64,000 nt of DNA, from contig JBLWWH010000004.1 in assembly GCA_048268105.1 (NCBI GenBank), positions 89,209 through 153,208 on the forward strand, in the 5' to 3' direction. Made by a program: the position numbers and the translations under genes. How positions within the stretch are numbered: position 1 is the first letter of the stretch; each line of letters opens with the position of its first letter. Origin of the DNA: Weeksellaceae bacterium. Lineage in GTDB: Bacteria; Bacteroidota; Bacteroidia; Flavobacteriales; Weeksellaceae. Shown here piece after piece: positions 1-64,000 of this stretch. The notes under the pieces are model-generated. The model was given only the letters and a program-made list of their open reading frames with translations. It was not told the DNA's origin and made no database searches.

Positions 1-2238
1 GGTGGTGTTTCTGTGGCAATTGGTGAGATTGCAGAAGGTGTAAAGGTTAATTTAGATGCTCTTCCGGTTAAATATGATGGTCTAAACGGAACTGAATTGG
101 CAATTTCAGAATCTCAAGAGCGTATGGCTGTCGTAATTGCCCCTGAAAATGTAGCTGAATTTATTCGCTTGGCTAACGAAGAGAATATTTTAGCGGTTGA
201 AGTAGGTGAAGTTACCGATAAAAATAGATTAGAGATTAGCTATAAAGGAAGAAAAATAGTTGATTTAGATCGTGATTTCTTGGATACAGCAGGTTGTTCT
301 AAGAAAAATGACGCTACTGTAGATTTAAAACCATTACCGAAAAAAGAAAATAAAGAATTCAATCAAGAAAACTTTATCTCTACCTTAAAAGAGTTAAACG
401 TAGCTTCTCAAAAAGGATTAATTGAAAAATTTGATAGTACAGTAGGTCAAACTACCGTTTTACTACCATTAGGAGGTAAAAATCAATTTACACCAGCTTT
501 ATCAAGTGTGCATACCTTGCCTGTTTTAGGTAGAAATTCGCAAACCGTATCAATGGCATCTTGGGGTTATAGTCCTGAATTATCATCTGAAAATACATTG
601 ATTGGTGGCGCCTATGCGGTTGTGGAAAGTGTTTCTCGAATTGTAGGTAGTGGAGGAAAAAGAGAGGATATTCGATTAAGTTTCCAAGAGTATTATGAAA
701 GTTTAGGCGACGATCCTAAAAAATGGGGTAAGCCACTTTCTTCTTTAATGGGGGCTTTAGATGCTCAATTAGAATTAGAAATTGCAGCGATTGGTGGTAA
801 GGATTCTATGTCTGGAACTTTTGAGGAATTAACAGTTCCGCCAACTTTAATTTCATTTGCTGCGGCACCAGGTCATATTTCAAACGTGATTTCACCTGAA
901 TTCAAGCGTTCGGGGCATTTTGTTTATTTGTTTGAACATAAGCCACAAGAGAATGGAATGCCAAATTATGAGCAATTAAGAGATACCTATGAGGAAATTC
1001 ATCAATTAATTAAAGATGAAACAATTGTTTCAGCACAAATTATTAAAAACGGTGGTTTGGTGACTGCTTTAGCGCAAATGAGCTTTGGTAATAATGTTGG
1101 GGCAGATATCGAGACCAACTTACCCATGTTTAAACCAATGCTTGGTAGTTTGCTGCTAGAAACAACAGAGGAATTAGATCAATTCACAAAACTTGGTACA
1201 ATTAGTTTTGATGATCAATTGACTATCAATGGGCAGACTTTTGTAATCAATGACTTGTTAAAAGCTTGGTTAAGTACCTTCGAAGAATTGTTCCCAACAG
1301 GAATTAAAGAGGCATTAGCTGAATTTACAGAAGAAATGGAGGATGCAACACGCAATGGAGCTACGATTGCTGGTGCTGAAATTACCGAAGAAGATAGACT
1401 TAAAGACGACCAACATGATAGACATGCAGTTGTTGATGGTAAACCAAAAGTTGTTTTACCTATTTTCTTTGGAACCAACTGTGAGTATGAAACTCAAAAA
1501 GTATTTGAAGAAGCTGGTGCGGAGGTGAATTCATTTATCTTTAATAATTTAAATCAAGAGTATTTAGAGAAATCTGTTGAAAAGTTCACTTCTCTATTAA
1601 ATCATGCTCAAATCATGGTTTTATCTGGTGGTTTCTCAGCAGGGGATGAGCCAGACGGATCAGCTAAGTTTATTGTTTCTGTGCTTAAAAATCCAAGAAT
1701 CAAAGATGCTGTTCATGGTCTTATTGCGCGTGGAGGATTGATTTTAGGAATTTGTAATGGCTTCCAGGCCTTGATTAAATCAGGTTTAGTACCTTATGGT
1801 GAAATCAGAACTTTAGACGAAAATTCACCAACATTAGCACACAATAAAATAGGAAGACACATTTCTCAAATGGTTGATGTGAAGGTGGTTAACGATCATT
1901 CTCCTTGGTTGAGAGGAATGAAAGATAAGATCTATAGAATTCCAATTTCACATGGTGAAGGAAGATTCTCTGTTAAAGATGATGTTCTACAAGTTTTAAT
2001 TGCGAATGGACAAGTGGCAACACAATATGTAGATGCCATAGGTGAACCATCTATCGATATGCCATTCAACCCTAATGGATCTTATATGGGAGTAGAAGGT
2101 ATTACCGATAAAACAGGTAGAATCTTTGGTAGAATGGGGCATCCAGAGCGGTATAGAAAAGGATTGTTATGTAATATTCCAGATGCTGCGTTTATGGATA
2201 TCTTTAAAAACGGTGTTGAATATTTCAAGAAAGATTAA
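1..2238 (+). CDS. purL: Phosphoribosylformylglycinamidine (FGAM) synthase, single-chain large form, 5'-truncated by window edge (C-terminal AIR-synthase-like repeat plus glutamine amidotransferase domain)
   Basis: The frame is open from nt 1 (GGVSVAIGEI...). The C-terminal class-I GATase motif LGICNGFQAL and HGEGRF are characteristic of FGAM synthase. The stop is at 2238. Confidence 0.88.
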   Translation, partial: GGVSVAIGEIAEGVKVNLDALPVKYDGLNGTELAISESQERMAVVIAPENVAEFIRLANEENILAVEVGEVTDKNRLEISYKGRKIVDLDRDFLDTAGCSKKNDATVDLKPLPKKENKEFNQENFISTLKELNVASQKGLIEKFDSTVGQTTVLLPLGGKNQFTPALSSVHTLPVLGRNSQTVSMASWGYSPELSSENTLIGGAYAVVESVSRIVGSGGKREDIRLSFQEYYESLGDDPKKWGKPLSSLMGALDAQLELEIAAIGGKDSMSGTFEELTVPPTLISFAAAPGHISNVISPEFKRSGHFVYLFEHKPQENGMPNYEQLRDTYEEIHQLIKDETIVSAQIIKNGGLVTALAQMSFGNNVGADIETNLPMFKPMLGSLLLETTEELDQFTKLGTISFDDQLTINGQTFVINDLLKAWLSTFEELFPTGIKEALAEFTEEMEDATRNGATIAGAEITEEDRLKDDQHDRHAVVDGKPKVVLPIFFGTNCEYETQKVFEEAGAEVNSFIFNNLNQEYLEKSVEKFTSLLNHAQIMVLSGGFSAGDEPDGSAKFIVSVLKNPRIKDAVHGLIARGGLILGICNGFQALIKSGLVPYGEIRTLDENSPTLAHNKIGRHISQMVDVKVVNDHSPWLRGMKDKIYRIPISHGEGRFSVKDDVLQVLIANGQVATQYVDAIGEPSIDMPFNPNGSYMGVEGITDKTGRIFGRMGHPERYRKGLLCNIPDAAFMDIFKNGVEYFKKD

Positions 2239-2410
2239 TCCATATTTCGATAAAGATTTTAAACCAAGCTACTTAAGTCATTTGCCTTAAGTAGCTTGAT
2301 TCGTTTTATTCAAAATTTTCTGGTTTTTACGGATACAAAAGAATATTTTTAATGATGATTCAATAAATAAAAGGCTATTTTTGAATTGAATTTTATAGTA
2401 AATTAATTCA

Positions 2411-4216
2411 ATGAAAGAAATTCTTAGTTTTTTTGTATTTATTCTCTTGAGTTTAACTGTCCTAGCTCAAGAAGAAATTCAGCTCGATAGTCTCATCACG
2501 AAAGCTAGAACCTATCCACTCACCATGAACAAAGTGGATGAAAATTACATTTTGATTACAAAACACGACATTCAAAACACTCCTTCTCAAAGCGTGGAAG
2601 AATTGATTGCTTATCAAACGGGAATCGATCTTCGTCGACGTGGTATTGATGGAATGCAGGGGGATATTTCCATTCGAGGTGGAAGTTTTGAGCAAGTTCT
2701 TCTTATTATCAATGGTGTTCGTTTATCAGACACCCAAACAGGCCACAATCTTTGGAATCTACCTTTCGATTTATCGAGTATAGAGAGAATTGAAATTATT
2801 AAAGGACCTGCCGCACGTAAATTTGGTTCCAACGCATTTGCTGGAGTCATTCATATCATCACAAAAGTTGATGACGAAAATAGCATTGCTTTACGCGGAG
2901 TGGGAGGTAGCTATGGAACCTATGATCTAGGCTTTTCGGCTAATGCAGGTACATCAAAGTTCAAAAATAGCATCAGTGCAAATTATGGAGCATCCGATGG
3001 GTATAGGTATAACACCGATTATAAAAAAACCAGCGCTTATTATCAAAGCTCTTTGGATATCCAACAAGGTCAAATTAATTTACAAGCTGGTTTTGTTGAG
3101 AAAAAATTCGGAGCTAATGGATTTTATGCTTCTCCAAGTTTTAAAGATCAATACGAAGAAACACAAAATTCAATTGTTAGTTTAGGCCTTGATAAAAGAG
3201 TCAATAATTGGGGCTTTAAAGCTTCTACTTACTGGAAACGTGCACAAGACATGTACTTATTAAAAAAAAACGACCCTAGTTTCTATAGAAATATGCATAT
3301 CGGAAATAATGTTGGAGTAGAAGCCTCAGCTAGTTTTATTAATGCATTGGGGGTAACCGGTATTGGTGCTGAATTTAGGAAAGAAATGCTACGTAGCAAT
3401 AGCTTAGGAAGTCATGACAGAGAAATCAGCTCTATGTTTTTAGAACACAATTTTTCTTTATTCGATAATAAATTAAACATTACACCTGGATTCAACTGGA
3501 CAAACTATTCCAACCGTGGTGATTTTTTCTATCCAGGTTTAGAAGTTGGGTATGAAATCAATAAATTCAACAAACTATACGCGCACGCAGCCAAAGTACA
3601 CAGAATTCCTTCTTACACCGAATTGTTTTACGATAGCCCAGTGGAGGTAGGAAATGAAGATTTAAATCCAGAAACCGCAAATTCATTTGAGTTAGGATAT
3701 CGCTATGTGCAACCCACATTTGTGGGAAAACTGAGCTTATTCTACAAACAAACTGGTGATGCCATCGATTGGGTAAAGCAAAGCGAATCCGATGCTTGGC
3801 AAGCTTATAACGTTGCAGATATAGATGTAAAAGGAGTGGAGTTGACCATGCGCAAGAGCTTCACAGGATTTATAAGCTCCCTTGAGTTGGGATATACATA
3901 TTTGGATAAAACCTTTGCCAATGAAGATTTCGAAATGTCTAAAAATGTTTTAGATAATCTTAGAAATCATGTGGTTTTAAAAATGGAAAACCAATTATAC
4001 AAAGACTTAAGAAGCGGAATCACCTTTCGATACCTAGATCGTATCGCTTTAGATAATTACAGTCTTTTGGACGCAAAATTAGATTACAGAAAATCAAATT
4101 GGAATCTGTTCACATCCTTCAATAATATACTAGGAACAGATTACACAGAATCTAGTTTGGTACCGATGCCTGGTTTTTGGTTTAGTTTAGGTGCAAATTA
4201 TAAATTCAAATTATAA
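2411..4216 (+). CDS. TonB-dependent outer-membrane receptor (plug plus 22-strand barrel)
   Basis: It has an N-terminal signal peptide. The plug-domain pattern is present (DISIRGGSFEQVLLIINGVRLSD...IERIEIIKGPAARKFGSNAFAGVIHIITK). The barrel is long and Gly/aromatic-rich and ends in an aromatic-containing terminus (YKFKL). Confidence 0.8.
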   Translation: MKEILSFFVFILLSLTVLAQEEIQLDSLITKARTYPLTMNKVDENYILITKHDIQNTPSQSVEELIAYQTGIDLRRRGIDGMQGDISIRGGSFEQVLLIINGVRLSDTQTGHNLWNLPFDLSSIERIEIIKGPAARKFGSNAFAGVIHIITKVDDENSIALRGVGGSYGTYDLGFSANAGTSKFKNSISANYGASDGYRYNTDYKKTSAYYQSSLDIQQGQINLQAGFVEKKFGANGFYASPSFKDQYEETQNSIVSLGLDKRVNNWGFKASTYWKRAQDMYLLKKNDPSFYRNMHIGNNVGVEASASFINALGVTGIGAEFRKEMLRSNSLGSHDREISSMFLEHNFSLFDNKLNITPGFNWTNYSNRGDFFYPGLEVGYEINKFNKLYAHAAKVHRIPSYTELFYDSPVEVGNEDLNPETANSFELGYRYVQPTFVGKLSLFYKQTGDAIDWVKQSESDAWQAYNVADIDVKGVELTMRKSFTGFISSLELGYTYLDKTFANEDFEMSKNVLDNLRNHVVLKMENQLYKDLRSGITFRYLDRIALDNYSLLDAKLDYRKSNWNLFTSFNNILGTDYTESSLVPMPGFWFSLGANYKFKL

Positions 4217-4273
4217 ATTCGATTAGAAAAAAGTATCTTTGTCTACACAATTCATATCCACAAAAATTCCACC

Positions 4274-4993
4274 ATGGAAAAAAAAGAAATGCTATACGAA
4301 GGTAAAGCAAAGCAGATATATGCTACCGACAATCCCAACGAAGTAATTGTTTACTTCAAAGATGATGCAACTGCATTCAATGCGCAAAAGCGTGGTAGTT
4401 TCGACCACAAAGGGACAATGAACAACGCTATTACGGTACTCATTTTCGAATACCTGAGAGACAATGGAATCCCAACTCATTTCATCAAAAGTCTAAACGA
4501 CCGCGAGCAATTAGTTAAAAAAGTAGATATTGTTCCCTTGGAATTCGTAACGCGCAACTACATCGCCGGAAGTATGGCAAAACGTCTAGGTCTAGAAGAG
4601 GGCGGAAAATGCGAAAACACGGTTTACGATATTTGCTACAAAAATGATGACCTTGGAGATCCGCTTATCAACGATGATCATGCAGTATTATTAGGTGCTG
4701 CAACTTATGATGAGTTGCTAGATATGTACGAACTTACCGCTGACATCAACGACTTGTTGATAGAATTATTCGATGAGGCTGGGCTTATACTTGCCGATTC
4801 CAAAATCGAATTAGGTAAAACCATGGATGGCGAACTGGTATTGGCAGATGAAATTTCTCCAGACACTTGTCGCTTGTGGGATAAGGAAACTGGTAAAAAA
4901 TTAGACAAAGACCGTTTCAGAAGAGACTTGGGCGAGGTGTCTGAAGCTTATTTAGAAGTTCATGAGCGCTTATTAAAAATCTTAAAGAAATAA
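4274..4993 (+). CDS. purC: Phosphoribosylaminoimidazole-succinocarboxamide (SAICAR) synthase
   Basis: The N-terminus [15 protein letters not shown] and its length (239 aa) are typical of PurC. Confidence 0.92.
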
Positions 4994-5000
4994 ACTATAC

Positions 5001-5032
5001 AAGCCGATCTATTCACTAGGTCGGCTTTTTTA
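5001..5032 (+). terminator. Rho-independent terminator after purC (stem AAGCCGA / TCGGCTT followed by T-run)
   Basis: The inverted repeat aagccgatctattcactaggtcggctttttt lies immediately downstream of the purC stop. Confidence 0.6.
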
Positions 5033-5431
5033 TTGGGTTATATTAGCTAGGGCGAATTTTTATCTTGTCATTAAATTAACAAGATAAAAACCGGGCTTTT
5101 TGTTCCAATCTTGTCATGATTTGCCGACAAAAAATCGCACAAAAAGAGCTTCTAAGGTCGCTTTTTTATGCTGTTTTTTGTTAGCGCCAAATCATCACAA
5201 GGATTTCCACGTCAATCCCTTTCGCAACTCCGCGCCCAACATACTGTTTAAAATAAAACCTAGAAATGCCTGCCCAAACCCAATCCCATAGGTGATTGTG
5301 CAACTCATTGAGAATAAATCCTATCTCTCATGTAGACTAAATTAGACTTGTTGCAAGTCGACTCTTTTCTGCTGCTATACCTTCGACATTCCTCGTAAAT
5401 TCCGTATATTTAGCAACATTAATTATATTCT

Positions 5432-8239
5432 ATGAGTTCTACCCAAAACGATAAACGCTTATTCCTATTAGATGCTTATGCATTGATTTTTAGAGGTTAT
5501 TATGCATTTATTAAAAATCCACGAATCAATTCCAAAGGACTCAATACATCTGCTATTATGGGTTTTATGAATGCGCTACTGGATGTGGTAAAGCGTGAAC
5601 AGCCCTCCCACTTGGCTGTTGTTTTCGATGTGGGTAAAAAAGACACAATTCGCCATGAATATTTCCCAGAATATAAAGCCAATAGAGATGAAACGCCAGA
5701 AGGTATTAAAGTCGCAGTTCCTTTTATCATAGAGATTCTAGAGGCCATGCATATTCCGGTGATGTATGCAGAAGGCTATGAGGCAGACGATGTAATCGGC
5801 ACTTTGGCCAAACAAGCCGAAAAAGAAGGCTTCACCACCTATATGATGACGCCCGACAAAGACTTTGCACAGTTGGTTTCGAATAATATTAAAATGTATA
5901 AACCATCTTCGCGCGGAAATGGGGTTGAAATATGGGGTGTTGATGAAGTAAAAGAAAAATTCGGAGTAGATGATCCAATCAAAATCATAGATTATCTCGG
6001 AATGATGGGAGATAGCGCCGATAATATTCCAGGGATTCCCGGTATTGGACCTAAAACCGCTCAAAAGCTTTTGACGGCCTATGGTAGTATGGAAGGTTTG
6101 TATGAGAATTTAGATAAGCTAAAAGGAAAGCAAAAAGAAAATGTTACCAATTTCAAAGAACAAGCATTCCTTTCCAAAAAGTTGGCTACGATCCTTACAG
6201 ACGCACCCGTTGAATTCTGTGAAAAACAATACAATGTAGATACACCTGATTTTGATAAAGTAAAAGAAATATTCACCGAGCTCGAGTTCAGAAGAATGCT
6301 AGAGAATCTTTATAGAACTTATGGTGTAGAGGATAAAATCGACGAAAACAAGCCCGAAATTTCTACCGGCGATCAAATGTCTATGTTTGTTTCAAACGAC
6401 AATGACGAAGTGGTGGTGAGCGATTCAGGATTTAGAACCATAGAAACCCAAGATCATTTCTATCAATTGGTAGACTCACCAATGGGTAGGAGTTTGTTGC
6501 TCAAAAAACTTTTAAAACAAAAAGAAGTTTGTATCGACTGCGAAACGACAGGCTTAAATGCATTAGAAGCAGAATTGGTTGGTTTAGCCTTTTCCTACGA
6601 AGCCGGGAAAGGTTTTTATGTCTCTTTTCCAGAAGACTTTGATGAGGCAAAGGCAATTGTAGAAGAATTTAGAGAAGTTTTAGAGCATTCTGAAATCTTA
6701 AAAATTGGTCAGAACCTCAAGTATGATATGAAAGTTTTATATAAATATGGTATAGAAATCAAGGCACCTATTTATGATACCATGGTAGCGCATTATATTA
6801 TTAATTCAGATATGCGACATGGAATGGATGTATTGTCTGAGACCTATTTGAAGTATAAACCAGTTGATATTGAAACTTTAATTGGCAAAAAGGGGAAAAA
6901 TCAAAAAAACTTCAGACAGATAGATATTGATGTTCAAACAAAGTATGCTGTAGAGGACACCGATATTACTTTGCAACTAAAGCATGTTTTTGATCCAATG
7001 ATTAAAGAAGTTGAAGCTACTAAATTGGTAGAAGAAATAGAATTTCCATTGGTGGGAGTTTTAGCCAACATGGAGCGGAACGGAATTAAAATAGATGTTG
7101 ATGCTCTAAATCAAATGTCTGCGAAATTGGCTGATGAACTAGGTGCATTAGAAGAAAATATCTTCAAAGCAGCAGGGTCTGAGTTTAATGTGAATTCTCC
7201 AAAACAATTAGGAGAAGTATTGTTTGATACGCTTCAAATCGTTGAAAAACCTAAAAAGACAAGAACAGGACAATACAAAACATCAGAAGATGTTTTGGTT
7301 GAACTTAAGGACAAGCACGAAATTGTAAACCATGTTTTAGAATATCGTCAAATCCAAAAATTAAAATCTACCTATGTAGATGCTTTACCCAATGAGGTGA
7401 GTCCAAAAACCGGTAGAATTCATACAACATTTGCCCAAACGATTGCCTCTACTGGTCGATTAGCTTCTAATAATCCTAACCTACAGAATATTCCCATCAG
7501 AACAGAAAGAGGAAGGGAAGTTAGAAAAGCATTTGTTGCCAAAGATGATAATCATGTGCTATTAGCAGCTGATTATTCTCAAATTGAATTACGTTTAATC
7601 GCAGGAATGAGTGGGGACGAAGCTATGACAACTTCTTTCTTAAATGGAGAAGATATTCATGCGGCTACTGCAGCACGTGTTTTTAACATTCCTATCGAGG
7701 AAGTAACTAGAACACAAAGAAACCATGCTAAAACCGTCAATTTTGGTATTATATATGGTGTTTCTGCATTTGGTTTAAGTAATCAAACAGACTTATCTAG
7801 AAGTGAATCAAAAGATTTAATTGATATTTATTTTGAAACTTATCCAAGATTGAAAGAATATATGGACGAGCAGGTTGCTTTTGCTAGAAAGCATGCTTAT
7901 GTTGAAACCTTATTGGGTAGAAGAAGATATTTGCCAAGTATTAATTCAGCCAATTTTGTGGTTAGAAGTCAATCTGAGAGAAATGCTATTAATGCTCCCG
8001 TACAAGGAAGTGCAGCCGATATAATCAAATTGGCCATGGTGAAGCTTCATGAAACATTAAAGGATTATAAAACCAAAATGTTACTTCAGGTACATGATGA
8101 ATTGGTGTTTGAAGTACCAAAAGATGAAGTAGATCACATACAACCCATCATAAAATCAACTATGGAACAGGCTTTAACATTTAAAATTCCTTTGGTTGTT
8201 GAATGTGGAATTGCTAATAATTGGCTTGATGCGCACTAG
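5432..8239 (+). CDS. polA: DNA polymerase I (5'-3' exonuclease, 3'-5' exonuclease-like and polymerase domains)
   Basis: At 935 aa it has an N-terminal FEN-like domain (LLDAYALIFRGYYAF). It carries the polymerase motifs RRxxKTVNFGIIYG and the HDE motif LLQVHDELVFE. Confidence 0.95.
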   Translation: MSSTQNDKRLFLLDAYALIFRGYYAFIKNPRINSKGLNTSAIMGFMNALLDVVKREQPSHLAVVFDVGKKDTIRHEYFPEYKANRDETPEGIKVAVPFIIEILEAMHIPVMYAEGYEADDVIGTLAKQAEKEGFTTYMMTPDKDFAQLVSNNIKMYKPSSRGNGVEIWGVDEVKEKFGVDDPIKIIDYLGMMGDSADNIPGIPGIGPKTAQKLLTAYGSMEGLYENLDKLKGKQKENVTNFKEQAFLSKKLATILTDAPVEFCEKQYNVDTPDFDKVKEIFTELEFRRMLENLYRTYGVEDKIDENKPEISTGDQMSMFVSNDNDEVVVSDSGFRTIETQDHFYQLVDSPMGRSLLLKKLLKQKEVCIDCETTGLNALEAELVGLAFSYEAGKGFYVSFPEDFDEAKAIVEEFREVLEHSEILKIGQNLKYDMKVLYKYGIEIKAPIYDTMVAHYIINSDMRHGMDVLSETYLKYKPVDIETLIGKKGKNQKNFRQIDIDVQTKYAVEDTDITLQLKHVFDPMIKEVEATKLVEEIEFPLVGVLANMERNGIKIDVDALNQMSAKLADELGALEENIFKAAGSEFNVNSPKQLGEVLFDTLQIVEKPKKTRTGQYKTSEDVLVELKDKHEIVNHVLEYRQIQKLKSTYVDALPNEVSPKTGRIHTTFAQTIASTGRLASNNPNLQNIPIRTERGREVRKAFVAKDDNHVLLAADYSQIELRLIAGMSGDEAMTTSFLNGEDIHAATAARVFNIPIEEVTRTQRNHAKTVNFGIIYGVSAFGLSNQTDLSRSESKDLIDIYFETYPRLKEYMDEQVAFARKHAYVETLLGRRRYLPSINSANFVVRSQSERNAINAPVQGSAADIIKLAMVKLHETLKDYKTKMLLQVHDELVFEVPKDEVDHIQPIIKSTMEQALTFKIPLVVECGIANNWLDAH

Positions 8240-8418
8240 TGAATTATCGATTTCTCATAAAACATAGGTTATGGCTTGGTAATTAAAAAATTATTAAGCT
8301 GAGAATCGATTGTTATTTAAATTTAATATAAATATTTAATGAACAAAATTTTCTATTGTTTAAAATTATATCTATTTTTACCTAATTAGAACAGAAAATA
8401 TTTTTAAAAATTAATTTT

Positions 8419-9360
8419 ATGAAAAAAGTTTTATTATCTTTATTAGTAGCTGGAACTGGGTTGTTGTCAGCGCAGGTAGTATCTTTCGAGCAATCAGAAG
8501 GATTCTTTCCAGGAGATTTAAATGGTCAGGTTGAAGAATGGACTGTTACTGGTGACGGTGCTGGTGGTTTTGTTTCTGGTCAGAATGTTACGGACGCTAT
8601 GGCGAGTGATGGATCACAGTCATTCCACAATGCTGAGGTTCCTGAGTATGGACCACAAGAGGACGGACCTATTATTGGAGCATTTTACAATGCATCAGAG
8701 GCAATTCCATTTGCTTCAGGTTTCACTGTTTCATATGATTTCTACGGAACTGAATGGGATGCGAACGCTACATCTGACTTTATGTTCGGTATTGCAGATC
8801 TTGAGGCTGGTTTCTATATAACTCGAATCTATTTTAGCTATGACGGTACAGTTGTATTCGTTGGATTAGATGAAATGGGAGTGGGGCAAGCTCACCCAAC
8901 TACAGGTACATGGACAACTAATACTTGGCACAATGTAAGATTAGAATATGATGGCTTATCAATGAACTTATACTTAGATGATGAGTTAATCAGTTCAGGT
9001 GCTCCTTTTGATGGAGGATCAAACGTTGATCACATTAGAATGGTACATGATAACTGGAGTGGAGATGCTTACTATGATAATATCAGATTCAATGATACTG
9101 CAAGTACTAATGACTTAGCATCTGCGAAATCAGTTTCTGCTGTTTATCCTAACCCTGCTAAAGATGTTGTAAACATTAAATTAGCTGAGGATTTCAACGC
9201 AGCTAAAACTTTAGTTACGGTTACAAATGTATCTGGTAAAAAAGTTGCTTCTTTTGATAGCGTTAACAAAGTAAACGTTGCTAACTTACCTGCTGGAGTT
9301 TACATCTTGACTATTACAGATGGAACTAAATCAGAAACTAAGAAGTTAATCAAGAAGTAA
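8419..9360 (+). CDS. Secreted protein with ConA/LamG-like jelly-roll region and T9SS C-terminal sorting domain (cargo of the type IX secretion system)
   Basis: The signal peptide is MKKVLLSLLVAGTGLLSAQ. The C-terminal ~80 aa match the Por/T9SS CTD pattern (VYPNPAKDVVNIKL...LPAGVYILTITDGTKSETKKLIKK). It is a paralogue of the 39026-39817 gene. Confidence 0.6.
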   Translation: MKKVLLSLLVAGTGLLSAQVVSFEQSEGFFPGDLNGQVEEWTVTGDGAGGFVSGQNVTDAMASDGSQSFHNAEVPEYGPQEDGPIIGAFYNASEAIPFASGFTVSYDFYGTEWDANATSDFMFGIADLEAGFYITRIYFSYDGTVVFVGLDEMGVGQAHPTTGTWTTNTWHNVRLEYDGLSMNLYLDDELISSGAPFDGGSNVDHIRMVHDNWSGDAYYDNIRFNDTASTNDLASAKSVSAVYPNPAKDVVNIKLAEDFNAAKTLVTVTNVSGKKVASFDSVNKVNVANLPAGVYILTITDGTKSETKKLIKK

Positions 9361-9384
9361 TTCTAAATTAAATATCATACTAAA

Positions 9385-9418
9385 CGGCTTCCAAACAATT
9401 GGAAGCCGTTATTGTTTG
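9385..9418 (+). terminator. Rho-independent terminator (perfect 10-bp stem CGGCTTCCAA/TTGGAAGCCG, loop ACAA, T-rich tail)
   Basis: It sits directly downstream of the 8419-9360 CDS stop. Confidence 0.6.
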
Positions 9419-9533
9419 TAATCTATTTCTAATATTGATTCCTATATTAAATAAAATTACTCTTGTTTAGGAGTCTTATGTATTTTAAGGGATATTTAAT
9501 CTAATAGTTCAAATTGCACTTAATTTAAAAACA

Positions 9534-9569
9534 TAAAAAAACTCGTTGGCTCAGCCAACGAGTTTTTTA
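9534..9569. terminator. Bidirectional terminator (A6-CTCGTTGGC-TCA-GCCAACGAG-T6) between convergent genes
   Basis: A perfect 9-bp stem is flanked by an A-run and a T-run. It lies between the convergent 8419 gene (+) and metG (-). Confidence 0.65.
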
Positions 9570-9591
9570 ATTATTATTAATTGAATGAGAA

Positions 9592-11625
9592 TTATCCTAT
9601 TCCCGCACCATTCTCGACTTCATCTTCTGGGTTGACAAAGCTAAGTTTGCCATCTGCTTTGTCTGTAAATAATAACATTCCTTGGCTTTCAACTCCTCGA
9701 ATCTTACGTGGAGCTAAATTCACAAGAACTGTACACTTCTTGCCAATTACTTCTTCTGGTGTAAAGCTTTCAGCAATTCCTGATACGATAGTTCTAACGT
9801 CAATTCCCGTATCTACTTTTAGTTCTAATAGCTTATCAGCCTTCTCCACTTTCTTTGCCTCCAAAATCGTCCCTACACGTAAATCGACTTTTTGAAAATC
9901 ATCAAATGTGCAAGTTTCTTTTTGTGGCTCGGCATTAGGATTCGTCATTTTATTTTGTCTTTTAGTTTCACTTAATTTATTTAATTGAAATTCAATGGCT
10001 TCATCTTCTACTTTGTCAAATAGCAATTCTGCTTTATTCAATAATTGACCTGTAGTGACCCATGAATCACTTTCTTCTAATTTATCCCAGGTCTTTAGTT
10101 CAAGATTCAGCATGCGTAGCATTTTTGCACTTGCCTGAGGCATAAAAGGTTCTGCTAATTGAGCTAACAAAGCTGATATTTCTAAAGAAGCTCTCATGAT
10201 AGAAGGAACTTCTTCTGGATGGGTCTTAATCTTTTTCCATGGTTCTTGTACTTGTAAAAATTGATTACCCAAACGAGCTAAATTCATTAATTCACTTAAA
10301 GCATTTCTAAACTCAAATTTCTCTAAATAAGCTCCAATTCTTTTTGGGAATTCCTTTAGATCTTTTAATTCGTCAAAAGTTGTTTCTCCATCAGGAATTA
10401 CACCATCGTGGTATTTATTAGTTAAGACCATCACACGATTCAAGAAGTTACCTAAAATCCCAACTAATTCAGAGTTATTTTTGGTTTGAAAATCCTTCCA
10501 TGTGAAGTTATTGTCTTTGTTTTCAGGCATATTGGCTGTAAGAACATACCTTAAAACATCTTGTTTTCCAGGAAATTCTTCAACAAATTCGTGCGCCCAT
10601 ACAGCATGATTTCTTGAAGTTGAAATCTTATCATTTTCAAGATTTAAAAACTCATTCGCAGGAACGTTTTTAGGTAAAATATAATCACCATGAGCTTTCA
10701 ACATAACTGGGAAAATAACACAGTGGAAAACAATGTTGTCTTTCCCAATAAAGTGAATTAATTCAGTTTCTTCATCTTGCCAATAAGGCTCCCAATCCTT
10801 TCCATTTTCTTTTGCCCATTTTTGTGTTGCAGAAATATATCCAATTGGTGCGTCGAACCAAACATACAATACTTTGCCTGCTGCTTCATCTAATGGAACA
10901 TTAACTCCCCAATCTAAATCTCTGGTCATAGCACGAGGTTTTAGACCATCGTCTAACCAAGATTTAACCTGACCTAATACGTTTGATTTCCAATCATCTT
11001 TATGCCCTTCTACAGCCCAGTCCCTTAAGAAATCTTCATATAGATTTAAGGGTAAAGTCCAGTTTTTTGTTTTTCTTAAAACAGGAACATTTCCGCTTAA
11101 GGCTGACTTTGGATTGATTAACTCTCTTGGGCTCAAACTCGATCCGCAGCTCTCGCATTGATCTCCATATGCATTTGCATTACCACAATTAGGGCATTCC
11201 CCAACGATATATCTATCAGCTAAGAATTCTCCAGCTTCTTCGTCAAAATATTGTTCTGTTTCTTCCGCTTGAAAAACTCCTTTTTCATATAGATGCGTGA
11301 AGAACTCGGCAGCATTTTTATGATGATGTTGCGAAGAAGTTCTGTCGTATATGTCAAATGAAATTCCTAAATCAGAAAAAGTATTTTTGATTAAATCGTG
11401 ATAGCGATCTACAATAGCTTGTGGAGTTGTGTTTTCGCGTTTAGCACGAATAGTCACCGGAATACCATGCTCATCGGATCCGCCAACAAATAAAACATCT
11501 TTGCCTTTTCTTCTTAAATATCTCACATAGATATCTGCAGGAATGTACACGCCTGCTAAATGCCCTATATGAATTGGACCATTAGCGTAGGGTAACGCAG
11601 AGGTTACTGTATATCTTTTTGACAT
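9592..11625 (-). CDS. metG: Methionyl-tRNA synthetase with C-terminal tRNA-binding (EMAP/Trbp111-like) domain
   Basis: The HIGH motif (PIHIGHLAG) is present. A Zn knuckle CPNCG...CESCG is present. The C-terminal OB-fold segment is [26 protein letters not shown]. Confidence 0.95.
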
Positions 11626-11757
11626 AAATTTCTGTTAATGTACAAAGATAGAAAGTATGTTGTAAAATGATGAGCAATATCGCTCAAAATTCTAAGTCAA
11701 TGTCTATTTGTCTTTTATGCTGATGTATTATTTTTTACCTTTGTAAAAAAGGTTTAT

Positions 11758-12033
11758 ATGTCAGAATTAAAAGTGGTTCCCATTCATCAAAGAAAATTTG
11801 AAATGCACAAAGATGGTGTTTGTGTTGGTTATATGGATTATCACGAAGGCGTTGGTAGTTTATATTTAGATTATGTCTTTGTAGAACCAGAATATAGAGA
11901 CCAAGAAATTGGTAAAGAAATCGTTAAGCAAGGTATTTTATTAGCGCAGGAGAAAAATATGAGGCCAAAACCAATTTGTGGTTATGCTTCAACTATCATG
12001 AAACGTCATAATTGGCCAGAAGAGTTAGTTTAA
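11758..12033 (+). CDS. Small GNAT-family N-acetyltransferase-like protein (~90 aa)
   Basis: At 91 aa it has the pattern of the short GNAT acetyl-CoA binding fold (YLDYVFVEPEYRDQEIGKEIV). Confidence 0.55.
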   Translation: MSELKVVPIHQRKFEMHKDGVCVGYMDYHEGVGSLYLDYVFVEPEYRDQEIGKEIVKQGILLAQEKNMRPKPICGYASTIMKRHNWPEELV

Positions 12034-12045
12034 TTTACAGCATAG

Positions 12046-12077
12046 AAAAAGCCGCTTGAAAAGCGGCTTTCTTGTTT
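12046..12077 (+). terminator. Rho-independent terminator (AAAGCCGCTT-GAAA-AAGCGGCTTT)
   Basis: An inverted repeat plus T-rich tail follows the 11758-12033 CDS. Confidence 0.55.
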
Positions 12078-12079
12078 AG

Positions 12080-12153
12080 TGACCACGGAAGGAGTCGAAC
12101 CCTCAACCTTCAGAGCCGTAATCTGACGATCTATCCAATTGATCTACGTGGCC
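12080..12153 (-). tRNA. tRNA-Arg (anticodon ACG), 74 nt, no encoded CCA
   Basis: The reverse complement reads GGCCACGTAGATCAATTGGATAGATCGTCAGATTACGGCTCTGAAGGTTGAGGGTTCGACTCCTTCCGTGGTCA. The 7-bp acceptor stem is GGCCACG/CGTGGTC. The T-loop is TTCGACT. The anticodon loop TTACGGC gives anticodon ACG. Confidence 0.9.
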
Positions 12154-12189
12154 ATTTACGGGGTGCAAATATACAATTATTTTTAAATT

Positions 12190-13293
12190 ATGAACAAAAC
12201 TTTTATTTACATATTTATAAATATAACACTTTTTATCTTATTTTCATGTGAAAAAGATTCATCTTCAGTAGATAAGAAGCTAGATGGACAAAAGCAAGAT
12301 TCTTTAAATATTTTTACAAATGCATCTTCTGTAGCCTTATTTGAAGAGGATTCTATTTGGAACTATCAGATTTTATTGGATAAGAGTACAAAGTCCATTA
12401 AAATTCCTAAAGACAAGTTACCTTTAAAAAATATGGCAATTTTATCTGCATCTAGCGTTGGATACCTAGAGGCATTGGATGATTTAGATGCAATCAAAGG
12501 TGTTTTTGATGCTCAATGGATTTATAGTCCAGCACTTCATCAGAGAATTAAGGATAATCCTAATTTAGACAAAGGAAATTTATCTGCAATTAATTTAGAA
12601 AAAATCATCGCTCTTGCTCCAGATGTTGTGATTGGTTTCTCTGATCCAAATATGTCTAAAACTTACCAAAGGTTAGAAGAGGCAGGTGTTTTAATGATTT
12701 ATGTAGATGAATATAATGAGAAAACGCCATTAGGAAAAGCTGAATTCATTAAGCTATATGGAGTTTTAACAGGCAAACTGAAAGAGGCGAAGGAATTATA
12801 TCAAGAAATTGAAACCAATTATCTTTCTTATAGAGAATTAGCATTGAAGCAAGAAAAGAGACCTACGGCCTTTGCCGAAATTATGCGTGGTGATATTTGG
12901 TATATGCCTGGAGGAGAGAGTTTCGCTGCACAATATTTTAAGGATGCTGGAGCAAACTATTTATGGTCAAATGATACCAGCCAAGGAAGTGTAAAGCTAA
13001 ATTTTGAACAAGTTTATGAAAAAGCAGCCGATGCTGATTTTTGGATGAATGCTTCGGATTTAACTTCACTGAACGAAGTTCAGAGTTCTTATATAAATCA
13101 TGATTGGTTTAAAGCCTATAAAAACGAGAATGTTTATTCTTTATCCAAAAGAATGAATAAAGCTGGCGCCAATGATTATTTTGAAACGGGCTCGGTTCGT
13201 GCTGATTGGGTATTAAAAGATTTGATTCATATTTTTCATCCAGAAGTCTTTCCTAAGCATGAATTATTCTTTTATCATAAGTTAGCTAAATAA
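12190..13293 (+). CDS. ABC-transporter periplasmic substrate-binding lipoprotein of the siderophore/cobalamin (Peripla_BP_2/BtuF/FecB) class
   Basis: The lipoprotein signal is LFILFSC. The family pattern is present: ILSASSVGYLEALDDLDAIKGV...LEKIIALAPDVVIGF...GDIWYMPGG. Confidence 0.72.
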   Translation: MNKTFIYIFINITLFILFSCEKDSSSVDKKLDGQKQDSLNIFTNASSVALFEEDSIWNYQILLDKSTKSIKIPKDKLPLKNMAILSASSVGYLEALDDLDAIKGVFDAQWIYSPALHQRIKDNPNLDKGNLSAINLEKIIALAPDVVIGFSDPNMSKTYQRLEEAGVLMIYVDEYNEKTPLGKAEFIKLYGVLTGKLKEAKELYQEIETNYLSYRELALKQEKRPTAFAEIMRGDIWYMPGGESFAAQYFKDAGANYLWSNDTSQGSVKLNFEQVYEKAADADFWMNASDLTSLNEVQSSYINHDWFKAYKNENVYSLSKRMNKAGANDYFETGSVRADWVLKDLIHIFHPEVFPKHELFFYHKLAK

Positions 13294-13387
13294 TACATTT
13301 AGACTATTTTTGATACTAAAATCGCTAAACTTTAGCTAATGTTGAGCAAATTCGTTTTCAAACAATAAAATATCTTATTTTAGCTTT

Positions 13388-15241
13388 ATGAAGAAATTAA
13401 GTTGGCTTTTGATGGCCTTTATTTGTGTTCCGTTGAGTGCGCAAAGTTATTGGCAACAGTTTGTGGATTATAAAATGGACATCCACATGCAAGTTGAAAA
13501 ATTCCAATATGATGGAAAAATGGAGGTTACTTACTCCAATAATTCCGATGATACATTGGATAAAATTTATTTTCATTTGTATTATAATGCTTTTCAACCA
13601 GGTAGTTTGATGGATGAAAGGCTGAAATCTATTGAAGATCCAGATAGGAGAATGACAAACAATGTCGGGACGAAAGATAATCCTATTTACAAAAGTAGAA
13701 TTTCTAAGTTAACACCAGAAGAAATTGGCTTTGTAAAAATGAATAGTATTCACCAAAACGGTAAATTACTAGACTTTAAATATATGGGAACTATTTTAGA
13801 AGTTAGTCTAAAAGAACCATTAGGACCTAAATCTAGCACGACTTTGAAACTTGATTGGAAAACTCAAGTACCTAAAATCATTCGCAGGGGTGGAAGAGAT
13901 TCTGACGAGGGAATTGACTTTTCTATGACTCAATGGTATCCTAAAATTGCACAATATGATAATGAAGGTTGGCATTTAGATGAATATATAGGTCGTGAAT
14001 TTTATGCGCCATTTGGGAATTTTGATGTTAAAATTACACTTCCATCAAATTATATTGTTGGAGCTTCAGGAGAATTACAAAACGAAGACAACATGCCAGG
14101 TTATTCAAATAAAAAATTCAAAAAGAGATCTAATGTAACTTGGAATTTTAAAGCAGAAAACATTCATGATTTTGCTTGGGGAGCTGATCCAGATTATGTG
14201 GTAGAAAAGCAACAAGTTCCTAATGGACCAGTTTTATATTATTTATATGATAAAAATTTAGATAAAGAATTTGTAAACCATTGGCACACCGCAAAGCCTA
14301 AAGTAGTTGAGTTCTTCCAATTTATGGATAAAAACTTTGGAGCTTATCCATGGAGCACATACAGTATTGTTCAAGGTGGTGATGGTGGAATGGAATATGG
14401 AACTTCTACCTTAATCACAGGGAAACGTAACTTTGAAAGTCTGTTGGGTGTGATTTATCATGAAGCTGCACACTCTTGGTTCCAGCATTTATTTGCTTTT
14501 GATGAAACGAGAGACGAATGGATGGACGAAGGTTTCACAACTTATGCAGAGGCAGCGGCTATGGCTGAAATAATGGATGCAAACAAAAATCAAATTAATC
14601 CTTTCCAAGGAGCTTATAATGGATATTATCACTTAGCTCAAAGTGGAAAAGAAGAGCCGATGAGTTTATTGGCAGATTATTATGACACCAACTTTGCTTA
14701 TAGTTTAGCCGCATATTACAAAGGGCAAGTTTATGTTGCCCAGCTAGGATATATAATTGGTGAGGACGCTTTGAAAGAGACTTTCAAGAAGTTTTATGCA
14801 GATTGGAGCATGAAACATCCTAAATTAGGTGACTTCCAAAAAGTGGCTCAAGAAGTTTCTGGAATTAACTTGAAGTGGTATAACAATCTATTCGTTAATA
14901 CCATCAGAACTATTGATTATGGCGTTGAAAAGGTTGAAGGTAGAAAAGTCTCACTAAAAAATCATTCAAACTTCGCCATGCCTTTAGACGTTCTAGTAAC
15001 TTATAAAGATGGAAGCAAAGAGTTGTTTTATATCTCGATCAATGCAATGAGAGGTAGTAAAGAAAAAGAAAATAAATTCTACCAAGGGATTAAAACAACA
15101 CAATTAAAAGATTGGGGTTGGACTTATGATTCTTATGAATTTGAGGCAACTAAAGATGTTGAGAAAGTAGAAATTGATTATACCCAAAGATTAGCAGACG
15201 TAAATAGAGCTAATAACTTTTACCCAGCACCACAGCTATAA
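13388..15241 (+). CDS. Secreted M1-family zinc metallopeptidase (aminopeptidase N-like)
   Basis: A signal peptide is present. The zinc site is HEAAHSWF (HExxH) followed by the distal Glu in WMDEGFTTY. The GxMEN-like GGMEYG exopeptidase motif is present. Confidence 0.8.
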   Translation: MKKLSWLLMAFICVPLSAQSYWQQFVDYKMDIHMQVEKFQYDGKMEVTYSNNSDDTLDKIYFHLYYNAFQPGSLMDERLKSIEDPDRRMTNNVGTKDNPIYKSRISKLTPEEIGFVKMNSIHQNGKLLDFKYMGTILEVSLKEPLGPKSSTTLKLDWKTQVPKIIRRGGRDSDEGIDFSMTQWYPKIAQYDNEGWHLDEYIGREFYAPFGNFDVKITLPSNYIVGASGELQNEDNMPGYSNKKFKKRSNVTWNFKAENIHDFAWGADPDYVVEKQQVPNGPVLYYLYDKNLDKEFVNHWHTAKPKVVEFFQFMDKNFGAYPWSTYSIVQGGDGGMEYGTSTLITGKRNFESLLGVIYHEAAHSWFQHLFAFDETRDEWMDEGFTTYAEAAAMAEIMDANKNQINPFQGAYNGYYHLAQSGKEEPMSLLADYYDTNFAYSLAAYYKGQVYVAQLGYIIGEDALKETFKKFYADWSMKHPKLGDFQKVAQEVSGINLKWYNNLFVNTIRTIDYGVEKVEGRKVSLKNHSNFAMPLDVLVTYKDGSKELFYISINAMRGSKEKENKFYQGIKTTQLKDWGWTYDSYEFEATKDVEKVEIDYTQRLADVNRANNFYPAPQL

Positions 15242-15244
15242 TAT

Positions 15245-16000
15245 ATGATTTTAGTAGTAAATATTGGTAACTCTAGTATTAGATTTGGGGTTGGAGAAAA
15301 CCATAAGAATCTAACCTCTTGGACTATCAACACCAAACCATTTAAAACGGCTGATGAGTTGTTTTTGATGTTCAAGAATATGTATGAACAACATGGTATC
15401 GACAAGAATCAAATCAAAGGGATTGTTATTGGCTCGGTGGTTCCACATCAAACAGGAATTGTTGCTAGGGCCTTAAATGAGATTCATAGTATAGAAGCCA
15501 TGATTGTCGACCGAAACACCAAATCCAATGTAGTTCAACATTCAGATCAAATGGGCACGGACTTGTATGCAAATGCAGTAGCAGCACATGAGTTATATCC
15601 AGATAATAAACTGATTATTGATTTCGGAACAGCATTAACCATTCTTGGTATCGATGCTTCAGGTGAAGTTATGGGTGTTGTAATTGCGCCGGGTGTAATT
15701 ACTTCCTTAAAAGCTCTGGTGGGAGATACCTCACAGTTGCCAGACATTGAATTGGCGCCCCCTAAATCGTCTTTAGGTAAGAATACAGAAGCTTGTATGC
15801 AAAGCGGGATGGTATATGGCTACATTGGAATGGTAGAAGGATTAATCGCGCGCATTAAAAAGGAGTTTAACAAAGATTTCTACGTGATTTCAACCGGTGG
15901 CTTGGGGCATATTTTCAATCCATTAACCGATAAGATTAATAAAGATGATAAACTGCATACTTTGCGAGGTTTATGTTTGTTGTATGAACAGAATATGTAA
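15245..16000 (+). CDS. coaX: Type III pantothenate kinase
   Basis: The N-terminus MILVVNIGNSSIRFGV has the ASKHA-fold phosphate-1 motif of CoaX. It is 251 aa. Confidence 0.85.
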   Translation: MILVVNIGNSSIRFGVGENHKNLTSWTINTKPFKTADELFLMFKNMYEQHGIDKNQIKGIVIGSVVPHQTGIVARALNEIHSIEAMIVDRNTKSNVVQHSDQMGTDLYANAVAAHELYPDNKLIIDFGTALTILGIDASGEVMGVVIAPGVITSLKALVGDTSQLPDIELAPPKSSLGKNTEACMQSGMVYGYIGMVEGLIARIKKEFNKDFYVISTGGLGHIFNPLTDKINKDDKLHTLRGLCLLYEQNM

Positions 16001-16032
16001 GGTTGATGTAGATTTTAAATTAAATACAAATA

Positions 16033-16061
16033 AAACCAATCCGATAAGGGTTGGTTTTTTT
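16033..16061 (+). terminator. Rho-independent terminator (AACCAATCC-GATAA-GGGTTGGTT plus T7)
   Basis: A stem-loop plus T-run lies downstream of coaX. Confidence 0.55.
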
Positions 16062-16150
16062 ATGCATTAAGTTTTTCATTAGGATTTGTTCTAATCTGTT
16101 AAAGTCAAGCTATATTTAATTCGTATTTTTGCGGACTTCAATATCCAACT

Positions 16151-17443
16151 ATGTATAATTTTTTAGAAGAACTCCAATGGAGAGGTTTAATTCAGGACAC
16201 AACACCTGGATTAGAAGAACAATTAAATAAAGAAAAAACAACGGGCTATATCGGATTTGATCCTACGGCAGACTCATTACATATCGGTAGTTTAGTTCCG
16301 ATTTTAATTTTGATGCATTATCGCAAAGCGGGTCACAAACCAGTTGCGTTGGTGGGTGGAGCTACAGGTATGATAGGTGACCCAACAGGTAAATCAGACG
16401 AACGTAACTTGTTAGATGAAAAAACTTTAGCCAAAAACGTAGAAGGAATTAAAAATGTATTGGGTCGTTTTCTAGACTTTGACGCTACCGACGAAAATGC
16501 ACCTGTATTGGTGAATAATTACGATTGGATGAAAGATTTTTCATTCATTGATTTCGTAAGAGACGTTGGTAAGAGAATTACTGTGAATTATATGATGGCA
16601 AAGGATTCGGTTAAGAAAAGATTGTCGGGTGAATCAGGTGTTGGTATGTCATTTACTGAGTTTACTTATCAGTTGATTCAAGGTTATGACTTCCACCATT
16701 TATACCATGATATGGGCGTTAAATTCCAAATGGGAGGTTCAGATCAGTGGGGAAATATGACCACAGGAACCGAGTTAATCCGTAGAATGAGCGATGGTAA
16801 GACAGAAGCTTTCGCGATGACTTGTCCTTTGGTTACCAAAGCTGATGGAACTAAATTCGGGAAATCAGAAGGAGGAAATATTTGGTTAGACGCGGACAAA
16901 ACTAGTGTATACACCTTCTATCAATTCTGGTTAAACGTAGCCGATGAGGATGCTGAACGCTTCATTAAATTCTATACTTTCTTGGATAAAGAAACGATTG
17001 AAAAATTAACAGCTGAACATAAAGAAGAGCCGCATAGAAGAATCTTACAAAATGCTTTAGCAGATAGTGTAACTACTTTAGTTCACGGAGAAGAAGAGTT
17101 AGAATTAGCTAAAAAAGCATCTCAAATCTTATTTGGCAAATCTACTTCAGAGGATTTAAAAAACTTAAACGAACAGACTTTCTTAGATGTGTTTGAAGGT
17201 GTTTCTCAGCAAGAAGTGAGTGAAGATATTTTCGAATTAGAATTATTAGATTTCTTATCAGAAGGATCTGGTTTCTTGGCTTCAAAAGGCGAGGCGAGAC
17301 GCGCTTTGAAAGAGAACTCTATCTCTATCAATAAGGATAAAATAAGCGATGATTACAAGCCTTCTAAAGAGGATTTAATCGCTGGTAAATACTTGCTATT
17401 ACAAAGAGGCAAGAAAAACTATCACATTGTGATTGTAAAGTAA
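16151..17443 (+). CDS. tyrS: Tyrosyl-tRNA synthetase
   Basis: The HIGH-class motif LHIGSLVP and the KMSKS-class motif KFGKSEGG are present. The C-terminal S4-like domain is present. Confidence 0.93.
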
Positions 17444-17466
17444 TTACGAGAATTTAGATATAATAT

Positions 17467-17496
17467 AAAATGCCACATCGCAAGATGTGGCATTTT
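17467..17496. terminator. Bidirectional terminator (A4-TGCCACATC-GCAA-GATGTGGCA-T4)
   Basis: A perfect 9-bp stem lies between convergent tyrS (+) and the 17515-18231 gene (-). Confidence 0.65.
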
Positions 17497-17514
17497 AATT
17501 TTTGTAGATATATA

Positions 17515-18231
17515 TTATTTAACTAAAACTTTAGTAGAAGCTGTTTTTCCTGAAGCTGAATTAACAACAACAATGTATTGACCTTTGTTTAGGTTGCTTA
17601 AGTTTAGGTTAAGTTTACCTTGGTTAGCTTTTGTAGCTTTAATCAATTTTCCGCTTACAGAATAGATGTTAATTGTTGAGTTTTCGTGTAAGTCTAACAT
17701 TAAAATATCTTTAATGATAGTATTTTGAACTTGAGACTTAACTGCTTGCTCAATATCTTGAACACCTAAATTTTCATTGTAAATATAATTCACTATCAAA
17801 GGCTCCCCAACCTCAGCACCAAATGTATCGATCATAAAGAATTTAATCTTAGCTGACATATATGGGCTAGATGTGTTTTTGTTCCACATGTGGTCGAACA
17901 TACCTTGAATTCCACCCGGCTGAATAGCTACGGGACTTTGTGGCATAATCAAACCTTGATTAATTGAATAGTAACAAGATCCACCAAAACAAAGCTCGAA
18001 TTCACTCCCATCAGAATCTATAAGTTCTATCACCTCAGCTTTCATTAAAATTAAAGCGTCTGAATCGTTATGTACGATATATCCTAGCTTTGCGTCTTCT
18101 TCAGTAGTAGTGTTAAAAGTAAAAGTTTGACCATTTTCGATAGGTTGGTCATCTATTGTAGTCATTGAAAACTGTGCGTTCGTTTGAACTAGTAAGAATC
18201 CAAGAACTAAAGATAATAATAGTTTTTTCAT
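17515..18231 (-). CDS. Secreted hypothetical protein with T9SS C-terminal sorting domain
   Basis: The signal peptide is MKKLLLSLVLGFLLVQTNAQ. The C-terminus NLNKGQYIVVVNSASGKTASTKVLVK matches the Por-type CTD pattern. Confidence 0.5.
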   Translation of the reverse strand: MKKLLLSLVLGFLLVQTNAQFSMTTIDDQPIENGQTFTFNTTTEEDAKLGYIVHNDSDALILMKAEVIELIDSDGSEFELCFGGSCYYSINQGLIMPQSPVAIQPGGIQGMFDHMWNKNTSSPYMSAKIKFFMIDTFGAEVGEPLIVNYIYNENLGVQDIEQAVKSQVQNTIIKDILMLDLHENSTINIYSVSGKLIKATKANQGKLNLNLSNLNKGQYIVVVNSASGKTASTKVLVK

Positions 18232-18390
18232 AATTGCTTATTAATAAATGTGCTGCAAAGGTAGAGAAAAATATAAATTTTTACCATATTGTTTAAGAAT
18301 TCATTGACTTTTTTCAATAAAAAGGTTTAAGGTTTTATGTTATAAATAGAAAGCTCGAAATAGGATATCACATCAATTCATTTCTTAACT

Positions 18391-20949
18391 TTGATACATA
18401 TGAAACAACCGCAACAAAACGAGAGATTCAGACAACTTGTTCAGAATAAATATCAGATTTATAATAGTCTTTTCATGAGCCTTCCTTATGATAAGATGTC
18501 GAATATTGGAATGCTTCTTCCTTTTCTATATGAGGAAAGCAAAGTTAAATTCCCAGACGGGAAAACACCCATCGAGATTATAGATGAGTTTTTTGAGGAC
18601 CATACAAAAATTACCGACGAAGACAAGAAAGCAGATCTGCTGTTTAGGATTATTCAATACATCGAACGACAAGTGGTATTGTTCGATAGTATTGAGGATG
18701 CTGCTTTTTCTTCTTTACACGAAGCTACGGAGGCGGGTACATTAACTCAGTTTCATCAAGTGGCAGTTGAAAGAGAAAAATTAGTTGATGTTGCAGAAAA
18801 GTTTAAGGATTTTGCGGTAAAGGTTGTTTTTACGGCGCATCCTACTCAGTTTTATTCTAATGATGTTCAAAGAATTTTATATGATCTAAGGTCGGCTATT
18901 AAAAGTGATTCGGTAACTCATATCGATCTTTTATTACAACAATTAGGGCTCACGCCTTTTGTCAGTCATACCAAACCTACACCCTATGACGAGGCATTAA
19001 GCATTATCTATTATCTGCGATATGTCTACTATGACACCTTGGGAGAACTTGCCCGAAAAGTGAAATCCCTCTACGGAAACGAAAGCATCGAGAAAAACCC
19101 TCATTTAATTCAATTGGGATTTTGGCCAGGTGGTGATAGAGATGGAAATCCTTTTGTAACAGCTGCAACAACCAAACGAGTAGCTGACGAATTAAGAATT
19201 TCAATTCTTAAAAGCTATTATAATCACCTAAAAAAATTAAGAAAGAAACTCACCTTCAGAGGTGTCTCCGAAAGAATGACCTCCGTTAGCGCAAAGTTAT
19301 ATGATATGATTTTTCACGCGAAAGAGGCTATTACTCATGATGAATTGGTAGCTGAACTTTTAATTATAAAAGAGGATATTCAAAATAAATATAACGGACT
19401 GTATTTGAATTATATTAATGATTTAATAGATCGTGTTAGAATGTTCGGGTATCACTTTGCGAGTTTAGATATTAGACAAGACAGTTCTAAACATGACTTG
19501 ATTATACGTGAAATTTTTCAAAAAGAATTTGGACTTAACTACGACGAAATCAGCGATGAAGCCAGAATAGAATTTTTAACCGAAAAGGCTTTAAATATTG
19601 ATGAGAATGACTACGAAACTGATATTACAATAGATACCATCAGGAACGTGAAGCAATTAAGAGAATTGCAACGTAGAAACGGCGAGCGAGGAATTCACCG
19701 ATATATTATTTCTAATTCCGAAAGCATATTTGATGTCTTAATCGTTTTTGCTTTATTTAAATATTGTGGTTATCAAGAGGAGGAGATCAACTTTGATATT
19801 ATTCCTCTTTTTGAAACTATGGCGGGCTTAAATGGTTCGGAAGAAACGATGAACACACTTTATAACTTACCTGTTTATCGTAAACATTTAGAGCGTCGAA
19901 ATGCCGAACAAGGTATCATGTTAGGTTTCTCTGATGGTACAAAAGATGGTGGTTATGTAAAAGCCAATTGGGAAATTTATCAAACCAAAGAAAGATTAAC
20001 AGCTGTTTCTGATCAAAACGAAATGAAGGTAGTGTTTTTTGATGGTCGTGGTGGGCCGCCAGCGCGTGGAGGTGGGAAAACTCACCAGTTTTACGCAGCA
20101 CAAGGAAAAACAATTGCTAATCACAGGATAGAGTTGACGATTCAAGGACAGACTATTACTTCTGTATTTGGAACTAAGGATCAAGCGAAATTTAATTTTG
20201 AACAATTGATTTCTGCGGGTTTAAAGAATTCTGTTTTTATGGATTCCAAAATGGAGATTAAAAAGCATGAAAGACAGTTGTTGGATGATTTAGCATTGTT
20301 AAGCTATCAGAAATATTCAGATTTAAAATCGCACCCGCAATTTGTTCCTTATTTAGAAAATATGAGTACGCTTAAATTCTATGGAAAAACCAACATTGGA
20401 TCGCGCCCAACTAAGCGTGGTGGACCAAGTGATGCTTTAGTCTTTGAGGATTTGAGAGCGATTCCATTTGTAGGTTCATGGAGTCAATTAAAACAAAATG
20501 TACCAGGTTATTACGGTTTTGGGACTGCAATTAAAAAGTTTGTAGATGAAGGTGGAAAACAAGAAATTATTGACTTATTTAATAACTCCGATTTCTTCAA
20601 AACATTGGTTCAAAATAGTATGATGTCTATGACAAAAACATACTTCCCATTGACTTTCTATATGCGCGAGAATCCACAGTATAGCGAGTTTTGGACATTG
20701 TTGTATGATGAATTTTTATTGTCAAAAAAGATGATGTTAGAAATTACAGGTTATGAAATTTTAATGCAAGATGAGCCTATTTCTCGATTATCTGTGGAGA
20801 TGAGAGAAAAAATAGTTTTGCCCTTATTAACCATTCAACAATACGCATTACAAAAGCTACAAGAAGGAACAGACAAAGAAGAAATGTATTCCTCAATGGT
20901 CACTAGATCGTTGTTCGGGAATATTAACGCAAGTAGAAACTCTGCTTAA
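18391..20949 (+). CDS. ppc: Phosphoenolpyruvate carboxylase
   Basis: PEPC signature motifs are present: VFTAHPTQ, GFSDGTKDGG and FDGRGGPPARGGG. Its length is ~850 aa. Confidence 0.88.
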   Translation: MIHMKQPQQNERFRQLVQNKYQIYNSLFMSLPYDKMSNIGMLLPFLYEESKVKFPDGKTPIEIIDEFFEDHTKITDEDKKADLLFRIIQYIERQVVLFDSIEDAAFSSLHEATEAGTLTQFHQVAVEREKLVDVAEKFKDFAVKVVFTAHPTQFYSNDVQRILYDLRSAIKSDSVTHIDLLLQQLGLTPFVSHTKPTPYDEALSIIYYLRYVYYDTLGELARKVKSLYGNESIEKNPHLIQLGFWPGGDRDGNPFVTAATTKRVADELRISILKSYYNHLKKLRKKLTFRGVSERMTSVSAKLYDMIFHAKEAITHDELVAELLIIKEDIQNKYNGLYLNYINDLIDRVRMFGYHFASLDIRQDSSKHDLIIREIFQKEFGLNYDEISDEARIEFLTEKALNIDENDYETDITIDTIRNVKQLRELQRRNGERGIHRYIISNSESIFDVLIVFALFKYCGYQEEEINFDIIPLFETMAGLNGSEETMNTLYNLPVYRKHLERRNAEQGIMLGFSDGTKDGGYVKANWEIYQTKERLTAVSDQNEMKVVFFDGRGGPPARGGGKTHQFYAAQGKTIANHRIELTIQGQTITSVFGTKDQAKFNFEQLISAGLKNSVFMDSKMEIKKHERQLLDDLALLSYQKYSDLKSHPQFVPYLENMSTLKFYGKTNIGSRPTKRGGPSDALVFEDLRAIPFVGSWSQLKQNVPGYYGFGTAIKKFVDEGGKQEIIDLFNNSDFFKTLVQNSMMSMTKTYFPLTFYMRENPQYSEFWTLLYDEFLLSKKMMLEITGYEILMQDEPISRLSVEMREKIVLPLLTIQQYALQKLQEGTDKEEMYSSMVTRSLFGNINASRNSA

Positions 20950-20970
20950 TCATTTTTAAAACTAATAGCA

Positions 20971-21933
20971 TTGCCAATTATTGTATCGAATTATCGACCG
21001 CCCTTTATTTTTAGACAAGCTGATATTGCAACCATTTATTCTGCAAAAGTCAGAAAAGTTGGAGGGGTAGAACAGAAGAGAGAGCGATTAAATCTAAAAG
21101 ATGGAGATTTTGTTGATTTAGACTGGAGTCTGAGCATTCAAAAATCAGATACTTGTATTTTGTTGTTGCATGGATTAGAAGGAGCGGCAGATCGCGCTTA
21201 TATTCGGGGAACAGCCAAACTCTTCAATCAAAATGGAATAGATGCTTGTGCCATGAACTTCCGTAGTTGTAGCGGAGAAATGAATCTTTCCTATGGTTGT
21301 TATCATTCTGGTAAAACGGATGATGTTTTAGAGGTTTTGAAACATATTACGCAGGATAAAGGCTACAAAAAAGTTATAATTAAAGGTGTAAGCCTCGGTG
21401 GCAATGTGGCTTTAAAATTAGTAGGAGATAATATTGGAATTCCACCGGAATTAAAAGTTGTTATAGCTGTTTCTACGCCTTGTGACTTGGCCGGAGCAGC
21501 GGATAAAATTATCGGACCAAGGAATTTTGTTTACGGTAAGAATTTTCATGTTCATTTAAGAAAGAAAATTAAAGCCAAACAACAGTTGTTTCCAGAAAGG
21601 ATTTCCGATGAAATGATTCAATCTATTAAGAATTTAAGAGATTTTGATGAGGTTTATACTTCTAAGGCACATGGCTACAAAGACGCCGACGATTATTACG
21701 AACAATGCAGCTCGCTTAAGGTGTTGGATAATATTCAAGTCCCCACTTTAATTCTTAACGCTAAAAATGATTCCTTTCTTTCAGATAAATCTTATCCTTA
21801 TGAAATTGCTAAAAATCACAAATTTGTTCATTTAGAAACACCTAAATACGGCGGTCATGTAGCATTTTGGCAACCTGGAAATGTATATTATAATGAGGAA
21901 AGAGCTTTGGAGTTTTCCTTAGAACACCTTTAA
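20971..21933 (+). CDS. Alpha/beta-fold hydrolase (YheT-like)
   Basis: The nucleophile elbow GVSLGGN is present in the usual alpha/beta hydrolase arrangement (HGLEG...GVSLGG...D...H). Confidence 0.65.
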   Translation: MPIIVSNYRPPFIFRQADIATIYSAKVRKVGGVEQKRERLNLKDGDFVDLDWSLSIQKSDTCILLLHGLEGAADRAYIRGTAKLFNQNGIDACAMNFRSCSGEMNLSYGCYHSGKTDDVLEVLKHITQDKGYKKVIIKGVSLGGNVALKLVGDNIGIPPELKVVIAVSTPCDLAGAADKIIGPRNFVYGKNFHVHLRKKIKAKQQLFPERISDEMIQSIKNLRDFDEVYTSKAHGYKDADDYYEQCSSLKVLDNIQVPTLILNAKNDSFLSDKSYPYEIAKNHKFVHLETPKYGGHVAFWQPGNVYYNEERALEFSLEHL

Positions 21934-22006
21934 AATCCTAAGCCATTTATTTAGAATAATTTAAAATGCGTTTAATCATATTTTAGGAGTTGATAATTGA
22001 TTAACT

Positions 22007-22414
22007 TTGGCCTATATGAAACTGATAGGATTCATAATATCAACCATTCTACTTGTACAAAGTATGAATTTCCATCTTAGCGATATTGCTAAACTTGGGG
22101 ACCTGGTTGAGCATGCGCAATTTCATCAAAAAGAATATGGGGACGATATGTTTGCTTTTTTCGCTAAGCACTATGGTGAGCTAAAAGCCGAACATGAAAA
22201 GCAAAATCCTTATGAGCACAAAGACCACGAGAATTTACCTTTTCATTGTGATCATCATAATTCAAACAATTTTCAGTTTTTGTTTGCTTTCGAAGATGAA
22301 AATTTGATTCCTACACCTAACTTTTCTGAGTTTAAAGAATTGACTTTGATTTATGTAAGTATTTATAAATCACCTGATTTAAATACAATTTTACAGCCAC
22401 CTCGTTCTATCTAA
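22007..22414 (+). CDS. Small His-rich hypothetical protein with N-terminal hydrophobic segment (possible metal-binding periplasmic or membrane protein)
   Basis: It is an ORF immediately upstream of czcA. The His-rich stretch is EHEKQNPYEHKDHENLPFHCDHHNSN. No family was recognised. Confidence 0.3.
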   Translation: MAYMKLIGFIISTILLVQSMNFHLSDIAKLGDLVEHAQFHQKEYGDDMFAFFAKHYGELKAEHEKQNPYEHKDHENLPFHCDHHNSNNFQFLFAFEDENLIPTPNFSEFKELTLIYVSIYKSPDLNTILQPPRSI

Positions 22415-22523
22415 TTTTATTTCGATCAGAGAATTATTACAACTAATTCTCTCTAAATCATTTCTGTCGACTCGTTGATTAATAACTCAACGTAGTTGTT
22501 TTAACATATAAAATTAGAGAACA

Positions 22524-25500
22524 ATGCTTTCACAAATTATAGCGTTTTCAGTTAAAAACAAAATATTAATTTTCCTTTTTACTGCTCTTTTGATTGGCTT
22601 CGGACTTTATTCGGCCACACAAATTTCTATTGGAGCAGTACCTGATATTACAAATAACCAAGTACAAGTAATTACCACTTCCAAAAACTTGTCTACCCAG
22701 GATATGGAGCAATTCATAACCTATCCTATTGAGCTCGAAATGGCAAATTTACCAGGAGTTCAAGAAATTAGATCCGATAGTAAATTTGGATTGTCTGTTG
22801 TAACAATTGTTTTCGATGACGACATGGGGACTTATCTTCCTCGTCAACTCATTGCTGAGAAAATACAAACTGCAGCAGAAAAGATTCCCGAAGGTTTTGG
22901 AACACCAGAGATGGGCCCTATTTCAACTGGATTGGGAGAGATTTATCAATACATTCTCGATGTTGAGCCTGAGTTCAAAGATCGATATACAGATCAGCAA
23001 TTAAGAACTTTCCAAGATTGGATTGTTAAACGTCAATTATCAGGAATTCCTGGTGTGGTTGAGGTTAATACATGGGGAGGACATCTTAAACAATATGAAG
23101 TTGCTATAAATACTCAAAAACTTGCAAGCATGAATGTTACTGCAAGAGAGGTGTTTACGGCTTTAGAAAATAACAATAGTGTAGCAGGTGGTGGATATAT
23201 TGAAAAAGTTAATCAAGCTTATTTTATTCGTGGCGAAGGTTTGATTAAAAACTTAGAAGACATCAAAAATGTAGTGGTTAAAAACACTAATGGTCGTCCA
23301 ATTTATATTCGAGATGTGGCTGAGGTTGGCTATGGTAGCGCAACAAGATTTGGTGCTATTACGGCAAATGGAGAAGGCGAAAAGGTCTTGGGGCAGGTGA
23401 TGATGTTAAAGGATGCTGACTCCAAAAAAGTAATTGATGCCGTAAAAGAACGAGTAGCAGAAATTTCAAAAACGCTGCCTGAGGGAGTTTATATCAATCC
23501 ATTTTTAGAGCGAAGTGAATTGATTGGGAAAACCATGAACACGGTAACCGAGAACTTAGTTTTTGGGTTTTTAATCGTGATTTTTGTGGTTGTTATCTTG
23601 CTCGGAAACTTAAGATCAGGATTGGTAGTAGCTTCAGTAATTCCTTTGAGTTTGTTATTTGCGCTTTCTATGATGCACATTTTTGGTGTTGACGCCAACC
23701 TGATGAGTATGGGAGCGATTGATTTTGGGATTATTATAGATGGAGCTGTGATTATTGTCGAATTCACCACATTTAAAATGATGCAGAATAGGGTAGAAAT
23801 TCAAAATGTTCCAGTTAAGGAAAGACAAAACTTAAAAGATGAAATCTCATTTTCTGGAGCATCAACCATGATGAATTCTGCCATTTTTGGTCAACTTATT
23901 ATTCTAATTGTGTTTATTCCTATTCTCACGTTGCAAGGTGTAGAAGGAAAGATGTTTAGGCCCATGGCATTGGTTTTTAGTTTTGCTTTAATTGGAGCAA
24001 TGATTCTGTGTTTAACTTATGTTCCGGTAGTTTCAGCTTTATTTTTAAAACCTAAAAAATCGGATAAACCTAACTTTTCAGATAAAGTGATAAAGCGTTT
24101 ACAAGCTTATTATTTACAATCCATGAATTCTTTGTTTAAAATTAAATATATAGTTCTTGGTTTTGCCCTCTTTATTTTAATGATTACCGTCTTTATATTC
24201 ACTCGAATGGGTGGTGAGTTTATACCTCAGTTAGACGAAAATGACTTTGTGATTCAACCAGTTTTAAAAACTGGAACTTCTCTTCAAAAGACCATTGAAA
24301 CCACAACAAGAATCGAGAAAATATTAATTGAACAATTCCCAGAGGTAAACCAAGTAGTGACTCGAATTGGTGCTGCCGAAGTTCCTACCGACCCCATGAG
24401 TATGGAAGAGAGTGATGTCATTATTACGATGAAACCAAAAAGTGAATGGACTTCAGCTAAGAATCGAGACGAAATGGCAAATAAATTTGAGGAGGCATTA
24501 TCTGTGATTCCAGGGATGGAAGTAGAATTTACGCAACCTATCGAAATGCGTTTTAATGAGTTAATTACAGGAGTTAGAGCGGATATTGCCATCAAAGTAT
24601 TCGGAGAAGATTTAAGCATTTTGGCAAAAAAAGGTGAAGAAATTAAAGCTTTGGTGGAAAATGTTGAAGGAGCAAGCGATGTGGTGGTAGATAAAATCGA
24701 GGGTTTACCACAAATGAATGTGAGCTACAATCGTCATAAAATCGCTCGCTATGGATTGAATATCGCTGATGTAAATGATGTGCTTTCGATGGCTTTTGGT
24801 GGAAAAGTAGTCGGGAATGTTTTCGAAGGCGAGAGAAATTTTGATTTAATAGTTAGGCTTGGTGCAGAACAACGTAAGGATATTGATGACATTAAAAATC
24901 TAATGATAGACTTACCCAATGGTGGAAAACTTCCTATGTCTGAATTGGCTGAAATCTCATATACCAAAGGAGCTGCAAGGATTTCACGCGATGATACCAA
25001 GCGCCGAATGGTGGTGGGTGTAAATGTGAGAGACAGAGATTTGCAATCGGTGGCAGAAGAAATTCAAGAATTAATTGGTGAAAATATTGAATTGCCCACT
25101 GGTTACAGCATTGATTATGGAGGTCAGTTTGAGAATCTGCAAAGCGCCACCCGTCGATTGTTGTTGGCGGTTCCGATTTCATTATTATTGATTTTTGTGT
25201 TGTTATACTTTGCTTTTAAATCGGTGAAAGAAGCTTTGCTTATATATTCTGCGATTCCATTGGCTGCAGTGGGTGGTGTTTTATTATTGTGGATGCGAGA
25301 TTTGCCTTTCAGTATTTCTGCGGGCGTTGGTTTTATTGCTTTGTTCGGAATTGCTGTATTGAATGGAATTGTATTGATTGAACATTTTAAAGAATTAAAA
25401 TTGGAGAATTATAAAAATTTAGAAGAATTGATTAAACAAGGAGCTCAAGATAGAATGCGCGCCGTTTTGTTAACGGCTATGGCGGCGATGCTTGGTTTCC

Positions 25501-26837
25501 TACCCATGGCGGTTTCTACCGGTGCTGGCGCGGAAGTTCAGCGTCCGTTGGCAACGGTTGTGATTGGCGGTTTGCTTACTTCCACCTTATTAACTTTAAT
25601 TATTCTACCTATTTTATATTCCATATTTATGCGAAAAAAGAAAATAAAATTAGATGTAAAACCTGTCGTAACCGTTTTGTTATTGTTGGTTGGCGTGGGA
25701 TTAAGCGCACAACAAGAACCGCTTGGTTTGGAAGAGTTGCAAGCTATAGCCTTAGAAAATAATGTAGGAATTCAAGCCTATCAGTTTAAAATTGATGAAG
25801 CTGAAGCTTTGATAGATACTTATAAAAATGTGGATAAAACACATATTTATGCGGGTCGAGATCAGAATAATTTGGGCAGTAATAATAAGGTAATGAATGT
25901 GATAGGAGCGGAGCAAGATTTTTCTTTACCTTCTGTTTACAAGGCCAATAAAAAATTAAAAGAAGCTGAGTTTGAAATCATCAATAAACAAATGTTGGTG
26001 GAACATAAAAGGTTAATAAAAGAGGTAACCTTGGCATATTATCAGTTTCAAACGGAAAAACAGAAAGAGAAAATTTATTTTGAGCTCGACAGTATGTACG
26101 GAAAATTTGCCCACATGGCGCAACGTAGATATGAATTGGGAGAAAGTAATTATTTAGAAAAAATAACCGCTAGTGCCAAGCAACGACAAGTGAATTTAGC
26201 CTATGAACAAGCAAAGATTGATGGACAAATCGCTTATGAACAAATCCAAAAATGGGTTCAGATTCAAGATAGTTTGTGGATTGAGATTTTGCCTCTTTCC
26301 AAACCGATAAGGACAGATTTAATGCTCAACAATACTGCAGAAATGCAGGTGCTGGACCAACAATTCCAAATGTTGGACGCAAAATATGATTATCAGAAAA
26401 AGAAAAAACTTCCTGATTTCACGTTGGAATTATTTAATAGTTTTAATCTGGAATCTTATCAACCTGGTTTTCAAGTAGGTATTAAACTTCCTTTCTTCAA
26501 TCAACAATATAATGCCCAATATAAATCCATAGAAATGGGAAAAAAAAGCATTGAAAAGCAGAAAGAAAATTTGAATCTGATGTTTAATTCAGAATATCAA
26601 AGGCTTTTAAATACGGTAGAAAAACATACCAAAGCCTTGAAATATTACGAAGAAGAAGGAATGACCTTAGCCGATGAAATTGTGAAAACGGCAGAAAAAA
26701 GTTTTCTGTATGGCGAAATAGATTTCTTTCAATATATCCAAAGTTTGGAAAATGCGTATCAAATTAAAATTGATTATTTAGATCAGTTGAATTCCTTTAA
26801 CCAAACCATTATCAACCTTAATTATATAAGTCTATGA
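22524..26837 (+). CDS. czcA: CzcA/CusA-family heavy-metal-efflux RND transporter fused in-frame to a TolC/CzcC-like outer-membrane factor (1437 aa)
   Basis: The first ~1035 aa form a canonical HME-RND pump with 12 TM segments and two large periplasmic loops. From the Met at nt 25629 an MRKKKIKLD...LLLLVGVGLSAQ signal-peptide-like segment begins. It is followed by ~400 aa with the coiled/barrel OMF pattern (LEELQAIALENN...). Confidence 0.85.
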   Translation: MLSQIIAFSVKNKILIFLFTALLIGFGLYSATQISIGAVPDITNNQVQVITTSKNLSTQDMEQFITYPIELEMANLPGVQEIRSDSKFGLSVVTIVFDDDMGTYLPRQLIAEKIQTAAEKIPEGFGTPEMGPISTGLGEIYQYILDVEPEFKDRYTDQQLRTFQDWIVKRQLSGIPGVVEVNTWGGHLKQYEVAINTQKLASMNVTAREVFTALENNNSVAGGGYIEKVNQAYFIRGEGLIKNLEDIKNVVVKNTNGRPIYIRDVAEVGYGSATRFGAITANGEGEKVLGQVMMLKDADSKKVIDAVKERVAEISKTLPEGVYINPFLERSELIGKTMNTVTENLVFGFLIVIFVVVILLGNLRSGLVVASVIPLSLLFALSMMHIFGVDANLMSMGAIDFGIIIDGAVIIVEFTTFKMMQNRVEIQNVPVKERQNLKDEISFSGASTMMNSAIFGQLIILIVFIPILTLQGVEGKMFRPMALVFSFALIGAMILCLTYVPVVSALFLKPKKSDKPNFSDKVIKRLQAYYLQSMNSLFKIKYIVLGFALFILMITVFIFTRMGGEFIPQLDENDFVIQPVLKTGTSLQKTIETTTRIEKILIEQFPEVNQVVTRIGAAEVPTDPMSMEESDVIITMKPKSEWTSAKNRDEMANKFEEALSVIPGMEVEFTQPIEMRFNELITGVRADIAIKVFGEDLSILAKKGEEIKALVENVEGASDVVVDKIEGLPQMNVSYNRHKIARYGLNIADVNDVLSMAFGGKVVGNVFEGERNFDLIVRLGAEQRKDIDDIKNLMIDLPNGGKLPMSELAEISYTKGAARISRDDTKRRMVVGVNVRDRDLQSVAEEIQELIGENIELPTGYSIDYGGQFENLQSATRRLLLAVPISLLLIFVLLYFAFKSVKEALLIYSAIPLAAVGGVLLLWMRDLPFSISAGVGFIALFGIAVLNGIVLIEHFKELKLENYKNLEELIKQGAQDRMRAVLLTAMAAMLGFLPMAVSTGAGAEVQRPLATVVIGGLLTSTLLTLIILPILYSIFMRKKKIKLDVKPVVTVLLLLVGVGLSAQQEPLGLEELQAIALENNVGIQAYQFKIDEAEALIDTYKNVDKTHIYAGRDQNNLGSNNKVMNVIGAEQDFSLPSVYKANKKLKEAEFEIINKQMLVEHKRLIKEVTLAYYQFQTEKQKEKIYFELDSMYGKFAHMAQRRYELGESNYLEKITASAKQRQVNLAYEQAKIDGQIAYEQIQKWVQIQDSLWIEILPLSKPIRTDLMLNNTAEMQVLDQQFQMLDAKYDYQKKKKLPDFTLELFNSFNLESYQPGFQVGIKLPFFNQQYNAQYKSIEMGKKSIEKQKENLNLMFNSEYQRLLNTVEKHTKALKYYEEEGMTLADEIVKTAEKSFLYGEIDFFQYIQSLENAYQIKIDYLDQLNSFNQTIINLNYISL

Positions 26838-28054
26838 AAGCGCTACCCATAAAAAATAGCCAAAACTTTAAATTTAAAACAAAAATGCAATTTAATCATA
26901 TTGTAAATCACGTTTCTATGAATTTAGTAAAATATATTAGTTTATTCATATTATTGGTTTTTATTTCTTCTTGTTCAAACGAAAAAGAAGAACAGAATTT
27001 AGCCTCAACAGACGCTCCAACAGAACTTAAAGACAATCAAATATCGGTGAGCCAACAGCAATTTGACATGAATGAAATGCATTTGGTGAAAGGTGAGGAG
27101 CGCAATTTTCCGGCGAGTATTCCCGTCAACGGAATGATAGACGTTCCGCCGAGATATAAAGCGGTAGTGTACGCTACCACAGGTGGTTACATTAATACTT
27201 CTAATTTTATGGAAGGAGATTATGTCCGCAAAGGTCAAGTGATTGCAACGATTGAAAATCCAGAATTGGTGACGATGCAACAAGAATATCTGGAATTGAG
27301 TCAGGATTTAAATTATTTAAAAACCGAAATGGATCGACAAAAATTGATGTATGATGAGAAAATCACAGCGCAAAAGAATTATTTAAAAGCGCAAAGTGAA
27401 TACAATACCGCCAAAGCGAGACACAGCGGTTTGAAGAAGCAATTAACTTTATTTAATATTTCGCCTACCCAAGCTGCTCGTGGAAACTTCTCTTCTGCCG
27501 TGAATATTTATGCACCGATTGCAGGTTATGTCATGCGCGTAAATGTTATCAAAGGAACCCATGTTTCGCCTTCCACAGAGATTTTAGAAATTGTGGATAA
27601 CAATCATTTACATGTTGAATTAACGGTGTTTGAAAAAGACGCTATGAACATTGAAAAAGGTCAAAAAGTTTTGTTCAGCATTCCAGAAATGGCGGCAACT
27701 CCCTTTGAGGCAGAAGTTTATTTAATCGGAAAAACCATCGATGCCGACCGAACCGTTCGGGTTTTTGCCCACTTGAGCCAGGAAGATAAAAACAAATTCT
27801 TAACCGGAATGTTTGTAGAAGCCGAAATCGTCACAAAAGATAACCACGGAATAGCTTTGCCAGAAACGGCAGTAGCAGAAATAGATGACAGTTTCTTTGC
27901 TTTGAAATTAAAAGAAAAAGCAGAAGATGCTTATCTTTTCGAAGAAGTTGAAGTAGAGGTAGGCGAAACCAAAAATGGATTTACCCAGATTACATCAAAA
28001 ATAGATTCCACCGCACAATTCTTGGACAAAGGTGTTTATGAACTGGTGCAGTAA
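26834..28054 (+). CDS. czcB: Efflux RND periplasmic adaptor (membrane fusion protein, CzcB/HlyD family)
   Basis: The start overlaps the czcA stop by ATGA. The lipoprotein-like signal is LFILLVFISSC (an alternative start lies at ~26918). Biotinyl/lipoyl-like and beta-barrel MFP motifs are present (QVIATIENPELV...YAPIAGYV). Confidence 0.78.
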   Translation: MKALPIKNSQNFKFKTKMQFNHIVNHVSMNLVKYISLFILLVFISSCSNEKEEQNLASTDAPTELKDNQISVSQQQFDMNEMHLVKGEERNFPASIPVNGMIDVPPRYKAVVYATTGGYINTSNFMEGDYVRKGQVIATIENPELVTMQQEYLELSQDLNYLKTEMDRQKLMYDEKITAQKNYLKAQSEYNTAKARHSGLKKQLTLFNISPTQAARGNFSSAVNIYAPIAGYVMRVNVIKGTHVSPSTEILEIVDNNHLHVELTVFEKDAMNIEKGQKVLFSIPEMAATPFEAEVYLIGKTIDADRTVRVFAHLSQEDKNKFLTGMFVEAEIVTKDNHGIALPETAVAEIDDSFFALKLKEKAEDAYLFEEVEVEVGETKNGFTQITSKIDSTAQFLDKGVYELVQ

Positions 28055-28109
28055 ATTTTTTATTGTATGTAAGTTTTTGATTTAGAATAATTTAACATCA
28101 ATGTTAGTT

Positions 28110-28856
28110 TTAAGAAAGTTTGCGTAAATTTTCTTCTAAACGTGCAATTCTATCTTCAAAATCTTCCACTTTGTCTGGAATCCTTCTGTAGAAAACATAT
28201 CGAATTCTCCAGAGTTCTTTTATGTCTTTGTGGTCAATCCGAATATCGTCGATGCTTTTATGGTCCGCCCGAAGAATAATACCGTGAGAGGTAGTGAACA
28301 TTCTGCGAAATATCAGTTGATTTTCAGCTAGTACCAAAACTGGGGTTCCATTATTTAATTTTTTAATCACACTTTTAGGTGTCCATTCACCAATCACAAC
28401 ATCTTTTGGAAAAAAACCATTGTCGCGATCGGTCATTTCTAAATCTGTAATCGTATAAGCTCGAAATCGCTTTTCTGAATTAATCGGTAAACGCAAACTC
28501 GGCATATCTTGAATAAACTTGGTTTTATCTGCGTTTAAGATATATTCTTTGGCGTTATTTTCAGTGATACATGGGATAGAAGGAAAACTTTCTTTCATGG
28601 TTTCGTCAGCACCCAATGTTAATTCACCTTTAAATTTCAACAATTGATTAACGGTTAACTCTTTCGTTAGCAAATCATCTATGGGAATGCTAAAGTAATT
28701 AGCAATATTAATAATCGTATCGATTTTTGGTTCACTTCTTTCTTCTTCATAAGCACCTAAAGTCGCTCGTTTTAAGTCAAATAGCTCTGCAAAACTTTGC
28801 TGTGAGAGAGATTTAATTCCACGAATCTTTTTTATATTTTTTCCAAAAAATGACAT
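28110..28856 (-). CDS. XRE-family helix-turn-helix transcriptional regulator with C-terminal LexA/S24-peptidase-like domain
   Basis: The N-terminal HTH_XRE is IKKIRGIKSLSQQSFAELFDLKRATLGAYEEERSEPKIDTIINIANYFSIPIDDLL. The C-terminal ~140 aa have an S24-like beta pattern (VLVLAENQLIFRRM...GIILRADHKSI). Confidence 0.6.
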   Translation of the reverse strand: MSFFGKNIKKIRGIKSLSQQSFAELFDLKRATLGAYEEERSEPKIDTIINIANYFSIPIDDLLTKELTVNQLLKFKGELTLGADETMKESFPSIPCITENNAKEYILNADKTKFIQDMPSLRLPINSEKRFRAYTITDLEMTDRDNGFFPKDVVIGEWTPKSVIKKLNNGTPVLVLAENQLIFRRMFTTSHGIILRADHKSIDDIRIDHKDIKELWRIRYVFYRRIPDKVEDFEDRIARLEENLRKLS

Positions 28857-28878
28857 ATTTTGCTAATATTATTTGCAC

Positions 28879-28894
28879 AATTAAAATTTTAATT
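28879..28894. promoter_or_regulatory. Perfect 16-bp palindrome AATTAAAATTTTAATT in the divergent promoter region (candidate operator of the XRE/S24 regulator)
   Basis: The palindrome lies 23 bp upstream of the regulator start codon (minus strand). It is in the 260-bp region shared with the ybjN-like/pspA operon. Confidence 0.45.
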
Positions 28895-29116
28895 TATCTT
28901 TGCGCTAAGATTATTGTCAAATATCTGGAAAACTGAAGTGTAATGCAAATAAAATTAGATAAATCATGATATTAATTATTATCAAACTCATCGAAATCTT
29001 CATTAGTCTCTTCGTGTAGAGATAAAATGATTAACAATTAAAAATTTCCGTATGCAATTCGGGAAAATAGAATAATTTAAACTAAATTCATCCAATCAAA
29101 TAAAAAACCCAACATT

Positions 29117-29512
29117 ATGAATGATAATTTCCAAATGGTGAAAAATTACTTAACCGACCTTAAGTATGAAATATCCTTTGAAAACAAGGAAGAAGGCATC
29201 ATGGTCATTCAAAAAGAAAGTAATGGTGTAAGAAACCTAATTTTAGGAGTTGCAACACCGATTTTAATTTTAGAGCAATTTATTTTTAAAATTAACAACC
29301 AATCAGAAATGATTTTTAAAAGTTTATTGCAAAAAAATCGTGATATCATCCATGGCGCTTTTGTGTTGGAAGAAACAGGAGAAAAAGTAATCTTCAGAGA
29401 TACACTTCAGTTGGAGAATTTAGATTTAAATGAATTAGAAGCTTCGCTGAACTCGCTTGGTTTATTGCTGAGTGAATATGCTGACAAAATTATTGAATTC
29501 TCAAAATACTAA
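29117..29512 (+). CDS. Small cytosolic protein, YbjN/T3SS-chaperone-like fold candidate (PspA-associated)
   Basis: It is 131 aa. It ends 18 bp upstream of pspA. Weak resemblance to YbjN-family proteins. The assignment is tentative. Confidence 0.35.
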   Translation: MNDNFQMVKNYLTDLKYEISFENKEEGIMVIQKESNGVRNLILGVATPILILEQFIFKINNQSEMIFKSLLQKNRDIIHGAFVLEETGEKVIFRDTLQLENLDLNELEASLNSLGLLLSEYADKIIEFSKY

Positions 29513-29530
29513 CAATTAAAAACAAACAAA

Positions 29531-30241
29531 ATGAATATTTTTAAAAGACTATTTAAAATAGGTGAATCAGAAGCGAATGCTGCGATTGACAACATGGAAG
29601 ATCCCATTAAATTAACCGAACAATCTATTCGTGATTTAAAAATGGATTTAAGCAAAAACTTGGAATCTTTAGCACAAGTGAAGGCTTTGGCTATTCGCGC
29701 CAATAACGACAAAGAAAACTATGAAAATGAAGCCGAAGAGTTTCACAACAAAGCTATTCTTATCGTTAAAAAAGGTCAATCAGGAAGTTTAGAAGTAGAA
29801 GAATCCGACCGATTGGCGCAAGAAGCTTTGGTGAGAAAAGAAGAAAAGTTATCTCTTGCGAAAAACGCTAAATTAGAATCAGAGAAAATTCATGGTTCTG
29901 TTCAGGAATTGGAATCTAATATTGCACAATTAAAAAGCACCATCAGCAATTGGGAAAATGAGCTGAATACGCTGAAAGCACGCGTGAAAGTGAGCAAAGC
30001 CAAAACCAGTTTAAACAAACAAATGGCAGAATTGGACAGTTCTGGTTCGGTGGCGATGTTGGAGCGAATGAAAGAAAAAGTAGCGCAGCAAGAGGCTTTG
30101 GCAGACGCCTATGGTGATATCGCCAAAAACTACAAACCCATTGATGATGCCATTGACAAAGCTGCAGATTTCAGCAAGGAAAATGCAAAAGATGCGTTGG
30201 AGAATCTCAAAAAACAATTGAACCAAAACAAAGACGCTTAA
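29531..30241 (+). CDS. pspA: PspA/IM30/Vipp1-family protein (phage-shock protein A; ESCRT-III superfamily)
   Basis: It is a 236-aa all-helical coiled-coil. The N-terminal amphipathic helix is MNIFKRLFKIG and the IM30 pattern ...AIDNMEDPIKLTEQSIRDLKMDL... is present. Confidence 0.8.
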   Translation: MNIFKRLFKIGESEANAAIDNMEDPIKLTEQSIRDLKMDLSKNLESLAQVKALAIRANNDKENYENEAEEFHNKAILIVKKGQSGSLEVEESDRLAQEALVRKEEKLSLAKNAKLESEKIHGSVQELESNIAQLKSTISNWENELNTLKARVKVSKAKTSLNKQMAELDSSGSVAMLERMKEKVAQQEALADAYGDIAKNYKPIDDAIDKAADFSKENAKDALENLKKQLNQNKDA

Positions 30242-30244
30242 ACC

Positions 30245-30958
30245 GTGAACGACTTTATTGATTTAGTATTTTCAACTGTAAACCTTCCGCTGAGTTTATT
30301 GCTTATCATCTTAATTCTCTATTGGATTTTTACGATGATCAGCGGTATCGACTTCGACCTCGATTTTGATGTGGATATCGACATCGACACCGATTTTGAT
30401 TTGGACATGGACGCTGGCATAGAAGGTGGAAATGCGGATTTTGAAGATGTAGCCAGCACAGAAATTAACCAAGAAGATATTGTCGGTCGAAGACAAAAAC
30501 CCCTGAAATGGTGGCAAGTTTTTCTTATTTATTTCAATTTTGTGGGTTTGCCTTTTATGTTCACGTTCACAGTCTTTGTGTTTGCTTGGTGGTTTATCAC
30601 CATGGTGACAACAGATTTAACTTTTTCGGCAAATCATTGGGTAGGCGTTATTATATTTATATTAGCCATTATTCCCGCACTTATTTTCACTAAAATCTTC
30701 ACAACTCCTTTCAAAGCTTTCTTTGCTAAATTGAACAAAGATGGCGACCAAGCCATTGATTTCTTAGGCAGAAAAGGCACCAGTTTATCCACTATTAAAG
30801 ACGATAAAATGGGAAGAGCAGAAATTATGGTCAATGGAAGCCCCATGAACCTGTATATCAAATCATTGCATGGTGAAGAAATAGCTTATCATCAAAGTAT
30901 TTTAATCATTAAAGAATCATCAGATAAAAACTTTTTTTACGTAGAATCCTATAACTAA
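30245..30958 (+). CDS. YqiJ/NfeD-like inner-membrane protein (DUF1449-like) with C-terminal OB-fold, partner of flotillin
   Basis: It has TM helices and a C-terminal soluble beta domain (GRKGTSLSTIKDDKMGRAEIMVNGSPMNLYIKSL). It is positioned like yqiJ upstream of the yqiK-type flotillin. It contains the acidic D-x-D repeat. Confidence 0.55.
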   Translation: MNDFIDLVFSTVNLPLSLLLIILILYWIFTMISGIDFDLDFDVDIDIDTDFDLDMDAGIEGGNADFEDVASTEINQEDIVGRRQKPLKWWQVFLIYFNFVGLPFMFTFTVFVFAWWFITMVTTDLTFSANHWVGVIIFILAIIPALIFTKIFTTPFKAFFAKLNKDGDQAIDFLGRKGTSLSTIKDDKMGRAEIMVNGSPMNLYIKSLHGEEIAYHQSILIIKESSDKNFFYVESYN

Positions 30959-30965
30959 TAATTAA

Positions 30966-33035
30966 ATGAACTCAATTTTAACCATTGTCATTGTAGCCAT
31001 CGTGCTCGTCCTCTTTTTGGTGATTGTCTATTTCGCCATTATTGCCATGTTCTATCGCAAAGTACCACAAGGTGAAGCGCTCGTAAGAACTGGATTTGGA
31101 GGAATTAAAATCGCAACCGATAAAGGAATGTATGCTATTCCAGTCTTGCACAAAATAGAAATCATGGATATTTCTGTAAAGAAAATCCAAATTGAAAGAA
31201 CACATACAGAAGGTCTTGTTTGTCGAGATAATATGCGAGCAGACATAAAAGTAGCCTACTTTGTTCGGGTAAACAATGAAGTCGATGCCATTAAAAAAGT
31301 GGCACAAACCATCGGTTGTAATCGCGCTTCTGACATTGAAACCTTGCGCGATTTATTCGAAGCTAAATTTTCTGAAGCTTTAAAAACCGTGGGTAAAAAA
31401 TTCGATTTTATTGAATTATATGAAGCACGTCGTGAATTCCGGGATGAAATCGTGAATATTATAGGCACAGACCTAAATGGTTATACCTTAGAAGATTGTG
31501 CGATTGATTATTTGGAGCAAACGCCGCTTGAATATTTAAAACCAGATAATATCTTAGATGCAGAAGGAATTAAAAAAGTGACAGAATTAACGGCCGTTCA
31601 GAATATGAAAGCCAATTTCATTAAAAGAGATGAAGAAAAAACCATTCGCAAACAAGATGTAGAGGCGCGCGAGGCTATTCTAGAATTAGATAAACAATTG
31701 GCGGAAAAAGAAGAACAACAGAAACGTGAAATATCGAATATCCAATCTCGGGAACATGCAGAAATCCTGAAAGTAGCTGAAGAAGAAAGATTAAAATCTG
31801 AAACGGCACGAATTGCAACAGAAGAAAAAGTGAAAGTTGCAGAAGAAAATATGTTACGACAAATTATTGTTGCCGAAAAGAATAAACTCCGTACAGATGC
31901 TGTTGAAACCGAGCGAGTTGAAAAAGATAGAATGCTAGAAGCAACTGAACGTGAGCGAATTGTAACTTTAGCGCAAATAGAAAAAGAGAAAGTTGTTGAG
32001 GTAGAGAAAAAGAATATTCAAGATGTGATTCGAGAGCGAGTTTCTCTGGAGAAAGGAGTTGTGCAAGAGCAAGAAAACATGAAGGATATCGAAGCTTTTA
32101 AAACTGCAGATCGTGAGAAACAAGTGAAAATCACCGTCGCTGAAGGTAATGCACAAGAAGATTTGATCAAAGTAATCAAAGCCGCAGAAGCCGCCAAAGA
32201 AGCTGCAAAACAACGCGCAGAAGAAATAAATATCGAAGCACAGGCACACAAAGAAGCCAGTGAAAAAGAAGCAGAAGCTCGTAAAACTTTAGCCGAAGCC
32301 AAAGCCAAAGAGGATGCAACGCTTGGATTAGCAGAAGCCCAAGTGATGCATGCCAAAGCAGACGCGAACGAAAGAGAAGGATTGGTGAAAGCCTCTATCA
32401 CAGAGAAACAAGCACTTGCCGAAGCCAAAGGAATTGAAGCCAAAGCCGATGCAAAACGTAAAGATGGTATTGCTGAGGCCGATGTGATCAAAGAAAAAGC
32501 ATTGGCGGATGCCGCTGGAATTGTTGAGAAAGCAGATGCCATGAAAAAACTAGACGGTGTTGGAAAAGAACACGAAGAGTTTAAGTTGCAGTTAGACAAA
32601 GAATTACAAGTTGATTTAGCGCACATTAATATCCAAAAAGACATTGCCGATGCACAAGCACAAGTGATTGGAGATGCCTTGAAAGCTGCGAAAATTGATA
32701 TCGTGGGTGGCGAAACCATGTTCTTTGATCAGATTATTGGTCAAATTACAAGAGCTAAGGGATTAGATCGTCTTGTAAACCACAGTGAAAATGTGAAACA
32801 AGTGAAGGATGCTTTATTGGGTGGCGATGATGAAGTGAAAGGAAATTTATTGGAAAAAATTAAAGATTTCTCCGATAAATATAATATTTCGTCAGAAGAC
32901 ATTAAAAACTTATCGATTGCTAATTTGATTTTTAATATGCAAAATCAAGCGAAAGATAAAGACGAACAAAACATGTTGTCCAACCTGTTGAATTTAGCCA
33001 AAGGAATGGGTATTGAAAATAAAAAGTTGAAATAA
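30966..33035 (+). CDS. Flotillin-family SPFH/band-7 protein (YqiK-like) with long Ala/Glu/Lys-rich coiled-coil extension
   Basis: The N-terminal TM is followed by the SPFH core (VRTGFGGIKIATDKGMYAIPVLHKIEIMDISVKKIQI). Long EA-rich heptads follow. It is 689 aa. Confidence 0.85.
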   Translation: MNSILTIVIVAIVLVLFLVIVYFAIIAMFYRKVPQGEALVRTGFGGIKIATDKGMYAIPVLHKIEIMDISVKKIQIERTHTEGLVCRDNMRADIKVAYFVRVNNEVDAIKKVAQTIGCNRASDIETLRDLFEAKFSEALKTVGKKFDFIELYEARREFRDEIVNIIGTDLNGYTLEDCAIDYLEQTPLEYLKPDNILDAEGIKKVTELTAVQNMKANFIKRDEEKTIRKQDVEAREAILELDKQLAEKEEQQKREISNIQSREHAEILKVAEEERLKSETARIATEEKVKVAEENMLRQIIVAEKNKLRTDAVETERVEKDRMLEATERERIVTLAQIEKEKVVEVEKKNIQDVIRERVSLEKGVVQEQENMKDIEAFKTADREKQVKITVAEGNAQEDLIKVIKAAEAAKEAAKQRAEEINIEAQAHKEASEKEAEARKTLAEAKAKEDATLGLAEAQVMHAKADANEREGLVKASITEKQALAEAKGIEAKADAKRKDGIAEADVIKEKALADAAGIVEKADAMKKLDGVGKEHEEFKLQLDKELQVDLAHINIQKDIADAQAQVIGDALKAAKIDIVGGETMFFDQIIGQITRAKGLDRLVNHSENVKQVKDALLGGDDEVKGNLLEKIKDFSDKYNISSEDIKNLSIANLIFNMQNQAKDKDEQNMLSNLLNLAKGMGIENKKLK

Positions 33036-33154
33036 AATTAATTATATGTCATGTGGAAATCTTCTGCATGACATTTCCTTCAATCAAACATTCACAGCGT
33101 TAAACATGAAGGAAAATTATATTTTTTATAACGCTATATTTAAAAAATAGTAAA

Positions 33155-33433
33155 ATGAAACCACTTTTAATTTCAAAAAACACAACCCTCATCATAGCGA
33201 TCATGGGAGCTTTAATTAGCATTTTTGGTGCATGGATAAGAATTTATCAGTTTTCGAATAATTTCATACCAAACAGTACGATTTTCCTTTCGATAGGTTT
33301 GGTGATGAGTTTAATTGCATGGTTTGTAGTATTTTATGATATTATGTTAAATCCACTTAGAAATAAATTTTTGTGGATTATTGGGATGTTTTTCGCAAGT
33401 CTCATAACTGTTATTTTTTATTTATTAAGATAA
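33155..33433 (+). CDS. Small 3-TM membrane protein, PLDc_N-like (cardiolipin-synthase N-terminal domain family)
   Basis: It is 92 aa. The C-terminal pattern W...D......NKFLWIIGMFF...IFYLLR matches the PLDc_N motif. Confidence 0.45.
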   Translation: MKPLLISKNTTLIIAIMGALISIFGAWIRIYQFSNNFIPNSTIFLSIGLVMSLIAWFVVFYDIMLNPLRNKFLWIIGMFFASLITVIFYLLR

Positions 33434-33525
33434 ACACATGATTAGAAAAGATATGAACTTTTAAATTTCACTTCCTTACATCTCGCTAGAATTGTCAACA
33501 AACACTAAAATTAATCGCATTTATA

Positions 33526-36500
33526 ATGCCTGAAACTACCCAAAACATTGCCTCTGGAACCTACGAAATCATTCGTAACCGACTTCATCAGCACAAAGAT
33601 GATTTGCAGAAACGCTTAAATTCATTGAATGCGGAGCGCCAGAAAGTCTTTGGTTCGTTGGAGACCAAGTTGATTGCAAATGATAGAATTAACACCGACA
33701 ACAGTTGCATTGCAAGCGATATTATATCCTTAGATAACCTGTGTATTTTTGGGTATAATGTTCATTTTGGATTACGCACAAAAATTCAGTTAAATGATGT
33801 TTTTAGTATTTATGAATTCAGTGAAAATCAATTTCATCCTAAATCTTTGGAATTAATCAATGATTCTACTTTTATTATAGATTTCACCAATCTTTATAAA
33901 TATTACAGAAATACATTTTTCACCCGATTTGCGATTATAGGTAATTATCTGCACATGGTTTTTCAGCTCAGTGAAAATGTTTCTGACATCAAAACATTTA
34001 AGTGGTTGATTAATGATCAAACCCTGACGTATGTTGATAACAGAAGCGAACACGAGTATAAATTCCCAGCGCAACACGAATTTCGTTGGCAATCGGTTGG
34101 GCGCGAAATGCACCGTTATGGAACTTTTCCCCACGCATCGATTTTAGATAAAGTTTTTGTGGAAACCATTGGTGGTGATCTTACGATTAAAATAGAAGAC
34201 AATACAGAAGATGGCGAAGGAATCTATTCAGAACCCGTAGAATATGCGGATCAAACCCTAGATGACGGACAAATCAGATATGCAGATTTAGGGAATCTTA
34301 TTGTTTTTGAGGTCAAGCCATTTCAAGAGAAATCACGCTATTTTGTTTATAATCATAAACTTAGAGAAGTAAATAAAATTGATTCCTTGGGCGATGCTTG
34401 TATTTTATTGCCAGACGAACAAGGAATTATTTTCCCGACAGGATATTATTTGCAAACCGGTGAATATTATTTGTTTGATAATGTGATTCCAGAAATTAAA
34501 TTTGCTCAAAAAATACTTTCGCCCAATGGAGAAGATGTGCTTTTTGTTTTTTATTTGCCCAAAGAAGGATTGTACAATTTGATGTCGTATAATGTGATTT
34601 CGCAGGAGATTTTGACGCCGATTATTTGTAGTGGTTTTACGATTATTAAAGATGGTGAATTATGTTATTTCAAAAGTGAAGAAGAACAAACCCGCCATCA
34701 TCTCATCCAAATTTGGCAAACTCCCTACTTGAAAGGTGAATTTGTTCCAACCGAACACAAAGATAATTTTTTATATAAAGTAGGTAATAAGGACATTGTG
34801 AAAGCCATGGCAGAAACCCATGCTTTGATTACTTTGTTAAGTAAAGAAGATAATTATGCGGGTTTATATGCTGATATCACCAAGTCTGCCAAAAATATAG
34901 CAGATGCATATTATTGGATTTCAGATGATAATGCTTTTGCATTATCTGCGCCTTTAAAAGAAATTCAAAATGCAGCCAAAGCGGCGATTGATGAATTTGA
35001 AAAAGTAGTTCAATTTAAGAAGAATGCAGAAGCGCAAATCAAAGAAATTCAAACGAAATCTAAAGCTTTATTTAGTAAAATAAAAGGTTCGTCTTTCAAG
35101 AATATAGATGATTTTGTTCAATCTTTAAGTGGTTTACGTAACCTGCGGGGTGAGGTGATTACGCTAAAAGAAGTTCGTTATATCGACACCGATATTTTGG
35201 CTGAAATTGAACAGGAAATCGTAGAAGAAACCGAGCGTTTATCTCAAAAATCGGTTCATTTTTTATTAGAAGATAAAGCCCTTGATCCTTATCATGAAAG
35301 AGTTAAAGAAAAGGAAAAATATCTGGACGATATAAAAAAAGCCATCGATGCCAAAAATCTCGAAAAAGAAGTAGTTCAAATTGCGACAGATTTGGAAATG
35401 TTAATCGAAATTGTATCGAATCTTAAGATTGAAGACACTTCGCAATCCACCAAAATCATAGATAATATTTCGTTGATTTTTGCCCATATCAATCAGTTGA
35501 AAGCAGCGATTAAAAATAAAATTAACAACCTGGGCGGCGACGAAGCCAAGGCAGATTTTGCAGCACAAATGAAATTGGTTGAGCAGAGTTTAATCAATTT
35601 GATTGATTTGGCAGATACGCCCGCAAAATGTGATGAATTTCAATCTAAAATTACCGTTCAACTCGAAGAACTCGAAAGTAAATTCGCTGATTATGATGCA
35701 TTTATTGTACAAATCATGGAAAAGCGAGAAGAGATTTATGATGCTTTTGATGCCCGAAAAAATAATTTAATCGAAAGACAAAATCAACGAATTTCAACCC
35801 TTAAAACTTCAGCTGAAAGAATTCTCAAAAATGTTGAAAAAAAGGCAGATACCTTAAAATCTAATGAGGAAATTCATGGTTATTTTGCTTCTGATTTAAT
35901 GGTGAGCAAAGTGCGTGATATCATTGCGCAACTAGAGGAATTGGATGATAGAGGTGGCGCAGAGGATATTTTAACTTCGCTTAAAACAGCCAAAGAAGAC
36001 AGTCTTCGGAAATTGCGTGACAAACAAGATTTATATGAAGATGGAGAAAACATCATCAAATTGGGTGATCATAAATTTGGTGTTAACCGTCAAGCTTTGG
36101 AATTAACCATGTTGTACAAAGACGAAAAACCTTATTTTCATCTCGCTGGAACAGATTATTATCAGAGTTTTGATAATGAAACTTTGGCAGCTTCTAAATA
36201 TTGGACACAAGAATATAGTTCGGAAAACAAACAGGTCTATCGTGCTGAATATCTGGCGTATAAGATTTTTAAAACAAAATCTATGGCAAGCTTAGAAAAA
36301 GCTACTCATGAAGATATGGCGGAATGGATTCAAAAAGAAAGTAGCGAAAACTATACAGAAGGTTACACCAAAGGCGTTCATGATCAGGATGCGTTGGCAA
36401 TTCTGGAAGTGCTGATTCAAAAACATCTCGATTTAAAATTATTGCGTTATAATGCTAAAATCAGAGCGGCAGCGCAATTCTTTTGGTATCAAAAAACGGA

Positions 36501-38376
36501 AGAAGAAAGGTTCGAGAAAAATCGAAAAATTAAATCTGCAGGAGAGATTATTCAACTATTTCCTGGTTCCGATGCTTTTGATTTTGTTTTAAATAGATTA
36601 ATAAATGAAATTTCTATTTTCGCCCAAGAATCTAACTTATTTTCAGCAGACTTAGCCCAAGATATGGCGCAATATTTAATGCAAGAATTGCAGCATGACG
36701 ATGCCTTCCAGATCAGTCAGGCATCTAAGAATATTCAAAATGAAGTTGAAAAATACTTAAAAGAAAAAAATTCTGATATTGCTTTTTACAACGCCATAGA
36801 AAACACACAAAGTTATGTGGAGAAAATAGAATTGGTGCGTCAATATGTTAAAGCTTTTATTCAGTCAAAACCCAAAGAATTTAATCCAAATTACATCGAC
36901 GAAGTCGTTGCCAATATATTATTTTCTGATTTGTCTTATGAGCCGATTAATGCCATTTCAGCGCAAGAAGAAATTAAAGATTTAAAAGGAACTCATGAAG
37001 TTATTCAAAATGGTACGTATCATTTTGATTATCAAGAATTTATACAAAAACTTGGATATTTTCATGATATTGAAGTTCCTGCCTTTGAGCAATTTAGAAA
37101 AGAAAAAGCAAAATTAATTGAGGTTGAAAAAGAAAAATTAAAACTTCATACGTTCCAACCCAATGTGCTTTCATCTTTTGTGAGAAATAAATTAATAGAT
37201 GAGGTTTATTTGCCTTTGTTCGGAGATAATTTCGCCAAACAGTTAGGAACTGCCGATGCCCATCAACGCATAGACCGCATGGGATTGTTGTTGTTGATTT
37301 CTCCTCCAGGATATGGTAAAACTACTTTAATGGAATATTTGGCGAACCGTTTGGGCTTGGTTTTCATGAAAATAAACGGACCTACGATTGGACACGAAGT
37401 GACTTCCGTAGATCCGATGGCGGCCAAGAATTCAGCGGCGAGAGAGGAATTAATTAAATTAAATCTCGCCTTTGAAATGGGCAACAATGTTATGTTGTAT
37501 TTAGATGATATTCAGCATTGTAATCCCGAATTCCTACAAAAATTCATTTCTTTATCAGATGGAACTCGTTCCATAGAAGGCGTTTATAATGGAAGATCGA
37601 AAACCTATAACCTGAGAGGAAAGAAATTCGCGGTGGTGATGGCTGGAAATCCTTACACAGAAAGTGGTGCCAAGTTCCAAGTGCCCGATATGTTGACCAA
37701 TCGAGCCGATATTTACAATTTGGGAGATATCATTGGAAACACCAAAAAGTTATTTGAAATGAGTTTGATTGAAAATGCGATTACCAGCAATGCCGACATC
37801 AGACAAATGAGAAATACATCGATGAAAGATGTTTATCAACTCATAGATAAAGTAGAGAACAATTCAGAAATTGAATTGGAAGGAAAATATTCTCCTCAAG
37901 AAATTAATGATTATACTTCTGTGTTAGAAAAAATGCTGAAAGTGAGAGATGTGGTGTTGAAGGTGAATTCTGCTTACATCAAATCGGCAGCCATGGAAGA
38001 TGAATATCGTACAGAACCTGCGTTTAAGCTACAAGGTTCTTATCGTGATATGAATAAGTTGGTGAGCAAAATTGTTCCTGTAATGAACGATCAAGAATTA
38101 GAAAGTTTATTGTTATCTCATTATGAATCAGAAGCTCAAACTTTGACGTCATCTGCAGAAGCCAATTTATTGAAATACAAAGAATTAACGAATAAGCTAA
38201 CAAAAGAAGAAAACCAACGTTGGAATGAAATTAAAACTATATTTGAGAAAAACAATAAGTTAAAAGGTTTTGGAAATAAAAATGAAATGGCACAAGTTTT
38301 ATCCCAACTCATGAATTTTGGAGAAAACTTAGAAGGAATAAAGGAGATTCTCGCCAAAGGACTCGACTCAAAATAA
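33526..38376 (+). CDS. Giant (1616 aa) multidomain protein with C-terminal-proximal MoxR/McrB-like AAA_5 ATPase core
   Basis: The Walker A is LLISPPGYGKTT (nt ~37303-37323). The Walker B is VMLYLDDIQ (nt ~37495-37509). The sensor pattern is FAVVMAGNPYTESG...VPDMLTNRADIYNL. The N-terminal ~450 aa are beta-rich. A ~350-aa coiled-coil lies between residues 470 and 820. Confidence 0.6.
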   Translation: MPETTQNIASGTYEIIRNRLHQHKDDLQKRLNSLNAERQKVFGSLETKLIANDRINTDNSCIASDIISLDNLCIFGYNVHFGLRTKIQLNDVFSIYEFSENQFHPKSLELINDSTFIIDFTNLYKYYRNTFFTRFAIIGNYLHMVFQLSENVSDIKTFKWLINDQTLTYVDNRSEHEYKFPAQHEFRWQSVGREMHRYGTFPHASILDKVFVETIGGDLTIKIEDNTEDGEGIYSEPVEYADQTLDDGQIRYADLGNLIVFEVKPFQEKSRYFVYNHKLREVNKIDSLGDACILLPDEQGIIFPTGYYLQTGEYYLFDNVIPEIKFAQKILSPNGEDVLFVFYLPKEGLYNLMSYNVISQEILTPIICSGFTIIKDGELCYFKSEEEQTRHHLIQIWQTPYLKGEFVPTEHKDNFLYKVGNKDIVKAMAETHALITLLSKEDNYAGLYADITKSAKNIADAYYWISDDNAFALSAPLKEIQNAAKAAIDEFEKVVQFKKNAEAQIKEIQTKSKALFSKIKGSSFKNIDDFVQSLSGLRNLRGEVITLKEVRYIDTDILAEIEQEIVEETERLSQKSVHFLLEDKALDPYHERVKEKEKYLDDIKKAIDAKNLEKEVVQIATDLEMLIEIVSNLKIEDTSQSTKIIDNISLIFAHINQLKAAIKNKINNLGGDEAKADFAAQMKLVEQSLINLIDLADTPAKCDEFQSKITVQLEELESKFADYDAFIVQIMEKREEIYDAFDARKNNLIERQNQRISTLKTSAERILKNVEKKADTLKSNEEIHGYFASDLMVSKVRDIIAQLEELDDRGGAEDILTSLKTAKEDSLRKLRDKQDLYEDGENIIKLGDHKFGVNRQALELTMLYKDEKPYFHLAGTDYYQSFDNETLAASKYWTQEYSSENKQVYRAEYLAYKIFKTKSMASLEKATHEDMAEWIQKESSENYTEGYTKGVHDQDALAILEVLIQKHLDLKLLRYNAKIRAAAQFFWYQKTEEERFEKNRKIKSAGEIIQLFPGSDAFDFVLNRLINEISIFAQESNLFSADLAQDMAQYLMQELQHDDAFQISQASKNIQNEVEKYLKEKNSDIAFYNAIENTQSYVEKIELVRQYVKAFIQSKPKEFNPNYIDEVVANILFSDLSYEPINAISAQEEIKDLKGTHEVIQNGTYHFDYQEFIQKLGYFHDIEVPAFEQFRKEKAKLIEVEKEKLKLHTFQPNVLSSFVRNKLIDEVYLPLFGDNFAKQLGTADAHQRIDRMGLLLLISPPGYGKTTLMEYLANRLGLVFMKINGPTIGHEVTSVDPMAAKNSAAREELIKLNLAFEMGNNVMLYLDDIQHCNPEFLQKFISLSDGTRSIEGVYNGRSKTYNLRGKKFAVVMAGNPYTESGAKFQVPDMLTNRADIYNLGDIIGNTKKLFEMSLIENAITSNADIRQMRNTSMKDVYQLIDKVENNSEIELEGKYSPQEINDYTSVLEKMLKVRDVVLKVNSAYIKSAAMEDEYRTEPAFKLQGSYRDMNKLVSKIVPVMNDQELESLLLSHYESEAQTLTSSAEANLLKYKELTNKLTKEENQRWNEIKTIFEKNNKLKGFGNKNEMAQVLSQLMNFGENLEGIKEILAKGLDSK

Positions 38377-38419
38377 TAGGTTATCTTTGCCTACATATAA
38401 AATAGTTAAATCTTATAGT

Positions 38420-38923
38420 ATGAAAACAGTAAAAATGATTCTTTTAAGTGTGGCATTTACCGCAGCCCTAGTAAGTTGTAAAAACGAAGCTGCGAACGAT
38501 GCTGATGCCATTGTCTTAACTGAAGATGAAACAAACCACGATGAGCATGCCATGGAAAACCATGATGATATGGAACATCACGATGTCGATGAAAGCGTTG
38601 TGAGTGAGCCTATTTCTTTGAATGATGGTGAAAAATGGGTGGTTAATGAAGAAATGAAACCTTTTGTTTCGCAAGGTGAAAATTTGGTTAATACTTACGA
38701 TGGAGACCATAAGGCGCTCGCTGTCAATCTAACAGAACAAAACAATCAATTGATAAAAAGTTGCACTATGGAAGGAACAAGCCATGATGAGTTACACAAA
38801 TGGTTACATCCACATTTGGAAATGGTGAAAGAATTAGGCGATATGGATCATCAAGAGGCTGCAGATAAGCAAGTAGACGAGATTAAAAACTCATACCAAG
38901 TTTATCACGAGTATTTTCAATAA
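38420..38923 (+). CDS. His/Asp/Glu-rich lipoprotein (candidate periplasmic metal-binding protein)
   Basis: The lipobox is AALVSC. The acidic His-rich run is NHDEHAMENHDDMEHHDVDES. The ORF track starts at 38387, but the signal-peptide Met at 38420 is the more likely start. Confidence 0.4.
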   Translation: MKTVKMILLSVAFTAALVSCKNEAANDADAIVLTEDETNHDEHAMENHDDMEHHDVDESVVSEPISLNDGEKWVVNEEMKPFVSQGENLVNTYDGDHKALAVNLTEQNNQLIKSCTMEGTSHDELHKWLHPHLEMVKELGDMDHQEAADKQVDEIKNSYQVYHEYFQ

Positions 38924-38972
38924 TACACATGGTCTGAAACTAGAGCTATTTTAGAGAGACATATTAATCCAT

Positions 38973-39010
38973 AAAAAAGCCGTTGCAATTGCAACGGCTT
39001 TTTTTTTTTA
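38973..39010. terminator. Bidirectional terminator: A6 plus perfect 20-bp palindrome GCCGTTGCAATTGCAACGGC plus T11
   Basis: It lies between the convergent 38420-38923 (+) and 39026-39817 (-) genes. Confidence 0.7.
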
Positions 39011-39025
39011 GATTTTATATTAAGA

Positions 39026-39817
39026 TTATTTCTTAATTAACTTCTTTGTTACAGTGTTTTTACCGTCCGTAGCAGTAACTAAATATAATCCTGCAGGTAA
39101 ATTAGAAACATCGATTCCATTAGCATCGTATGCTACTTTAGAAACTTGCTTACCGCTTAAGTTTGTTAAAGTAATTTGAACTTTGCTGGTGTTAAAATTA
39201 TCACCTAAATTAACCTTTACTACATCAGTAGCTGGGTTAGGGAATAAAGATAAGTTGCTCTTAGATGCAGTTAAATCATTAGTAGATAATGTTTCAGCAA
39301 CTACTTTTACATCGTCAATAGAGATGTAATCCATATCAATTACGTTATGGTGTCTGAAAGCAATATAAACCTCAGGTTCTCCTGCAAATGCAGATATATC
39401 TAATACCTTATCTACGGGTTGACCTGTGTTCCCTGCATCTCCTAAAGTTTCCGACATTTGAGTTTCAGAAGCTAATAAGTCAACTGTAGAATTAGATGTT
39501 GCAACATATACAGAATAATGCTCCTCATCCCATGCAGCAGCAGGAACTTGAGTGATGTATTGTAGGGTGATTGTACCAGAAGCGGATGATAAATCTATAG
39601 CTGGAGAAATAGCCCAATTATCTGGAGTTAATGGAACACCTTGCCATGATCTAGAAGTTAATGACATTGGAGTTACAGGATTTCCTAATTGATCAGTAAC
39701 TTGATAAATATCCCAATTTTCGCCATCCATATCAGCATCGATCAACGTCCAATCAGAAAGATCTTCATCATTGAAATCATCCATCCAAATGGTTGATTGA
39801 GAATAACCGAAAAGCAT
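39026..39817 (-). CDS. T9SS-CTD cargo protein (paralogue of the 8419-9360 gene); N-terminal signal peptide disrupted by a frameshift in an 8-nt homopolymer (possible pseudogene or phase-variable gene; intact reading would extend to 39857)
   Basis: The C-terminus VFPNPATDVVKVNL...LPAGLYLVTATDGKNTVTKKLIKK is a T9SS CTD. The ORF as called starts at MLFGYSQ and lacks a signal peptide. With one fewer T in T8 (39847-39854), an upstream ATG at 39857 gives MKKTLLSLSLIGGMLFGYSQ in frame. Confidence 0.55.
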   Translation of the reverse strand: MLFGYSQSTIWMDDFNDEDLSDWTLIDADMDGENWDIYQVTDQLGNPVTPMSLTSRSWQGVPLTPDNWAISPAIDLSSASGTITLQYITQVPAAAWDEEHYSVYVATSNSTVDLLASETQMSETLGDAGNTGQPVDKVLDISAFAGEPEVYIAFRHHNVIDMDYISIDDVKVVAETLSTNDLTASKSNLSLFPNPATDVVKVNLGDNFNTSKVQITLTNLSGKQVSKVAYDANGIDVSNLPAGLYLVTATDGKNTVTKKLIKK

Positions 39818-39960
39818 GCCTCCGATTAACGAAAGGCTAAGTAAAGTTTTTTTTCATAATATAATTTCTATTCTAAGCTACCAAGATTAGAAAATATTCT
39901 ATATGAAAACAAATTAATGCATCATAGGTGCTAACTTTATAACTTATTCCTGACTTAATT

Positions 39961-42900
39961 CTATTCCTTTATCATAACATTCAGTCCATCGCTATGCGCT
40001 GTGAATTCTGGTGCATACATGTTTTGTAATTGGGTAATTCCATTCGAGAAATTACCAGCATTGTTGGCTCTTAAATCATATTCAAACACATAAACACCTT
40101 TGGGTAAATAATCGATAAAGAAATTTGTTGTCGCGTCTCTTGTACTTTCATAATAGCCTAAACCATCTTGCCATTTAAAGGTACTCAACACATTCACGGG
40201 TTCAAATCCACTCGCGCGCATATCTTTGATATGAACAAATTCCATCGCTCTATCGGTTTGAATTTCTAATCGAACTTTTACCAAATCGCCGATTTCAATC
40301 GGAGCATTTTCGGTTATTTCAAAGAGCTTAGGACCTTGTGGCGTGTTTTTCTGAATAAACAATTGCTTTTTAAACTTAACATTCGTTTCAGCATTTGTGA
40401 TTTTATCTAAATCCTCAAAATACTGCCAATACATCGCGCCCCAAGCAACTCCTGGAGAAGATTTCTCTACTTCGATTTTACCCATTTCTGGTGTGATTTC
40501 ACCTTTGCTCCAGCTTTCTTTTACATAACCACTACCAGATTGAACGTCGGTAGAAGGATTTGTGTTGGCATCATACCAAATAGTATTTCCAACTTTTACC
40601 TTAATTCCATCCTCTGCATTTGTCCAGTCTTTTCCAGTGTTCATTAAGGCATAAACGGCTTCGGTTGTTGCTTTGGTAGAGTTCCATTGATTAGTCTGTT
40701 TATTCTTCAGTAACCACACTTTCATGCTTTCTACGCTTTCCATATCTTTTGGCGTAATCTCATCAAATGCCTCTATTAACAAGGCTTGTGTTTCAACAGG
40801 AGCTTCAAACCATCGGTAACCACTCACATTTTCTTTCCAATACATGCCCATTTCATCTGACTCAACCGAGCGGTCTTTAATAGAAAAAACTAAATCTTTG
40901 GCTTTTTTCTCGTGACCAAATCTATGAAGAGTTAGGGCTAAAAGGGCTTGCGTGTTCAATGCACGATCATATTTTCCTTTATCTAATTCGGTTAAGAAAT
41001 AGTCTTTAGCTTTGCTTAGTTTATTACTTAATGGGTGTGATTCCAAGAAAAAACTTCTAGCATATAACCAATACAAACCATCATAATCACTCAAGAAATA
41101 ACGCTTTTTATCCGCTTGGAATTTATCCCATTTTTTCTCCATTTCATTATCTATAAACTCAATGGCTAATTCTGGAATACTTTCTAAATCTATCGAGATT
41201 TCTGAGTTCTCACTTATGCCCATTTTGGCTAAATGTCCAAATCCAGCTACAATATGTGTTGTGATATAAACATTTTCTTTTCCACCTTCAAACCAAGCAA
41301 AACCTCCGTTTTCTGATTGTTTTTGCTCTAATTTTCTATAGGTATCCTTCAACTCACTGCGCATTTTATTTAAATCAAATAAAACTGCAATTCTCTTCAT
41401 TTGTTCGGTTTCACTTTGCGCATCTCTCACCCAAGGCGTCTCTTCTAAAAGTATATTTTTAAGTTCTTGATTCTCTTCCAAAGGTGAGATTAATTGTCCT
41501 TTACGATTCCAGTCGTCAAAAACAGCTTTAATTTTTGGATTCGAATTTACAATGGATTGAGAAATTAAATTTCCATAAAAACGTGCAAAAACCTGCTCTG
41601 AACAATCATACGGATACTCACGTAAGTAAGGTAGAGCCATCACTGCATACCAAATCGGATTGGTGGTCATTTCCATCGTCAGCTTGAAATTATCTCGCGT
41701 AGCTGAGGTGGTATTCATCAACTTATCAAAAGTGAAGGTTTTTGATTGGTTTTCTCTCACATGGATCGGCATGGTTTCGGTTACCAGCATTCTATTCGTA
41801 AGAATCGGTAAAGCGTTTTCCTCTCCATCAGAAAACTCACCCGTGCTTGCTATCACTCTATAAACTACCGACTGAACTTCGTCTACGTTCGGAACTTCTA
41901 AAGTCCAAGAGACCGTTGAATTTCCTCCAGCTTCAACATCAAAAGTTTGCTGAGATTGGTTCAAGTTAAATTTAGCTTCAATCGGCTGCATGCTAAATGC
42001 GTCAAAAAGCACTAATTGCGCATCACCACTTAAAGCTTTCTCCGAAAGATTGATGATTTTGGTTTTAAAAATAACTTCATCACCTTCTCTGAAAAATCTT
42101 GGTGCATTCGGAACTACCATCAATTCTTTCTGGGTTACAACATCTGCCTGAAAAACTCCGGTTTTTAAATCTTGCGTATGCGCCACCGCTTGAAAATTCC
42201 ATTGGGTTAAACTTTCGGGTGAAGTGAATTCAATTTTCACATTTCCGTTGGCATCTGTTTTTAAATTCGGAAAGAAAAAAGCAGTTTCTTGTAGGTTCTT
42301 ACGTGCTTGAACTTGACTCAAATCTTGTTTTGGCATTGATGATTCTTCAGTTGTAATAACAACAACTCCATTTGCACCTTTTGAACCATAAAGTGCAGTG
42401 GCATCCGAACCTTTTAAAACTGTTATGTTGGCTACATTCATTGCTTCAGCTTCTTTCTTAGAAACTATTCTTCCGTCCACAACATATAGTGCTTCATCAG
42501 AAACGTTGAGGCTATTTAATCCTCTTAATACCATTTTTTTATCTCTTGCTGAATCTTCTATATTCACCCCTGCAACTTCTCCTTCCAAAGCTGCATCCAT
42601 TGTACTTTCTTCCATGACTGGCGCAGGTGCCGCTGCTTTCATCGAATACATGATTTGATGTCTTCTAAATTCATTCAAGGTTAAACCAAATAAATTTAAA
42701 TCTTCAAAGTTTAATGTAGGATAGGTTGTATAATTACGATAATATATTTGATTAAAATAGGTCTTTTGATCAGTCTGCCAATTGTTAAATGAAGAATAAT
42801 TAGACGCGAAAGGGGAGAAATCATAAGGATTTGTCACAAATTCATCTAGCGATTTATCATACATTCCCGCAAGAACTTCTGCTAAGAATTTATCTCCTTT

Positions 42901-45900
42901 TTTATCTTTTATATTTAAAGTCCAAGTTTCATTTTGACCTGGTTCTAGTTTATTTCTTAAAGTTTCTACCGTGAAATCAAGTTGCTTGTTTTCATAAGGA
43001 ACTTGAATCCCAATAGTTTTGGACGTGGATTGATTGAATTTATTAAAATAAACGTGCACAAACACACCTCCGCGATAATCTTCTTTGATAGGAAATCTAT
43101 AATTTTTTGAATTATTGAGTTGTAGAATTTGCTTTTGAACAATTTCTCCATTGGCTTCTAACTCCACCAAAACATGTGCATCTTCCGCATCTGATATAAA
43201 TGTGATTTCTGCCGTATCATTTGGTTGAAGTGAATAATTTTTTAAAACTACATCAAAATAGGAATTCTGTTCCGTCATTTCATTTGGATTAAAAACTTCT
43301 ATGACTTTTATGGTTTCAATGGTATCATTATTAACCATAGAAATCGCTTTTAATTCATATAGTCCCACTGGAATTTTCTGATTCCAAGAGATTGAATCTG
43401 AGGTGACTGTATTCCATTGTTGGGTTAAAATCTTATCGCCACGGGGTTTATTTTCCAACAAATGTTCGTTGTCATAGGCGATATAAGGTAATTTCGATAT
43501 AAATTCTTGTTTTTCAAGTAATTCATAGTCCACTTTGGTCTGGTCTGATCGTAAAACACGCTCCAGTTTCTGAATTTCTGTAATACTGAATTCCCCAGAA
43601 GCATCTGTATCTAGACCGTTGAGATTTTGTGCAGAAATCTTGATTTTATTAAAATCTTCGACGGTGATTTTATCTTTCACCAAAAGGCTCAGGGTAAGAG
43701 GAATATCTCCAATGCGCACATTTTCTTCTACCGAATGAGTTTCTCCAGAAATATCGGTAACATCGGCAACAATGCGATAAGAATATGCTCTTTTTCCTTC
43801 TTTTTCGGATTCTTTGGGTAAGGCGGTGAAATCAAATTCAAAAATTCCATTTTCATCGGTAGTGGTTTCACCCGAAATCATGTCAACTTCTTCGTTATAA
43901 ATCGGTCTCCACCACCAGCCATAAGGATTATAACTTTTTCTAAAAACACGATAAACAACTTTAGCATCAGAAACATTGGCGCCCGAAAAAGTTGTGGCTT
44001 TCCCGCTCACTTTTACTTGTTGATTTAATTTATAAACACTTTTCAAACTATCCAACTCAACTTGAAATTTGGGTCTTTTATATTCTTCCACTTGAAAGGC
44101 ATAGTAGTTGTCATCCGACCAATCGTCACTAATTTCGAATTCTCCTGTTAGACCAGAAGTGGGAAGCACAAATTCACCATGAACAGAACCAAATTCATTA
44201 GAAATTAAATTTAAAGATGTAATCTCCTCAGAATTAGCATCATTCAATGAGATTTCAATAGACTCATTTTTTGCGATTCGTCTTTCCTTGCCTTTGGATT
44301 GATATAATATACCTTTGAAATAAACGGTTTGTCCGGGACGATAAATCGAACGATCGGTAAAGATTTTTAATTGATTTATCCAATCATCCTTTTTGGCATC
44401 GTTGCGATGATAGGAGTAAGGATTGACCAAAAGAAGAGTTTCTTCCTGTGCGACTTGAATCGCATAATTTCGGTCATAATTTCTAGAAATTTTATTTAAT
44501 TTAACTCGTCCAAAATCATCTGTGGTTAAAGTTTCAATTTTATTAAAAGGAGCATTCTTAACCGATTCTAATAAAGAAACACTTTGATTTTTTAAAGGTA
44601 AACCCGTAGATTTCTCCAACAATTGAACTTCTCTCTCAGAAGAAGTTTCACCTGTTAAAATTCTCGAAGCCAAATCTATATGGGTAGAATTCATGGCTGC
44701 TTGAAACAATTGATGATTAATTTCTCCTTCAAAATTTTCATTATCAGAGATTAAAACAATATAATTTCCTGAGGGTAGCGGCGGAAAAGGAAAGTGAGTG
44801 GTATGACTTTGATAATCGCTAAATTCGTTGAGTTCAATTGAATTTTTTAAAACAACATCGCCAACAATTTTTAATTTTTTTGTTTTATAATCGTAATCAA
44901 AACCGCTGATATTTTTTGCAAACTGACTGTTGTTGAGTTGATAGACGCGATAGAATATTTTGTAGAGGTTGGTATGAGAAATATTCAAAGGATTATATTG
45001 ATTCGCAAAAAAACTTCCGTCTGTGGAAAAATGTAACTGCGGAATCTCAATTTCTTTTTGAATTGCGAGAGCTCGTTGCGCTCCAAAGGTTTTTGGAAAT
45101 CTTTTTTGAGCTATTTGTGTAACTTCAACCGCTTCTACCAGTTTATTTTCTGACTTTAATTCGGTGGCTAAGCTCGCTAGAATATTGGTGGACCAAGTTT
45201 CATTTTTAAAATCTTGGTCAAGTTTTTTCAATGCTGCAATTATATCAAAAGTGGCAGAATTTTGTTTTAAATAATAAAGTTGATCGATATGATTTTGAAT
45301 TAAAGCACTTTTATCTTTATCATTTTTATGTATTTGAATTAAATCGGCATAAATTTTTTCAATCTTGGCTTTTTTCGCGTTTTGATCGAATTCCTGTGCA
45401 TCAAATCGGCGGTTTTCAAAAATTTTAAGTGCGCGTTTTGCCAATATATCATATAGCGTTGGCTGCAGAAAACGATATTCCTTTTCACCCTGAAGCAAAA
45501 GTGCAATTTGGCTCACATTGCTACCATAAAGTTGATTTTTTTGACTTATAGAAGCTTGTAGAAGAGTATCAATTTCTTTCAAGAATTTCTCTGTGGTCCA
45601 AGTTCTAAAATCGGTAGAAGTATTATCGGCAACATCGGTTCTATTTTGAAAACGATAATAATTTTCTTGATAATAGTTAAAATATAATTCCGCCAAAATG
45701 GATTGCAAAACAGACTTTTCGAGACCTTTATTTTGTTCAATTTCTTGTAGAATTTCATTTTGAGTTTGAATAACAATATTTTCATCATCAGAAGTTTGAA
45801 CAGCAATATTGGATTTAAAAATCAAGGCTTTAATCAAATCATCGGTTTGATTTTCTGCTTTAGCCGCCTCATAAATTTCGTTTAAAAGAGGAGAAAGTTG

Positions 45901-46023
45901 TTTTAGTTTGCCTTGATCGAGTTGGGTTTGAACGTCTTTCCATTTTTGAGAAAAGGGATATTCCTGAGCCATCATAGGTAGTGAAATAATTAAAAAACCG
46001 AGAATATAGAGAAACTTGCGCAT
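39961..46023 (-). CDS. Bacterial alpha-2-macroglobulin-family protein (thioester-containing, 2020 aa, secreted)
   Basis: The signal peptide is MRKFLYILGFLIISLPMMAQ. The thioester motif PYDCSEQV (CSEQ) is at nt 41593-41604. Repeated MG-like beta domains are present. A plug/CarboxypepD_reg-like insert is present (VLKGSDATALYGSKGANGVVVITT). Confidence 0.78.
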   Translation of the reverse strand: MRKFLYILGFLIISLPMMAQEYPFSQKWKDVQTQLDQGKLKQLSPLLNEIYEAAKAENQTDDLIKALIFKSNIAVQTSDDENIVIQTQNEILQEIEQNKGLEKSVLQSILAELYFNYYQENYYRFQNRTDVADNTSTDFRTWTTEKFLKEIDTLLQASISQKNQLYGSNVSQIALLLQGEKEYRFLQPTLYDILAKRALKIFENRRFDAQEFDQNAKKAKIEKIYADLIQIHKNDKDKSALIQNHIDQLYYLKQNSATFDIIAALKKLDQDFKNETWSTNILASLATELKSENKLVEAVEVTQIAQKRFPKTFGAQRALAIQKEIEIPQLHFSTDGSFFANQYNPLNISHTNLYKIFYRVYQLNNSQFAKNISGFDYDYKTKKLKIVGDVVLKNSIELNEFSDYQSHTTHFPFPPLPSGNYIVLISDNENFEGEINHQLFQAAMNSTHIDLASRILTGETSSEREVQLLEKSTGLPLKNQSVSLLESVKNAPFNKIETLTTDDFGRVKLNKISRNYDRNYAIQVAQEETLLLVNPYSYHRNDAKKDDWINQLKIFTDRSIYRPGQTVYFKGILYQSKGKERRIAKNESIEISLNDANSEEITSLNLISNEFGSVHGEFVLPTSGLTGEFEISDDWSDDNYYAFQVEEYKRPKFQVELDSLKSVYKLNQQVKVSGKATTFSGANVSDAKVVYRVFRKSYNPYGWWWRPIYNEEVDMISGETTTDENGIFEFDFTALPKESEKEGKRAYSYRIVADVTDISGETHSVEENVRIGDIPLTLSLLVKDKITVEDFNKIKISAQNLNGLDTDASGEFSITEIQKLERVLRSDQTKVDYELLEKQEFISKLPYIAYDNEHLLENKPRGDKILTQQWNTVTSDSISWNQKIPVGLYELKAISMVNNDTIETIKVIEVFNPNEMTEQNSYFDVVLKNYSLQPNDTAEITFISDAEDAHVLVELEANGEIVQKQILQLNNSKNYRFPIKEDYRGGVFVHVYFNKFNQSTSKTIGIQVPYENKQLDFTVETLRNKLEPGQNETWTLNIKDKKGDKFLAEVLAGMYDKSLDEFVTNPYDFSPFASNYSSFNNWQTDQKTYFNQIYYRNYTTYPTLNFEDLNLFGLTLNEFRRHQIMYSMKAAAPAPVMEESTMDAALEGEVAGVNIEDSARDKKMVLRGLNSLNVSDEALYVVDGRIVSKKEAEAMNVANITVLKGSDATALYGSKGANGVVVITTEESSMPKQDLSQVQARKNLQETAFFFPNLKTDANGNVKIEFTSPESLTQWNFQAVAHTQDLKTGVFQADVVTQKELMVVPNAPRFFREGDEVIFKTKIINLSEKALSGDAQLVLFDAFSMQPIEAKFNLNQSQQTFDVEAGGNSTVSWTLEVPNVDEVQSVVYRVIASTGEFSDGEENALPILTNRMLVTETMPIHVRENQSKTFTFDKLMNTTSATRDNFKLTMEMTTNPIWYAVMALPYLREYPYDCSEQVFARFYGNLISQSIVNSNPKIKAVFDDWNRKGQLISPLEENQELKNILLEETPWVRDAQSETEQMKRIAVLFDLNKMRSELKDTYRKLEQKQSENGGFAWFEGGKENVYITTHIVAGFGHLAKMGISENSEISIDLESIPELAIEFIDNEMEKKWDKFQADKKRYFLSDYDGLYWLYARSFFLESHPLSNKLSKAKDYFLTELDKGKYDRALNTQALLALTLHRFGHEKKAKDLVFSIKDRSVESDEMGMYWKENVSGYRWFEAPVETQALLIEAFDEITPKDMESVESMKVWLLKNKQTNQWNSTKATTEAVYALMNTGKDWTNAEDGIKVKVGNTIWYDANTNPSTDVQSGSGYVKESWSKGEITPEMGKIEVEKSSPGVAWGAMYWQYFEDLDKITNAETNVKFKKQLFIQKNTPQGPKLFEITENAPIEIGDLVKVRLEIQTDRAMEFVHIKDMRASGFEPVNVLSTFKWQDGLGYYESTRDATTNFFIDYLPKGVYVFEYDLRANNAGNFSNGITQLQNMYAPEFTAHSDGLNVMIKE

Positions 46024-46487
46024 AAGATGGTGTGTAATAATCTGTGTTTATAGTTAACAATTTTATTGCCAAGGTTTTATATGAAGAGTGAAATTGGGGT
46101 TTTTAGGATTAAAAAAGTTGATTATTTATATAATTTTTTAAATTTTTGATTTTAGCTCATGAAGATTCCGAAAACAAAATTAGACAACCTAAAATTTTGA
46201 CTTCGGAGCGCGCGACAAGGATTGAATGGAAATCCTTGTGGTTGGGTTGGCGTACAAAAAACGTGTTCTAGCGGTGGCGCGAAGCAAACCGCTGGAACAT
46301 GATTTTTTGTGCCAACCCAGCCATAAGATTGGAATGAAAGCCTGGTTTTGATTTATCTTTGCGATTCATTTTAGGTTGAAAATGGATAGAAAAAAGATAA
46401 ATCAAAAGTCGCCCAACTTATTATGATTCAAATCTATTTGCAATCTGTGCACGAAAAATGTGAAATAAACGTTATTTTTATTTAGAT

Positions 46488-48965
46488 TTGTTACTTATGA
46501 CAAAAAGAGCTTTATCGGTTGCTATTTTAATGGTTTTGTTTGTGTTATCTGCTTGTTCTGCAAGTAAAGATAGCATGAAGAATAGAGCTTATCACAACAT
46601 GACGTCATGGTTTAACACCCTTTTTAATGGTCAAGTTGCGATGGATCAAAAACTTGATGAGCTAAAATCTGGGCATAAAGATGATTATTTCCAGACCTTG
46701 CCTGTTGAGCCATATGGTGAATTTGTTGCAGATGATAGTCCAGAAATAATGCAGGCACCTGTTGGTGTGGGTAGAGGCCCAAATCTAAAGACTGGGAATT
46801 TATTAAACAACGAAAGCAGCTCCAAAACTGGTTTTGCTAAAGCAGAAGAAAAAGCGCTAAAAGTGATCGCTAATCACTCCATGAATATTAAGGGGAAAGA
46901 ACGTAATAAGTTGATTTCTAGAGCTTATTTAATGCTAGGGCAGGCAAGGTATTACCAAGGTAAACCTTTTCAAGCTATGGACGCGCTTCAGCAAGTTCAA
47001 GGATTGCCATTTGATAAGCATAAAGAAGAATCTAAATATTATGCTGCTTTAGCTCAAGTACAGGCTGGAAACGATTTTGCAGCAATGGAAGTACTAGATG
47101 AATTATATCAAAATAAGGATATTAAAAAAGATCTAAAATCTAGAGTTGCCAAGCATTTAGCATGGAAATTCTATGAAGAGGGCGAAAATGAAAGTGCTCT
47201 AAATGGTTTAGATACAGCGATTAAATATTCAAAAAATAGAAATGAAAAGGCACGTTTAAATTTCATTCAAGGTCAGATTCTGACCGAAATGGGTAAATAC
47301 GACGAGGCGAATGCTAAGTTTAATAAGTCTTTTAAATTAAAACCAGGCTTTGAAATGGAAGCTCGGTCGCAAGTCGCTGTAGCAATGAATTTTGATCCTA
47401 TGTTGCATGATTATAATAGCTATAAAAAGAGGTTGATGAAGTTGGTTAATACAGGAACCTATGCAACTTATAAAAATGAGTTTTTCTACGCTTTAGGTCA
47501 ACTCGAAGAAAAAAGAGATTCTCTTGGCTTAGCGCAGGAAGCCTATACCATGGCATTGAACGAAAAGATGTCTGATCCTAGGTTTAGAGCGGAAACTTAT
47601 GCAGCGATAGGACAAATTAAGTTTAATGCGTCTGATTATGTTTATGCAGGAGCATATTATGATTCTGCCGTAACCTCCATAACCGAAGGTCCTAGAAAAG
47701 TTGAATTGACGAAGTTTAGAGATAACCTTAGGTCAGTAATCGATAAGTATTATTTAGTTCAGAGAAACGATAGTATTCTTAAATTAGTTGCCATGCCCGA
47801 GGCGGATAGAAATACTTTCTTTAATAATTATATAGAAGATTTAAAGAAAAGAGACGAACAGAAGCAAAGAGAGGAGGAGGAGCAAGCTACCCAATTCCTA
47901 ACACAGACCAAAGGAGGAAACTTCGGTAGTGGTTTTGATCAGGGAGATGGTAAATTCTATTTCTATAGTAGCTCGGCTAAGTCTCAAGGTGAATCAGAAT
48001 TTAGAAGAATTTGGGGCGATAGATCTCTGAAAGATAATTGGAGACTTTCTTCTACCGGAAGCACCATCGAAGATCAAAAGGCTGAACTGACAGGAACAGC
48101 AAATCTTAACAATCCACGTAGATATGAGTTGGCGTATTATTTAGAGCAAATTCCGAGTTCGCAAAGAGCGATTCATGATTTAAAAATGGAACGTGATACG
48201 ACGGAATTATCTTTGGGGATGGATTATTTTGATAAATTCAAGGATACCAAGCTAGCAACTAATACCTTAGAACATTTAGTGAATACTCCGCCCAAAGAAG
48301 ATGAGGTCTTATTGAAAGCTTTATATAATTTATACCGCGTGAATGCTGATAACAATTTAGCTTTAAGCGAGAAATATAAAAACAAGGTTCTAGAAGAATA
48401 TCCAAATACCATATATGCTGAGTTTATTTTGAACCCGCAAAGTGATTTCTCTGAAGAAAATAGTCCAGAAGTTATAGCCTTATACCTAGAAACTTATGAT
48501 GCTTATAAAGAAGAGGAATTTGATTTGGTGAAAGAAAATGCGATGCAAGCCTTCGAGGAGTTTCCCATGGCTAAAATTATTGCAAAGTTTGCCCTATTAA
48601 ATGCCTATGCAGATGCAGCTCTATCCGGCGAGGAGCAATATAAAGCCGGTTTAGAACGAGTGATAATTTTATACCCAGGTACAGATGAGGCTAAACATGC
48701 CCAAAGTTTATTGGATAAATTGGACGGTAAAAACAAAGTTCAACCGCCTGCTTCAAAGCAAGAAGAGTCTAAAAAATTAGCGGAAGACGCGAACGAGAAA
48801 AGGTTACAACAAGAACAGGAATCTCAAAAGCTCATTGAAAAACAAAAGCGTGATATACTCGAAGGCAAAAGTGCGGAGTTAGATCCTAGCCCTCGAAAAA
48901 TTCAAATGAAATCCGATGACAAGGTCAACCCCAAAACTAAATCTCAGATCAGAAGAGAGAGATAA
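46488..48965 (+). CDS. TPR-repeat lipoprotein, SprE/PorW-like (T9SS/gliding-associated) candidate
   Basis: The lipobox is FVLSAC. Multiple TPR-like helical repeats are present. The C-terminal tail is K/E/Q-rich. Size and architecture resemble SprE/PorW, but the assignment is tentative. Confidence 0.5.
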   Translation: MLLMTKRALSVAILMVLFVLSACSASKDSMKNRAYHNMTSWFNTLFNGQVAMDQKLDELKSGHKDDYFQTLPVEPYGEFVADDSPEIMQAPVGVGRGPNLKTGNLLNNESSSKTGFAKAEEKALKVIANHSMNIKGKERNKLISRAYLMLGQARYYQGKPFQAMDALQQVQGLPFDKHKEESKYYAALAQVQAGNDFAAMEVLDELYQNKDIKKDLKSRVAKHLAWKFYEEGENESALNGLDTAIKYSKNRNEKARLNFIQGQILTEMGKYDEANAKFNKSFKLKPGFEMEARSQVAVAMNFDPMLHDYNSYKKRLMKLVNTGTYATYKNEFFYALGQLEEKRDSLGLAQEAYTMALNEKMSDPRFRAETYAAIGQIKFNASDYVYAGAYYDSAVTSITEGPRKVELTKFRDNLRSVIDKYYLVQRNDSILKLVAMPEADRNTFFNNYIEDLKKRDEQKQREEEEQATQFLTQTKGGNFGSGFDQGDGKFYFYSSSAKSQGESEFRRIWGDRSLKDNWRLSSTGSTIEDQKAELTGTANLNNPRRYELAYYLEQIPSSQRAIHDLKMERDTTELSLGMDYFDKFKDTKLATNTLEHLVNTPPKEDEVLLKALYNLYRVNADNNLALSEKYKNKVLEEYPNTIYAEFILNPQSDFSEENSPEVIALYLETYDAYKEEEFDLVKENAMQAFEEFPMAKIIAKFALLNAYADAALSGEEQYKAGLERVIILYPGTDEAKHAQSLLDKLDGKNKVQPPASKQEESKKLAEDANEKRLQQEQESQKLIEKQKRDILEGKSAELDPSPRKIQMKSDDKVNPKTKSQIRRER

Positions 48966-49014
48966 GCTTCAATTTGATGCTAATAAGATTCAGTAATTCG
49001 CTAGAAATGGTGCT

Positions 49015-49833
49015 TTATTCGGCATCCCTAATTTCTAATCTTCGTTTGAAAATAGGTGCTTTTTCTTTAAATAATCTCGCAAAACTCAGATAGTCTTCTT
49101 GCAGATAATAACTTTCATATTCACCGTTAGAATGATCATAAGTGTAAAGCAAAAATCCACGGATATCCGTCTCTGGTATACCCAAGACATCGACAAAATA
49201 ATTGTTTCCTAAATATTCCTGAACCTCTACCAATCGCTTTTCTAATTTCTCAAATTGGTTGAGGTTTTCCATTTTTCGATAATAACCAGTTATCGATTTA
49301 TAAAGAGCTTCTACATTTAAAGAAGTTGGAATAGGAATCGGTCCCAATTTGCCAAGAACTTCCTCTCTTCTTTCTTTTGGCTTCATGTCAAGTGTGCGAA
49401 TATCGATACCTAAATTCGCGTAGATTTTTTCCACATCATCTCGTAACCTTACAGATTTCATATCTTTCTTTAAATCTCCCGTCAATGGTGGTCGAGCAAT
49501 AACATCTTGTAAAGTAATTACCTCGTAATTCATATGAATAACCAAGGGTTTTAAATCAAAAGTAGATTCTCTTACCTTAAAGTTTCTGTCCACCAAAAAA
49601 GGTGCTTGGAAAAATAAGGTATCACCCACTTGTGCATGAACCTTGAACGAACCTGTTATGTCACTAACTGAGTATACTTTCGTACTTTTATTGGTAATTA
49701 CCACACCTTGTGGATAATCATCCTTAAAATCGACGACAATCATTCCATTCAAAGGTTTCTCTTGTGCTAGTACCTGAGCATTCATTAGACAAAAACTTGA
49801 TATGACGAGGTATTTAATAAATTTGTTCAACAT
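49015..49833 (-). CDS. Secreted hypothetical protein with N-terminal CarboxypepD_reg-like beta-sandwich
   Basis: The signal peptide is MLNKFIKYLVISSFCLMNAQVLAQ. The CarbopepD_reg-like motif is GMIVVDFKDDYPQGVVITNKSTKVYSVSDITGSFKVHAQVGDTLFF. Confidence 0.35.
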   Translation of the reverse strand: MLNKFIKYLVISSFCLMNAQVLAQEKPLNGMIVVDFKDDYPQGVVITNKSTKVYSVSDITGSFKVHAQVGDTLFFQAPFLVDRNFKVRESTFDLKPLVIHMNYEVITLQDVIARPPLTGDLKKDMKSVRLRDDVEKIYANLGIDIRTLDMKPKERREEVLGKLGPIPIPTSLNVEALYKSITGYYRKMENLNQFEKLEKRLVEVQEYLGNNYFVDVLGIPETDIRGFLLYTYDHSNGEYESYYLQEDYLSFARLFKEKAPIFKRRLEIRDAE

Positions 49834-49866
49834 TAACCGATTAACTTAAGTTCAAAATTACAATAT

Positions 49867-50931
49867 TTGCACATATTACTTATGAAGCGCAAAACTATCC
49901 TATTTATTTATTCCCAATGGCAATCCTTTGTTAGAGAGGATTACAATCTCTTATCTGACGAATTAAAAGTGAATAAGTTGCAATTTGAATTAAATAAATC
50001 TCTTTTTGCATTCATTAAAGGTCAAATCTGTGGGATTATGAGCTTGATAGCACAAGTTCCACGCCATGATGTGAGCTATATATGGTTTTGCGATTATCAT
50101 GCTTTTTGGTCCGTTTTAATCTCAAAAATATTCAAAAAGAAATCCATCATCATAGTTGGCGGCTTCGATGCGGTAAGAATACCCTCTATCGAATATGGAC
50201 TTTTTATGGATAGTGGCATTCGCGTGAAAATGGCGAAATGGGCTTATAGACACTGCGACCGAATTATTGCAGTAGACCAATCTTTAATAAAAGGTGAAAA
50301 TACTTATGCCGGAGAAGGAGCTATCACTGGGGTTGCACATTTTGTAAAACGAATAGAGAAGAAATCATGGGTGATTCCTACGGGCTATGATAATCAAAAA
50401 TGGAAAAGTAAAATTAAAAAAAAACAAGTGCTGACAGTTGCTTTGATTAAGGATAAAAAGGTTTTTTATAGAAAAGGAATCGATTTATATCTAAATGTAG
50501 CAAAGCAATTGCCAGAGGTTCCGTTCTTTTTGGTGGGATTACAGGATTTAAATTTAATTCCAGATGAACTACGTAATTTGCCTAACCTCACGATTTATCC
50601 AATTTTGCCACAAGAAGATTTAATAAATCTATATGCTGAGAGTTCGGTTTATGCTCAATTTTCGATGTCAGAAGGCCTGCCTAATGTGCTTTGCGAAGCT
50701 ATGTTGTCAGGTTGTGTTCCGGTGGGATCTTCTGTAAATGGAATACCCAATGCAATAGGAGATTGTGGCTTTATTTTACAAGAAAAGAATGTGGATAAAG
50801 CTGCAGAACTCGTTAAGGAAGCCCTTAAAGAAAGTGAATTCTTAACTATATGTGCAAAAAAGAGAATTCTCTTCGAATTTTATTATTTAGATCGTAAGGA
50901 ACGACTACTCAAAGTGATTCAGGAATTATAA
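49867..50931 (+). CDS. Glycosyltransferase, GT4 (group 1) family
   Basis: The C-terminal GT-B motif is ESSVYAQFSMSEGLPNVLCEAMLSGCVPVGS (the EX7E-like region). Confidence 0.72.
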   Translation: MHILLMKRKTILFIYSQWQSFVREDYNLLSDELKVNKLQFELNKSLFAFIKGQICGIMSLIAQVPRHDVSYIWFCDYHAFWSVLISKIFKKKSIIIVGGFDAVRIPSIEYGLFMDSGIRVKMAKWAYRHCDRIIAVDQSLIKGENTYAGEGAITGVAHFVKRIEKKSWVIPTGYDNQKWKSKIKKKQVLTVALIKDKKVFYRKGIDLYLNVAKQLPEVPFFLVGLQDLNLIPDELRNLPNLTIYPILPQEDLINLYAESSVYAQFSMSEGLPNVLCEAMLSGCVPVGSSVNGIPNAIGDCGFILQEKNVDKAAELVKEALKESEFLTICAKKRILFEFYYLDRKERLLKVIQEL

Positions 50932-50935
50932 AATT

Positions 50936-50979
50936 AAAAAAAGCGTAAAATTGGATAATCCAAGCTTACGCTTTTTTTT
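50936..50979. terminator. Bidirectional terminator (AAGCGTAA...TTACGCTT with nested TTGGAT/ATCCAA, flanked by A6/T8)
   Basis: It lies between convergent GT4 (+) and hemB (-). Confidence 0.55.
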
Positions 50980-50993
50980 GTGCTTAAATCTTT

Positions 50994-51989
<996 letters not shown>

Positions 51990-52123
51990 CTACAAAGATA
52001 CGGCATAAGCAAGCGTATATAAATGATTTATATCAAAAAAGCTTATGCTTCAATTAGCTTTTAATAAGTCTTTGAAGAAAAATTATAGTTTTGAAGCATG
52101 AATACAATAAAATGGTTTGATAT

Positions 52124-52516
52124 TTGAAATTAATGTTATACTTTTGTAAGGAACTGATGAAAAAATATTTCTACATATTATTCTTTATGATTTTCTCAAT
52201 CGGAATGGCAAATGTTCATTTACCGATGGAGAATATCGATTTGACTAAAGTTGCTGGAGTTGAGACAAAGGAAAAAGTTGTTCTTTATCCCAACCCAGCT
52301 ACAACTACCTCAGAGATTAAAGTGATTTCTGATAAAACAAGAATTGTAGAAGTTAGCGTTTATAGCCTTTTAGGAAATAAATTATTCGAAAAAGCTTACA
52401 GTGGTGATGATAAAACGATTCAATTGAATGTTCAGAACTACAAAAAAGGTAAGTATTTAGTTAAAATTATTTTCTCAGATGGAACTTCAGAAGTGAAGGC
52501 ATTGATAAAACAGTAA
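52124..52516 (+). CDS. Small secreted protein consisting mainly of a T9SS C-terminal sorting domain
   Basis: The pattern VVLYPNPATTTSEIKV...KGKYLVKIIFSDGTSEVKALIKQ is present. The probable real start is at the Met at ~52157 (MKKYFYILFF). Confidence 0.5.
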   Translation: MKLMLYFCKELMKKYFYILFFMIFSIGMANVHLPMENIDLTKVAGVETKEKVVLYPNPATTTSEIKVISDKTRIVEVSVYSLLGNKLFEKAYSGDDKTIQLNVQNYKKGKYLVKIIFSDGTSEVKALIKQ

Positions 52517-52537
52517 ATAACACAAATTTCATATATA

Positions 52538-52568
52538 AGACTCACGGCTTTCGTGGGTCTTTTTTTTT
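52538..52568 (+). terminator. Rho-independent terminator (AGACTCACG-GCTTT-CGTGGGTCT plus T10)
   Basis: It lies downstream of the 52124-52516 CDS. Confidence 0.6.
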
Positions 52569-52666
52569 GTTTTAAAGAAAATTACGGGATTAATACTTAT
52601 TCACAACTCGCTAAGCGAGTAAAACTTTTAAGAATATTCCTTACTTTAGCATTCTAACTTCATACT

Positions 52667-53734
52667 ATGCTAGCAAAGGATTTCATTGTTCAAAAATCTG
52701 AATTTGACTTAAATAAATCAGGAAAGGTAAGTGCCAAAAGCCCGTCTAATATTGCTTTGGTGAAATATTGGGGGAAAACAGATCCACAAATCCCGACCAA
52801 TCCATCGATTAGCTATACGCTAACGAATAGCTATACAGAAACTAATTTAATTTTTGAGCCTAAAAAAGCAAATGAATCAGAAATTAGAGTGTTTTTAGAT
52901 GAGGTAGAAAAGACGGATTTTGTTCCAAAAATCAAGAAGTTTTTTAAGCGTATTGCGGATTATGCTCCATATCTAGAAGAATTTGATTTTACTATTCAAA
53001 CACATAATTCTTTTCCTCATAGCAGTGGAATTGCATCCTCTGCTAGTGGCATGAGCGCTTTGGCTAAATGCTTGATTCAAATGGAGCAAATCATTGGAAT
53101 TAGCGCCGACAATCAGTTGCGACGAAGTTCATTTCTATCTAGATTAGGTTCTGGTAGTGCTTGTCGTTCGGTATATCCAGGATTAGTAACATGGGGAAAG
53201 TCTGAGTTTATTGTAGGAAGTTCTGATTTATATGCTATTCCGTTAGAAAGTGATATTCATCCGGTATTTAAAACTTTCAATGATACCATATTGCTAATTC
53301 ACGAAGGAACTAAATCTGTATCAAGTACAGTCGGTCATCAGTTAATGAATAATCATCCTTATGCTCAATTAAGGTTTGATGAGGCTAAACAAAATATCAA
53401 AAAATTATTAGATATTTTAAAAACTGGAGAATTGGAGGCATTTGGTCAATTAGTCGAGCACGAGGCCTTGTCATTACATGCTATGATGATGTTATCTGAC
53501 CCTGCATTTATTTTAATGAAACCTAATACGGTTGCAGCTTTAGATGAACTATGGGCATTTAGAAAAGAAACCGAACTACCATTGTTTTTTACCTTAGACG
53601 CTGGTGCTAATATTCATTTATTATATCCAGATGAAGGAAAAGACAAAATTGAAAATTTCATTCAGTCAGATTTATTAGCTCTATGTCAAAATGAAGGAAT
53701 TATCTATGATCGAGCAAATTTTGAAACCCTATGA
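52667..53734 (+). CDS. mvaD: Diphosphomevalonate decarboxylase (GHMP-kinase fold), mevalonate pathway
   Basis: The MVD N-terminal signature is PSNIALVKYWGK. The GHMP motif is PHSSGIASSASG. Confidence 0.75.
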   Translation: MLAKDFIVQKSEFDLNKSGKVSAKSPSNIALVKYWGKTDPQIPTNPSISYTLTNSYTETNLIFEPKKANESEIRVFLDEVEKTDFVPKIKKFFKRIADYAPYLEEFDFTIQTHNSFPHSSGIASSASGMSALAKCLIQMEQIIGISADNQLRRSSFLSRLGSGSACRSVYPGLVTWGKSEFIVGSSDLYAIPLESDIHPVFKTFNDTILLIHEGTKSVSSTVGHQLMNNHPYAQLRFDEAKQNIKKLLDILKTGELEAFGQLVEHEALSLHAMMMLSDPAFILMKPNTVAALDELWAFRKETELPLFFTLDAGANIHLLYPDEGKDKIENFIQSDLLALCQNEGIIYDRANFETL

Positions 53735-56406
53735 GAAGCTTTTTAACTGAAGTTGTAGAAGACTTGTTAGCACAAGAATTTGACTTTAAGCATACTACTT
53801 TAATCATTCCTGGAGTTCGTCCGAAAGCTTTTTTGCGAAAGACTTTTGTGGAATTAGGCTTTCAAGGGATGCTTCCTCAGATGATTACCATAGAGGAGCT
53901 TTTAGAGGAAGTAGCGGGCTTGAAGATGGTTTCTGGTGTGCCTCTTTGGTTTGCTGCCTATAATGCTTATCAGAACAACGTAGAAGACCCAAAAACTTTT
54001 GATGAATTCTTAAAATTCGCTCCTATATTATTAAAGGATTTTGACGATATCGATGCTTCATTATGTGACGATCGAGGACTTTTTGATAATTTAATATCAG
54101 AAGAAAGGATCAAAGTTTGGGGAAGTAGTATGGAAGTTGGTTTAAGCGATTTAATGAAAAATCATCTTGGATTTTGGACCGATGCTCGAGCAACATATTT
54201 TGGTTTAAGAAAAATACTTTTAGAGGAGGGAAAAGCTTATCGTGGTTTATTGGCCAAGAAAGCAAGTGAAGAGATTCAAAATTTTGTGGCTAAAGATAGT
54301 TCAGAAAAGTATGTTTATATAGGATTTAATGCGCTTACTCATGCCGAATTAAACATGCTTCAATATCTTATTGAGACCGAAAAGGCAATTTCGTATTGGG
54401 ATGCTGATGTTTACTATATGAACAATAAAGATCAGGAGGCAGGAGATTTCTTGAGAAAGTATCGCGCATTGTTTCCAGATAATTTCAAGTTTATACATTC
54501 AAATTTTGAAAAGGAAAAAGCACTCAGAATCGTGAATGTTCCAAAACAGGAAACACAGGCAAAATATATAGGATTTCATTTGCAAGAGCTAACAGAAGTG
54601 GAAAGAGAAAAAACAGCTATTGTTCTTGCGGATGAACAATTATTGCCGGCTGTTTTAAATGCGCTCCCAGAGAATACTCAAAAGCTGAATATTACGATGG
54701 GATTGCCTTTGCAGATGGTTCCGGTTTCGAGTTTTTTCAAAGAACTATTTCAATTGCATCTTACAAGAGAAAAGTTTGATAAAACAGGAGTTTATTATTA
54801 CAAAAACGTTCTTAATTTACTTCAACATTCAAATTTTAGAGGATTTTTTATGCCTCATTCAGAATCTTTATTAGAGCATTTGCACAAGCATAATTTAATT
54901 TTTGTTTCAATCTCTAAACTAAATGATATAAGTATCGAAAATTTATTTTATAAGATTTTTGATGCTCCGAATTCTGTTCAAGACTTATTGAGTAACATTA
55001 TTTCATGGATTAATTTAATCTACGAAAGCGGTGAGTTGCCTACGATGGATCAAGAATACCTATTTAGATTTCGAAGTATTTTTATGCAGCTAAACGATTT
55101 GGTTCAAGAGCATGATTTTATAGATAACTTTAAAGTCTTACATCAACTCTATCAACAGTTGTTAGTCTCGGAATCCGTTTCTTTTGTTGGTGAACCATTG
55201 GTTGGATTGCAATTACTAGGAATGCTAGAAACTCGTTTGCTAGATTTTGAACATATAATTCTTGCTTCGGTCAATGAGGGCACCCTTCCGTTAGGACGCC
55301 AAGAAAATTCGTTTATACCATTTGATTTTAGGGTAGAAGCTAAGTTGAATACTTTCTTAGATAATGATGCGATATATGCTTATCACTTCTATCGCTTGAT
55401 CCAGCGTTGTAAATCTGCTGTCTTTTTATATAATTCGGATAGTGAAGGCATGGGAACTGGAGAAGCAAGTAGGTTCCTACTTCAATTAAAATTAGAATCG
55501 CCACACGAAATAATAGAAGAAATAGCCACGCCCAGCTATAATAAGTCTCCAACGAGTCTATTAACTATTGAAAAAAGTGATCGAGTTCTTGAACAGTTAG
55601 ACAAATGGAAGGAAAAGATTTCTCCTTCATCTTTAGGGACTTATTTATACAATCCTATAGATTTCTATTCTCGACAAATCTTACGCGTACGAGAAGAAGA
55701 TGAGGTAGAAGAAGTGGCAGATGATAGAACCTTAGGTAATATAGTTCATAAAGTTTTAGAAAAATTATATTCAGAATATATTGATCAAATTTTAGATGAG
55801 CATCATTTCATACAAATTGAGAAAAAACGCGATATCGTTTTCCATCAAGTTGTAGAAGAGGAACTGTTGAAAGGCCACGAAGCCAGAGGAAAAAATATTA
55901 TTATACTTAAGGTAGCTCAAGAAATGATTTCTAATGTAATTAAGAAAGATAAATTACTTATTAGAGATAATGAATTAGTGATTAAAGAGCTTGAAAAGTC
56001 GCATAGCAGAGATTTTATAACGCCGAATAAAAATAAAGTTTCATTTTTTGGTTATATAGATAGAATCGATCAATTGAATGGTATTACTAGAATTCTGGAT
56101 TATAAATCAGGTTCGGTTAACCAAGCAGAATTAAGGAAAACACCAAATAATGTTGAGAATCTGTTGAAGGATTATACTGGGGCTAAGGCAATACAATTGG
56201 CTATGTATGCTTATATGATGGATTATAAACAAGCTAAAACCGGAATTTATCCGCTACGATACTTCTCAAAAGATATTCATTATCTAGAGTGGGAAAAGAA
56301 TGATTTATTAAGTGTGGATGACTTAGAGCCTATTTTAACACAAGTAGGTTATTTAATTGATGAAATTCTTAACCCTGAAATTCCTTTTCAAGAATTAGAA
56401 GCATAG
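53731..56406 (+). CDS. PD-(D/E)XK-nuclease-family protein (AddB-like inactivated-helicase plus C-terminal nuclease)
   Basis: It is 891 aa. The C-terminal motif is GYIDRIDQLNGITRILDYKSG (D...D...DYK). Its start overlaps the mvaD stop (ATGA). Confidence 0.55.
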   Translation: MRSFLTEVVEDLLAQEFDFKHTTLIIPGVRPKAFLRKTFVELGFQGMLPQMITIEELLEEVAGLKMVSGVPLWFAAYNAYQNNVEDPKTFDEFLKFAPILLKDFDDIDASLCDDRGLFDNLISEERIKVWGSSMEVGLSDLMKNHLGFWTDARATYFGLRKILLEEGKAYRGLLAKKASEEIQNFVAKDSSEKYVYIGFNALTHAELNMLQYLIETEKAISYWDADVYYMNNKDQEAGDFLRKYRALFPDNFKFIHSNFEKEKALRIVNVPKQETQAKYIGFHLQELTEVEREKTAIVLADEQLLPAVLNALPENTQKLNITMGLPLQMVPVSSFFKELFQLHLTREKFDKTGVYYYKNVLNLLQHSNFRGFFMPHSESLLEHLHKHNLIFVSISKLNDISIENLFYKIFDAPNSVQDLLSNIISWINLIYESGELPTMDQEYLFRFRSIFMQLNDLVQEHDFIDNFKVLHQLYQQLLVSESVSFVGEPLVGLQLLGMLETRLLDFEHIILASVNEGTLPLGRQENSFIPFDFRVEAKLNTFLDNDAIYAYHFYRLIQRCKSAVFLYNSDSEGMGTGEASRFLLQLKLESPHEIIEEIATPSYNKSPTSLLTIEKSDRVLEQLDKWKEKISPSSLGTYLYNPIDFYSRQILRVREEDEVEEVADDRTLGNIVHKVLEKLYSEYIDQILDEHHFIQIEKKRDIVFHQVVEEELLKGHEARGKNIIILKVAQEMISNVIKKDKLLIRDNELVIKELEKSHSRDFITPNKNKVSFFGYIDRIDQLNGITRILDYKSGSVNQAELRKTPNNVENLLKDYTGAKAIQLAMYAYMMDYKQAKTGIYPLRYFSKDIHYLEWEKNDLLSVDDLEPILTQVGYLIDEILNPEIPFQELEA

Positions 56407-56426
56407 TTTGCAAGATTTTATTATTC

Positions 56427-56460
56427 AAAAAAGCCGTCTCCTTGGAGACGGCTTTTCTTC
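56427..56460. terminator. Bidirectional terminator (A6-GCCGTCTCC-TTG-GGAGACGGC-T4)
   Basis: A perfect 10-bp stem lies between convergent genes. Confidence 0.65.
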
Positions 56461-56486
56461 TTTAACTCTACATTTTATCTATTGGA

Positions 56487-57917
56487 TTAGAACCTAAATC
56501 CTACCGATAAAGCAATATTTCCTTGTTGCTCGGTGATATCCTTTACGCTTTGTGCAAATCCACTTTCGCTAGCGTTCAATGACAATGCATTTAAAGCTTC
56601 TGTTTCTGTTAAACCAAGCGCATCAATTGAACCACCATGGTCGTAGAAATTACCTGCAATTAAATAATTTCGATCTCTTTCGTAGAAGCTATAGGCAACA
56701 TCTATATAGAAGCTATGAAATTCATAACCTAATCCTAATGAAAAACCAGAAAGGTCTCCAAAAGGTTGGTAAGTATTGCCATCTCCTAATAAGTCTACTT
56801 CCTCAAAGGGTGTTTGTTCATATCTATAACCACCTCTTAACCTAAAATCTTGTAATCTCATTTCGGCACCGACTTTAATTGTGCTAGTACCTTTCATATT
56901 ATTGGAGATAAAGGCATTTTCTGCTAAAAATGCATCAGTTGGTTTAAATTTTGCTGAACTATAATCCGTGTAGGTATAATCTGCACTAATTAAACCCTTG
57001 GTTCCTATGACAACTGCAGCAGAACCTGTGAACTTTTGAGCTGTCGTAAGATCATTTAAATATGCTAATGTTTCTCTATCTATATAATAATATTCTCCTT
57101 CATCATCAGTTGCACTAAACATGGCGTATTGTGTTGTTAACTCTTCGGTGTCCACATACCAAGTGGGCGATTGATAAGAAGCGCCTAACCTAATTTGATG
57201 ATTCAATTTTGCAATCACACCAAGGCTTGCAGAAATTCCAGATCCTAAACGGGCATTAGGAGTTCCATCTTTAATAAATCTATAATTATCCTCAAACTGA
57301 ACATCATCAACGCGCATGGCTTCAATATGGTCAGCATCGTAAGTATGGAAATTTAATCCTCCACCGAAATAGATGTTATTATTATAGTTTGCTGCTACAT
57401 TCAGGTTTGTAACGGTAGAATTACCAATTCTTTCAGAATAGTAATCCGTCATTTTATTTCCATTAGATGCAACCGTATTTGGCTTTAAATTAATAGCTTC
57501 ATTAACGGTGTTTTGCCTTTGAAAATTTAAACCAACAGCAATGTTCTTCCAGTTATGACTTTGTAAATCATCAAATACTAAAACAGCCCCCGCTTGATCA
57601 AAATTGATTTTAGAATCACTAAACTCCGATCCATTGTTTGAGTTCAATTTGGTTTTTGCCATATTCACTCCAGCAGTAAGCGCGCCTTCTGATTGTAAGA
57701 AAACTGCCGCACCTGCAGGGTTTATGTTGGTAGCAGATAAATCTCCACCCAAAGCACCCATGGCACCACTCATTCCTTGAAATCTAGCCGTTCCGCCTAA
57801 TACCGAACCATTGTTATATTGATGTAGCTCTTCTGGATATTGGGTTACCAAATTCTCCTGTGCAAAGGAGAATGTTGATAAACCAACTATAAAGCTTAAA
57901 ATTATATTTTTCTTCAT
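56487..57917 (-). CDS. Outer-membrane beta-barrel protein, FadL/OmpP1/TodX-like (PorV-like fold class)
   Basis: The signal peptide is MKKNIILSFIVGLSTFSFAQ. The N-terminal FadL-like pattern is GGTARFQGMSGAMGALGGDLSATNINPAGAA. It has alternating amphipathic strands and a C-terminal aromatic (VGFRF). Confidence 0.5.
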   Translation of the reverse strand: MKKNIILSFIVGLSTFSFAQENLVTQYPEELHQYNNGSVLGGTARFQGMSGAMGALGGDLSATNINPAGAAVFLQSEGALTAGVNMAKTKLNSNNGSEFSDSKINFDQAGAVLVFDDLQSHNWKNIAVGLNFQRQNTVNEAINLKPNTVASNGNKMTDYYSERIGNSTVTNLNVAANYNNNIYFGGGLNFHTYDADHIEAMRVDDVQFEDNYRFIKDGTPNARLGSGISASLGVIAKLNHQIRLGASYQSPTWYVDTEELTTQYAMFSATDDEGEYYYIDRETLAYLNDLTTAQKFTGSAAVVIGTKGLISADYTYTDYSSAKFKPTDAFLAENAFISNNMKGTSTIKVGAEMRLQDFRLRGGYRYEQTPFEEVDLLGDGNTYQPFGDLSGFSLGLGYEFHSFYIDVAYSFYERDRNYLIAGNFYDHGGSIDALGLTETEALNALSLNASESGFAQSVKDITEQQGNIALSVGFRF

Positions 57918-57954
57918 GATATTTTACTAAATGATAGTTTTATTCCTACTTTAT

Positions 57955-59202
57955 TTATCTTCTTCTTCCACCTGAAGTTCTCGCTGGTGGCGATGTTCTC
58001 ATAGGAGGAGTACTACGTATAGATGGCGTATTGCTTCTCGTTGGCGTACTGTTATAATTTCTATTTCTCGTAGGAGGTGTACTAGGTGTAGCATTTGGAG
58101 TCCTAGTTGGAACATTATTATTATAATCAGTACCTCTAGTTGGCCTAGGAGTACTTCTCACATCATTCTGACGAGTAGGTGTTGTAGTTCTAATACTAGG
58201 ATTTACTCTGTTATTAGTTCGTACACCGCTATTCGTATTTACCTCTTCGGTAGTTCTAGGTCTAATTCTAACCGGATTTGAATTTATATCACTTGAAACA
58301 TTCTGATTTCTAGAATTTCTAGTTGGCGTTGTTCTAATTTGATTATCATCTACAGTACTTGTAGCTCTAGTTCTAGTAGGAGAGTTAGGTGCTAAAGAGG
58401 CATTATCTCTTGTTACCCCAGAATTAGTTCTATTTACATTTCTCTTTCCAGCAACATTATCTCTCGTGATTCCGTTTTGAATTCCTTTACCTCTATAAAT
58501 TTCTCTCATTACTCTATCGCCATAGTAGTTGTTGTAATATGGACTTCCATAATATCCTGAATAATATGGGTGACCATAATAACCATAGCTACCGTAGTAG
58601 TAAGGTCCATAATATGGATGGAAAGGACCATAGAATCCGCTATATCCATATCCATAACCAAAGTGAGGATATCCGAAACCATAGTAACTAGAATAGAAAG
58701 GACTATACCCCCAAGAATTCCAGCCAAAGTTCAATCCAAAACCTCTGTAAGGTCCGTACCAACTTCCGTAAAATCTGCGGTTCCAGTTATAAGTGTTAGG
58801 TCCGTAGTAGTTATTAACGTGAATTTCTACACCTTGATAGTCTCCCCAATCATTATAATTTCCATTGCTATCGTTAGTAACAATTACCCTATCGTCATTA
58901 TATGATTTAGATTCTTGTGTAGTTTGAGATGTTTCTGGTGCGTTTCCGCCCTCATCGAAATATCTTCCGCCCATTCGAATAGGCTGTTCTTCTTGATAAG
59001 TGTAAACCTCATCGTTTTGTTGATATTCTCTATCTTCTACTGCAACTTGTTGAGTTGGCTGAGAAGATGGATCATAATATATTCCGTCGTTTTCTCCAAC
59101 TGTTTGTTGAGAAACCGAGCATGATGTTACTCCAAATAAAATCATTCCAACGGGAAGGATTTTTTTAAAGATTTGGTCGTAGTTGTATTTTATTGGTTTC
59201 AT
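57955..59202 (-). CDS. Lipoprotein with extreme low-complexity regions: Tyr/Gly/Pro/Phe-rich block followed by a Thr/Pro/Arg/Asn/Ser-rich basic tail
   Basis: The lipobox is LFGVTSC. Residues ~140-235 read like YYGFGYPHFGYGYGYSGFYGPFHPYYGPYYYGSYGYYGHPYYSGYY. The tail has repeated TPTR / RTTP / STPP units and ends in SGGRRR. Confidence 0.45.
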   Translation of the reverse strand: MKPIKYNYDQIFKKILPVGMILFGVTSCSVSQQTVGENDGIYYDPSSQPTQQVAVEDREYQQNDEVYTYQEEQPIRMGGRYFDEGGNAPETSQTTQESKSYNDDRVIVTNDSNGNYNDWGDYQGVEIHVNNYYGPNTYNWNRRFYGSWYGPYRGFGLNFGWNSWGYSPFYSSYYGFGYPHFGYGYGYSGFYGPFHPYYGPYYYGSYGYYGHPYYSGYYGSPYYNNYYGDRVMREIYRGKGIQNGITRDNVAGKRNVNRTNSGVTRDNASLAPNSPTRTRATSTVDDNQIRTTPTRNSRNQNVSSDINSNPVRIRPRTTEEVNTNSGVRTNNRVNPSIRTTTPTRQNDVRSTPRPTRGTDYNNNVPTRTPNATPSTPPTRNRNYNSTPTRSNTPSIRSTPPMRTSPPARTSGGRRR

Positions 59203-59334
59203 CTTGTAGAATTATTGCATGTAAAGTTAGTAATTTAATTAAATTTGCATATAGTTGCAAACTGTTTATAATAAAACAAAAGTAGTGCCATGATATGTTA
59301 AGGCAGGTACTACTAAAGAGATTAAAGAATATTT

Positions 59335-60810
59335 ATGGCAAAATTAACTTCAAGAGAAGAAGATTATAGCAAATGGTACAACGAGTTGGTCGTTAAGGCA
59401 GACTTGGCCGAAAACTCGGCGGTTAGAGGTTGTATGGTCATTAAACCCTATGGTTATGCCATTTGGGAAAAAATGCAAGCACAATTAGATAAAATGTTCA
59501 AAGAAACTGGACATCAAAATGCATATTTTCCGTTATTCGTCCCCAAACATATGTTCGAGGCCGAAGAAACCAATGCCGAAGGTTTTGCTAAGGAATGTGC
59601 AGTTGTAACTCACTACAGACTTAAATCTAATCCAGACCAGCCAGGAAAGTTGATGGTTGATCCAGACGCGAAATTAGAAGAAGAATTAATCGTAAGACCC
59701 ACTTCAGAAGCAATTATTTGGAGTACTTATAGAAATTGGATTCAATCCTATAGAGATTTGCCTATCATGATTAACCAATGGGCCAATGTGGTACGTTGGG
59801 AAATGAGAACACGCTTGTTTCTAAGAACCACAGAGTTTTTATGGCAAGAAGGACATACCGCGCATGCAACTAAGCAAGAAGCAATCGACGAAACTGTTCA
59901 AATGGTAAATGTTTATGCCGATTTTGCTGAATCCTATATGAAACTGCCAGTCGTAAAAGGGGTTAAATCTGAATCTGAAAGGTTTGCTGGCGCAGAGGAT
60001 ACTTATTGTATCGAAGCTTTAATGCAAGATGGAAAAGCTCTGCAAGCTGGAACTTCTCACTTTTTGGGGCAGAATTTTGCTAAAGCATTTGACGTTAAAT
60101 ATGCCACTAGCGAGGGAACGCAAGAATATGTTTGGGCGACTTCTTGGGGTGTTTCTACAAGATTAATGGGAGCTTTAATCATGACGCATTCAGATGACAA
60201 AGGTTTGGTGTTACCATCTACTTTGGCGCCGATTCAAGTGGTTATTGTTCCTATATACTTTAATGATGAGCAAAAAGCATTGGTAGATGAAAAATCTGAA
60301 GCTATTATTAAGTCGCTTAAAGAAAAGGGAATTAGTGTAAAATACGACAATGATGATAAGCAAAAACCAGGTTGGAAATTCGCTGAATATGAATTAAAAG
60401 GTGTTCCGATTAGGATTGGAGTAGGTCCTAGAGACTTGGAAAAAGGTCAGGTTGAGGTAGCTAGAAGAGATAATCTCACCAAAGAATTTGTTAGTTTAGA
60501 TGGATTAGAAGATGTAATCCCGGCTTTATTGAACTCAATTGATGAAAATATTTATCATAAGGCGAAGATCTATAGAGACGCTCATATCACAGAGGTGAAT
60601 GATTGGGATGAATTCCAAAAAGTGCTAGAAGATAAAGGAGGTTTCTTATCCGCTCATTGGGATGGAACTATTGAAACTGAAGCCAAAATTCAAGAATTGA
60701 CAAAAGCTACCATACGTTGTATTCCTTTAGATGCTAAACAAGAAAAAGGTACATGTGTTTACTCAGGAAAACCGAGTACGCAAAGAGTTTTATTTGCCAA
60801 AGCTTATTAA
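59335..60810 (+). CDS. proS: Prolyl-tRNA synthetase, archaeal/eukaryotic-type (class IIa, no editing insertion)
   Basis: It is 491 aa. Motif-2/3 class II signatures are present. The N-terminus [32 protein letters not shown] and the C-terminal Zn-binding-like domain ending ...FAKAY are present. Confidence 0.92.
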
Positions 60811-60823
60811 GTAAATTTTTTTA

Positions 60824-60856
60824 GTAAGAAACGAAGAGTCCGCTATAATAGCGGAC
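60824..60856. terminator. Bidirectional terminator (perfect 13-bp stem AAGAGTCCGCTAT/ATAGCGGACTCTT)
   Basis: It lies between convergent proS (+) and the 60886-61266 gene (-). Confidence 0.65.
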
Positions 60857-60885
60857 TCTTTTATTTAAATTGAAAACAAAAATAA

Positions 60886-61266
60886 TTATCTTTTTACTCC
60901 TTCAGGACTCTTATTTCTATGTCGATGCATGTCGCGTTTATTTCTATTTTTCTTCATGCTCTTCACTTTTTCTTTCTGTTCTGCTGTCAAAATTTGATCA
61001 ATTTCTTCTCTTTTTTTGGCTCTAAGTTCTTTATGTTGATCTCTTAAGGTTTTAGCTTTAGCTTTTAAAGCGTCTTCTTGAGATTGGTATTTGGCATCAA
61101 TCGCCTTTATTTTAGATACTTGTTGGTCTGATAAACCTAACTTTTCTTTCATTTTTTCAAGCATCTCGCCTTTTTCTTTTTTGTGATCTCCATCTCGATG
61201 CTGTGCATTCATTATTCCACCTAGTGTAAATAATACAAGCAGTAATAGTATTAAGGACTTGTTCAT
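60886..61266 (-). CDS. Periplasmic Spy/CpxP-family (LTXXQ-motif) protein, candidate envelope-stress chaperone
   Basis: The signal peptide MNKSLILLLLVLFTLGGIMNAQ places the start at 61266 rather than the ORF-track 61305. Two LTXXQ-like motifs (LSDQQ, LTAEQ) occur in a K/E-rich helical protein. Confidence 0.45.
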   Translation of the reverse strand: MNKSLILLLLVLFTLGGIMNAQHRDGDHKKEKGEMLEKMKEKLGLSDQQVSKIKAIDAKYQSQEDALKAKAKTLRDQHKELRAKKREEIDQILTAEQKEKVKSMKKNRNKRDMHRHRNKSPEGVKR

Positions 61267-61456
61267 TTTATTGTTTTTTAGTGATTCGTGTATTGGACAG
61301 TTCAAAATTGGAAAGGTTTAATGTTAAAGTTGAAATTTAAATAGAGGCTTTGTTAAAAAAGTAGCCTAATTAACATTAACCACACAATAAAAGCACAAAT
61401 ATTTTATTTAATTAAGGCAAGATGTTTATATTTGTTAACTACACTAAAAGTATATA

Positions 61457-61912
61457 ATGAAACGATTTTTACTCGCAACCCTTTTCATTGTTACAGGAAT
61501 GCTTAGCGCACAGCAAACGCACGTGCATTTTCCTGACAATGTAGAAGCTCCTTTAAATTCAAATGAAAAAATTAAATTTGAACAAGTTTATGGTTCTAAC
61601 GCAACCTATGTCAAAGAAAGACCGTCTTTGCTAAGAAACCTCAAGGACTTAGTTAGAAATCGAATTGAAGTAGAGCTAATTCCTTATGAAAAGGCTCAAG
61701 GTTCTAATGTTTTAAGAAATGCTAAAGACTTGACTACGGTAGACTTGTATAATGTGTATAATCCAAATCTTACGCATGATATGCAATATTCACCGCAGTC
61801 TTTTAACATTTTAAAATATGCGATAAACTTTTATCCAGAGAAAAAAGAGACATATAAATTGGGAAATCATTACATAACGATTTTACCTCAAGCTAAAAAA
61901 GAGCGAAAATAA
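61457..61912 (+). CDS. Secreted hypothetical protein
   Basis: The signal peptide is MKRFLLATLFIVTGMLSAQQ. No recognisable family. Confidence 0.35.
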   Translation: MKRFLLATLFIVTGMLSAQQTHVHFPDNVEAPLNSNEKIKFEQVYGSNATYVKERPSLLRNLKDLVRNRIEVELIPYEKAQGSNVLRNAKDLTTVDLYNVYNPNLTHDMQYSPQSFNILKYAINFYPEKKETYKLGNHYITILPQAKKERK

Positions 61913-61920
61913 ATATTATA

Positions 61921-64000
61921 ATGAAACGACTTTTACTTTTACCCTTCATCATATTATTTACCTTCATAAACGCCCAAGAATATTGGATGGAAAATGGAAG
62001 TGTTACAACCTGTTCAGGGGCTTTCTATGATTCAGGTGGTCCGGCTAACCCGTTCCAGAATAATGAAAACTTAGTGTTTACCATTTGTCCTGATAGAACT
62101 ACCGAGCCAAATAATGCAACGATTCTTACATTCGATGATATTTTGGCCATGACCCGTTCGGGAGCAGATTATATGAATATTTACGATGGAGATGATACGA
62201 CAGCACCTCTCATTGGAACCTACATCGGTGGTATGCGCCCAGGAGAGGAAAATGGAATCCATGCTTCGGATTTATCTATTAACCCAAGTGGATGTTTAAC
62301 CATTGAATTTATTTCGGATGCAGTTGGTCCTGGTCCAGGATGGTCAGCGCAAATTAGTTGTGGTGTACCATGTCAAGCTATTACGCCTAACGTAACAACC
62401 ATACCAGAAATGGACGAGAGTGGTGGTGTAACTGTATTGGAAGGAGAAACGGTGACCTTTGCAGGAAGCGCAGAGTTCTCACAAGATGCTACAGGAGCTA
62501 CATATGCTTGGGATTTTGGAGATGGTACAACAGCTACAGGTACTGATGCAACGCATTCTTATACAGATGCAGGTACTTACACAGTTACATTTACTGTTAC
62601 CGATGGATCCGGAGATCCAGATTGTACGAAATCGTATACATTTTTAGTTAGAGTTATCTTTGACAGCAACGTTCCTTGTCCTTCTGTAACTGGCGTGGAT
62701 TTTATCGAAAATTCGAGTGATGTAATCGTTAATTGTAACTATCCTCTAGAAGATGGTGGTAGAATGAGATTACGTGCGGATTATGCGCCCATGAAAGAAA
62801 CAACTTCCTATATCGTGCAGTCAATTCCTTTTCAACCACCCTATCCAATAAATGAGGGTGCGGGAATTAGTATCGAAACAGATGATTCATGGGCTCCTGC
62901 TACGAATTTCCCTGCGGCATCGGGGGATATACCAGCTTTCAGTTTTTGTTTTTTTGGCACTGTCCAATCTCAAGTACAGGTTGGCGATAATGGTAGACTT
63001 AATTTTGATGGAGATCGCTGTTATACTTTTGGCTGTGATCAATACGGTTTTAGATCAACATTACCAATTACGCCAGCTAGTGCAAATCAGCATATGTTAA
63101 ATACGATTAATGGTGCATATCATGATCTTTATTATCCAGCGGATAATACAGGTAATTCCCAGTTTTCATATGGTTTTCAAGGGGAATATCCTTGTAGAAT
63201 GTTTGTTGTGAATTATTACGATATTCCAATGTATAGTTGTACGAGTTCAAGGACTACCCAGCAGATTGTTTTGTGGGAAGGATCTAACTATATAGATGTC
63301 TATATTCAGAACAAAGATATTTGTTCTTTTAATGAAGGAGTTGGATTGGTAGGGATTCAAGGGCCGAATTATGGTCAATATGCCGTTGCACCTGGAAGAA
63401 ACACAAGCAGCTGGTCAGCTCAAAACGAGGCTTGGCGATTTATTCCAGATGGTGATGAAATGGCAGTTTCGATTGAATGGTTTGATGAAAATGATGTTTT
63501 AGTAGGACAAACTAGAAACTTAGATATTTATCCAACTGAAGATACATTCTATACAGTTGTTGTAACTTATGAAATTTGTGGTCAAGATCCAGTAGTTGTA
63601 TCAGATAGAATTGATATTACTTTTGATTATGACTCTCCAGAAGTTGAGGATATTGTTGTTGAAGTATGTGATGTAGATGGATCGGGTGAAACCATTTGGA
63701 ACTTACCATCTTACACTAACTTAGTGACAAACGGACAGCCAGATTGGGTGATTCAAGGATATTATACCAACCGAAGAGCTGCGGATATGGGAGTAGAAGC
63801 TGCTTTGATTGAGAGCCCAGAGACGTATACTTCAGGCTCAAGAACAATATATGTTAGAGTAGAAGACGAGGCCAATGGTTGTCACTCTGTGTTTGATTTA
63901 ACATTAGATTTCTTGGCAGATTTAGAGCCAGAAGACTTGGTTGAAACACAATGTATAGCTCCAGATGCTACAGAGGTAGTTTATAATTTAAACACCTTTA
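61921..64000 (+). CDS. Very large secreted cell-surface protein, SprB-repeat/PKD-containing adhesin-like (3'-truncated by window edge)
   Basis: The frame is open from the ATG at 61921 to the window end. It is absent from the ORF track because no stop is reached. The signal peptide is MKRLLLLPFIILFTFINAQ. A PKD-like WDFGDGTTATG is present. SprB-type repeat signatures ...EDEANGC... are present. Confidence 0.5.
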   Translation, partial: MKRLLLLPFIILFTFINAQEYWMENGSVTTCSGAFYDSGGPANPFQNNENLVFTICPDRTTEPNNATILTFDDILAMTRSGADYMNIYDGDDTTAPLIGTYIGGMRPGEENGIHASDLSINPSGCLTIEFISDAVGPGPGWSAQISCGVPCQAITPNVTTIPEMDESGGVTVLEGETVTFAGSAEFSQDATGATYAWDFGDGTTATGTDATHSYTDAGTYTVTFTVTDGSGDPDCTKSYTFLVRVIFDSNVPCPSVTGVDFIENSSDVIVNCNYPLEDGGRMRLRADYAPMKETTSYIVQSIPFQPPYPINEGAGISIETDDSWAPATNFPAASGDIPAFSFCFFGTVQSQVQVGDNGRLNFDGDRCYTFGCDQYGFRSTLPITPASANQHMLNTINGAYHDLYYPADNTGNSQFSYGFQGEYPCRMFVVNYYDIPMYSCTSSRTTQQIVLWEGSNYIDVYIQNKDICSFNEGVGLVGIQGPNYGQYAVAPGRNTSSWSAQNEAWRFIPDGDEMAVSIEWFDENDVLVGQTRNLDIYPTEDTFYTVVVTYEICGQDPVVVSDRIDITFDYDSPEVEDIVVEVCDVDGSGETIWNLPSYTNLVTNGQPDWVIQGYYTNRRAADMGVEAALIESPETYTSGSRTIYVRVEDEANGCHSVFDLTLDFLADLEPEDLVETQCIAPDATEVVYNLNTF

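Follow-up and report, generated by a model that had tools for sequence, protein, structure and literature searches.

A CzcA-type efflux pump and its outer-membrane channel in one reading frame of Flavobacteriales: a predicted polyprotein for two membranes

Background

The CzcCBA, ZneCAB and CusCBA systems of Cupriavidus metallidurans and E. coli are made of three parts: a pump of the HME-RND type, an outer-membrane factor (OMF) of the TolC/CusC fold and an adaptor of the CzcB/CusB type. The same three parts are encoded in a stretch of 64,000 nucleotides from a Weeksellaceae bacterium (GCA_048268105.1, JBLWWH010000004.1:89209-153208; hereafter the window), but here the pump and the OMF occupy one reading frame and the order is A::C-B. 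The known systems also differ in how their OMF is marked for export. CusC is a lipoprotein, which the OMF described here is not, and the predicted signal peptide, which usually stands at the N-terminus of an OMF's own polypeptide, is internal in this case, following residue 1035 and 12 transmembrane helices.

How can one chain supply both an inner-membrane pump and an outer-membrane channel? Is the fused frame genuine, or has a stop codon been missed? If it is genuine, is the OMF initiated separately, does it work while attached to the pump, or is it cut free after synthesis? Here these questions are addressed by comparing the fused gene with its homologues and with relatives in which the two genes are separate.

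Results and Discussion

Organization of the locus

The gene is a single open frame on the forward strand (22524 to 26837), comprising 1437 codons and a stop, with no stop codon between the pump and the OMF. This agrees with the in-frame fusion proposed in an earlier note on this DNA, and the boundaries given there, with the pump at residues 1–1035 and OMF-like sequence from 1036, match the Pfam and NCBIfam spans. A czcB-type periplasmic adaptor of 406 amino acids follows on the same strand (26834 to 28054; HlyD_D23, and TIGR01730 RND_mfp at 142.7 bits), its start overlapping the stop of the fused gene in the sequence ATGA. Directly upstream of the pump is a small His-rich ORF, also on the forward strand (22007 to 22414; 135 amino acids when counted from the first TTG, although the start is uncertain), for which no Pfam or NCBIfam family was matched. 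A 131-amino-acid ORF that precedes czcA in one of the split loci (L083) shares 36% identity with it (E 2e-25), and a small ORF holds this position in the split loci generally. The upstream ORF is probably part of the operon. No other OMF-like sequence was found in the 64-kb window by tblastn, a search of limited sensitivity, in keeping with the claim that the czc locus lacks a separate OMF gene.

The pump part (residues 1–1035; 22524 to 25628, forward strand) matches the Pfam family ACR_tran at residues 5–1035 with 932 bits, over profile positions 1–1020 of 1021. The NCBIfam model for CusA/CzcA, TIGR00914, covers residues 1–1041 with 1156.9 bits against a curated cut-off of 701.45 bits (model positions 1–1041 of 1051). 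Its best relatives of solved structure are ZneA (4k0e; E 2e-195, query residues 3–1038) and CusA (E 3e-181), and the multidrug pumps MdtB (5e-79) and AcrB (about 1e-59) match more weakly. The motif of the fourth transmembrane helix reads IDFGIIIDGAVIIVEF, which has all of the acidic residues of DFGx3DGAx3VE(N) and F rather than N at the last position. This motif, whose definition is attributed to Nies 2003, is the charged proton relay of the divalent-cation HME-RND type. The twelfth transmembrane helix ends ...LTLIILPILYSIF. By these matches, residues 1–1035 are a full-length heavy-metal efflux RND permease of the CusA/CzcA family, with predicted efflux activity.

The OMF part shows the Pfam family OEP in two stretches that reach residue 1435 (86.6 bits; cut-off 22 bits), and two such stretches are also present in the distant fusions P0195, P0217 and P0233. 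It aligns end to end with standalone OMFs of 397–408 amino acids. An AF2 model (pLDDT 89.2, pTM 0.79) has the topology of a duplicated helix-strand-strand-long helix-long helix unit, and Foldseek pairs it with OprJ, SilC, CusC, TolC, OprM and CmeC at a probability of 1.00 (E 1e-16 to 1e-13), with TM scores of 0.68–0.75 over about 400 columns. No lipobox cysteine is found at the start of the OMF. On profile and model, residues 1063–1437 (375 amino acids; 25710 to 26834, forward strand) are a complete OMF of the TolC/CusC type, predicted to form an outer-membrane trimer. Pump and OMF are both complete domains within one conserved reading frame.

Conservation of the fused frame

The 120 best database homologues are all 1437–1463 amino acids long and align with 100% coverage, and the same fusion is present in more than 120 independent protein clusters. 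We also inspected 80 loci from species-representative genomes of the Flavobacteriales, isolates as well as metagenome-assembled genomes, sequenced by many groups. In 78 of these, one open frame of at least 1438 amino acids runs across the junction. The linker up to the hydrophobic core varies in sequence and in length (14–24 amino acids), yet the frame is kept. From this comparison the fused frame is real and under selection, far beyond what chance or error would give, and the design is conserved in many marine Flavobacteriales. Long CzcA-like genes in Flavobacteriia, which the earlier note believed to be annotated, are indeed so, as 'CusA/CzcA family heavy metal efflux RND transporter'. A description of the pump::OMF design was not found in the searchable literature.

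Relatives with separate genes

In related Bacteroidota the orthologous proteins are encoded by split czcA-OMF-czcB loci (L081 to L085, and proteins P0121 and P0124), which make two polypeptides from overlapping genes where the fused loci have one reading frame. The order is the same, small ORF, czcA, OMF and czcB, and the stop of czcA overlaps the ATG of the OMF by 4 or 8 nucleotides. A small indel at this overlap interconverts the split and fused states. The OMF of the split loci carries the same [AGS]-Q site as the fusions; an example annotated in its own right is the 'TolC family protein' of Massilibacteroides. A comparison with loci that have a separate OMF gene, which the earlier note had called for, identifies the junction segment as the counterpart of an ordinary N-terminal signal peptide, since it aligns with the signal peptides of the standalone orthologues. 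The split pump of L081 is 84% identical to the fused pumps of Flagellimonas and outranks 68 fused proteins of other genera. Very close relatives therefore run this system with pump and OMF as two separate proteins.

The junction

The junction reads ...ILPILYSIFMRKKKIKLDVKPVVTVLLLLVGVGLSAQQEPLG, and the ATG of Met1036 is at nucleotide 25629. Pump and OMF are joined by two segments, both read on the forward strand. The first is a putative n-region, MRKKKIKLDVKP (residues 1036–1047; 25629 to 25664), with a net charge of +5. The second, VVTVLLLLVGVGLSA (residues 1048–1062; 25665 to 25709), is the hydrophobic core and c-region of the predicted internal Sec signal peptide, and is followed by QQ. The uncharged stretch in the window is 16 amino acids with Pro1047 counted, and the c-region is L-S-A. 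From the motif and the homology, signal peptidase I is predicted to act between Ala1062 and Gln1063 (codons 25707 to 25712), with the cut falling between nucleotides 25709 and 25710.

This design is kept among the homologues: a K/R-rich stretch (mean net charge +4.1 in the 120 best), a non-polar run of 15–16 residues, and then Ala, Gly, Ser or Thr followed by Gln. The last motif is found in 118 of the 120 close homologues, in all 22 distant fusions inspected, and in 42 of 43 fused representatives whose OMF parts are only 25–40% identical, so the signal-peptide-like junction with an A-Q site described in the earlier note extends well beyond this genome. The -1 residue of the 120 is A in 85, G in 18, S in 13 and T in 2, and the -3 residue is likewise small. 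At 25–40% identity it is unlikely that this conservation comes in part from shared ancestry and not from current function. The motif matches the Q-rule of Bacteroidetes, a signal peptidase I site with Gln at +1 (PMC5837995, PMC10653852), and cleavage is predicted on that ground. Standalone OMFs have it too (53 of 59).

The hydrophobicity of the core does not distinguish fusions from standalone OMFs (2.77 and 2.75, p=0.5), but the non-polar run is 15–16 amino acids in the fusions and 14 in the standalone proteins (p 2e-4). Hydrophobic regions are shorter in signal peptides than in signal anchors (PMC2120157), and a run of 15–16 is signal-peptide-like. The additional one or two residues could reflect an acquired anchoring role. 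In the AF2 model the only stretch of low confidence, with pLDDT below 50, is residues 1057–1063, the cleavage region.

A proposed cleaved polyprotein

The earlier note left three mechanisms open: separate initiation, permanent attachment and separation after translation. The sequence comparisons strongly favour the last, with the internal signal peptide as the place of separation. We give a probability of roughly 0.7 to the reading that the product is a polyprotein destined for two membranes, whose parts signal peptidase I separates. The ribosome would make one chain containing both proteins. The 12-helix CzcA-type pump would insert in the inner membrane, its C-terminus facing the cytoplasm, and the K/R-rich stretch at 1036–1047 would stay on the cytoplasmic side. 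The short hydrophobic segment (1048–1060) would engage the Sec translocon again, acting as an internal signal peptide, so that the OMF is threaded into the periplasm. Signal peptidase I would then cut after Ala1062 and release a free OMF of 375 residues starting with Gln1063, which glutaminyl cyclase would probably convert to pyroglutamate, as in most exported proteins of Bacteroidetes. The freed OMF would trimerise in the outer membrane and join CzcA trimers and CzcB in an ordinary tripartite efflux pump for divalent metals.

Export of outer-membrane proteins is usually post-translational. It is more likely than not that this OMF is instead routinely made as the C-terminal part of a polytopic inner-membrane transporter. 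With 12 transmembrane helices ahead of it, it would cross the membrane co-translationally and be set free by signal peptidase I, and the leftover segment would remain on the pump as a thirteenth, C-terminal membrane helix. Such a helix may since have taken on a separate function, perhaps packing on the RND transmembrane domain like small single-helix partners of the AcrZ type. The likely benefit would be that pump and channel are necessarily made in a 1:1 ratio and that translation need not be initiated a second time, which would suit a phylum whose ribosomes ignore Shine-Dalgarno sequences.

Alternative explanations

Could the OMF instead be made separately from the ATG at 25629, with the read-through fusion as a by-product or minor form? 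The earlier note had raised this, and in the window, as in its three closest relatives (P0002, P0003 and L001), the n-region begins precisely with an in-frame ATG. The split relatives start their OMF at such an ATG, and since initiation in Bacteroidetes does not require a Shine-Dalgarno sequence, a context that is rich in A and T and free of structure could suffice (PMC6847099). However, a Met occurs anywhere in the linker of just 26 of the 120 homologues, at no fixed position, and in 28 of 79 fused loci the sequence between the twelfth transmembrane helix and the core lacks any in-frame ATG, GTG or TTG. Internal initiation is therefore ruled out as the general mechanism. The frame, moreover, is always kept across a highly variable linker, which implies that OMF synthesis depends on upstream translation. 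The ATG at 25629 itself is preceded by T at -3 and by a sequence rich in T and C, whereas clear gene starts nearby are A-rich, and in Flavobacterium initiation is promoted above all by A at -3 (PMC6847099). What stands of the suggestion is that an additional, independently initiated OMF is possible in the window organism and its three closest relatives; as the main source of the OMF, internal initiation is unlikely.

Equally doubtful is that the chain is cut by another protease or elsewhere, within the hydrophobic segment by an intramembrane protease or by periplasmic trimming of the linker. Intramembrane proteases normally degrade signal peptides after signal peptidase cleavage and might act here, but the features that are conserved, small residues at -3 and -1 and Gln at +1, are exactly the determinants of signal peptidase I. 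Signal peptidase II is excluded by the missing lipobox cysteine.

A permanent fusion, in which the hydrophobic segment is a thirteenth transmembrane helix and the OMF works attached to the pump, is very improbable. It would accord with the lack of a stop codon and with the slightly longer non-polar run, and uncleaved fusions do exist in the RND superfamily, such as SecDF of Thermus (PMC8277102). Against it, the first OMF helix begins only some six residues (QQEPLG) after the cut site, and the tether has about this length in all homologues. That helix begins roughly 33 residues below the beta-barrel in the AF2 model, and the barrel of what is modelled as a full-length TolC-type protomer must sit in the outer membrane. 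With so short a tether, an uncut chain could not span a hydrophobic segment in the inner membrane and a barrel in the outer one, and on this model the geometry makes an unprocessed fusion with one more membrane pass implausible. It would also leave the strictly conserved small-residue/Gln motif without explanation, the split orthologues function as separate proteins, and a core of 15–16 residues is short for a stable membrane anchor (PMC2120157).

Finally, the earlier note had named a stop or frameshift at the junction, which would leave two ordinary genes, as what would overturn the fusion. Split and fused relatives differ by no more than a small indel at the 4- or 8-nucleotide overlap, so that a single-base error could produce an apparent fusion, and the relative L004 does carry a frameshift, though inside the pump. 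An artefact or pseudogene is nevertheless effectively refuted by the open frame across species and by an identical protein on a 179-kb NCBI contig.

Comparison with other joined proteins

The proposed cleaved polyprotein resembles FbcH, the precursor of cytochromes b and c1 in Bradyrhizobium japonicum, which is reportedly cut at an internal signal sequence (work attributed to Thony-Meyer et al., 1989–1991). In both, a polytopic inner-membrane protein precedes an exported partner in one chain with an internal signal at the cut, the cut being predicted in our case. Both products of FbcH stay in an inner-membrane complex, whereas here the second would go to the outer membrane as a channel. Viral envelope polyproteins, such as bunyavirus Gn/Gc (PMC7926653), likewise use internal signal peptides for membrane re-entry and cleavage and yield equimolar products, but in the eukaryotic ER, by host signal peptidase and with unrelated proteins. 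SecDF of Thermus thermophilus (PMC8277102) unites partners of an RND-type machine in one polypeptide; it differs in that both parts are in the inner membrane and stay joined, with no signal peptidase site and no outer-membrane partner.

Conclusions

If the chain is cut at the internal signal peptide, these genes would show, in a natural and widespread setting, a single translation product that serves both Gram-negative membranes. They would test questions otherwise studied with artificial constructs: how outer-membrane proteins cope with co-translational export, whether signal peptidase I acts on internal signals that follow many transmembrane helices, and what becomes of a signal peptide that stays tied to the protein upstream. 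Hundreds of genomes label these genes only as 'CusA/CzcA family RND transporter', and surveys that count genes for efflux systems and metal resistance will thus miss the OMF component. The finding also suggests that in Bacteroidota gene fusion can replace translational coupling.

A single reading frame for pump and outer-membrane factor

The fused gene occupies 22524..26837 of the forward strand, 1437 codons in a single frame with no stop between the two halves. Pfam places an AcrB-type RND domain at residues 5-1035 (932 bits) and two OEP (outer-membrane-efflux-protein) repeats in the C-terminal ~400 residues (86.6 bits), and residues 1-1041 match the NCBIfam CusA/CzcA model TIGR00914 with 1157 bits (cut-off 701). 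At the junction the sequence is ...LTLIILPILYSIF-MRKKKIKLDVKP-VVTVLLLLVGVGLSA-QQEPLGLEELQAIALENN..., with Met1036 encoded by the ATG at nt 25629. The frame, the domain boundaries and this ATG agree exactly with the in-frame fusion described in an earlier note. Its statement that the czc locus has no separate gene for an outer-membrane factor (OMF) also holds: tblastn with seven OMF queries found no second OMF-like sequence in the 64 kb, in a search that very distant OMFs would escape.

In the sequence ATGA, the start codon of the next gene, which encodes a CzcB/CusB-type periplasmic adaptor (26834..28054, forward strand), overlaps the stop of the fused gene. A small His-rich ORF of 135 aa (22007..22414, forward strand; ...HAQFHQKEYG...EHEKQNPYEHKDHENLPFHCDHHNSNN...) immediately precedes the pump gene and belongs to no Pfam or NCBIfam family. 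It has 36% identity (E 2e-25) to an ORF at 2368..2763 of L083, a contig with separate czcA and OMF genes, and the position is the same in split czcA-OMF-czcB loci. Operons of this type may use it as a metal-binding or regulatory accessory.

Other genes were seen in passing. Convergent with czcB is a gene for a 248-aa protein (28110..28856, reverse strand) that has a Cro/C1-type HTH domain at its N-terminus and could act as a local regulator. Past the efflux operon, about 1 kb downstream, a forward-strand cluster at 29117..33035 looks like a membrane-stress module: a YbjN/CesT-like protein (29117..29512), PspA/IM30 (29531..30241), a 237-aa ORF without family assignment (30245..30958) and an SPFH/Band-7 protein of 689 aa (30966..33035). 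A 238-aa ORF on the reverse strand (17515..18231) has the C-terminal sorting domain of type IX secretion (Por_Secre_tail). This hallmark of the Bacteroidota fits an origin of the window in that phylum, where the taxa of the homologues also place it.

Both halves are complete

The pump part matches solved structures end to end, with E 2e-195 for ZneA (4k0e; query 3-1038) and E 3e-181 for CusA; multidrug pumps are much weaker matches (AcrB, about 1e-59). In the scheme of Nies from 2003, the motif DFGx3DGAx3VE reportedly marks heavy-metal efflux (HME) pumps for divalent cations (Zn/Co/Cd/Ni), as opposed to the CusA type. The TM4 sequence of the pump, IDFGIIIDGAVIIVEF, fits this divalent-cation motif and not the CusA type.

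An AlphaFold2 model of the C-terminal 402 residues (pLDDT 89.2, pTM 0.79) has a duplicated topology of helix, two strands, ~69-residue helix and return helix. Foldseek aligned the OMF model over about 400 columns with OprJ, SilC, CusC, TolC, OprM, CmeC, VceC and MtrE (probability 1.00, TM 0.68-0.75). As modelled, this part is a full-length OMF protomer, and it lacks the lipobox cysteine. The protein has the tested features of an HME-RND pump and of the OMF fold, and departs in one respect only, that the OMF is not made as its own polypeptide with a signal peptide at the N-terminus. Judged by sequence, the system is functionally a CzcCBA/ZneCAB-type metal efflux system, which is a well-known type and not a new kind of system.

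The fusion is conserved across the Flavobacteriales

Is the fusion a peculiarity of this assembly? A whole-protein search of 5.8 billion proteins was made and the best 120 clusters were analysed. These are 1437-1463 aa long, all with 100% query coverage and 64-88% identity, and come from Tenacibaculum, Maribacter, Winogradskyella, Kordia, Dokdonia, Gillisia, Formosa and other genera. The nearest named relative is Profundicola chukchiensis (Weeksellaceae, Flavobacteriales), source of the 88%-identical cluster; an identical protein is encoded on a 179-kb NCBI contig. The sole annotation of the clusters is 'CusA/CzcA family heavy metal efflux RND transporter', which bears out the earlier belief that long CzcA-like genes are annotated in Flavobacteriia.

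A scan of species-representative genomes with a 7-sequence alignment found at least 590 relatives of the OMF part, and the best 80 of these loci were inspected. In 78 of the 80, a single open frame of at least 1438 aa runs through TM12, the linker and the OMF. One exception ends at a contig edge; the other, L004 of Maribacter halichondriae (CP107030), has a frameshift within the pump, away from the junction. Before the hydrophobic core, the linker is 14 to 24 residues long and shows little sequence conservation; even so, the frame is kept in every case. This is the pattern expected from selection for co-translation of both halves. The earlier note had allowed that a missed stop or frameshift at the junction might separate two ordinary genes; the open frame in 78 of 80 loci answers this, and conservation across species (120 clusters, 78/80 loci) rules out a sequencing error or pseudogene. 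The fusion is real, and is conserved across many Flavobacteriales and in deeper fused lineages.

In L004 (2805..7140) the fused gene is split into overlapping ORFs at 2805..5342 and 5305..7140; either the gene is a pseudogene or the 'complete' genome contains an assembly error. L066, a fused locus with a junction resembling the Aequorivita type, comes from a MAG labelled uncultured Saprospiraceae, which might reflect misbinning, a wrong label or lateral transfer. Many database entries of 440-550 aa (P0132, P0133, P0137, P0161, P0200 and others) start with Met although the pump TM12 motif precedes the OMF by 20-110 residues. These probably reflect gene prediction on fusions that are truncated or frameshifted; they may also be genuinely shortened genes that retain the last pump helices and the OMF.

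Split and fused genes among close relatives

Contigs with standalone OMFs have the gene order of the window: a small ORF of ~131 aa, czcA (1044 aa), OMF (399-402 aa) and czcB. In the split locus L081 the last pump residues are ...LPVLYAYTHNVKFRRIRNKNNGI, and the TGA that ends czcA shares the sequence ATGA with the OMF start codon; in L083 czcA and OMF overlap by 8 nt. The L081 pump is 84% identical to that of fused Flagellimonas proteins, and its OMF 63-64%. When pumps are ranked by identity to a Flagellimonas pump, split L081 is 14th of 82, above 68 fused proteins of other genera (all at most 80.5%). Against Tenacibaculum, the L083 pump is 23rd of 82. By this ranking, which is one of similarity and not a tree, split and fused states are interspersed among close relatives, a small indel apart. 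Close split orthologues such as L081 and L083 offer a natural case of the comparison with separate-gene loci proposed in the earlier note. The two proteins are separate polypeptides in the split state, so the simplest reading is that they are separate in the fused state too.

In Flagellimonas, Muricauda and Allomuricauda (L019, L024, L031, L038, L042, L043, L053, L067-L069, L076, L078) the cytoplasmic linker is very basic, for example THNIKFRGMRKRRKERRMRKRNALT. Split L081 has a much shorter version of it (THNVKFRRIRNKNNGI up to the pump stop, and MNRNR).

The junction as a predicted internal signal peptide

In the 120 homologues the K/R-rich stretch before the core has a mean net charge of +4.1, and the hydrophobic core a Kyte-Doolittle mean of 2.65 over 11 residues. 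Positions -3 and -1 are small residues (at -1: A 85, G 18, S 13, T 2), directly followed by Gln in 118/120. The same layout is present in 22/22 distant fused representatives inspected and in 42/43 representatives with the pump TM12 motif, all with OMF parts only 25-40% identical to that of the window; P0195, P0217 and P0233 are among the distant fusions. In Bacteroidetes, substrates of signal peptidase I have a small residue followed by Gln at +1, the 'Q-rule', and the exposed Gln is converted to pyroglutamate by glutaminyl cyclase, of which Flavobacteriia have the plant type (PMC5837995, PMC10653852). The predicted mature OMF starts at Q1063 (QQEPLGLEELQAIALENNVGIQAYQFK), and pLDDT falls below 50 solely in the predicted cleavage region, G1057-Q1063 (residues 22-28 of the modelled piece). 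Processing as a lipoprotein by signal peptidase II is rejected; no homologue has a cysteine near the site.

Among 1838 matches to residues 1036-1437 in 1.84 billion cluster representatives, the best are standalone OMFs of 397-420 aa (e.g. P0121, 399 aa, 40% identity). At their N-termini these have ordinary signal peptides, for example MNRNRLALLFTLLVSSGFA/QTPLELEDLMALSLKNN. When 16 sequences are aligned, the internal segment of the window falls opposite these signal peptides, and the remainder aligns end to end. [AGST]-Q follows the core in 53/59 full-length standalone representatives, and median core hydrophobicity is 2.75 in fused versus 2.77 in standalone proteins (p=0.5). Segment length was taken as the non-polar run; the distance from the last charge to the cut is distorted by c-region K/R residues. 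The run is 15-16 residues in the fusions and 14 in standalone OMFs (p about 1e-4); even in the fusions it falls short of a stable anchor, which has ~20 residues. Hydrophobic regions are known to be shorter in signal peptides than in signal anchors (PMC2120157). By homology, then, the junction segment is a signal peptide; the signal-peptide-like junction with an Ala-Gln site noticed earlier has its signal-peptidase-I-type layout in 118/120 homologues, and aligns with N-terminal signal peptides.

How the halves might be separated

We consider it probable (about 0.7) that signal peptidase separates the halves. Could the OMF instead be initiated internally, at 25629? An additional, independently initiated OMF is possible as a side route in this strain. 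Met1036 is confined to the three closest proteins and the Profundicola locus, and the window ATG has T at -3 and a T/C-rich upstream sequence, whereas clear nearby gene starts are preceded by A-rich sequence. In Flavobacterium johnsoniae, whose ribosomes make no use of Shine-Dalgarno sequences, an adenine at -3 is among the main features that promote initiation (PMC6847099). Between TM12 and the core, 29/79 fused loci have an in-frame ATG and 51/79 any ATG, GTG or TTG. As a general mechanism internal initiation is rejected: 28/79 loci have no possible start codon, and Met occurs in the charged stretch of only 26/120 homologues, at no fixed position. By these counts, independent initiation is not what maintains the fused architecture.

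An uncut fusion, with the OMF still attached to the pump, is unlikely. In assembled tripartite pumps (AcrAB-TolC, CusCBA structures) the OMF sits above the adaptor and the pump periplasmic domain. Only about six residues (QQEPLG) lie between the predicted cut site and the first OMF helix, with the same spacing in fused and standalone proteins, and in the AlphaFold2 model that helix begins about 33 residues, roughly half the periplasmic tunnel length, below the beta-barrel. On this geometry, a six-residue tether from an inner-membrane helix would be too short for the distance.

The proposal of cleavage by signal peptidase builds on one conserved frame, two complete proteins, a conserved signal-peptidase-I-type junction with homology to genuine signal peptides, and split orthologues in close relatives. 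The pump would be inserted co-translationally, leaving the K/R stretch cytoplasmic. The short hydrophobic segment would re-engage the Sec translocon, N-terminus inside and C-terminus outside, and the OMF would be threaded into the periplasm. Signal peptidase I would then cleave Ala1062/Gln1063 (between nt 25709 and 25710). The freed 375-residue OMF, probably with a pyroglutamate N-terminus, would assemble in the outer membrane, and residues 1036-1062 would stay on the pump as a 13th helix.

The closest mechanistic precedent known to us is FbcH, the cytochrome b-c1 precursor of Bradyrhizobium japonicum, in which an internal signal sequence is reportedly the site of cleavage. A remoter parallel is offered by viral envelope polyproteins, which are processed by the signal peptidase of the host (PMC7926653). 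RND-superfamily fusions such as SecDF of Thermus stay uncut, within one membrane (PMC8277102). We found no description of an RND::OMF fusion in the literature searched, including PMC8277102, PMC6281302 and PMC11960050; most subscription journals and TCDB lay outside its scope, so an earlier mention may exist. The literature covered included a 2021 tripartite-pump review and a Bacteroides transporter census.

With good comparative support, the gene is best explained as encoding a two-membrane polyprotein processed by signal peptidase. We speculate that its advantage would be an equimolar supply of pump and channel (3:3 in the complex) with no second initiation event, in a phylum without Shine-Dalgarno-guided re-initiation. 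The fused proteins are abundant in public databases, where the annotated name hides the OMF half.

Follow-up and report, generated by a model that had tools for sequence, protein, structure and literature searches.

The closest described relative of the locus studied here is an operon reported from comparative genomics by Ravi et al. 2024 (mSystems 9:e00847-23), in which a CesT/Tir-PspA pair is encoded together with a YqiJ/YuaF protein, a flotillin and a beta-propeller/coiled-coil AAA+ protein. Its archetype comes from Dokdonia donghaensis (ANH61663.1, Flavobacteriaceae), whose entry in their Table S3 also lists a divergent cHTH+protease regulator, and the operon was predicted to act in envelope stress and membrane dynamics as a system of the PSP type. 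The same authors mentioned an abbreviated version without PspA, reported that some Proteobacteria carry a gene for a full phospholipase D (HKD) and drew a Snf7/Vps4 analogy for the PspA-linked AAA+ proteins. In Bacillus subtilis the SPFH protein YdjI is required for linking PspA to the membrane (PMC8581546; also cited in PMC10936438), which makes this pair the only known precedent with experimental support for a functional link between PspA and an SPFH protein.

The window analysed here, a stretch of 64,000 nucleotides to which all positions refer, contains the five conserved genes of this operon in the order and orientation given for Dokdonia in Table S3: the CesT/PspA dyad, a YqiJ-type protein with three transmembrane (TM) segments, a flotillin and a beta-propeller/helical AAA+ protein are all there, and the bacterial family (Flavobacteriaceae) is shared as well. 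Because Ravi et al. 2024 had described it from genome comparisons, the operon was already known, and the opinion of an earlier note on this DNA that the system is undescribed has to be abandoned; the membrane-remodelling or envelope-stress role proposed in that note is what the literature predicts as well. The window differs in an additional 92-aa PLDc_N-like gene between flotillin and ATPase, which is not equivalent to the full HKD phospholipase D gene of the published operons. We verified six ORFs on the + strand at exactly the coordinates given before, with gaps of 18, 3, 7, 119 and 92 bp, so that the tight packing of the first four genes is confirmed, and the previous domain calls proved mostly right, with the exceptions given below for each gene.

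The gene neighbourhood of the ATPase was compared in 92 informative loci that represent at least four phyla, among them 78 of the 80 Bacteroidota loci surveyed and 12 distant ones. In 89 of the 92 loci the ATPase gene directly follows a flotillin gene of the same strand, before which there is usually a YqiJ-like gene. The flotillin is in this position in 75 of the 78 informative Bacteroidota loci and in every one of the 12 distant loci (27-38% identity), with Pseudomonas pQBR103, Proteus, Vibrio, Streptomyces, Nonomuraea and Deinococcus among them. The phyla represented are Bacteroidota, Pseudomonadota, Actinomycetota and Deinococcota, and the system is found on megaplasmids in several of them. 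In three loci (L062, L071 and L073) the ATPase gene has no flotillin gene next to it. The flotillin-ATPase linkage is far beyond chance, and the proposed link of the giant ATPase to the flotillin/YqiJ-like genes thus stands; ATPase homologues devoid of linked genes, which the earlier note had named as the observation that would speak against it, are not what this survey shows, as flotillin is adjacent in 89 of the 92 loci.

PspA, in contrast, is encoded no more than 10 kb from the ATPase gene in only 60 of the 92 loci, and no PspA gene adjoins the triad in at least 16 loci of Bacteroidota and in 10 of the 12 distant ones, so that a version lacking PspA, like the abbreviated one already mentioned, also occurs among our Bacteroidota loci. 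Because flotillin adjacency (89/92) so exceeds PspA proximity (60/92), the conserved core consists of the YqiJ-like protein, the flotillin and the ATPase, and PspA, previously taken for the conserved partner of the ATPase, is not. This triad (module A), with a soluble ATPase of 1600-1900 aa across loci, is an ancient core shared across phyla. The association with PspA recurs independently: in pQBR103 a separate PspA operon (YjfI-PspA...GspS) is located immediately 5' of the triad, and in L082 a convergent PspA gene abuts the ATPase gene. The regulator, CesT-like and PspA genes are gained and lost jointly (57, 57 and 56 of the 80 Bacteroidota loci, respectively) and constitute module B, an add-on that is present mainly in Flavobacteriia and Cytophagia. 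The complete arrangement can be read from the annotation of a Hymenobacter plasmid operon: LexA-family, Tir chaperone, PspA, DUF1449, hypothetical, DNA repair ATPase. Such gene adjacency shows functional coupling, not mechanism.

The YqiJ-like protein of the core (237 aa, 30245-30958, + strand) had no match in Pfam or NCBIfam. Its family profile, however, aligned to E. coli YqiJ over 152 columns, including the C-terminal domain (hhalign probability 91%, E 1e-6), and PF21001 (YqiJ_N) matched E. coli YqiJ and three more of the 15 sequences in the alignment. Furthermore, the name DUF1449 carried by the Hymenobacter orthologue is also the RefSeq name of E. coli YqiJ. The protein has three hydrophobic segments, arranged as one TM segment, an acidic DxDxD linker and two further TM segments, followed by a C-terminal beta-rich (NfeD/OB-like) domain. 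Its gene is present in 73 of the 80 Bacteroidota loci, the number in which the pair with flotillin is kept, and in the window only 7 bp separate both genes, which have the same orientation. The flotillin, of the YqiK type (689 aa, 30966-33035, + strand; Band_7, 3e-14), aligns with E. coli YqiK over residues 1-467 and is 30% identical to it (E 6e-52). An N-terminal hydrophobic TM segment is followed by the SPFH/Band_7 domain, a long helical region rich in Glu, Ala and Lys, and a conserved C-terminal module, 'HEEF(K/R)L ... IDIVGGE', that is kept across phyla.

The third core component is a giant soluble protein (1616 aa, 33526-38376, + strand) with Pfam matches to DUF3686 (2e-178), DUF7902 (1e-25), AAA (1e-6) and AAA_5 (2e-6); the AAA_5 score of 28.6 bits (cut-off 22) and that of PF00004 AAA, 29.3 bits, are equivalent. 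More than 4758 homologues exist, forming 908 representative clusters at 50% identity, and the literature searched contained no mention of DUF3686. Unlike the YqiJ-like protein and the flotillin, it has no hydrophobic TM-like segment. A helix, a beta-propeller, a long helical region of ~800 aa, the AAA+ core and a helical C-terminus follow one another along the chain. In the AlphaFold2 model of aa 1-700, which is of high confidence (mean pLDDT 86), residues 48-398 (33667-34719) are all-beta with long helices after them, and the PDB matches retrieved for them by Foldseek are beta-propellers (Elp1, DCAF1 WDR, IFT-A, Vps18, TolB and prolyl oligopeptidase), with E from 5e-7 to 1e-4 and low TM-scores. 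The AAA+ core (~aa 1240-1400, 37243-37725; pLDDT 80), delimited by motifs, AlphaFold2 and Foldseek, carries Walker A GKT at 1264-1266, Walker B D1327-D1328, sensor-1 N1375 and R1393, and the model places a beta-hairpin (aa 1349-1362) in the stretch from Walker B to sensor-1. Among 66 diverse representatives the core is the most conserved region, and the near-invariance of its motifs implies that the giant protein is probably a working NTPase, whose kinetics could be unusual as Walker B reads DD instead of the usual DE. Its Foldseek matches are MCM, NorQ/CbbQ (MoxR), RuvB, ClpA/X and Lon.

With regard to the add-on module, the divergent regulator (248 aa, 28110-28856, - strand) has an evident N-terminal XRE-type HTH (HTH_19 5e-10, HTH_3 4e-9), and its Hymenobacter orthologue is annotated as 'LexA family transcriptional regulator'. 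The C-terminal S24/LexA-like domain is only weakly detectable (Peptidase_S24, E 0.027, 14.6 bits, below the cut-off), so that of the XRE/S24 assignment made earlier the first half is clear and the second is sub-threshold. The presence of its orthologues follows that of the CesT-like and PspA genes. The CesT/Tir-like protein (YbjN superfamily, 131 aa, 29117-29512, + strand) is small and cytosolic and matches CesT_Tir_1 (3e-55) well above CesT (2e-5) and YbjN (1e-6, weak). Its gene is always immediately 5' of that of PspA, at 18 bp and on the same strand in the window, and the protein is predicted to be a chaperone or partner of PspA. PspA itself (PspA/IM30, 236 aa, 29531-30241, + strand) matches PspA_IM30 (5e-36) and, short of the equivalog cut-off, TIGR02977 (1e-12, NCBIfam).

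The 260-bp divergent intergenic region (28857-29116) presumably holds the promoters and operator for both regulator and operon. There, TATCTTTG near 28895 fits by eye the Bacteroidota -7 motif TAnnTTTG, and a sigma-70 scan gave sites no more numerous than in shuffled sequence. Ten nucleotides past the flotillin stop codon begins a hairpin with a 13-bp stem (33046-33074, + strand; -14.8 kcal/mol, z -2.6), whose stability was matched by none of 200 shuffles and which has UUUCCUUC directly 3' of it. The terminator scan did not call it, and it could be a leaky terminator or attenuator ahead of the downstream genes. The first convincing terminator 3' of the cluster is the strong hairpin at 38973-39004 (+ strand; 14-bp stem plus T-run, -20.6 kcal/mol, z -6.2), which is flanked by T- and A-runs. 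Between it and the ATPase gene lies a gene for a 167-aa lipoprotein (38420-38923) that has no homologue in any of the 80 Bacteroidota loci and is replaced by another gene in the closest relative.

The small PLDc_N-like protein (92 aa, three TM segments, 33155-33433, + strand) matches PLDc_N below the cut-off (8e-4, 19.8 bits against 23.3). It is 42% identical (E 6e-25) to the 109-aa product that the closest relative encodes at this position, the only place outside the window where we found a homologue, since the 80 other loci have none. The gene is a lineage-restricted insert at the genus level and not a conserved component, contrary to its former inclusion in the system. Variable small inserts occupy the flotillin-ATPase junction in ~30 loci; some of them are ORFs with a GIY-YIG-like motif, as judged by eye. 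Given these inserts, the hairpin after flotillin and the gaps of 119 and 92 bp, transcription of the ATPase gene may not be strictly coupled to that of the first four.

All these data are best read as a predicted envelope-stress module. We consider it rather probable that the window contains an orthologue of the operon described by Ravi et al. 2024, composed of core module A and add-on module B, and that flotillin, ATPase and PspA cooperate at the envelope as follows. By analogy with SPFH-NfeD pairs and SPFH cages, flotillin would oligomerise at the cytoplasmic membrane, on its inner side, and have the YqiJ-like protein for a membrane partner. The ATPase, which most likely acts on this flotillin/YqiJ assembly, would dock through its beta-propeller and helical arm and use ATP to assemble, remodel or dismantle the scaffold or its clients. 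Envelope stress would cause the regulator to release the operon, and the CesT-like protein would hold PspA in a controlled state until its delivery to flotillin-marked damaged membrane. There PspA would polymerise and seal or stabilise the membrane, with the SPFH protein aiding it as YdjI does for PspA in B. subtilis. A more specific proposal, which we put forward only tentatively, is that the DUF3686 beta-propeller/AAA+ protein is a dedicated ATP-driven machine for the assembly or disassembly of bacterial flotillin (SPFH) scaffolds, wired in Flavobacteriia to CesT-chaperoned PspA. To our knowledge, no bacterial enzyme is known to perform this function.

A different possibility, the main idea of the earlier note, is that the giant ATPase is an analogue of Vps4 that disassembles or recycles ESCRT-III-like PspA polymers, flotillin being only a scaffold. 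The presence of PspA near the ATPase in about two thirds of the loci, its repeated association with it (the Flavobacteriia operon, pQBR103 and the convergent gene of L082) and the equal analogy made by Ravi et al. 2024 agree with this idea, but the triad often exists without PspA while flotillin is almost never absent. Moreover, the AAA+ fold matches MCM, MoxR, RuvB and Clp, with the modelled pre-sensor-1 beta-hairpin, and not the classical Vps4/katanin clade; the only classical-clade proteins matched by sequence in the PDB (VCP and others) align over little more than Walker A, and Pfam detected no MIT domain. The AAA+ domain is thus not of the Vps4 type, and we regard the analogue hypothesis as unlikely.

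Still less probable is the alternative offered in the earlier note, in which the XRE/S24-like regulator would switch on an envelope defence of the anti-phage or abortive-infection kind. A divergent XRE-HTH/LexA-like regulator next to a large NTPase, the small genes gathered at the flotillin-ATPase junction (including the GIY-YIG-like ORFs), the megaplasmid carriage and flanks that vary between relatives 75% identical would all fit a defence system. However, the PADLOC models (PADLOC-DB v2) matched none of the six operon proteins, only the generic HTH of the regulator; Pfam revealed no recognisable effector domain, be it nuclease, protease, TIR, pore-forming or other; and the surroundings, with genes for an efflux pump, a T9SS adhesin and an alpha-2-macroglobulin, do not form a defence island. 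In addition, the 60-68% identity of the proteins over many Flavobacteriaceae genera and the fixed gene order look like vertical inheritance and not like patchy defence-type turnover. Finally, it is very improbable that the giant protein is a DNA repair ATPase and its flotillin adjacency reflects something besides membrane function: Pfam calls DUF3686 'ATPase involved in DNA repair', the NCBI family is named 'DNA repair ATPase', and the fold resembles the DNA motors MCM and RuvB (with weak RuvB_N and NCBIfam RuvB matches), but this likeness is confined to the generic AAA+ core, for which MoxR, Clp and Lon are equally good matches, the searches detected neither a DNA-binding nor a nuclease domain, the literature searched gave the name no support, and a membrane flotillin next door across phyla is unexpected for a repair enzyme.

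Returning to an operon of the Ravi type as the preferred reading, its core resembles E. coli yqiJ-yqiK and B. subtilis yuaF-floT, in which the gene of a YqiJ-like 3-TM/OB protein is also followed by flotillin on the same strand, but the E. coli K-12 locus has no giant ATPase, PspA or CesT. The ATPase-linked flotillins are ~80-145 aa longer than YqiK, and the 'HEEF(K/R)L' segment is a gap in this single comparator. B. subtilis pspA-ydjGHI (samGHI) likewise encodes PspA with an SPFH-family protein, but it lacks the CesT-like, YqiJ-like and giant ATPase genes (per Ravi et al. 2024), and no TPM or zinc-ribbon Pfam matches corresponding to YdjH (TPM) and YdjG (zinc ribbon/NTF2-like) were found in our cluster. 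The known PspA-NfeD-flotillin module invoked previously merges these different operons, as E. coli yqiJK has no PspA and B. subtilis pspA-ydjGHI no NfeD/YqiJ. The best structural matches of the AAA+ core include MoxR proteins (NorQ and CbbQ, TM-score ~0.5 normalised to the target, among many equally ranked matches) and other AAA+ proteins with a pre-sensor-1 insert (MCM, RuvB and ClpX). MoxR systems typically have a VWA-domain partner gene; Pfam gave no VWA match in the nine ORFs scanned from 28110 to 39817, and, unlike in MoxR, Walker B is DD and the core forms part of a 1616-aa chain whose N- and C-terminal regions are unrelated. PspA is a member of the ESCRT-III superfamily (Liu et al. 2021). 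As in the ESCRT-III/Vps4 systems of archaea and eukaryotes, its gene is near that of an AAA+ ATPase, which by analogy suggests ATP-driven membrane remodelling; unlike Vps4, this ATPase lies outside the classical clade, is ~4 times larger, begins with a beta-propeller instead of an MIT domain and has flotillin, not PspA, as its conserved genomic partner. If our proposal were true, the flotillin engine and the CesT-chaperoned PspA would together represent a bacterial, non-homologous counterpart of the ESCRT-III/Vps4-type membrane-repair machine.

The conserved partner of the giant ATPase is the flotillin/YqiJ pair rather than PspA. When the loci of its homologues were scanned (one genome per species, with a 7-sequence alignment as query), the best 80 of 596 relatives were kept, and their ORFs were searched with the window proteins. 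Among these 80 loci the ATPase was found in all, a flotillin gene directly upstream on the same strand in 75 and a YqiJ-like gene in 73, while the CesT-like gene, PspA and the divergent regulator were found in 57, 56 and 57, respectively. The latter three are present or absent together, indicating modular gain and loss, and at least 16 Bacteroidota loci have the YqiJ-like/flotillin/ATPase triad alone. Two of the five loci without flotillin have <100 bp of upstream sequence, which leaves L062, L071, and L073 as true exceptions. As the kept loci were all from Bacteroidota, distant lineages were sampled separately by contig search and plasmid tblastn, yielding twelve loci with 27-38% identity to the window protein: six metagenomic contigs, the plasmid pQBR103 of P. 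fluorescens SBW25, a Streptomyces plasmid, a Deinococcus plasmid, and replicons of Proteus mirabilis, Nonomuraea, and Vibrio campbellii. Flotillin lies directly upstream of the ATPase in all twelve and is preceded by a YqiJ-like gene in nine (by profile), and PspA is nearby in two. In one of these (L082) the PspA gene directly adjoins that of the ATPase in convergent orientation; in pQBR103 (L090, 84.4-97.6 kb) a YjfI-PspA-rhomboid-DUF2491-DUF350-DUF1190-glutathionylspermidine synthase operon lies directly upstream on the same strand and runs into the triad. The full operon is also present in the closest relative (L089, 75% identity) and in a Hymenobacter plasmid (L093). Taken together, of 92 informative loci 89 have flotillin adjoining the ATPase, and 60 have PspA at a distance of no more than 10 kb. 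The linked-gene search that the earlier note had proposed therefore did not turn up the many unlinked ATPase homologues that would have refuted it, and the linkage is real; of the PspA-flotillin module that it had joined to the ATPase, the flotillin/YqiJ part held, whereas PspA did not hold as a conserved partner.

Two side observations concern the neighborhoods of these loci. The ATPase gene of L062 (9971-14860), with no adjoining flotillin, is directly followed by a DUF4178 gene (14936-15481), and DUF4178 was listed by Ravi et al. (2024, mSystems 9:e00847-23) in a different, polyamine-linked CesT/Tir-PspA operon. Two unrelated distant loci have a TelA (toxic anion resistance) gene no more than a few kb from the triad: L084 (15502-16608, minus strand), where it adjoins a ClpX-like gene, and L086 (5321-6499, minus strand). 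This proximity may be another envelope-stress association.

In the window (G+C ∼35%) the ORF list agrees exactly with the six same-strand genes of the earlier note, all on the plus strand: a CesT/Tir-like gene at 29117-29512 (Pfam CesT_Tir_1, 3e-55, with weaker YbjN and CesT matches), PspA at 29531-30241 (PspA_IM30, 5e-36), the YqiJ-like third gene at 30245-30958 (profile match to YqiJ), flotillin at 30966-33035 (Band_7, 3e-14), a PLDc_N-like gene at 33155-33433, and the gene of the 1616-aa ATPase at 33526-38376 (DUF3686, DUF7902, AAA/AAA_5). The divergent gene at 28110-28856 (minus strand, 248 aa), taken before as an XRE/S24 regulator, has a clear XRE-type HTH and a weak match to the S24 domain (E 0.027). 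The intergenic spacers are 18, 3, 7, 119, and 92 bp; a hairpin (-14.8 kcal/mol, z -2.6) is located 3' of the flotillin stop codon at 33046-33074, and the first strong downstream terminator (z -6.2) at 38973-39004. It is plausible that the ATPase gene shares one transcript with the first four genes; a scan for sigma-70 promoters gave 46 sites where 46.9 were expected and was thus uninformative. Between the ATPase gene and the strong terminator there is a gene for a predicted lipoprotein rich in His, Asp, and Glu (38420-38923, plus strand), with a signal peptide ending in LVSC, which had neither a Pfam match nor, by phmmer, a homologue in the 80 related loci. It is thus ruled out as a conserved component (0/80) and is possibly a metal-binding passenger gene. 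Because the gene 3' of the ATPase differs even between the window and the closest relative, the system ends at 38376.

The flanks also hold two unusual ORFs and a neighboring gene with a Por_Secre_tail domain (Pfam). Upstream, a single 1437-aa ORF (22524-26837, plus strand) encodes both a full AcrB-type RND transporter (ACR_tran, aa 5-1035) and, at its C-terminus, an outer-membrane-factor region (OEP, aa 1265-1435), and a HlyD-type adaptor gene (26834-28054, plus strand) overlaps it by 4 nt. The joining of an inner-membrane pump with a TolC-like domain is unusual in topology; it may be genuine, or else the product of a frameshift or an assembly error. Downstream, a 2020-aa bacterial alpha-2-macroglobulin (39961-46023, minus strand; MG2, A2M_BRD, A2M, bMG10) also matches the TonB-dependent receptor Plug domain (aa 1140-1220, E 1e-6), an unexpected pairing.

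The PLDc_N-like ORF matches PLDc_N at 8e-4 and 19.8 bits, below the cut-off of 23.3, and it is a real gene, with a 109-aa orthologue at the same position in the closest relative (42% identity, E 6e-25). By phmmer it had no homologue in the 80 loci; it is restricted to this lineage (the window and L089) and is ruled out as a conserved component (0/80). The gap between flotillin and ATPase is <250 bp in ∼45 of 75 loci, and other small genes fill it in ∼30 of 75. In Aquimarina (L004, L006, L008, L010, L013, L014, L016, L029, L033, L063, L065, and L067) the gap holds between one and three tandem paralogues encoding 80-105-aa tail-anchored proteins with the consensus MGGEGAMMQAI..NNSRR..REAF.GW....SQGIKVEPVSEE.LQEIRDKLKKQR ahead of a TM segment, whose sole Pfam match, to DUF4711, is weak, and a 117-120-aa DUF3592-like protein is often encoded beside them. 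In L023, L043, and L049 (also L016 and L058) the junction has ORFs of ∼96-124 aa starting with MKVYYVYIL.CSD..YTG.T, which by eye resemble proteins of GIY-YIG nuclease type (UPF0213-like).

The third protein had no match in Pfam or NCBIfam, even at E 10, and pairwise BLASTP against E. coli YqiJ gave no similarity; the relationship is detectable by profile comparison only, as hhalign aligned a 13-sequence family profile with YqiJ over 152 columns (probability 91%, E 1e-6). Its layout is that of YqiJ: an acidic DxDxD linker joins a first TM segment to a further two, and the C-terminal domain is rich in beta structure. PF21001 (YqiJ_N) was matched by 4 of 15 aligned sequences, E. coli YqiJ itself being included in the alignment, and the Hymenobacter orthologue is annotated as DUF1449, which is also the RefSeq name of E. 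coli YqiJ.

Over ∼470 residues the flotillin and E. coli YqiK share 30% identity (E 6e-52). The C-terminal module of the flotillin, 'G(K/R)EHEEF(K/R)L ... A.IDIVGGE', is kept from Flavobacteriia to Streptomyces and Deinococcus. Its segment 'G(K/R)EHEEF(K/R)L.L' (window 32400-32700, aa about 480-580, with homologous regions in L082-L092) is common to ATPase-linked flotillins of several phyla. In contrast, YqiK, which has no ATPase partner, shows a gap where the ATPase-linked flotillins carry HEEF(K/R)L. This motif is a possible candidate for a partner-specific docking element, which we treat as a lead because YqiK is a single unlinked comparator.

Regarding the giant protein, Pfam assigns DUF3686 (2e-178, aa 26-463), DUF7902 (1e-25, aa 584-667), and, weakly and equally, AAA and AAA_5 (aa 1255-1379), and no hydrophobic TM-like segment was found by the crude hydropathy scan used for membrane and soluble assignments. 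Its homologues are nearly all from Flavobacteriaceae; the family of its N-terminal 700 aa comprises 908 representative clusters at 50% identity, and full-length members of 1600-1900 aa reach down to 27% identity. In the AlphaFold2 model of aa 1-700 (pLDDT 86), an N-terminal helix precedes a domain built wholly of beta structure (aa 48-398), after which come long helices (aa 415-695), and Foldseek against the PDB retrieved beta-propellers (Elp1, DCAF1, IFT-A, Vps18, TolB, and prolyl oligopeptidase). A 'protocoatomer-like' reading of propeller plus helical region, from the IFT-A and Vps18 matches, was set aside, as the TM-scores were 0.14-0.22 and the propellers generic. In a PDB sequence search the N-terminal 1100 aa had no match, and the VCP/Cdc48 matches of the C-terminal part cover little beyond the Walker A stretch. 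The model of aa 1150-1616 (pLDDT 80) adopts the AAA+ fold, in which a beta-hairpin separates Walker B from sensor-1. As to the MoxR/McrB-like AAA_5 core proposed earlier, the MoxR proteins NorQ and CbbQ are among the top fold matches, alongside MCM, RuvB, ClpA/X, and Lon. This core is the most conserved region among 66 diverse representatives, and its near-invariant motifs (SPPGYGKTT, Y(L/I)DDIQH, MAGNPYTE, PDMLxNRAD, and LQGSYR) point to a working NTPase, as judged from sequence. Walker B (D1327-D1328, window 37504-37509) reads hhhhDD instead of the usual hhhhDE, with DD in 15 of 15 sequences of the cross-phylum alignment; this form is unusual for AAA+ proteins and may reflect slow or regulated hydrolysis.

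The near-obligate pairing with flotillin across phyla makes the giant AAA+ protein a strong candidate for the engine that assembles or turns over flotillin and couples it to PspA-mediated membrane repair. In this sharpened hypothesis of a flotillin-directed AAA+ machine, flotillin and the YqiJ-like protein would form a membrane scaffold on which the giant protein would dock via its propeller and helical arm, using ATP to assemble, remodel, or dismantle the scaffold or its clients. PspA would be kept back by the CesT-like protein until stress and would then be recruited to the flotillin-marked membrane and stabilize it, and the HTH/S24-like protein would repress the operon until a stress signal. 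That the ATPase acts instead on PspA, as Vps4 does on ESCRT-III, seems unlikely, as many triads lack PspA and Vps4 and the classical clade are not among the best fold matches of the AAA+ core. A defence system, the abortive-infection alternative of the earlier note, is improbable, with no PADLOC match, no recognizable effector domain, no defence-island context, and a conservation that looks vertical. A literal DNA repair ATPase is very hard to credit: this widespread database name found no support here and would leave the flotillin adjacency unexplained. Several genetically tractable hosts carry the system, namely P. fluorescens SBW25 with pQBR103, a well-studied megaplasmid and tractable model, Proteus mirabilis, Vibrio campbellii, and Streptomyces, so that the proposed engine role of the flotillin-directed AAA+ protein is testable.

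In the literature we found no experimental paper on this gene combination, and nothing for DUF3686, for YqiJ and YqiK with PspA, or for 'DNA repair ATPase' with flotillin and PspA; flotillin, AAA+ ATPase, and NfeD gave only an FtsH review. For an SPFH-PspA link, the one experimental precedent is B. subtilis YdjI (PMC8581546). The combination, held before to be undescribed, is already described as a computational prediction: Table S3 of Ravi et al. lists the same gene order in Dokdonia donghaensis (ANH61663.1), including the divergent cHTH+protease gene. These authors also described PspA-less "related abbreviated operons", proposed roles in membrane dynamics akin to those of chaperones and ESCRT, and remarked that the way in which PspA homologues regulate assembly in the absence of an ATPase is not clear. 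Since this operon had been published as a computational prediction, the window adds no new system and is one more orthologue of a catalogued one with a trivial lineage-specific insert. What is added here to that description is that no support was found for the name 'DNA repair ATPase', that the AAA+ core is not Vps4-like, and that flotillin/YqiJ is the conserved partner.

Follow-up and report, generated by a model that had tools for sequence, protein, structure and literature searches.

The window (the whole stretch of 64,000 nt that was analysed, from a Weeksellaceae genome) contains a cluster of seven genes on the plus strand, in which a gene for a giant ATPase is preceded by genes for membrane-associated proteins and which is flanked by a divergently transcribed regulator gene. 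We observed the following features at this locus:

28110-28856, minus strand: divergent HTH (XRE/Cro-type) regulator, 248 aa (Pfam HTH_19, HTH_3)
29117-29512, plus strand: CesT/Tir-like (YbjN superfamily) chaperone, 131 aa (Pfam CesT_Tir_1, E = 3e-55; YbjN; CesT)
29531-30241, plus strand: PspA/IM30 protein (ESCRT-III superfamily), 236 aa (Pfam PspA_IM30, E = 5e-36)
30245-30958, plus strand: short NfeD-type membrane protein (YqiJ/YuaF-like), 237 aa (translation and orthologue profile)
30966-33035, plus strand: flotillin-like SPFH/Band 7 protein, 689 aa (Pfam Band_7, E = 3e-14)
33155-33433, plus strand: small hydrophobic membrane protein, 92 aa, between the flotillin and ATPase genes (translation)
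33526-38376, plus strand: DUF3686/DUF7902/AAA+ ATPase, 1616 aa (ATG start; NCBI name 'DNA repair ATPase')
38387-38923, plus strand: His/Asp/Glu-rich predicted lipoprotein, 178 aa (translation)
38973-39004, plus strand: strong hairpin resembling an intrinsic terminator, 14 pairs followed by a T-run, closing the same-strand cluster

The surrounding genes are of the housekeeping type (PolA, MetRS, TyrRS and PEP carboxylase). A scan for sigma-70 promoters, which does not cover Bacteroidota promoters, found 46 sites compared to 46.9 expected from shuffled sequences.

The CesT_Tir_1 and PspA_IM30 genes lie on the same strand with 18 nt between them, and the cluster falls into the CesT/Tir-PspA class of the PSP envelope-stress operon defined by Ravi et al. 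The match of the PspA/IM30 protein to the NCBIfam PspA model stays below the cut-off. In the short NfeD protein a transmembrane (TM) helix at the N-terminus is followed by an acidic loop rich in DxD motifs, by more TM helices and, at the C-terminus, by a beta domain. A profile built from 14 of its orthologues gave B. subtilis YuaF (2k14) as the sole PDB match (E = 0.021, in the C-terminal domain), and among these orthologues Pfam YqiJ_N matches 4 and NfeD 1. The flotillin has an N-terminal TM helix, the SPFH domain and a long helical region rich in Glu, Ala and Lys; a search against PDB sequences returned no match. For the 92-aa membrane protein we found a weak PLDc_N match below the cut-off and no counterpart among 80 related loci, so this gene is lineage-specific. 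The 178-aa predicted lipoprotein is probably co-transcribed with the ATPase, and it likewise had no match next to the ATPase gene in the 80 loci.

The 1616-aa reading frame, as it had been proposed from the letters alone, is correct: it starts with ATG, is collinear with its homologues and aligns end to end with proteins of 1600-1650 aa (coverage 99-100%). Among the matches listed, the closest homologues show 60-78% identity at 99-100% query coverage, and in most of the 80 related loci residues ~1-1616 are covered at 44-64% identity. The original prediction had regarded the protein as an orphan with an N-terminal 450 aa that could be assigned to no family and with an unusual domain order, and none of these three points held. 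At least 4,758 homologues were found at E<=1e-5, and the domains are assigned by Pfam. For the N-terminal domain alone 683 representatives remain after clustering at 50%. The N-terminal part is DUF3686 (PF12458), which scores 593.7 bits (cut-off 25; E = 2.4e-178) and is covered over profile positions 1-448 of 448. The order DUF3686, DUF7902, AAA recurs in hundreds of the homologues listed, which span at least 10 phyla and carry the NCBI label 'DNA repair ATPase'. By its sequence the giant ATPase is therefore a member of a widespread, previously described family whose biochemistry is uncharacterised. A known and characterised family, for example a restriction or defence ATPase with a known partner, had been named as the finding that would speak against the prediction: the family and its genomic partners are indeed known, but it is biochemically uncharacterised and no restriction or defence ATPase, and PADLOC gives no match for it.

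Within the ATPase the following regions can be distinguished, all of them on the plus strand:

33601-34914, plus strand: DUF3686 domain, residues 26-463 (Pfam PF12458)
34936-36015, plus strand: heptad-rich helical region, residues 471-830 (heptad score, low Pro/Gly content, high charge)
35275-35526, plus strand: DUF7902, residues 584-667 (Pfam, E = 1.4e-25, 89.7 bits)
36052-36171, plus strand: small conserved beta domain, residues 843-882 (AF2 model, invariant residues)
36241-36927, plus strand: all-helical domain, residues 906-1134 (AF2 model)
37258-37785, plus strand: AAA+ ATPase core, residues 1245-1420 (Pfam AAA and AAA_5)
37300-37326, plus strand: Walker A, SPPGYGKTT, residues 1259-1267
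37489-37509, plus strand: Walker B, VMLYLDD, residues 1322-1328
37786-38373, plus strand: helical lid and C-terminal helical region, residues 1421-1616 (AF2 model, conservation)

The overall anatomy that had been predicted, with a beta-rich N-terminus, helical regions, an embedded ATPase and a helical C-terminus, agrees with these results. In the DUF3686 part the last stretch of an N-terminal helix (5-42) leads into a beta-propeller-like domain (51-399), which is followed by a helical cap (415-479); the propeller bears an invariant acidic patch at residues 211-247. Behind the DUF3686 part comes the region for which a coiled coil of ~350 aa (residues ~470-820) had been claimed. Residues 471-830 are indeed heptad-rich, with 49% of them lying in heptad-like 28-mers compared to 7% +/- 8% in shuffled sequences (none of 200 shuffles reached the observed value). 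However, the signal is split into separate blocks (492-521, 606-678, 703-740 and 749-782), and for this reason the region is not one single coil of 350 aa. The small beta domain is centred on the motif EDGENIIKLG.HKFGVN, with strands at positions 14-52 of the AF2 model of residues 830-1616. The all-helical domain behind it shows the lowest conservation within the protein, as judged from a profile of 76 sequences. Close to the C-terminus there is a conserved block, YRxEPxFKLQGSYRxMN, at residues 1494-1510. In other lineages the C-terminal end bears added domains (PilZ, ankyrin); the extensions of PVC and Desulfobacterota members vary, with ankyrin in one and no significant match in the others. 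We found neither a signal sequence nor a TM segment in the ATPase (the highest mean Kyte-Doolittle value over 19 residues is 1.3), as had been expected, and a cytosolic or peripheral location was judged to be right.

The ATPase core was also placed correctly at residues ~1245-1420, since both Pfam AAA and AAA_5 exceed their cut-offs at residues 1255-1379. A beta-hairpin insert (1349-1362) precedes sensor 1 (N1375), and a conserved arginine is found at R1393. Walker A, Walker B, sensor 1 and this arginine are invariant across 76 sequences. In the modelled structure the nearest folds of the AAA+ module were MoxR-type ATPases (CbbQ, NorQ), midasin and dynein, followed by ClpA and the D2 module of ClpB; Foldseek E-values were no better than 1e-5 to 1e-3, and the module is not firmly assigned to a clade. 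Its sequence does not place it in a clade either: phmmer with the full protein against PDB sequences gave just P-loop matches of 35-70 residues (p97, VAT, Rix7, RuvB), and a family profile of the AAA+ region likewise matched classical AAA proteins over only ~40 residues, at and near their Walker A motif. For the classical AAA clade (Vps4, p97, FtsH) there was no full-length PF00004 match with the second region of homology. The MoxR proteins (CbbQ, NorQ, RavA) share the AAA_5-type core and are structurally nearest to the ATPase, but differ from it in three respects. They are stand-alone proteins of ~250-330 aa, whereas here the AAA+ module lies at the end of a 1616-aa chain; they have a canonical hhhhDE Walker B instead of LYLDD, in which the DD is invariant in the 76 sequences; and their usual partner carries a VWA domain, for which no operon gene gave a Pfam match. 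Unlike dynein and midasin, the ATPase has one AAA+ module per chain. It may assemble into a ring with an inter-subunit arginine finger; the conserved R1393 is present, and the models are those of monomers. The earlier impression of a mechanochemical or scaffold ATPase is compatible with a fold near MoxR-type ATPases, midasin and dynein that is joined to a propeller by ~800 helical residues.

For the analysis of the gene neighbourhood we compared 80 loci drawn from Bacteroidota, Planctomycetota, Verrucomicrobiota, Desulfobacterota, Kiritimatiellota, Omnitrophota and Clostridia. A flotillin gene lies directly upstream of the ATPase gene on the same strand in 70 of the 80 loci, that is in 70 of the 73 with enough upstream DNA, and the two reading frames often abut or overlap. 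At three loci no neighbouring flotillin was found despite at least 7 kb of upstream DNA; the neighbours there are unrelated and uninformative. An NfeD-like gene occurs in 63 of the 80 loci. A PspA gene is part of the operon in 36 loci. A CesT-like gene is part of it in 34 loci, and these 34 are all from Bacteroidota, to which the CesT-PspA pair is confined among the 80 loci. In Streptomyces, in Halopseudomonas and in a PilZ-fused variant a two-gene unit with proteins of matching size (216-251 aa, then 627-692 aa) was observed directly upstream of the ATPase gene, in which Band_7 was matched weakly and for the 692-aa Streptomyces protein only. The ATPase gene is thus tightly linked to flotillin and NfeD phylum-wide, and a short NfeD (YqiJ/YuaF-like), a flotillin (SPFH) and the DUF3686-AAA+ ATPase form the core triad of the module. 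In Bacteroidota, including the window, this triad is joined by a CesT/YbjN-like chaperone and PspA, and apparently the same holds for P. aeruginosa (bacABCDEF).

An operon of CesT/Tir, PspA, YqiJ/YuaF, flotillin and a 'novel AAA+ ATPase' has been published by Ravi et al. (mSystems 2024, PMC11237479), where it is read as serving ATP-dependent sub-membrane dynamics in a purely computational description. The operon of Dokdonia donghaensis (ANH61663.1) in that study has the same gene order and orientation as the cluster in the window, including the divergent HTH gene: our regulator matches the '<-cHTH+Protease' gene in the supplementary row of this neighbourhood. The Dokdonia ATPase is described there as 'Betapropeller+Coiled-coil+AAA-ATPase', and the Dokdonia homologues show 62-63% identity over the full length. 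The same study also reports shortened flotillin-YqiJ-ATPase operons in other phyla, as in the loci compared here. In contrast to the Dokdonia operon, the window has the additional 92-aa membrane protein before the ATPase and the His-rich lipoprotein after it. The ATPase family and its gene neighbours are therefore already known (PMC11237479), and what the window contributes is one more orthologue with some detail on its structure rather than a system of a new kind.

The P. aeruginosa operon bacABCDEF (PA3732-PA3727) appears to be the same system. It encodes, in order, the T3SS-chaperone/YbjN-like BacA, the PspA-like BacB, the short NfeD BacC (PA14_16160), the SPFH protein BacD (PA14_16180) and BacE (PA3728/PA14_16190), which is annotated as 'ATPase involved in DNA repair'. 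As part of this parallel the CesT/Tir-like chaperone in the window appears to be the counterpart of BacA; a search with the single sequence and with a 16-sequence profile returned no related PDB chain, the BacA crystal structure included. A search with a profile built from divergent family members, among them gammaproteobacterial ones, retrieved Halopseudomonas, Vibrio, Reinekea and others and no P. aeruginosa entry, so that the assignment of BacE as a DUF3686 member follows the published annotation. Differences are the sixth gene, bacF, and a sigma-54 promoter proposed in P. aeruginosa. The genes bacA-F are co-transcribed and all are 6- to 13-fold up in a bacA mutant; the operon is induced in biofilm, upon osmotic shock and by phage. 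A mutant of the flotillin paFlo3 showed a merely marginal biofilm phenotype.

Taken together, we give an even chance to a reading in which the protein serves as the cytosolic ATPase subunit in a conserved module for membrane stress and membrane scaffolding and remodels flotillin/NfeD assemblies, and PspA assemblies where that gene is present. Flotillin would be anchored via its N-terminal TM helix and would form, with NfeD, an oligomeric scaffold at the cytoplasmic face of the inner membrane, on which the ATPase might dock by its N-terminal beta-propeller, its helical stalk or both. The MoxR/dynein-like AAA+ modules would assemble as a ring, and ATP hydrolysis by this ring could remodel, open or disassemble the flotillin assembly, plus PspA polymers where present; this would free subunits for reuse and change the state of the patch of membrane. 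We infer ring formation, physical contact of the ATPase with its operon partners (flotillin, NfeD or PspA) and what its substrate is, and gene linkage does not single out the substrate. Counting against this reading are the three loci that lack a neighbouring flotillin, the loose assignment of the AAA+ module, the missing VWA partner and the marginal phenotype of the paFlo3 mutant.

In another reading flotillin and NfeD are the platform and not the substrate: the ATPase would be a MoxR-like chaperone recruited to flotillin microdomains, where it folds, inserts, extracts or disaggregates membrane-associated clients. CbbQ and NorQ are MoxR chaperones that remodel client enzymes and ClpA and ClpB D2 come next among the folds; bacterial flotillin microdomains are reported to stabilise unfolded proteins (PMC11222466). 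However, neither a VWA gene nor another MoxR-typical adaptor gene was found (operon Pfam scan and 80 loci), and the neighbourhood holds no conserved client gene, flotillin and NfeD alone being universally linked. We therefore rate a client chaperone as possible and as clearly weaker than remodelling of the flotillin assemblies.

It is rather unlikely that the ATPase is a structural tether or mechanical element, in which stalk and propeller would join flotillin assemblies to another structure of the cell and the nucleotide state would control oligomerisation instead of the remodelling of a substrate. This reading corresponds to the scaffold or mechanochemical ATPase of the original prediction. 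The ~800 helical, heptad-rich residues between propeller and AAA+ core would suit such a role, as would midasin and dynein among the best structural matches, and the adaptor domains that vary at the C-terminus (PilZ, ankyrin) point to docking under regulation. Against it, the single AAA+ module sets the chain apart from dynein and midasin, a second conserved partner was not found in the gene neighbourhoods, and the hydrolysis motifs are strictly invariant in the 76 sequences, which argues for real ATP turnover.

Defence systems often contain large coiled-coil ATPases. If the cluster were an anti-phage or abortive-infection system, the giant ATPase would sense infection and the membrane proteins would act as its effectors. 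The induction of PA3728-PA3732 in P. aeruginosa upon phage infection would fit this reading, but we consider it very improbable. For the seven same-strand genes PADLOC matches no family, its sole hits being generic HTH models in the divergent regulator; domains of a nuclease or another toxic effector were not found, the cluster sits among the housekeeping genes named above, and its synteny is kept at 44-78% identity across whole phyla, unlike patchy defence islands. A role in DNA repair, which Pfam and NCBI give in their naming of the family ('ATPase involved in DNA repair') and which is matched by weak P-loop-limited RuvB_N and RuvB hits, deserves hardly any credence, as the RuvB models reach ~20 bits against NCBIfam family cut-offs of 282-299, Pfam finds no DNA-binding, helicase or nuclease domain, membrane-protein neighbours occur at 70 of 73 assessable loci, and no paper of the literature searched mentions DUF3686 or PF12458. 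From this context of membrane proteins, the lack of a DNA-related domain and the lack of a mention in that literature it follows that the name is unsupported here, and the 'DNA repair ATPase' label in public databases is misleading for this family.

Returning to the remodelling of flotillin assemblies, known systems offer two parallels. In functional analogy to Vps4 with ESCRT-III, an AAA+ ATPase is co-encoded with PspA, a polymer of the ESCRT-III superfamily, and the assembly that it probably recycles is bound to the membrane. Furthermore, according to the literature SPFH proteins build cages that pair with AAA+ machines, and in HflK/C-FtsH and prohibitin-m-AAA an SPFH-family scaffold is paired genetically or physically with such a machine. 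However, FtsH and m-AAA belong to the classical AAA proteases, are anchored in the membrane and lie inside the cage, whereas the ATPase described here is soluble, has no protease domain and is of another AAA+ type. As a more specific and more tentative proposal, which we hold at somewhat less than even confidence, the DUF3686 AAA+ protein could be the dedicated, Vps4-like disassembly or remodelling motor of flotillin cages and of co-encoded PspA polymers, with a MoxR/dynein-type module, the propeller as its 'hand', the helical region as its 'arm' and a PilZ-c-di-GMP switch in some lineages. The function of flotillin in bacteria is unsettled, and how the assembly of PspA homologues is controlled where no AAA+ ATPase is associated is an open question (PMC11237479). 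The giant ATPase, whose catalytic motifs are invariant and whose gene lies next to those of flotillin and NfeD in at least 10 phyla, offers itself as a candidate for the driver of this turnover.

The ATPase is encoded by an ORF of 1616 codons with an ATG start (33526..38376, +). An identical protein is present in NCBI, and collinear homologues of 1600–1650 aa share 60–78% identity with it across 99–100% of its length, so that the predicted ORF is real and not a product of chance. Pfam searches and, for the C-terminal half, a predicted model of residues 830–1616 (pLDDT 83) gave the following features:

Features of the ATPase (residue numbers; all encoded on the + strand)
26–463: DUF3686 (PF12458), matched end to end (Pfam, E = 2.4e-178)
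584–667: DUF7902 (Pfam match)
843–882: small beta domain (model)
906–1134: all-helical domain, then a long helix (model)
~1250–1400: AAA+ alpha/beta core with a beta-hairpin inserted ahead of sensor 1 (model)
1255–1379: AAA and AAA_5 (Pfam, both above the cut-offs)
after the AAA+ core: helical lid and C-terminus (model)

Together with the heptad score, these features broadly confirm the domain sketch of the original prediction, which had described an orphan protein whose N-terminal 450 aa could not be assigned to any family. The N-terminal region is accounted for by DUF3686. The protein is no orphan either: a word-indexed search yielded at least 4,758 proteins at E <= 1e-5, and the homologues among the matches listed all have the same Pfam architecture and are mostly called ‘DNA repair ATPase’. 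When the N-terminal domain alone served as query for an exhaustive HMMER search, 683 proteins representing clusters of 50% identity were recovered, 481 of them at E <= 1e-10. Because the full-length members among them are nearly all 1600–2000 aa long, DUF3686 is essentially confined to this one architecture. Residues 471–830 contain few Pro and Gly and many charged residues, and 49% of this region lies in heptad-like 28-mers compared to 7% ± 8% in shuffled sequences (none of 200 reached the observed value). The heptad richness predicted at ~470–820 was thus recovered, but the signal is split into separate blocks, so that the region looks like several helical segments instead of a single 350-aa coiled coil. 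As predicted, no TM segment was detected, the highest 19-residue hydropathy mean being 1.3. The most conserved part of the propeller is a strongly acidic stretch at residues 211–247 (FVETIGGDLTIKIEDNTEDGxGIYSEPVE..DQTLDD), which is nearly invariant across phyla and is a candidate surface for partner or cation binding.

To score motif conservation we used 76 full-length sequences that represent several phyla. Four motifs were invariant or nearly so: Walker A (SPPGYGKTT), Walker B (hhhYhDDIQH), sensor 1 (MAGNPYTE) and the arginine motif (IPDMLxNRxD). The loop that follows strand beta-2 (INGPxIGHxVTSxDP) was likewise conserved, as was the block YRxEPxFKLQGSYRxMN. Conservation of this kind marks the ATPase as an enzyme on which strong purifying selection acts. 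The acidic pair of Walker B is DD and not DE, which is no sign of inactivity because active AAA+ proteins, DnaA among them, can also have DD. Sequence methods gave no clade placement of the AAA+ module: the Pfam matches to AAA, AAA_5, AAA_22 and RuvB_N were weak, and PDB sequence matches covered only 35–45 residues around the P-loop of p97, Rix7, NVL and RuvB. Foldseek matched the module to dynein, RuvB, ClpB, Lon, MCM, NorQ and CbbQ at E of 1e-5 to 1e-3. These matches and the hairpin predicted ahead of sensor 1 would place it with the MoxR/dynein-type AAA+ proteins, and the AAA_5 call of the original prediction was reasonable. MoxR family members, however, have a DE Walker B, a VWA partner gene and a stand-alone length of ~300 aa, none of which applies to the window protein; we would say that it probably works like a MoxR-type remodeller without being a member of the MoxR family.

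In the window the ATPase is the sixth of seven genes in a same-strand cluster:

Genes and sites of the ATPase cluster
28110–28856 (-): divergent HTH regulator (Pfam)
29117–29512 (+): CesT_Tir_1/YbjN-like chaperone (E = 3e-55)
29531–30241 (+): PspA/IM30 (E = 5e-36)
30245–30958 (+): 237-aa membrane protein, short NfeD (profile of 14 orthologues)
30966–33035 (+): flotillin-like protein with TM, SPFH/Band 7 and a long helical part (Pfam, translation)
33155–33433 (+): 92-aa hydrophobic protein (translation)
33526–38376 (+): ATPase (ORF, Pfam)
38387–38923 (+): 178-aa predicted lipoprotein rich in His, Asp and Glu (translation)
38973–39004: terminator-like hairpin (14-bp stem) after the lipoprotein gene and before a convergent gene

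The 237-aa protein has no Pfam match of its own. A profile of its 14 orthologues had a single PDB match, the C-terminal domain to B. subtilis YuaF (2k14, E = 0.021), and Pfam found YqiJ_N in 4 and NfeD in 1 of the 14. Judged by these matches it is a short NfeD of the YqiJ/YuaF type, a class that usually partners bacterial flotillins. For the 92-aa protein we observed a sub-threshold PLDc_N match (19.8 bits, cut-off 23.3) and no counterpart in any of 80 related loci; the gap between flotillin and ATPase ranges from an overlap up to ~2.3 kb across loci and hence looks insertion-tolerant. The lipoprotein gene, which starts 11 nt past the ATPase stop and ahead of the terminator, encodes a predicted signal peptide ending in LVSC. 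It is not conserved beside the ATPase in other loci, and its very high His, Asp and Glu content suggests that the product may bind metal. An 18-nt AT-rich palindrome, TGATATTAATTATTATCA (28967–28984), lies between the divergent HTH and CesT-like genes and is a candidate operator, although a chance match in AT-rich DNA could explain it. The rest of the window is ordinary chromosome (PolA, MetRS, TyrRS, PEP carboxylase, RND pump) and the setting is not an island. It includes a 1437-aa AcrB-type RND transporter with an unusual fusion to a C-terminal OEP/TolC-like outer-membrane-factor domain (22524–28054, +), followed with a 4-nt overlap by an HlyD/RND adaptor gene, and a 2020-aa alpha-2-macroglobulin-like protein (39961–46023, -; MG2, bait region, A2M, bMG10) with a TonB-receptor Plug-domain match at residues 1140–1220.

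We searched the ORFs in these 80 loci with the window proteins and then again with profiles. In 70 of the 80 loci the gene immediately upstream of the ATPase, in the same orientation, encodes flotillin; seven of the ten exceptions contain too little upstream DNA to judge, which brings the count to 70 of 73, and in the other three (L038, L064, L069) no flotillin adjoins the ATPase and the neighbours are unrelated. An NfeD-like gene occurs in 63 of the loci. From these counts we regard flotillin and NfeD as obligate genomic partners of the ATPase. The CesT-like gene (34/80) and PspA (36/80), whose loci are all from Bacteroidota, are a lineage-specific addition. The flotillin ORF adjoins or overlaps that of the ATPase in Clostridia and Planctomycetota. 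Two genes whose sizes match NfeD and flotillin (216–251 aa, then 627–692 aa) precede the ATPase directly in Streptomyces, in Halopseudomonas and in a PilZ-fused variant; among the 627–692-aa proteins a Band_7 match, a weak one, is recorded only for the 692-aa protein of Streptomyces. PspA occurs again near the triad in Halopseudomonas (L081 1–13331) in another arrangement, with the NfeD-like/flotillin-like/ATPase genes back to back with, and in opposite orientation to, a different PspA operon (DUF2170-PspA-K channel-DUF2491-DUF350-DUF1190). In Streptomyces apocyni an HSP70/MreB-like gene is convergent and immediately downstream of the ATPase (L082 12994–14871).

Such an operon was explicitly described by Ravi et al. 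(mSystems 2024, PMC11237479), who also point out shortened flotillin-YqiJ-ATPase operons among bacteria and archaea. The match of their Dokdonia operon to the window extends even to the divergent HTH gene, and the Dokdonia ATPase homologues are 62–63% identical to the window protein. P. aeruginosa bacABCDEF (PA3732–PA3727) has the same gene order: BacA, with a T3SS-chaperone/YbjN fold, and the PspA-like BacB are followed by a short NfeD (PA14_16160), an SPFH protein (PA14_16180) and PA14_16190 (PA3728), whose annotation reads ATPase ‘involved in DNA repair’. That PA3728 is the DUF3686 counterpart of the ATPase rests on this published annotation. In experiments the bac genes are co-transcribed, BacB–F rise 6- to 13-fold in a bacA mutant, accumulation is seen in biofilm and after osmotic shock, and phage infection induces the operon. 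The literature searched contained no mention of DUF3686, PF12458 or DUF7902 and no biochemical study of the ATPase; the kind of ATPase and its gene context are already known.

The ATPase is a soluble protein with intact ATPase motifs, a propeller and ~800 helical residues. Genes for a membrane-anchored flotillin and for the NfeD partner of this flotillin are linked to its gene across phyla and, in the window genome, so are those for PspA and a CesT-like chaperone. We give an even chance to a mechanism in which the AAA+ modules would form a ring, the propeller and/or stalk would dock on the cytoplasmic flotillin/NfeD assembly, and ATP hydrolysis would remodel or disassemble this assembly and, where present, PspA polymers. 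Gene linkage and the nature of the nearest AAA+ relatives, which are remodellers and mechanical motors, argue for this reading, as does the repeated association of SPFH cages and of ESCRT-III polymers with AAA+ machines. In the main alternative, which is distinctly less probable, the scaffold would be a mere platform on which the ATPase acts on client proteins in the fashion of MoxR chaperones. A mainly structural or tethering role is improbable. A role in defence is unlikely given the housekeeping setting, the synteny kept phylum-wide and the lack of a PADLOC match, and the database name ‘DNA repair’ is backed by nothing in the domain content or gene context.

Within its widespread family the window ATPase is an ordinary orthologue, and both the architecture and the gene context of this family are already to be found in Pfam and the literature. 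A one-genome-per-species scan gave at least 567 confirmed matches in Bacteroidota, Planctomycetota, Verrucomicrobiota, Desulfobacterota, Kiritimatiellota, Omnitrophota and Clostridia, and with a profile built from divergent members the range extended to Gammaproteobacteria (Vibrio, Reinekea, Halopseudomonas, Pseudoalteromonas), Myxococcota, Acidobacteriota, Armatimonadota and Actinomycetota. In other lineages the C-terminus serves as a slot for added domains. A subset of homologues of 1840–2080 aa (P0465, P0475, P0478, P0480, P0482, P0485, P0486, P0488, P0492, P0501, P0506; locus L084 8001–13520) has PilZ, a domain that acts as a c-di-GMP receptor, at the very end of the C-terminus (24.6–30.3 bits, cut-off 22.5), and a Desulfobacterales homologue ends in ankyrin repeats (L039 14600–15667); the extensions of 100–400 aa in Planctomycetota, Verrucomicrobiota and other Desulfobacterota matched no significant Pfam family. 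The PilZ fusions suggest that in those lineages the ATPase is controlled by a second messenger, which, speculatively, would be consistent with the link between the P. aeruginosa operon and biofilm. The variable C-terminal domains hint at regulated recruitment of the ATPase, and the DUF3686-AAA+ family is an attractive target for experiments.

Follow-up and report, generated by a model that had tools for sequence, protein, structure and literature searches.

The locus analysed here raises the question of what a Bacteroidota lipoprotein with a Tyr/Gly-dominated middle and a basic, repetitive-looking tail is doing in the cell envelope, which side of the outer membrane it faces, and whether its reading frame is a gene at all. 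From the letters of the window (the whole 64,000-nucleotide stretch of DNA), the initial annotation had proposed a surface matrix or adhesive, an amyloid-like fibre, or a periplasmic condensate that binds nucleic acid or another polyanion. Our reading, held tentatively and at somewhat less than even confidence, is that the lipoprotein is a disordered, periplasm-facing, dedicated accessory of a co-transcribed FadL-type channel. The features on which this reading draws are listed in Table 1.

Table 1. Coordinates of the features at the lipoprotein–barrel locus (positions are those of the window).
Feature	Position	Strand	Remarks
Terminator-like hairpin	56429..56456		Perfect palindrome, 12-bp stem; directly after barrel gene; closes two-gene operon (predicted)
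FadL-family beta-barrel gene	56487..57917	-	476 aa; predicted 14 strands; N-terminal hatch, invariant NPA
Lipoprotein gene, whole ORF	57955..59202	-	415 aa; ATG start, TAA stop (57955-57957)
Basic Arg/Thr/Ser/Asn/Pro tail	57958..58503	-	aa 234-415; SGGRRR end at 57958-57975
Uncharged aromatic/glycine block	58504..58815	-	aa 130-233, 104 aa; delimited by density threshold
Acidic N-block	58816..59118	-	aa 29-129; three conserved short motifs
N-block motif 3, WGDYQGV..VNN	from 58828	-
N-block motif 2, GGRYFDEGGNAP	58936-58971	-
N-block motif 1, DGIYYDP	59068-59088	-
Lipobox VTSC	59119-59130	-	Predicted lipidated Cys28; Cys invariant in 74/74 relatives
Signal peptide	59122..59202	-	aa 1-27; sole helix of AlphaFold model, H6-26
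Candidate Bacteroidota -7 element TACTTTTG	59277..59284	-	Consensus match only; 75 nt upstream of lipoprotein ATG
proS (proline-tRNA ligase)	59335..60810	+	Divergent; TIGR00408, E 1.7e-164

The lipoprotein ORF is a real gene under purifying selection. Comparison with the orthologues L005 and L006 gives dN/dS values of 0.12 and 0.07, respectively, at a synonymous divergence of 0.37-0.63 and with whole-codon indels only; dN/dS is 0.044-0.046 in the Tyr/Gly block and 0.09-0.2 in the tail. The closest relative is Profundicola chukchiensis, whose lipoprotein and ProS are 90% and 95% identical, respectively. The initial annotation had stated that a frame not conserved among orthologues would imply a non-coding repeat; the orthologues share the frame and purifying selection acts on it, so that test fails to refute the gene.

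The protein begins with a predicted signal peptide (MKPIKYNYDQIFKKILPVGMILFGVTS, followed by Cys28, with the cleavage site in the context ...ILFGVTS/C28), and a lipobox is present in 117/133 independent family representatives. Based on the signal peptide and the invariant lipobox Cys, the protein is predicted to be a signal peptidase II (SPII) substrate, in agreement with the lipoprotein call made at first annotation and with the SPII class assigned to the syntenic protein of Flavobacterium johnsoniae. The earlier description of the composition as highly atypical for bacteria was half right: it is atypical, but it is not rare, being that of a Bacteroidota family with thousands of members. A profile search with the lipoprotein gave 122 matches, and the family comprises 383 representative clusters at E<=1e-30 and 3379 at E<=1e-10, of which the best 150 cluster matches align end to end with the lipoprotein; a scan of the genome collection with a narrower alignment found only five close loci. 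Across the family, the architecture is conserved rather than the sequence, such that the blocks drift in sequence and keep their composition. Scans of the lipoprotein and 74 relatives against Pfam and NCBIfam matched no family, and a PDB search with the family profile returned only chance low-complexity matches (mL77, KIF3B tail). Relatives carry the database names ‘vitellogenin II’, ‘prolyl-tRNA synthetase’, ‘YgcG’ and ‘DUF5320’, which we treat as mis-annotations arising from composition or from the neighboring gene. Literature searches on ‘vitellogenin II’ in Bacteroidetes, Tyr-rich Flavobacterium lipoproteins, and disordered FadL partners in Bacteroidota found nothing relevant.

The mature chain is organized into three blocks. 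Residues 31-145 have a net charge of -13, and the N-block is negatively charged in 74/74 relatives. D39, Y42, and D83 are invariant in alignment A1, the AlphaFold pLDDT is locally higher at residues 41-50 and 81-90, and motif 1 lies 10-13 residues past the Cys in most family members. The N-block motifs are also found in the Flavobacteriaceae versions of the protein; they do not appear in the initial annotation. The aromatic block (27% Tyr and 22% Gly across residues 146-250) is found in 132/133 independent representatives, with family medians of 39% aromatic residues, 20% Gly, 4.5% aliphatic, and 6.5% charged residues. The tail (residues 251-415: T 19%, R 17%, N 15%, P 12%, S 11%; net charge +21) is basic in 127/133 representatives and positively charged in 74/74 relatives, 62 of which end in RR. 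The window contains 35 ORFs of 150 aa or more; among them, the best 80-aa segment of the lipoprotein holds 46 Tyr and Gly residues, versus 21 in the next ORF, and its best 80 aa for Thr, Arg, Asn, Pro, and Ser hold 66, versus 39.

The low-complexity Tyr/Gly block and the basic tail were thus rightly recognized at the outset, and the terminal GG-RR is itself conserved in the family. The Tyr/Gly string quoted then is an exact substring of the protein, but spans 80 aa (aa 149-228) rather than ~95. The repeated ‘TPTR-like’ units recur as a short protein motif (seven PTR, three TPTR) and have no counterpart in tandem DNA repeats: Tandem Repeats Finder (TRF) detected only a trivial 19-nt hexamer run in the gene. 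The idea of repeat-number variation among strains was rejected, as the gene is without DNA repeats. The Bacteroidota O-glycosylation motif D-[ST]-[AILVMT] was sought in the lipoprotein and gave no match.

The whole mature lipoprotein (~387 aa) is predicted to be intrinsically disordered. The AlphaFold model, built from 74 sequences, has a pLDDT of 47 (35-40 in the aromatic block) and no secondary structure past the signal helix, and all three blocks fall under the Uversky hydropathy boundary. The aromatic residues are more evenly spaced than in shuffled sequences (z = -3.0), a patterning shared by the family (median z = -1.8; below 0 in 66/66 relatives tested), and 89% of the cationic residues in the tail are Arg. 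FUS-type proteins are reported to phase-separate chiefly through Tyr and Arg (PMC10888811), and this Tyr/Arg ‘sticker’ grammar is matched in the lipoprotein by the even aromatic spacing and the preference for Arg over Lys in the tail. The protein would therefore qualify, by sequence features, as resembling a FUS-type prion-like low-complexity domain, a predicted likeness and not a homology. The suggestion of a phase-separating domain in the initial annotation accordingly fits the computed features (absence of predicted structure, even aromatics, Arg-dominated cations). With ~39-45% aromatic residues, however, the middle block exceeds by far the stickiness of known liquid-forming domains, and might instead aggregate, collapse, or embed itself in the membrane interface.

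The barrel gene starts 37 nt downstream of the lipoprotein gene. Based on this gap, the absence of a promoter-like -7 motif between the two genes, and the terminator-like hairpin after the barrel gene, the lipoprotein and barrel genes are predicted to be co-transcribed. On the other flank, the lipoprotein gene shares a 132-nt divergent intergenic region with proS, and the candidate -7 element is the sole (-)-strand match between the lipoprotein gene start and proS. The order lipoprotein then FadL barrel holds in 14/14 loci examined (Flavobacteriales, Cytophagales, Bacteroidales, and unclassified Bacteroidota; three of them reached from the barrel side), and divergent proS lies upstream of the lipoprotein gene in 13/13 loci having that flank; proS is a synteny marker and not a functional part. 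This FadL-barrel and proS context, which we regard as decisive, was not part of the initial annotation.

The barrel is predicted to be a member of the FadL/OmpP1/TodX family. Its AlphaFold model (pLDDT 89.8) shows helices at the N-terminus and, after them, about 14 long strands, consistent with the 14-stranded fold and N-terminal hatch of that family. The top Foldseek matches are 3dwo, EcFadL, TodX, TbuX, and CymD (E 4e-17 to 1e-13), with BamG also among them. By sequence, the barrel profile matches FadL, TbuX, and PorV, including the Pseudomonas aeruginosa FadL homolog 3dwo at E 4.6e-9. N66, P67, and A68 are invariant in 58 homologs and form the NPA motif of the hatch, with the profile segment DLSaisvNPAg aligned to DPSAAFNNPAA of 3dwo. 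The window barrel itself has no Pfam match at E<=1; many of its homologs (30-46% identity) carry PF03349. By fold, BamG chains also score among the best (TM 0.53-0.56), but an identity as BamG was rejected, given that the profile has no match to the BamG chains at E<=10 even though these are present in the PDB set. Membership of PorV/PorQ was likewise rejected: the C-terminal matches are weak (NF033709, E 2.5e-5; PorV 6h3i_F, E 5e-4), and NF033709 reaches 24 bits against a cut-off of 90, in the C-terminal stretch only.

In F. johnsoniae, the corresponding triad consists of Fjoh_4939 (proS), Fjoh_4940 (an SPII lipoprotein; A5FA28), and Fjoh_4941 (a FadL homolog; A5FA29) (PMC12045153). We infer Fjoh_4940 to be the ortholog of the window lipoprotein from synteny and from its class (SPII, ‘function unknown’), not from sequence. 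Fjoh_4940 was assigned to SPII by SignalP 6.0 and classed as a periplasm-facing lipoprotein without a lipoprotein export signal (LES) (PMC12045153). Both Fjoh_4940 and Fjoh_4941 were detected by mass spectrometry in outer-membrane fractions, with an average of 46 and 19 peptides, respectively (PMC12045153); the count for the lipoprotein is similar to that of BamG. Upon TamL depletion, Fjoh_4940 rises 2.6-fold and Fjoh_4941 5.6-fold; the authors suggested a functional link, and the paper reports abundance changes only (PMC12045153). We count this rise as evidence of expression and as a link to membrane lipid homeostasis.

The orientation of the lipoprotein can be approached through the surface-export signals of Bacteroidota, which are position-critical acidic stretches at +2..+6 after the Cys (QKDDE, SDDDD, SDDFE) (PMC5080379). 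The window lipoprotein reads C-SVSQQ at this site; among 74 relatives, D/E residues occupy +2..+5 in 0-1% and +6 in 9%, and LES-like N-termini (at least two D/E at +2..+5) number 0/133 among the representatives. Because the surface-export signal is absent, the family probably faces the periplasm, a prediction based on this positional rule. A type IX secretion system (T9SS) cargo was also considered and rejected: Pfam and NCBIfam scans of the lipoprotein and 74 relatives identified no C-terminal sorting domain (Por_Secre_tail/type B), and the C-terminus is a disordered Ser/Gly/Arg run.

Taken as an accessory of the FadL-type channel, the lipoprotein would be anchored by its lipid in the inner leaflet of the outer membrane, with the chain pointing into the periplasm. 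Docking of the chain on the periplasmic face of the barrel would fall to the three N-block motifs, the first of them at a fixed spacing of ~11 residues from the lipid. The Arg tail and the regularly spaced aromatic ‘stickers’ would then act as an associative polymer that binds to itself through Tyr-Tyr, Tyr-Arg, and acidic head-basic tail contacts and may also bind anionic envelope material. The outcome would be an aromatic, gel-like layer or bridge under the channel that could take up or hand over hydrophobic FadL cargo (fatty acids, lipids), or could connect the channel with either the inner membrane or the cell wall. Barrel binding, periplasmic orientation, self-association or condensation, and a role in cargo handling are thus all putative properties of the lipoprotein. 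The stronger form of the proposal, in which a condensate or gel-like periplasmic aromatic layer is nucleated at a dedicated FadL channel and offers hydrophobic molecules a non-aqueous route, appears to us unlikely, if worth considering. Two points count against the accessory reading as a whole: canonical FadL channels are not known to need an accessory protein, and the Bacteroidota barrels of this type with known partners (BamG, PorV, PorQ) bind them at the cell surface.

One alternative, which we rate as rather improbable, is an envelope tether or spacer independent of channel transport, with the aromatic block on glycan strands, the Arg tail on peptidoglycan carboxylates or anionic inner-membrane lipids, and the neighboring barrel merely co-regulated. 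The length of the chain is compatible with such a role, as an anchor plus ~387 disordered residues would more than span the periplasm, and the acidic-then-basic order recalls the Glu-Pro/Lys-Pro spacer of TonB; the consistently positive tail and the induction under the outer-membrane stress of TamL depletion would also suit a tether. A tether, however, leaves unexplained both the pairing with a FadL barrel at every locus examined across orders and the fixed distance of the motif from the lipid anchor, and the Pfam and NCBIfam scans recognized no peptidoglycan-binding domain. Moreover, mention counts in the supplement of the TamL study suggest that Fjoh_4940 also occurs in the vesicle tables (PMC12045153), from which a wall-tethered protein would tend to be excluded. 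Vesicle exclusion was rejected as evidence for a wall tether on the basis of these same supplementary counts.

It is also improbable, in our estimation, that the lipoprotein is a surface adhesive or matrix polymer, flipped or threaded outward and held by the FadL-like barrel, with the Tyr/Gly block and Arg tail forming a sticky coat for attachment, aggregation, or the binding of extracellular polyanions. Its Tyr/Gly/Asn/Arg/Trp composition does recall mussel adhesive proteins and high-Gly/Tyr matrix proteins, and a rich surface proteome is to be expected of the source organism, which has a type IX secretion system. The partner-binding FadL-like barrels of Bacteroidota (BamG, PorV, PorQ) act on the cell-surface side, PorV and BamG are among the fold or profile matches of the partner barrel, and a surface groove of BamG accommodates the lipidated N-tail of BamH (PMC12611786). 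Against a surface location, the acidic signal at +2..+6 is found in none of the 74 relatives and 133 representatives, the F. johnsoniae counterpart has been assigned to the periplasm-facing class, and the T9SS C-terminal domain is lacking; in addition, the FadL hatch and NPA motif are retained in the barrel, which leaves its lumen occupied. The surface adhesive of the initial annotation is therefore disfavored, above all by the family-wide absence of the export signal.

A functional amyloid subunit exported through the FadL-like barrel, comparable to FapC/FapF of Pseudomonas, is very unlikely. The composition (rich in Tyr, Gly, Asn, and Ser) and the gene order of substrate followed by barrel would agree with such a system, and the amyloid secretion pore FapF is predicted to resemble the FadL and TodX barrels (PMC5137466). 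Unlike a soluble CsgA/FapC-type subunit, the window protein is predicted to be lipid-anchored, has no imperfect repeats by TRF and no predicted beta structure in AlphaFold, and belongs to a family in which the block drifts in sequence while its composition is kept; no curlin or Fap family was matched in Pfam by the lipoprotein or its relatives, genes for a nucleator, chaperone, or protease were not found nearby, and the barrel keeps a small-molecule-type hatch with NPA. The aromatic block combines 29% Pro+Gly with evenly spaced aromatics, and even aromatic spacing is reported to disfavor aggregation. The amyloid fibre suggested earlier is thus not supported. Lastly, a spurious ORF in low-complexity non-coding DNA open by chance, for which it might be said that alternative frames are also open here (58570-58905, truly antisense on the (+) strand as first annotated, and 58509-58727, annotated as antisense but lying on the same (-) strand in another frame), is already refuted by the dN/dS values, synonymous divergence, and whole-codon indels, by full-length homologs spread across the phylum, and by mass spectrometric detection of the syntenic F. 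johnsoniae protein.

Pairings of a barrel with a lipoprotein are known to recur in the outer membrane of Bacteroidota (SusC/D, BamG/H, PorV/U). In the pair described here, the lipoprotein has no predicted fold, and it is the composition of its blocks, not their sequence, that is kept across the phylum. If the two proteins work together, the lipoprotein would be the first accessory factor for FadL-type hydrophobic transport, a candidate solution to the old problem of how such cargo gets through the aqueous periplasm, and a tractable bacterial, membrane-anchored case of Tyr/Arg-driven association outside the cytoplasm; were the condensate form of the proposal true, no earlier phase-separating scaffold would be known from the periplasm of a bacterium. 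Even with a simpler mechanism, defining the lipoprotein family has value for annotation, as the family is large, mis-annotated, and without a Pfam model. F. johnsoniae is genetically tractable, which makes the fjoh_4940/4941 pair directly testable.

Among known systems, the canonical FadL, TodX, and TbuX channels share with the window barrel the fold (Foldseek E 1e-17 to 1e-13), the N-terminal hatch, and the NPA motif, but identity is only 12-15% and the canonical channels have no dedicated lipoprotein partner. The Pro-rich spacer of TonB and the linker of LpoB are likewise membrane-anchored, extended, non-globular chains able to cross the periplasm; the window lipoprotein differs from them in lacking a folded far-end effector domain or sequence similarity, and in its outer-membrane anchor beside a FadL barrel. 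The prion-like and RGG domains of FUS also join an uncharged, disordered block rich in Tyr to a disordered region rich in Arg, with evenly spaced aromatics and Arg preferred over Lys. There is no homology to FUS, however, and the window protein is predicted to be extracytoplasmic and lipid-anchored, with an extra acidic block, no RNA in its compartment, and an aromatic fraction of ~40% in its block against roughly 10-15% in FUS. FapC/FapF and curli similarly involve a low-complexity, secreted-type protein encoded beside a barrel, which in the case of FapF is predicted to be FadL-like (PMC5137466), whereas the window protein is predicted to be lipidated and has neither imperfect repeats, nor predicted beta structure, nor the accessory genes. 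PorV and PorQ of type IX secretion are also FadL-like Bacteroidota barrels that carry partner proteins. In BamG-BamH (PDB 9n2d, 9hiv, 9hjm), a FadL-family barrel grips the lipidated N-tail of a lipoprotein (PMC12611786). BamH, however, is folded and surface-exposed, and its gene is not adjacent to bamG, whereas the window lipoprotein is predicted to be fully disordered, is without an LES, and would be co-transcribed with its barrel.

The initial observation is confirmed: the lipoprotein gene lies at the coordinates given in the initial annotation (see table for strand, length, and start and stop codons). The encoded protein has a signal peptide followed by a lipobox (…ILFGVTS|C28) and is very probably a lipoprotein. 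Three blocks succeed the lipobox: an acidic N-block (residues 31-145; net charge -13), an aromatic/Gly block (residues 146-250, 27% Tyr and 22% Gly; aa 130-233 when delimited by a density threshold), and a tail rich in Thr, Arg, Asn, Pro, and Ser (residues 251-415; net charge +21) that ends in SGGRRR. This bias is extreme for the host genome: across 35 long ORFs, Tyr plus Gly in the best 80-aa window reaches 46 in the lipoprotein versus 21 in the next-best ORF, and Thr, Arg, Asn, Pro, and Ser together reach 66 versus 39. The Tyr/Gly string quoted in the initial annotation is an exact substring (aa 149-228), although its size is 80 aa rather than about 95. As for the repeated TPTR-like units described there, PTR/TPTR do recur, but there are no DNA tandem repeats in the gene; and one of two ORFs described as antisense (58509-58727) lies on the same strand as the lipoprotein gene, in another frame.

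Coordinates of the features discussed (window positions, except where a compared locus is named)
Feature	Position	Strand	Details
Lipoprotein ORF	57955-59202	-	415 codons; ATG start, TAA stop
Barrel ORF	56487-57917	-	476 aa; start 37 nt downstream of lipoprotein gene
-7-like element	75 nt upstream of lipoprotein start		TACTTTTG; candidate, motif match
Hairpin	56429-56456		perfect palindrome, 12-bp stem; after barrel gene
LTXXQ-type gene	60886-61305	-	139 aa, secreted
Alpha-2-macroglobulin	39961-46023	-	2020 aa
Por_Secre_tail protein	52124-52516	+	130 aa
ORF without Pfam match (E<=1e-4)	46488-48965	+	825 aa
ORF without Pfam match (E<=1e-4)	49015-49833	-	272 aa
FIDD + CHU_C gene	L010 6660-8972
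FIDD + CHU_C gene	L014 5051-6907
FIDD + CHU_C gene	L015 5081-8518

Orthologues with approximately 89-90% identity were identified in one Weeksellaceae MAG and one Profundicola chukchiensis. Differences from the window gene are mostly synonymous (dS 0.37 and 0.63; dN/dS 0.12 and 0.07), with the strongest constraint in the Tyr/Gly block (dN/dS 0.044-0.046, versus 0.09-0.2 in the basic tail), and all indels are of whole codons. Thus, the reading frame is conserved among orthologues, the initial annotation having proposed that a non-conserved frame would imply a non-coding repeat, and the ORF is virtually certain to be a real gene.

A single-sequence search recovered 26 relatives and a profile search 122 (E<=1e-5), and all named sources in both are Bacteroidota (Weeksellaceae, Ornithobacterium, Kaistella, Gelidibacter, Cryomorphaceae, Algoriphagus, Hymenobacter, and Bacteroidales MAGs). 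When 1.84 billion cluster representatives were scanned exhaustively with HMMER, 3379 passed E<=1e-10, of which 383 also passed E<=1e-30; the 150 top-scoring ones (330-590 aa) all match from end to end. None of 74 members matched a Pfam family, and the window lipoprotein matched no NCBIfam model. Mean column identity in the 74-member alignment is 17%; it is architecture, not sequence, that is conserved. All 74 possess the lipobox Cys, an acidic N-block (median -12), and a basic tail (median +22); D-(D/G)-(I/L/V)-Y-Y, an acidic-aromatic motif, is usually found 10-13 residues past the Cys, the middle block has medians of 39% aromatic residues and 20% Gly, and the last two residues are Arg-Arg in 62. 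The same pattern is repeated in 133 independent representatives. Two additional motifs, GG(R/K)YFDxxGNAP and WG…V.I.(V)NN, are common to closer relatives, and both are present but altered in the Flavobacteriaceae versions (YYKN(L/Y)F and WGEDPDQYTINIYN). The family is phylum-wide, uncharacterised, and Pfam-less, and the window gene is one member of it, neither an artefact nor a one-off.

Public names of certain relatives ("Vitellogenin II," "prolyl-tRNA synthetase," "putative membrane protein YgcG," and "DUF5320 domain-containing protein"; relatives P0002, P0026, P0032, and P0021) appear to be mis-annotations that stem from composition or a neighbouring gene. Weaker profile matches (P0061, P0089, P0109, P0111, P0115-P0117, and P0120; within E 1e-16 to 1e-6) carry PF14326 (DUF4384) and have no detectable lipobox; these may be a separate family with only the low-complexity tail in common, or a domain-bearing branch.

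The genomic context, a predicted operon with the barrel gene, went unnoticed in the initial annotation. No Bacteroidota -7 promoter motif was found between the lipoprotein and barrel genes; the candidate -7-like element lies within the 132-nt intergenic region common to the lipoprotein gene and divergent proS. The hairpin (AAAAGCCGTCTCC TTGG AGACGGCTTTT, flanked by A and T runs) is between the convergent barrel gene (-) and a PD-(D/E)XK nuclease-family gene (+), and from its sequence looks like a bidirectional terminator. The barrel model is confident (pLDDT 89.8) and has an N-terminal hatch; in fold it most closely resembles a P. aeruginosa FadL homologue, E. coli FadL, TodX, TbuX, and CymD, along with BamG chains from three Bacteroidota BAM structures. 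By sequence, the barrel family profile matches 3dwo (E 4.6e-9), TbuX, and PorV, but not BamG, and identification as BamG was rejected on this basis; PorV/PorQ was also rejected (24 bits versus a cut-off of 90). NPA in the hatch does not vary across 58 homologues, and PF03349 is carried by many homologues. On this evidence, the barrel is a divergent but canonical-looking FadL-family channel.

The lipoprotein gene precedes the barrel gene in every one of the 14 loci examined, which include one Flavobacteriales genome, Algoriphagus, one Bacteroidales MAG, four Weeksellaceae/Flavobacteriaceae genomes, Gelidibacter, Hymenobacter, and one unclassified Bacteroidetes MAG. In each locus that retains its upstream flank, divergent proS is found there; the Bacteroidales locus lacks this flank, as it begins at the lipoprotein gene. 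Three of the 14 loci, in genomes additional to those named, were reached in the reverse direction, by way of barrel homologues: in each, the gene upstream of the barrel encodes a lipoprotein that has no Pfam match and shares the architecture, and divergent proS follows further upstream. Evolution is slower in the barrel than in the lipoprotein (identities of 98 vs 89%, 64 vs 41%, and 52 vs 33%). The lipoprotein is probably a functional partner of the barrel.

Convergent to proS in the window is a gene matching LTXXQ (CpxP/Spy-like periplasmic chaperone; E 2.8e-6); such a gene also adjoins proS in Weeksellaceae loci and one Flavobacteriales genome (L001, L005-L007), and is absent from the Algoriphagus, Gelidibacter, and Hymenobacter loci. 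Whether by chance or not, this chaperone-like gene is close to one for a fully disordered envelope protein. The next gene after the barrel, on the opposite strand, encodes a very large FIDD + CHU_C surface protein (CHU_C being a type-B T9SS C-terminal domain) in three Flavobacteriaceae-type loci; this neighbour is absent from the window. Elsewhere in the window, a protein comprising barely more than a Por_Secre_tail domain (E 1.4e-11), a type IX secretion C-terminal sorting domain, indicates that the organism has a T9SS, and a bacterial alpha-2-macroglobulin (MG2, A2M, bait region, and bMG10) has an odd internal TonB-dependent receptor Plug match (residues 1140-1220; E 1.1e-6).

In F. johnsoniae, Fjoh_4939 (proline-tRNA ligase), Fjoh_4940 (SPII lipoprotein), and Fjoh_4941 (FadL homologue) form a corresponding triad (PMC12045153). 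Fjoh_4940 was classed as a "periplasm-facing lipoprotein" with no assigned function, and the preprint of that study places it among lipoproteins lacking an export signal. Label-free mass spectrometry of outer-membrane fractions detected both proteins (on average 46 and 19 peptides for Fjoh_4940 and Fjoh_4941), and TamL depletion raised them 2.6-fold and 5.6-fold, respectively; the authors noted that the closeness of the genes "might indicate a functional link" (PMC12045153). No other mention of Fjoh_4940 was found in the literature searched. We infer from synteny and class, rather than sequence comparison, that Fjoh_4940 is the orthologue of the window lipoprotein; if so, the latter would be translated, would reside in the outer membrane, and would be regulated jointly with the barrel when outer-membrane lipids are under stress.

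In Bacteroidota, lipoproteins of the cell surface bear an acidic export signal whose position, +2..+6, is critical: Capnocytophaga has QKDDE, B. fragilis SDDDD, and F. johnsoniae SDDFE (PMC5080379). In the lipoprotein family, Asp/Glu frequency at +2..+5 is 0-1%, and a pair of acidic residues at these positions occurs in none of the 133 independent members. By default, absence of the signal is read as a chain that faces the periplasm, an orientation we moderately favour, with the caveat that characterised FadL-like "holder" barrels of Bacteroidota bind partners externally; BamG grips the lipidated N-tail of BamH outside the cell (PMC12611786). By analogy with such barrels, a surface adhesive held by the barrel is plausible, and an adhesive was among the initial proposals, but it is disfavoured for a family without the export signal.

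The lipoprotein is predicted to be disordered throughout, which we regard as highly likely. The AlphaFold2 model (mean pLDDT 47, from a 74-sequence alignment) has no secondary structure past the signal helix, and charge-hydropathy analysis also places each of the three blocks in the disordered range. Slight pLDDT rises at residues 41-50 and 81-90 coincide with the first two motifs; in such models, local rises are typical of short motifs that would fold only upon a partner. Docking of the N-block on the barrel is suggested by the short, fixed distance from anchor to first motif and by the unvarying pairing of the two genes. Beyond the N-block, the lipoprotein is composed like an associative polymer: the aromatic/Gly block is uncharged with few aliphatic residues, its aromatic spacing is more regular than in shuffled sequences of matching composition (z = -3.0, with a family median of -1.8 and negative values in all 66 relatives tested), and 89% of cations in the region after it are Arg. 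Work by Martin et al. in 2020 is said to show that even aromatic spacing favours liquid-like over aggregated states. Tyr and Arg are reported as primary drivers of FUS-type protein phase separation (PMC10888811), and the oppositely charged head and tail would attract each other as well. From this make-up, the reading we favour is a proposed periplasm-facing, self-associating aromatic/cationic layer or bridge beneath the FadL-type channel. Such a layer would act on hydrophobic cargo, or else would connect the channel with the wall or the inner membrane. The condensate proposed in the initial annotation is compatible with the computed features (disorder, even aromatics, and Arg tail), but we regard a condensate or sponge mechanism as rather unlikely.

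A pure envelope tether would fit the charge and length of the lipoprotein, but leaves the locked pairing with FadL unexplained. An amyloid, also suggested initially, has an analogy in FapC/FapF, FapF being predicted to be FadL-like (PMC5137466); it is disfavoured by lipidation, absence of repeats and of predicted beta structure, abundant Pro and Gly, and the hatch that the barrel keeps. A spurious ORF is excluded. Barrel-lipoprotein modules are already known as a kind, and the literature contains a single passing mention of this family; what is new is a triblock lipoprotein without a characterised relative, predicted to be fully disordered and tied to a FadL channel.
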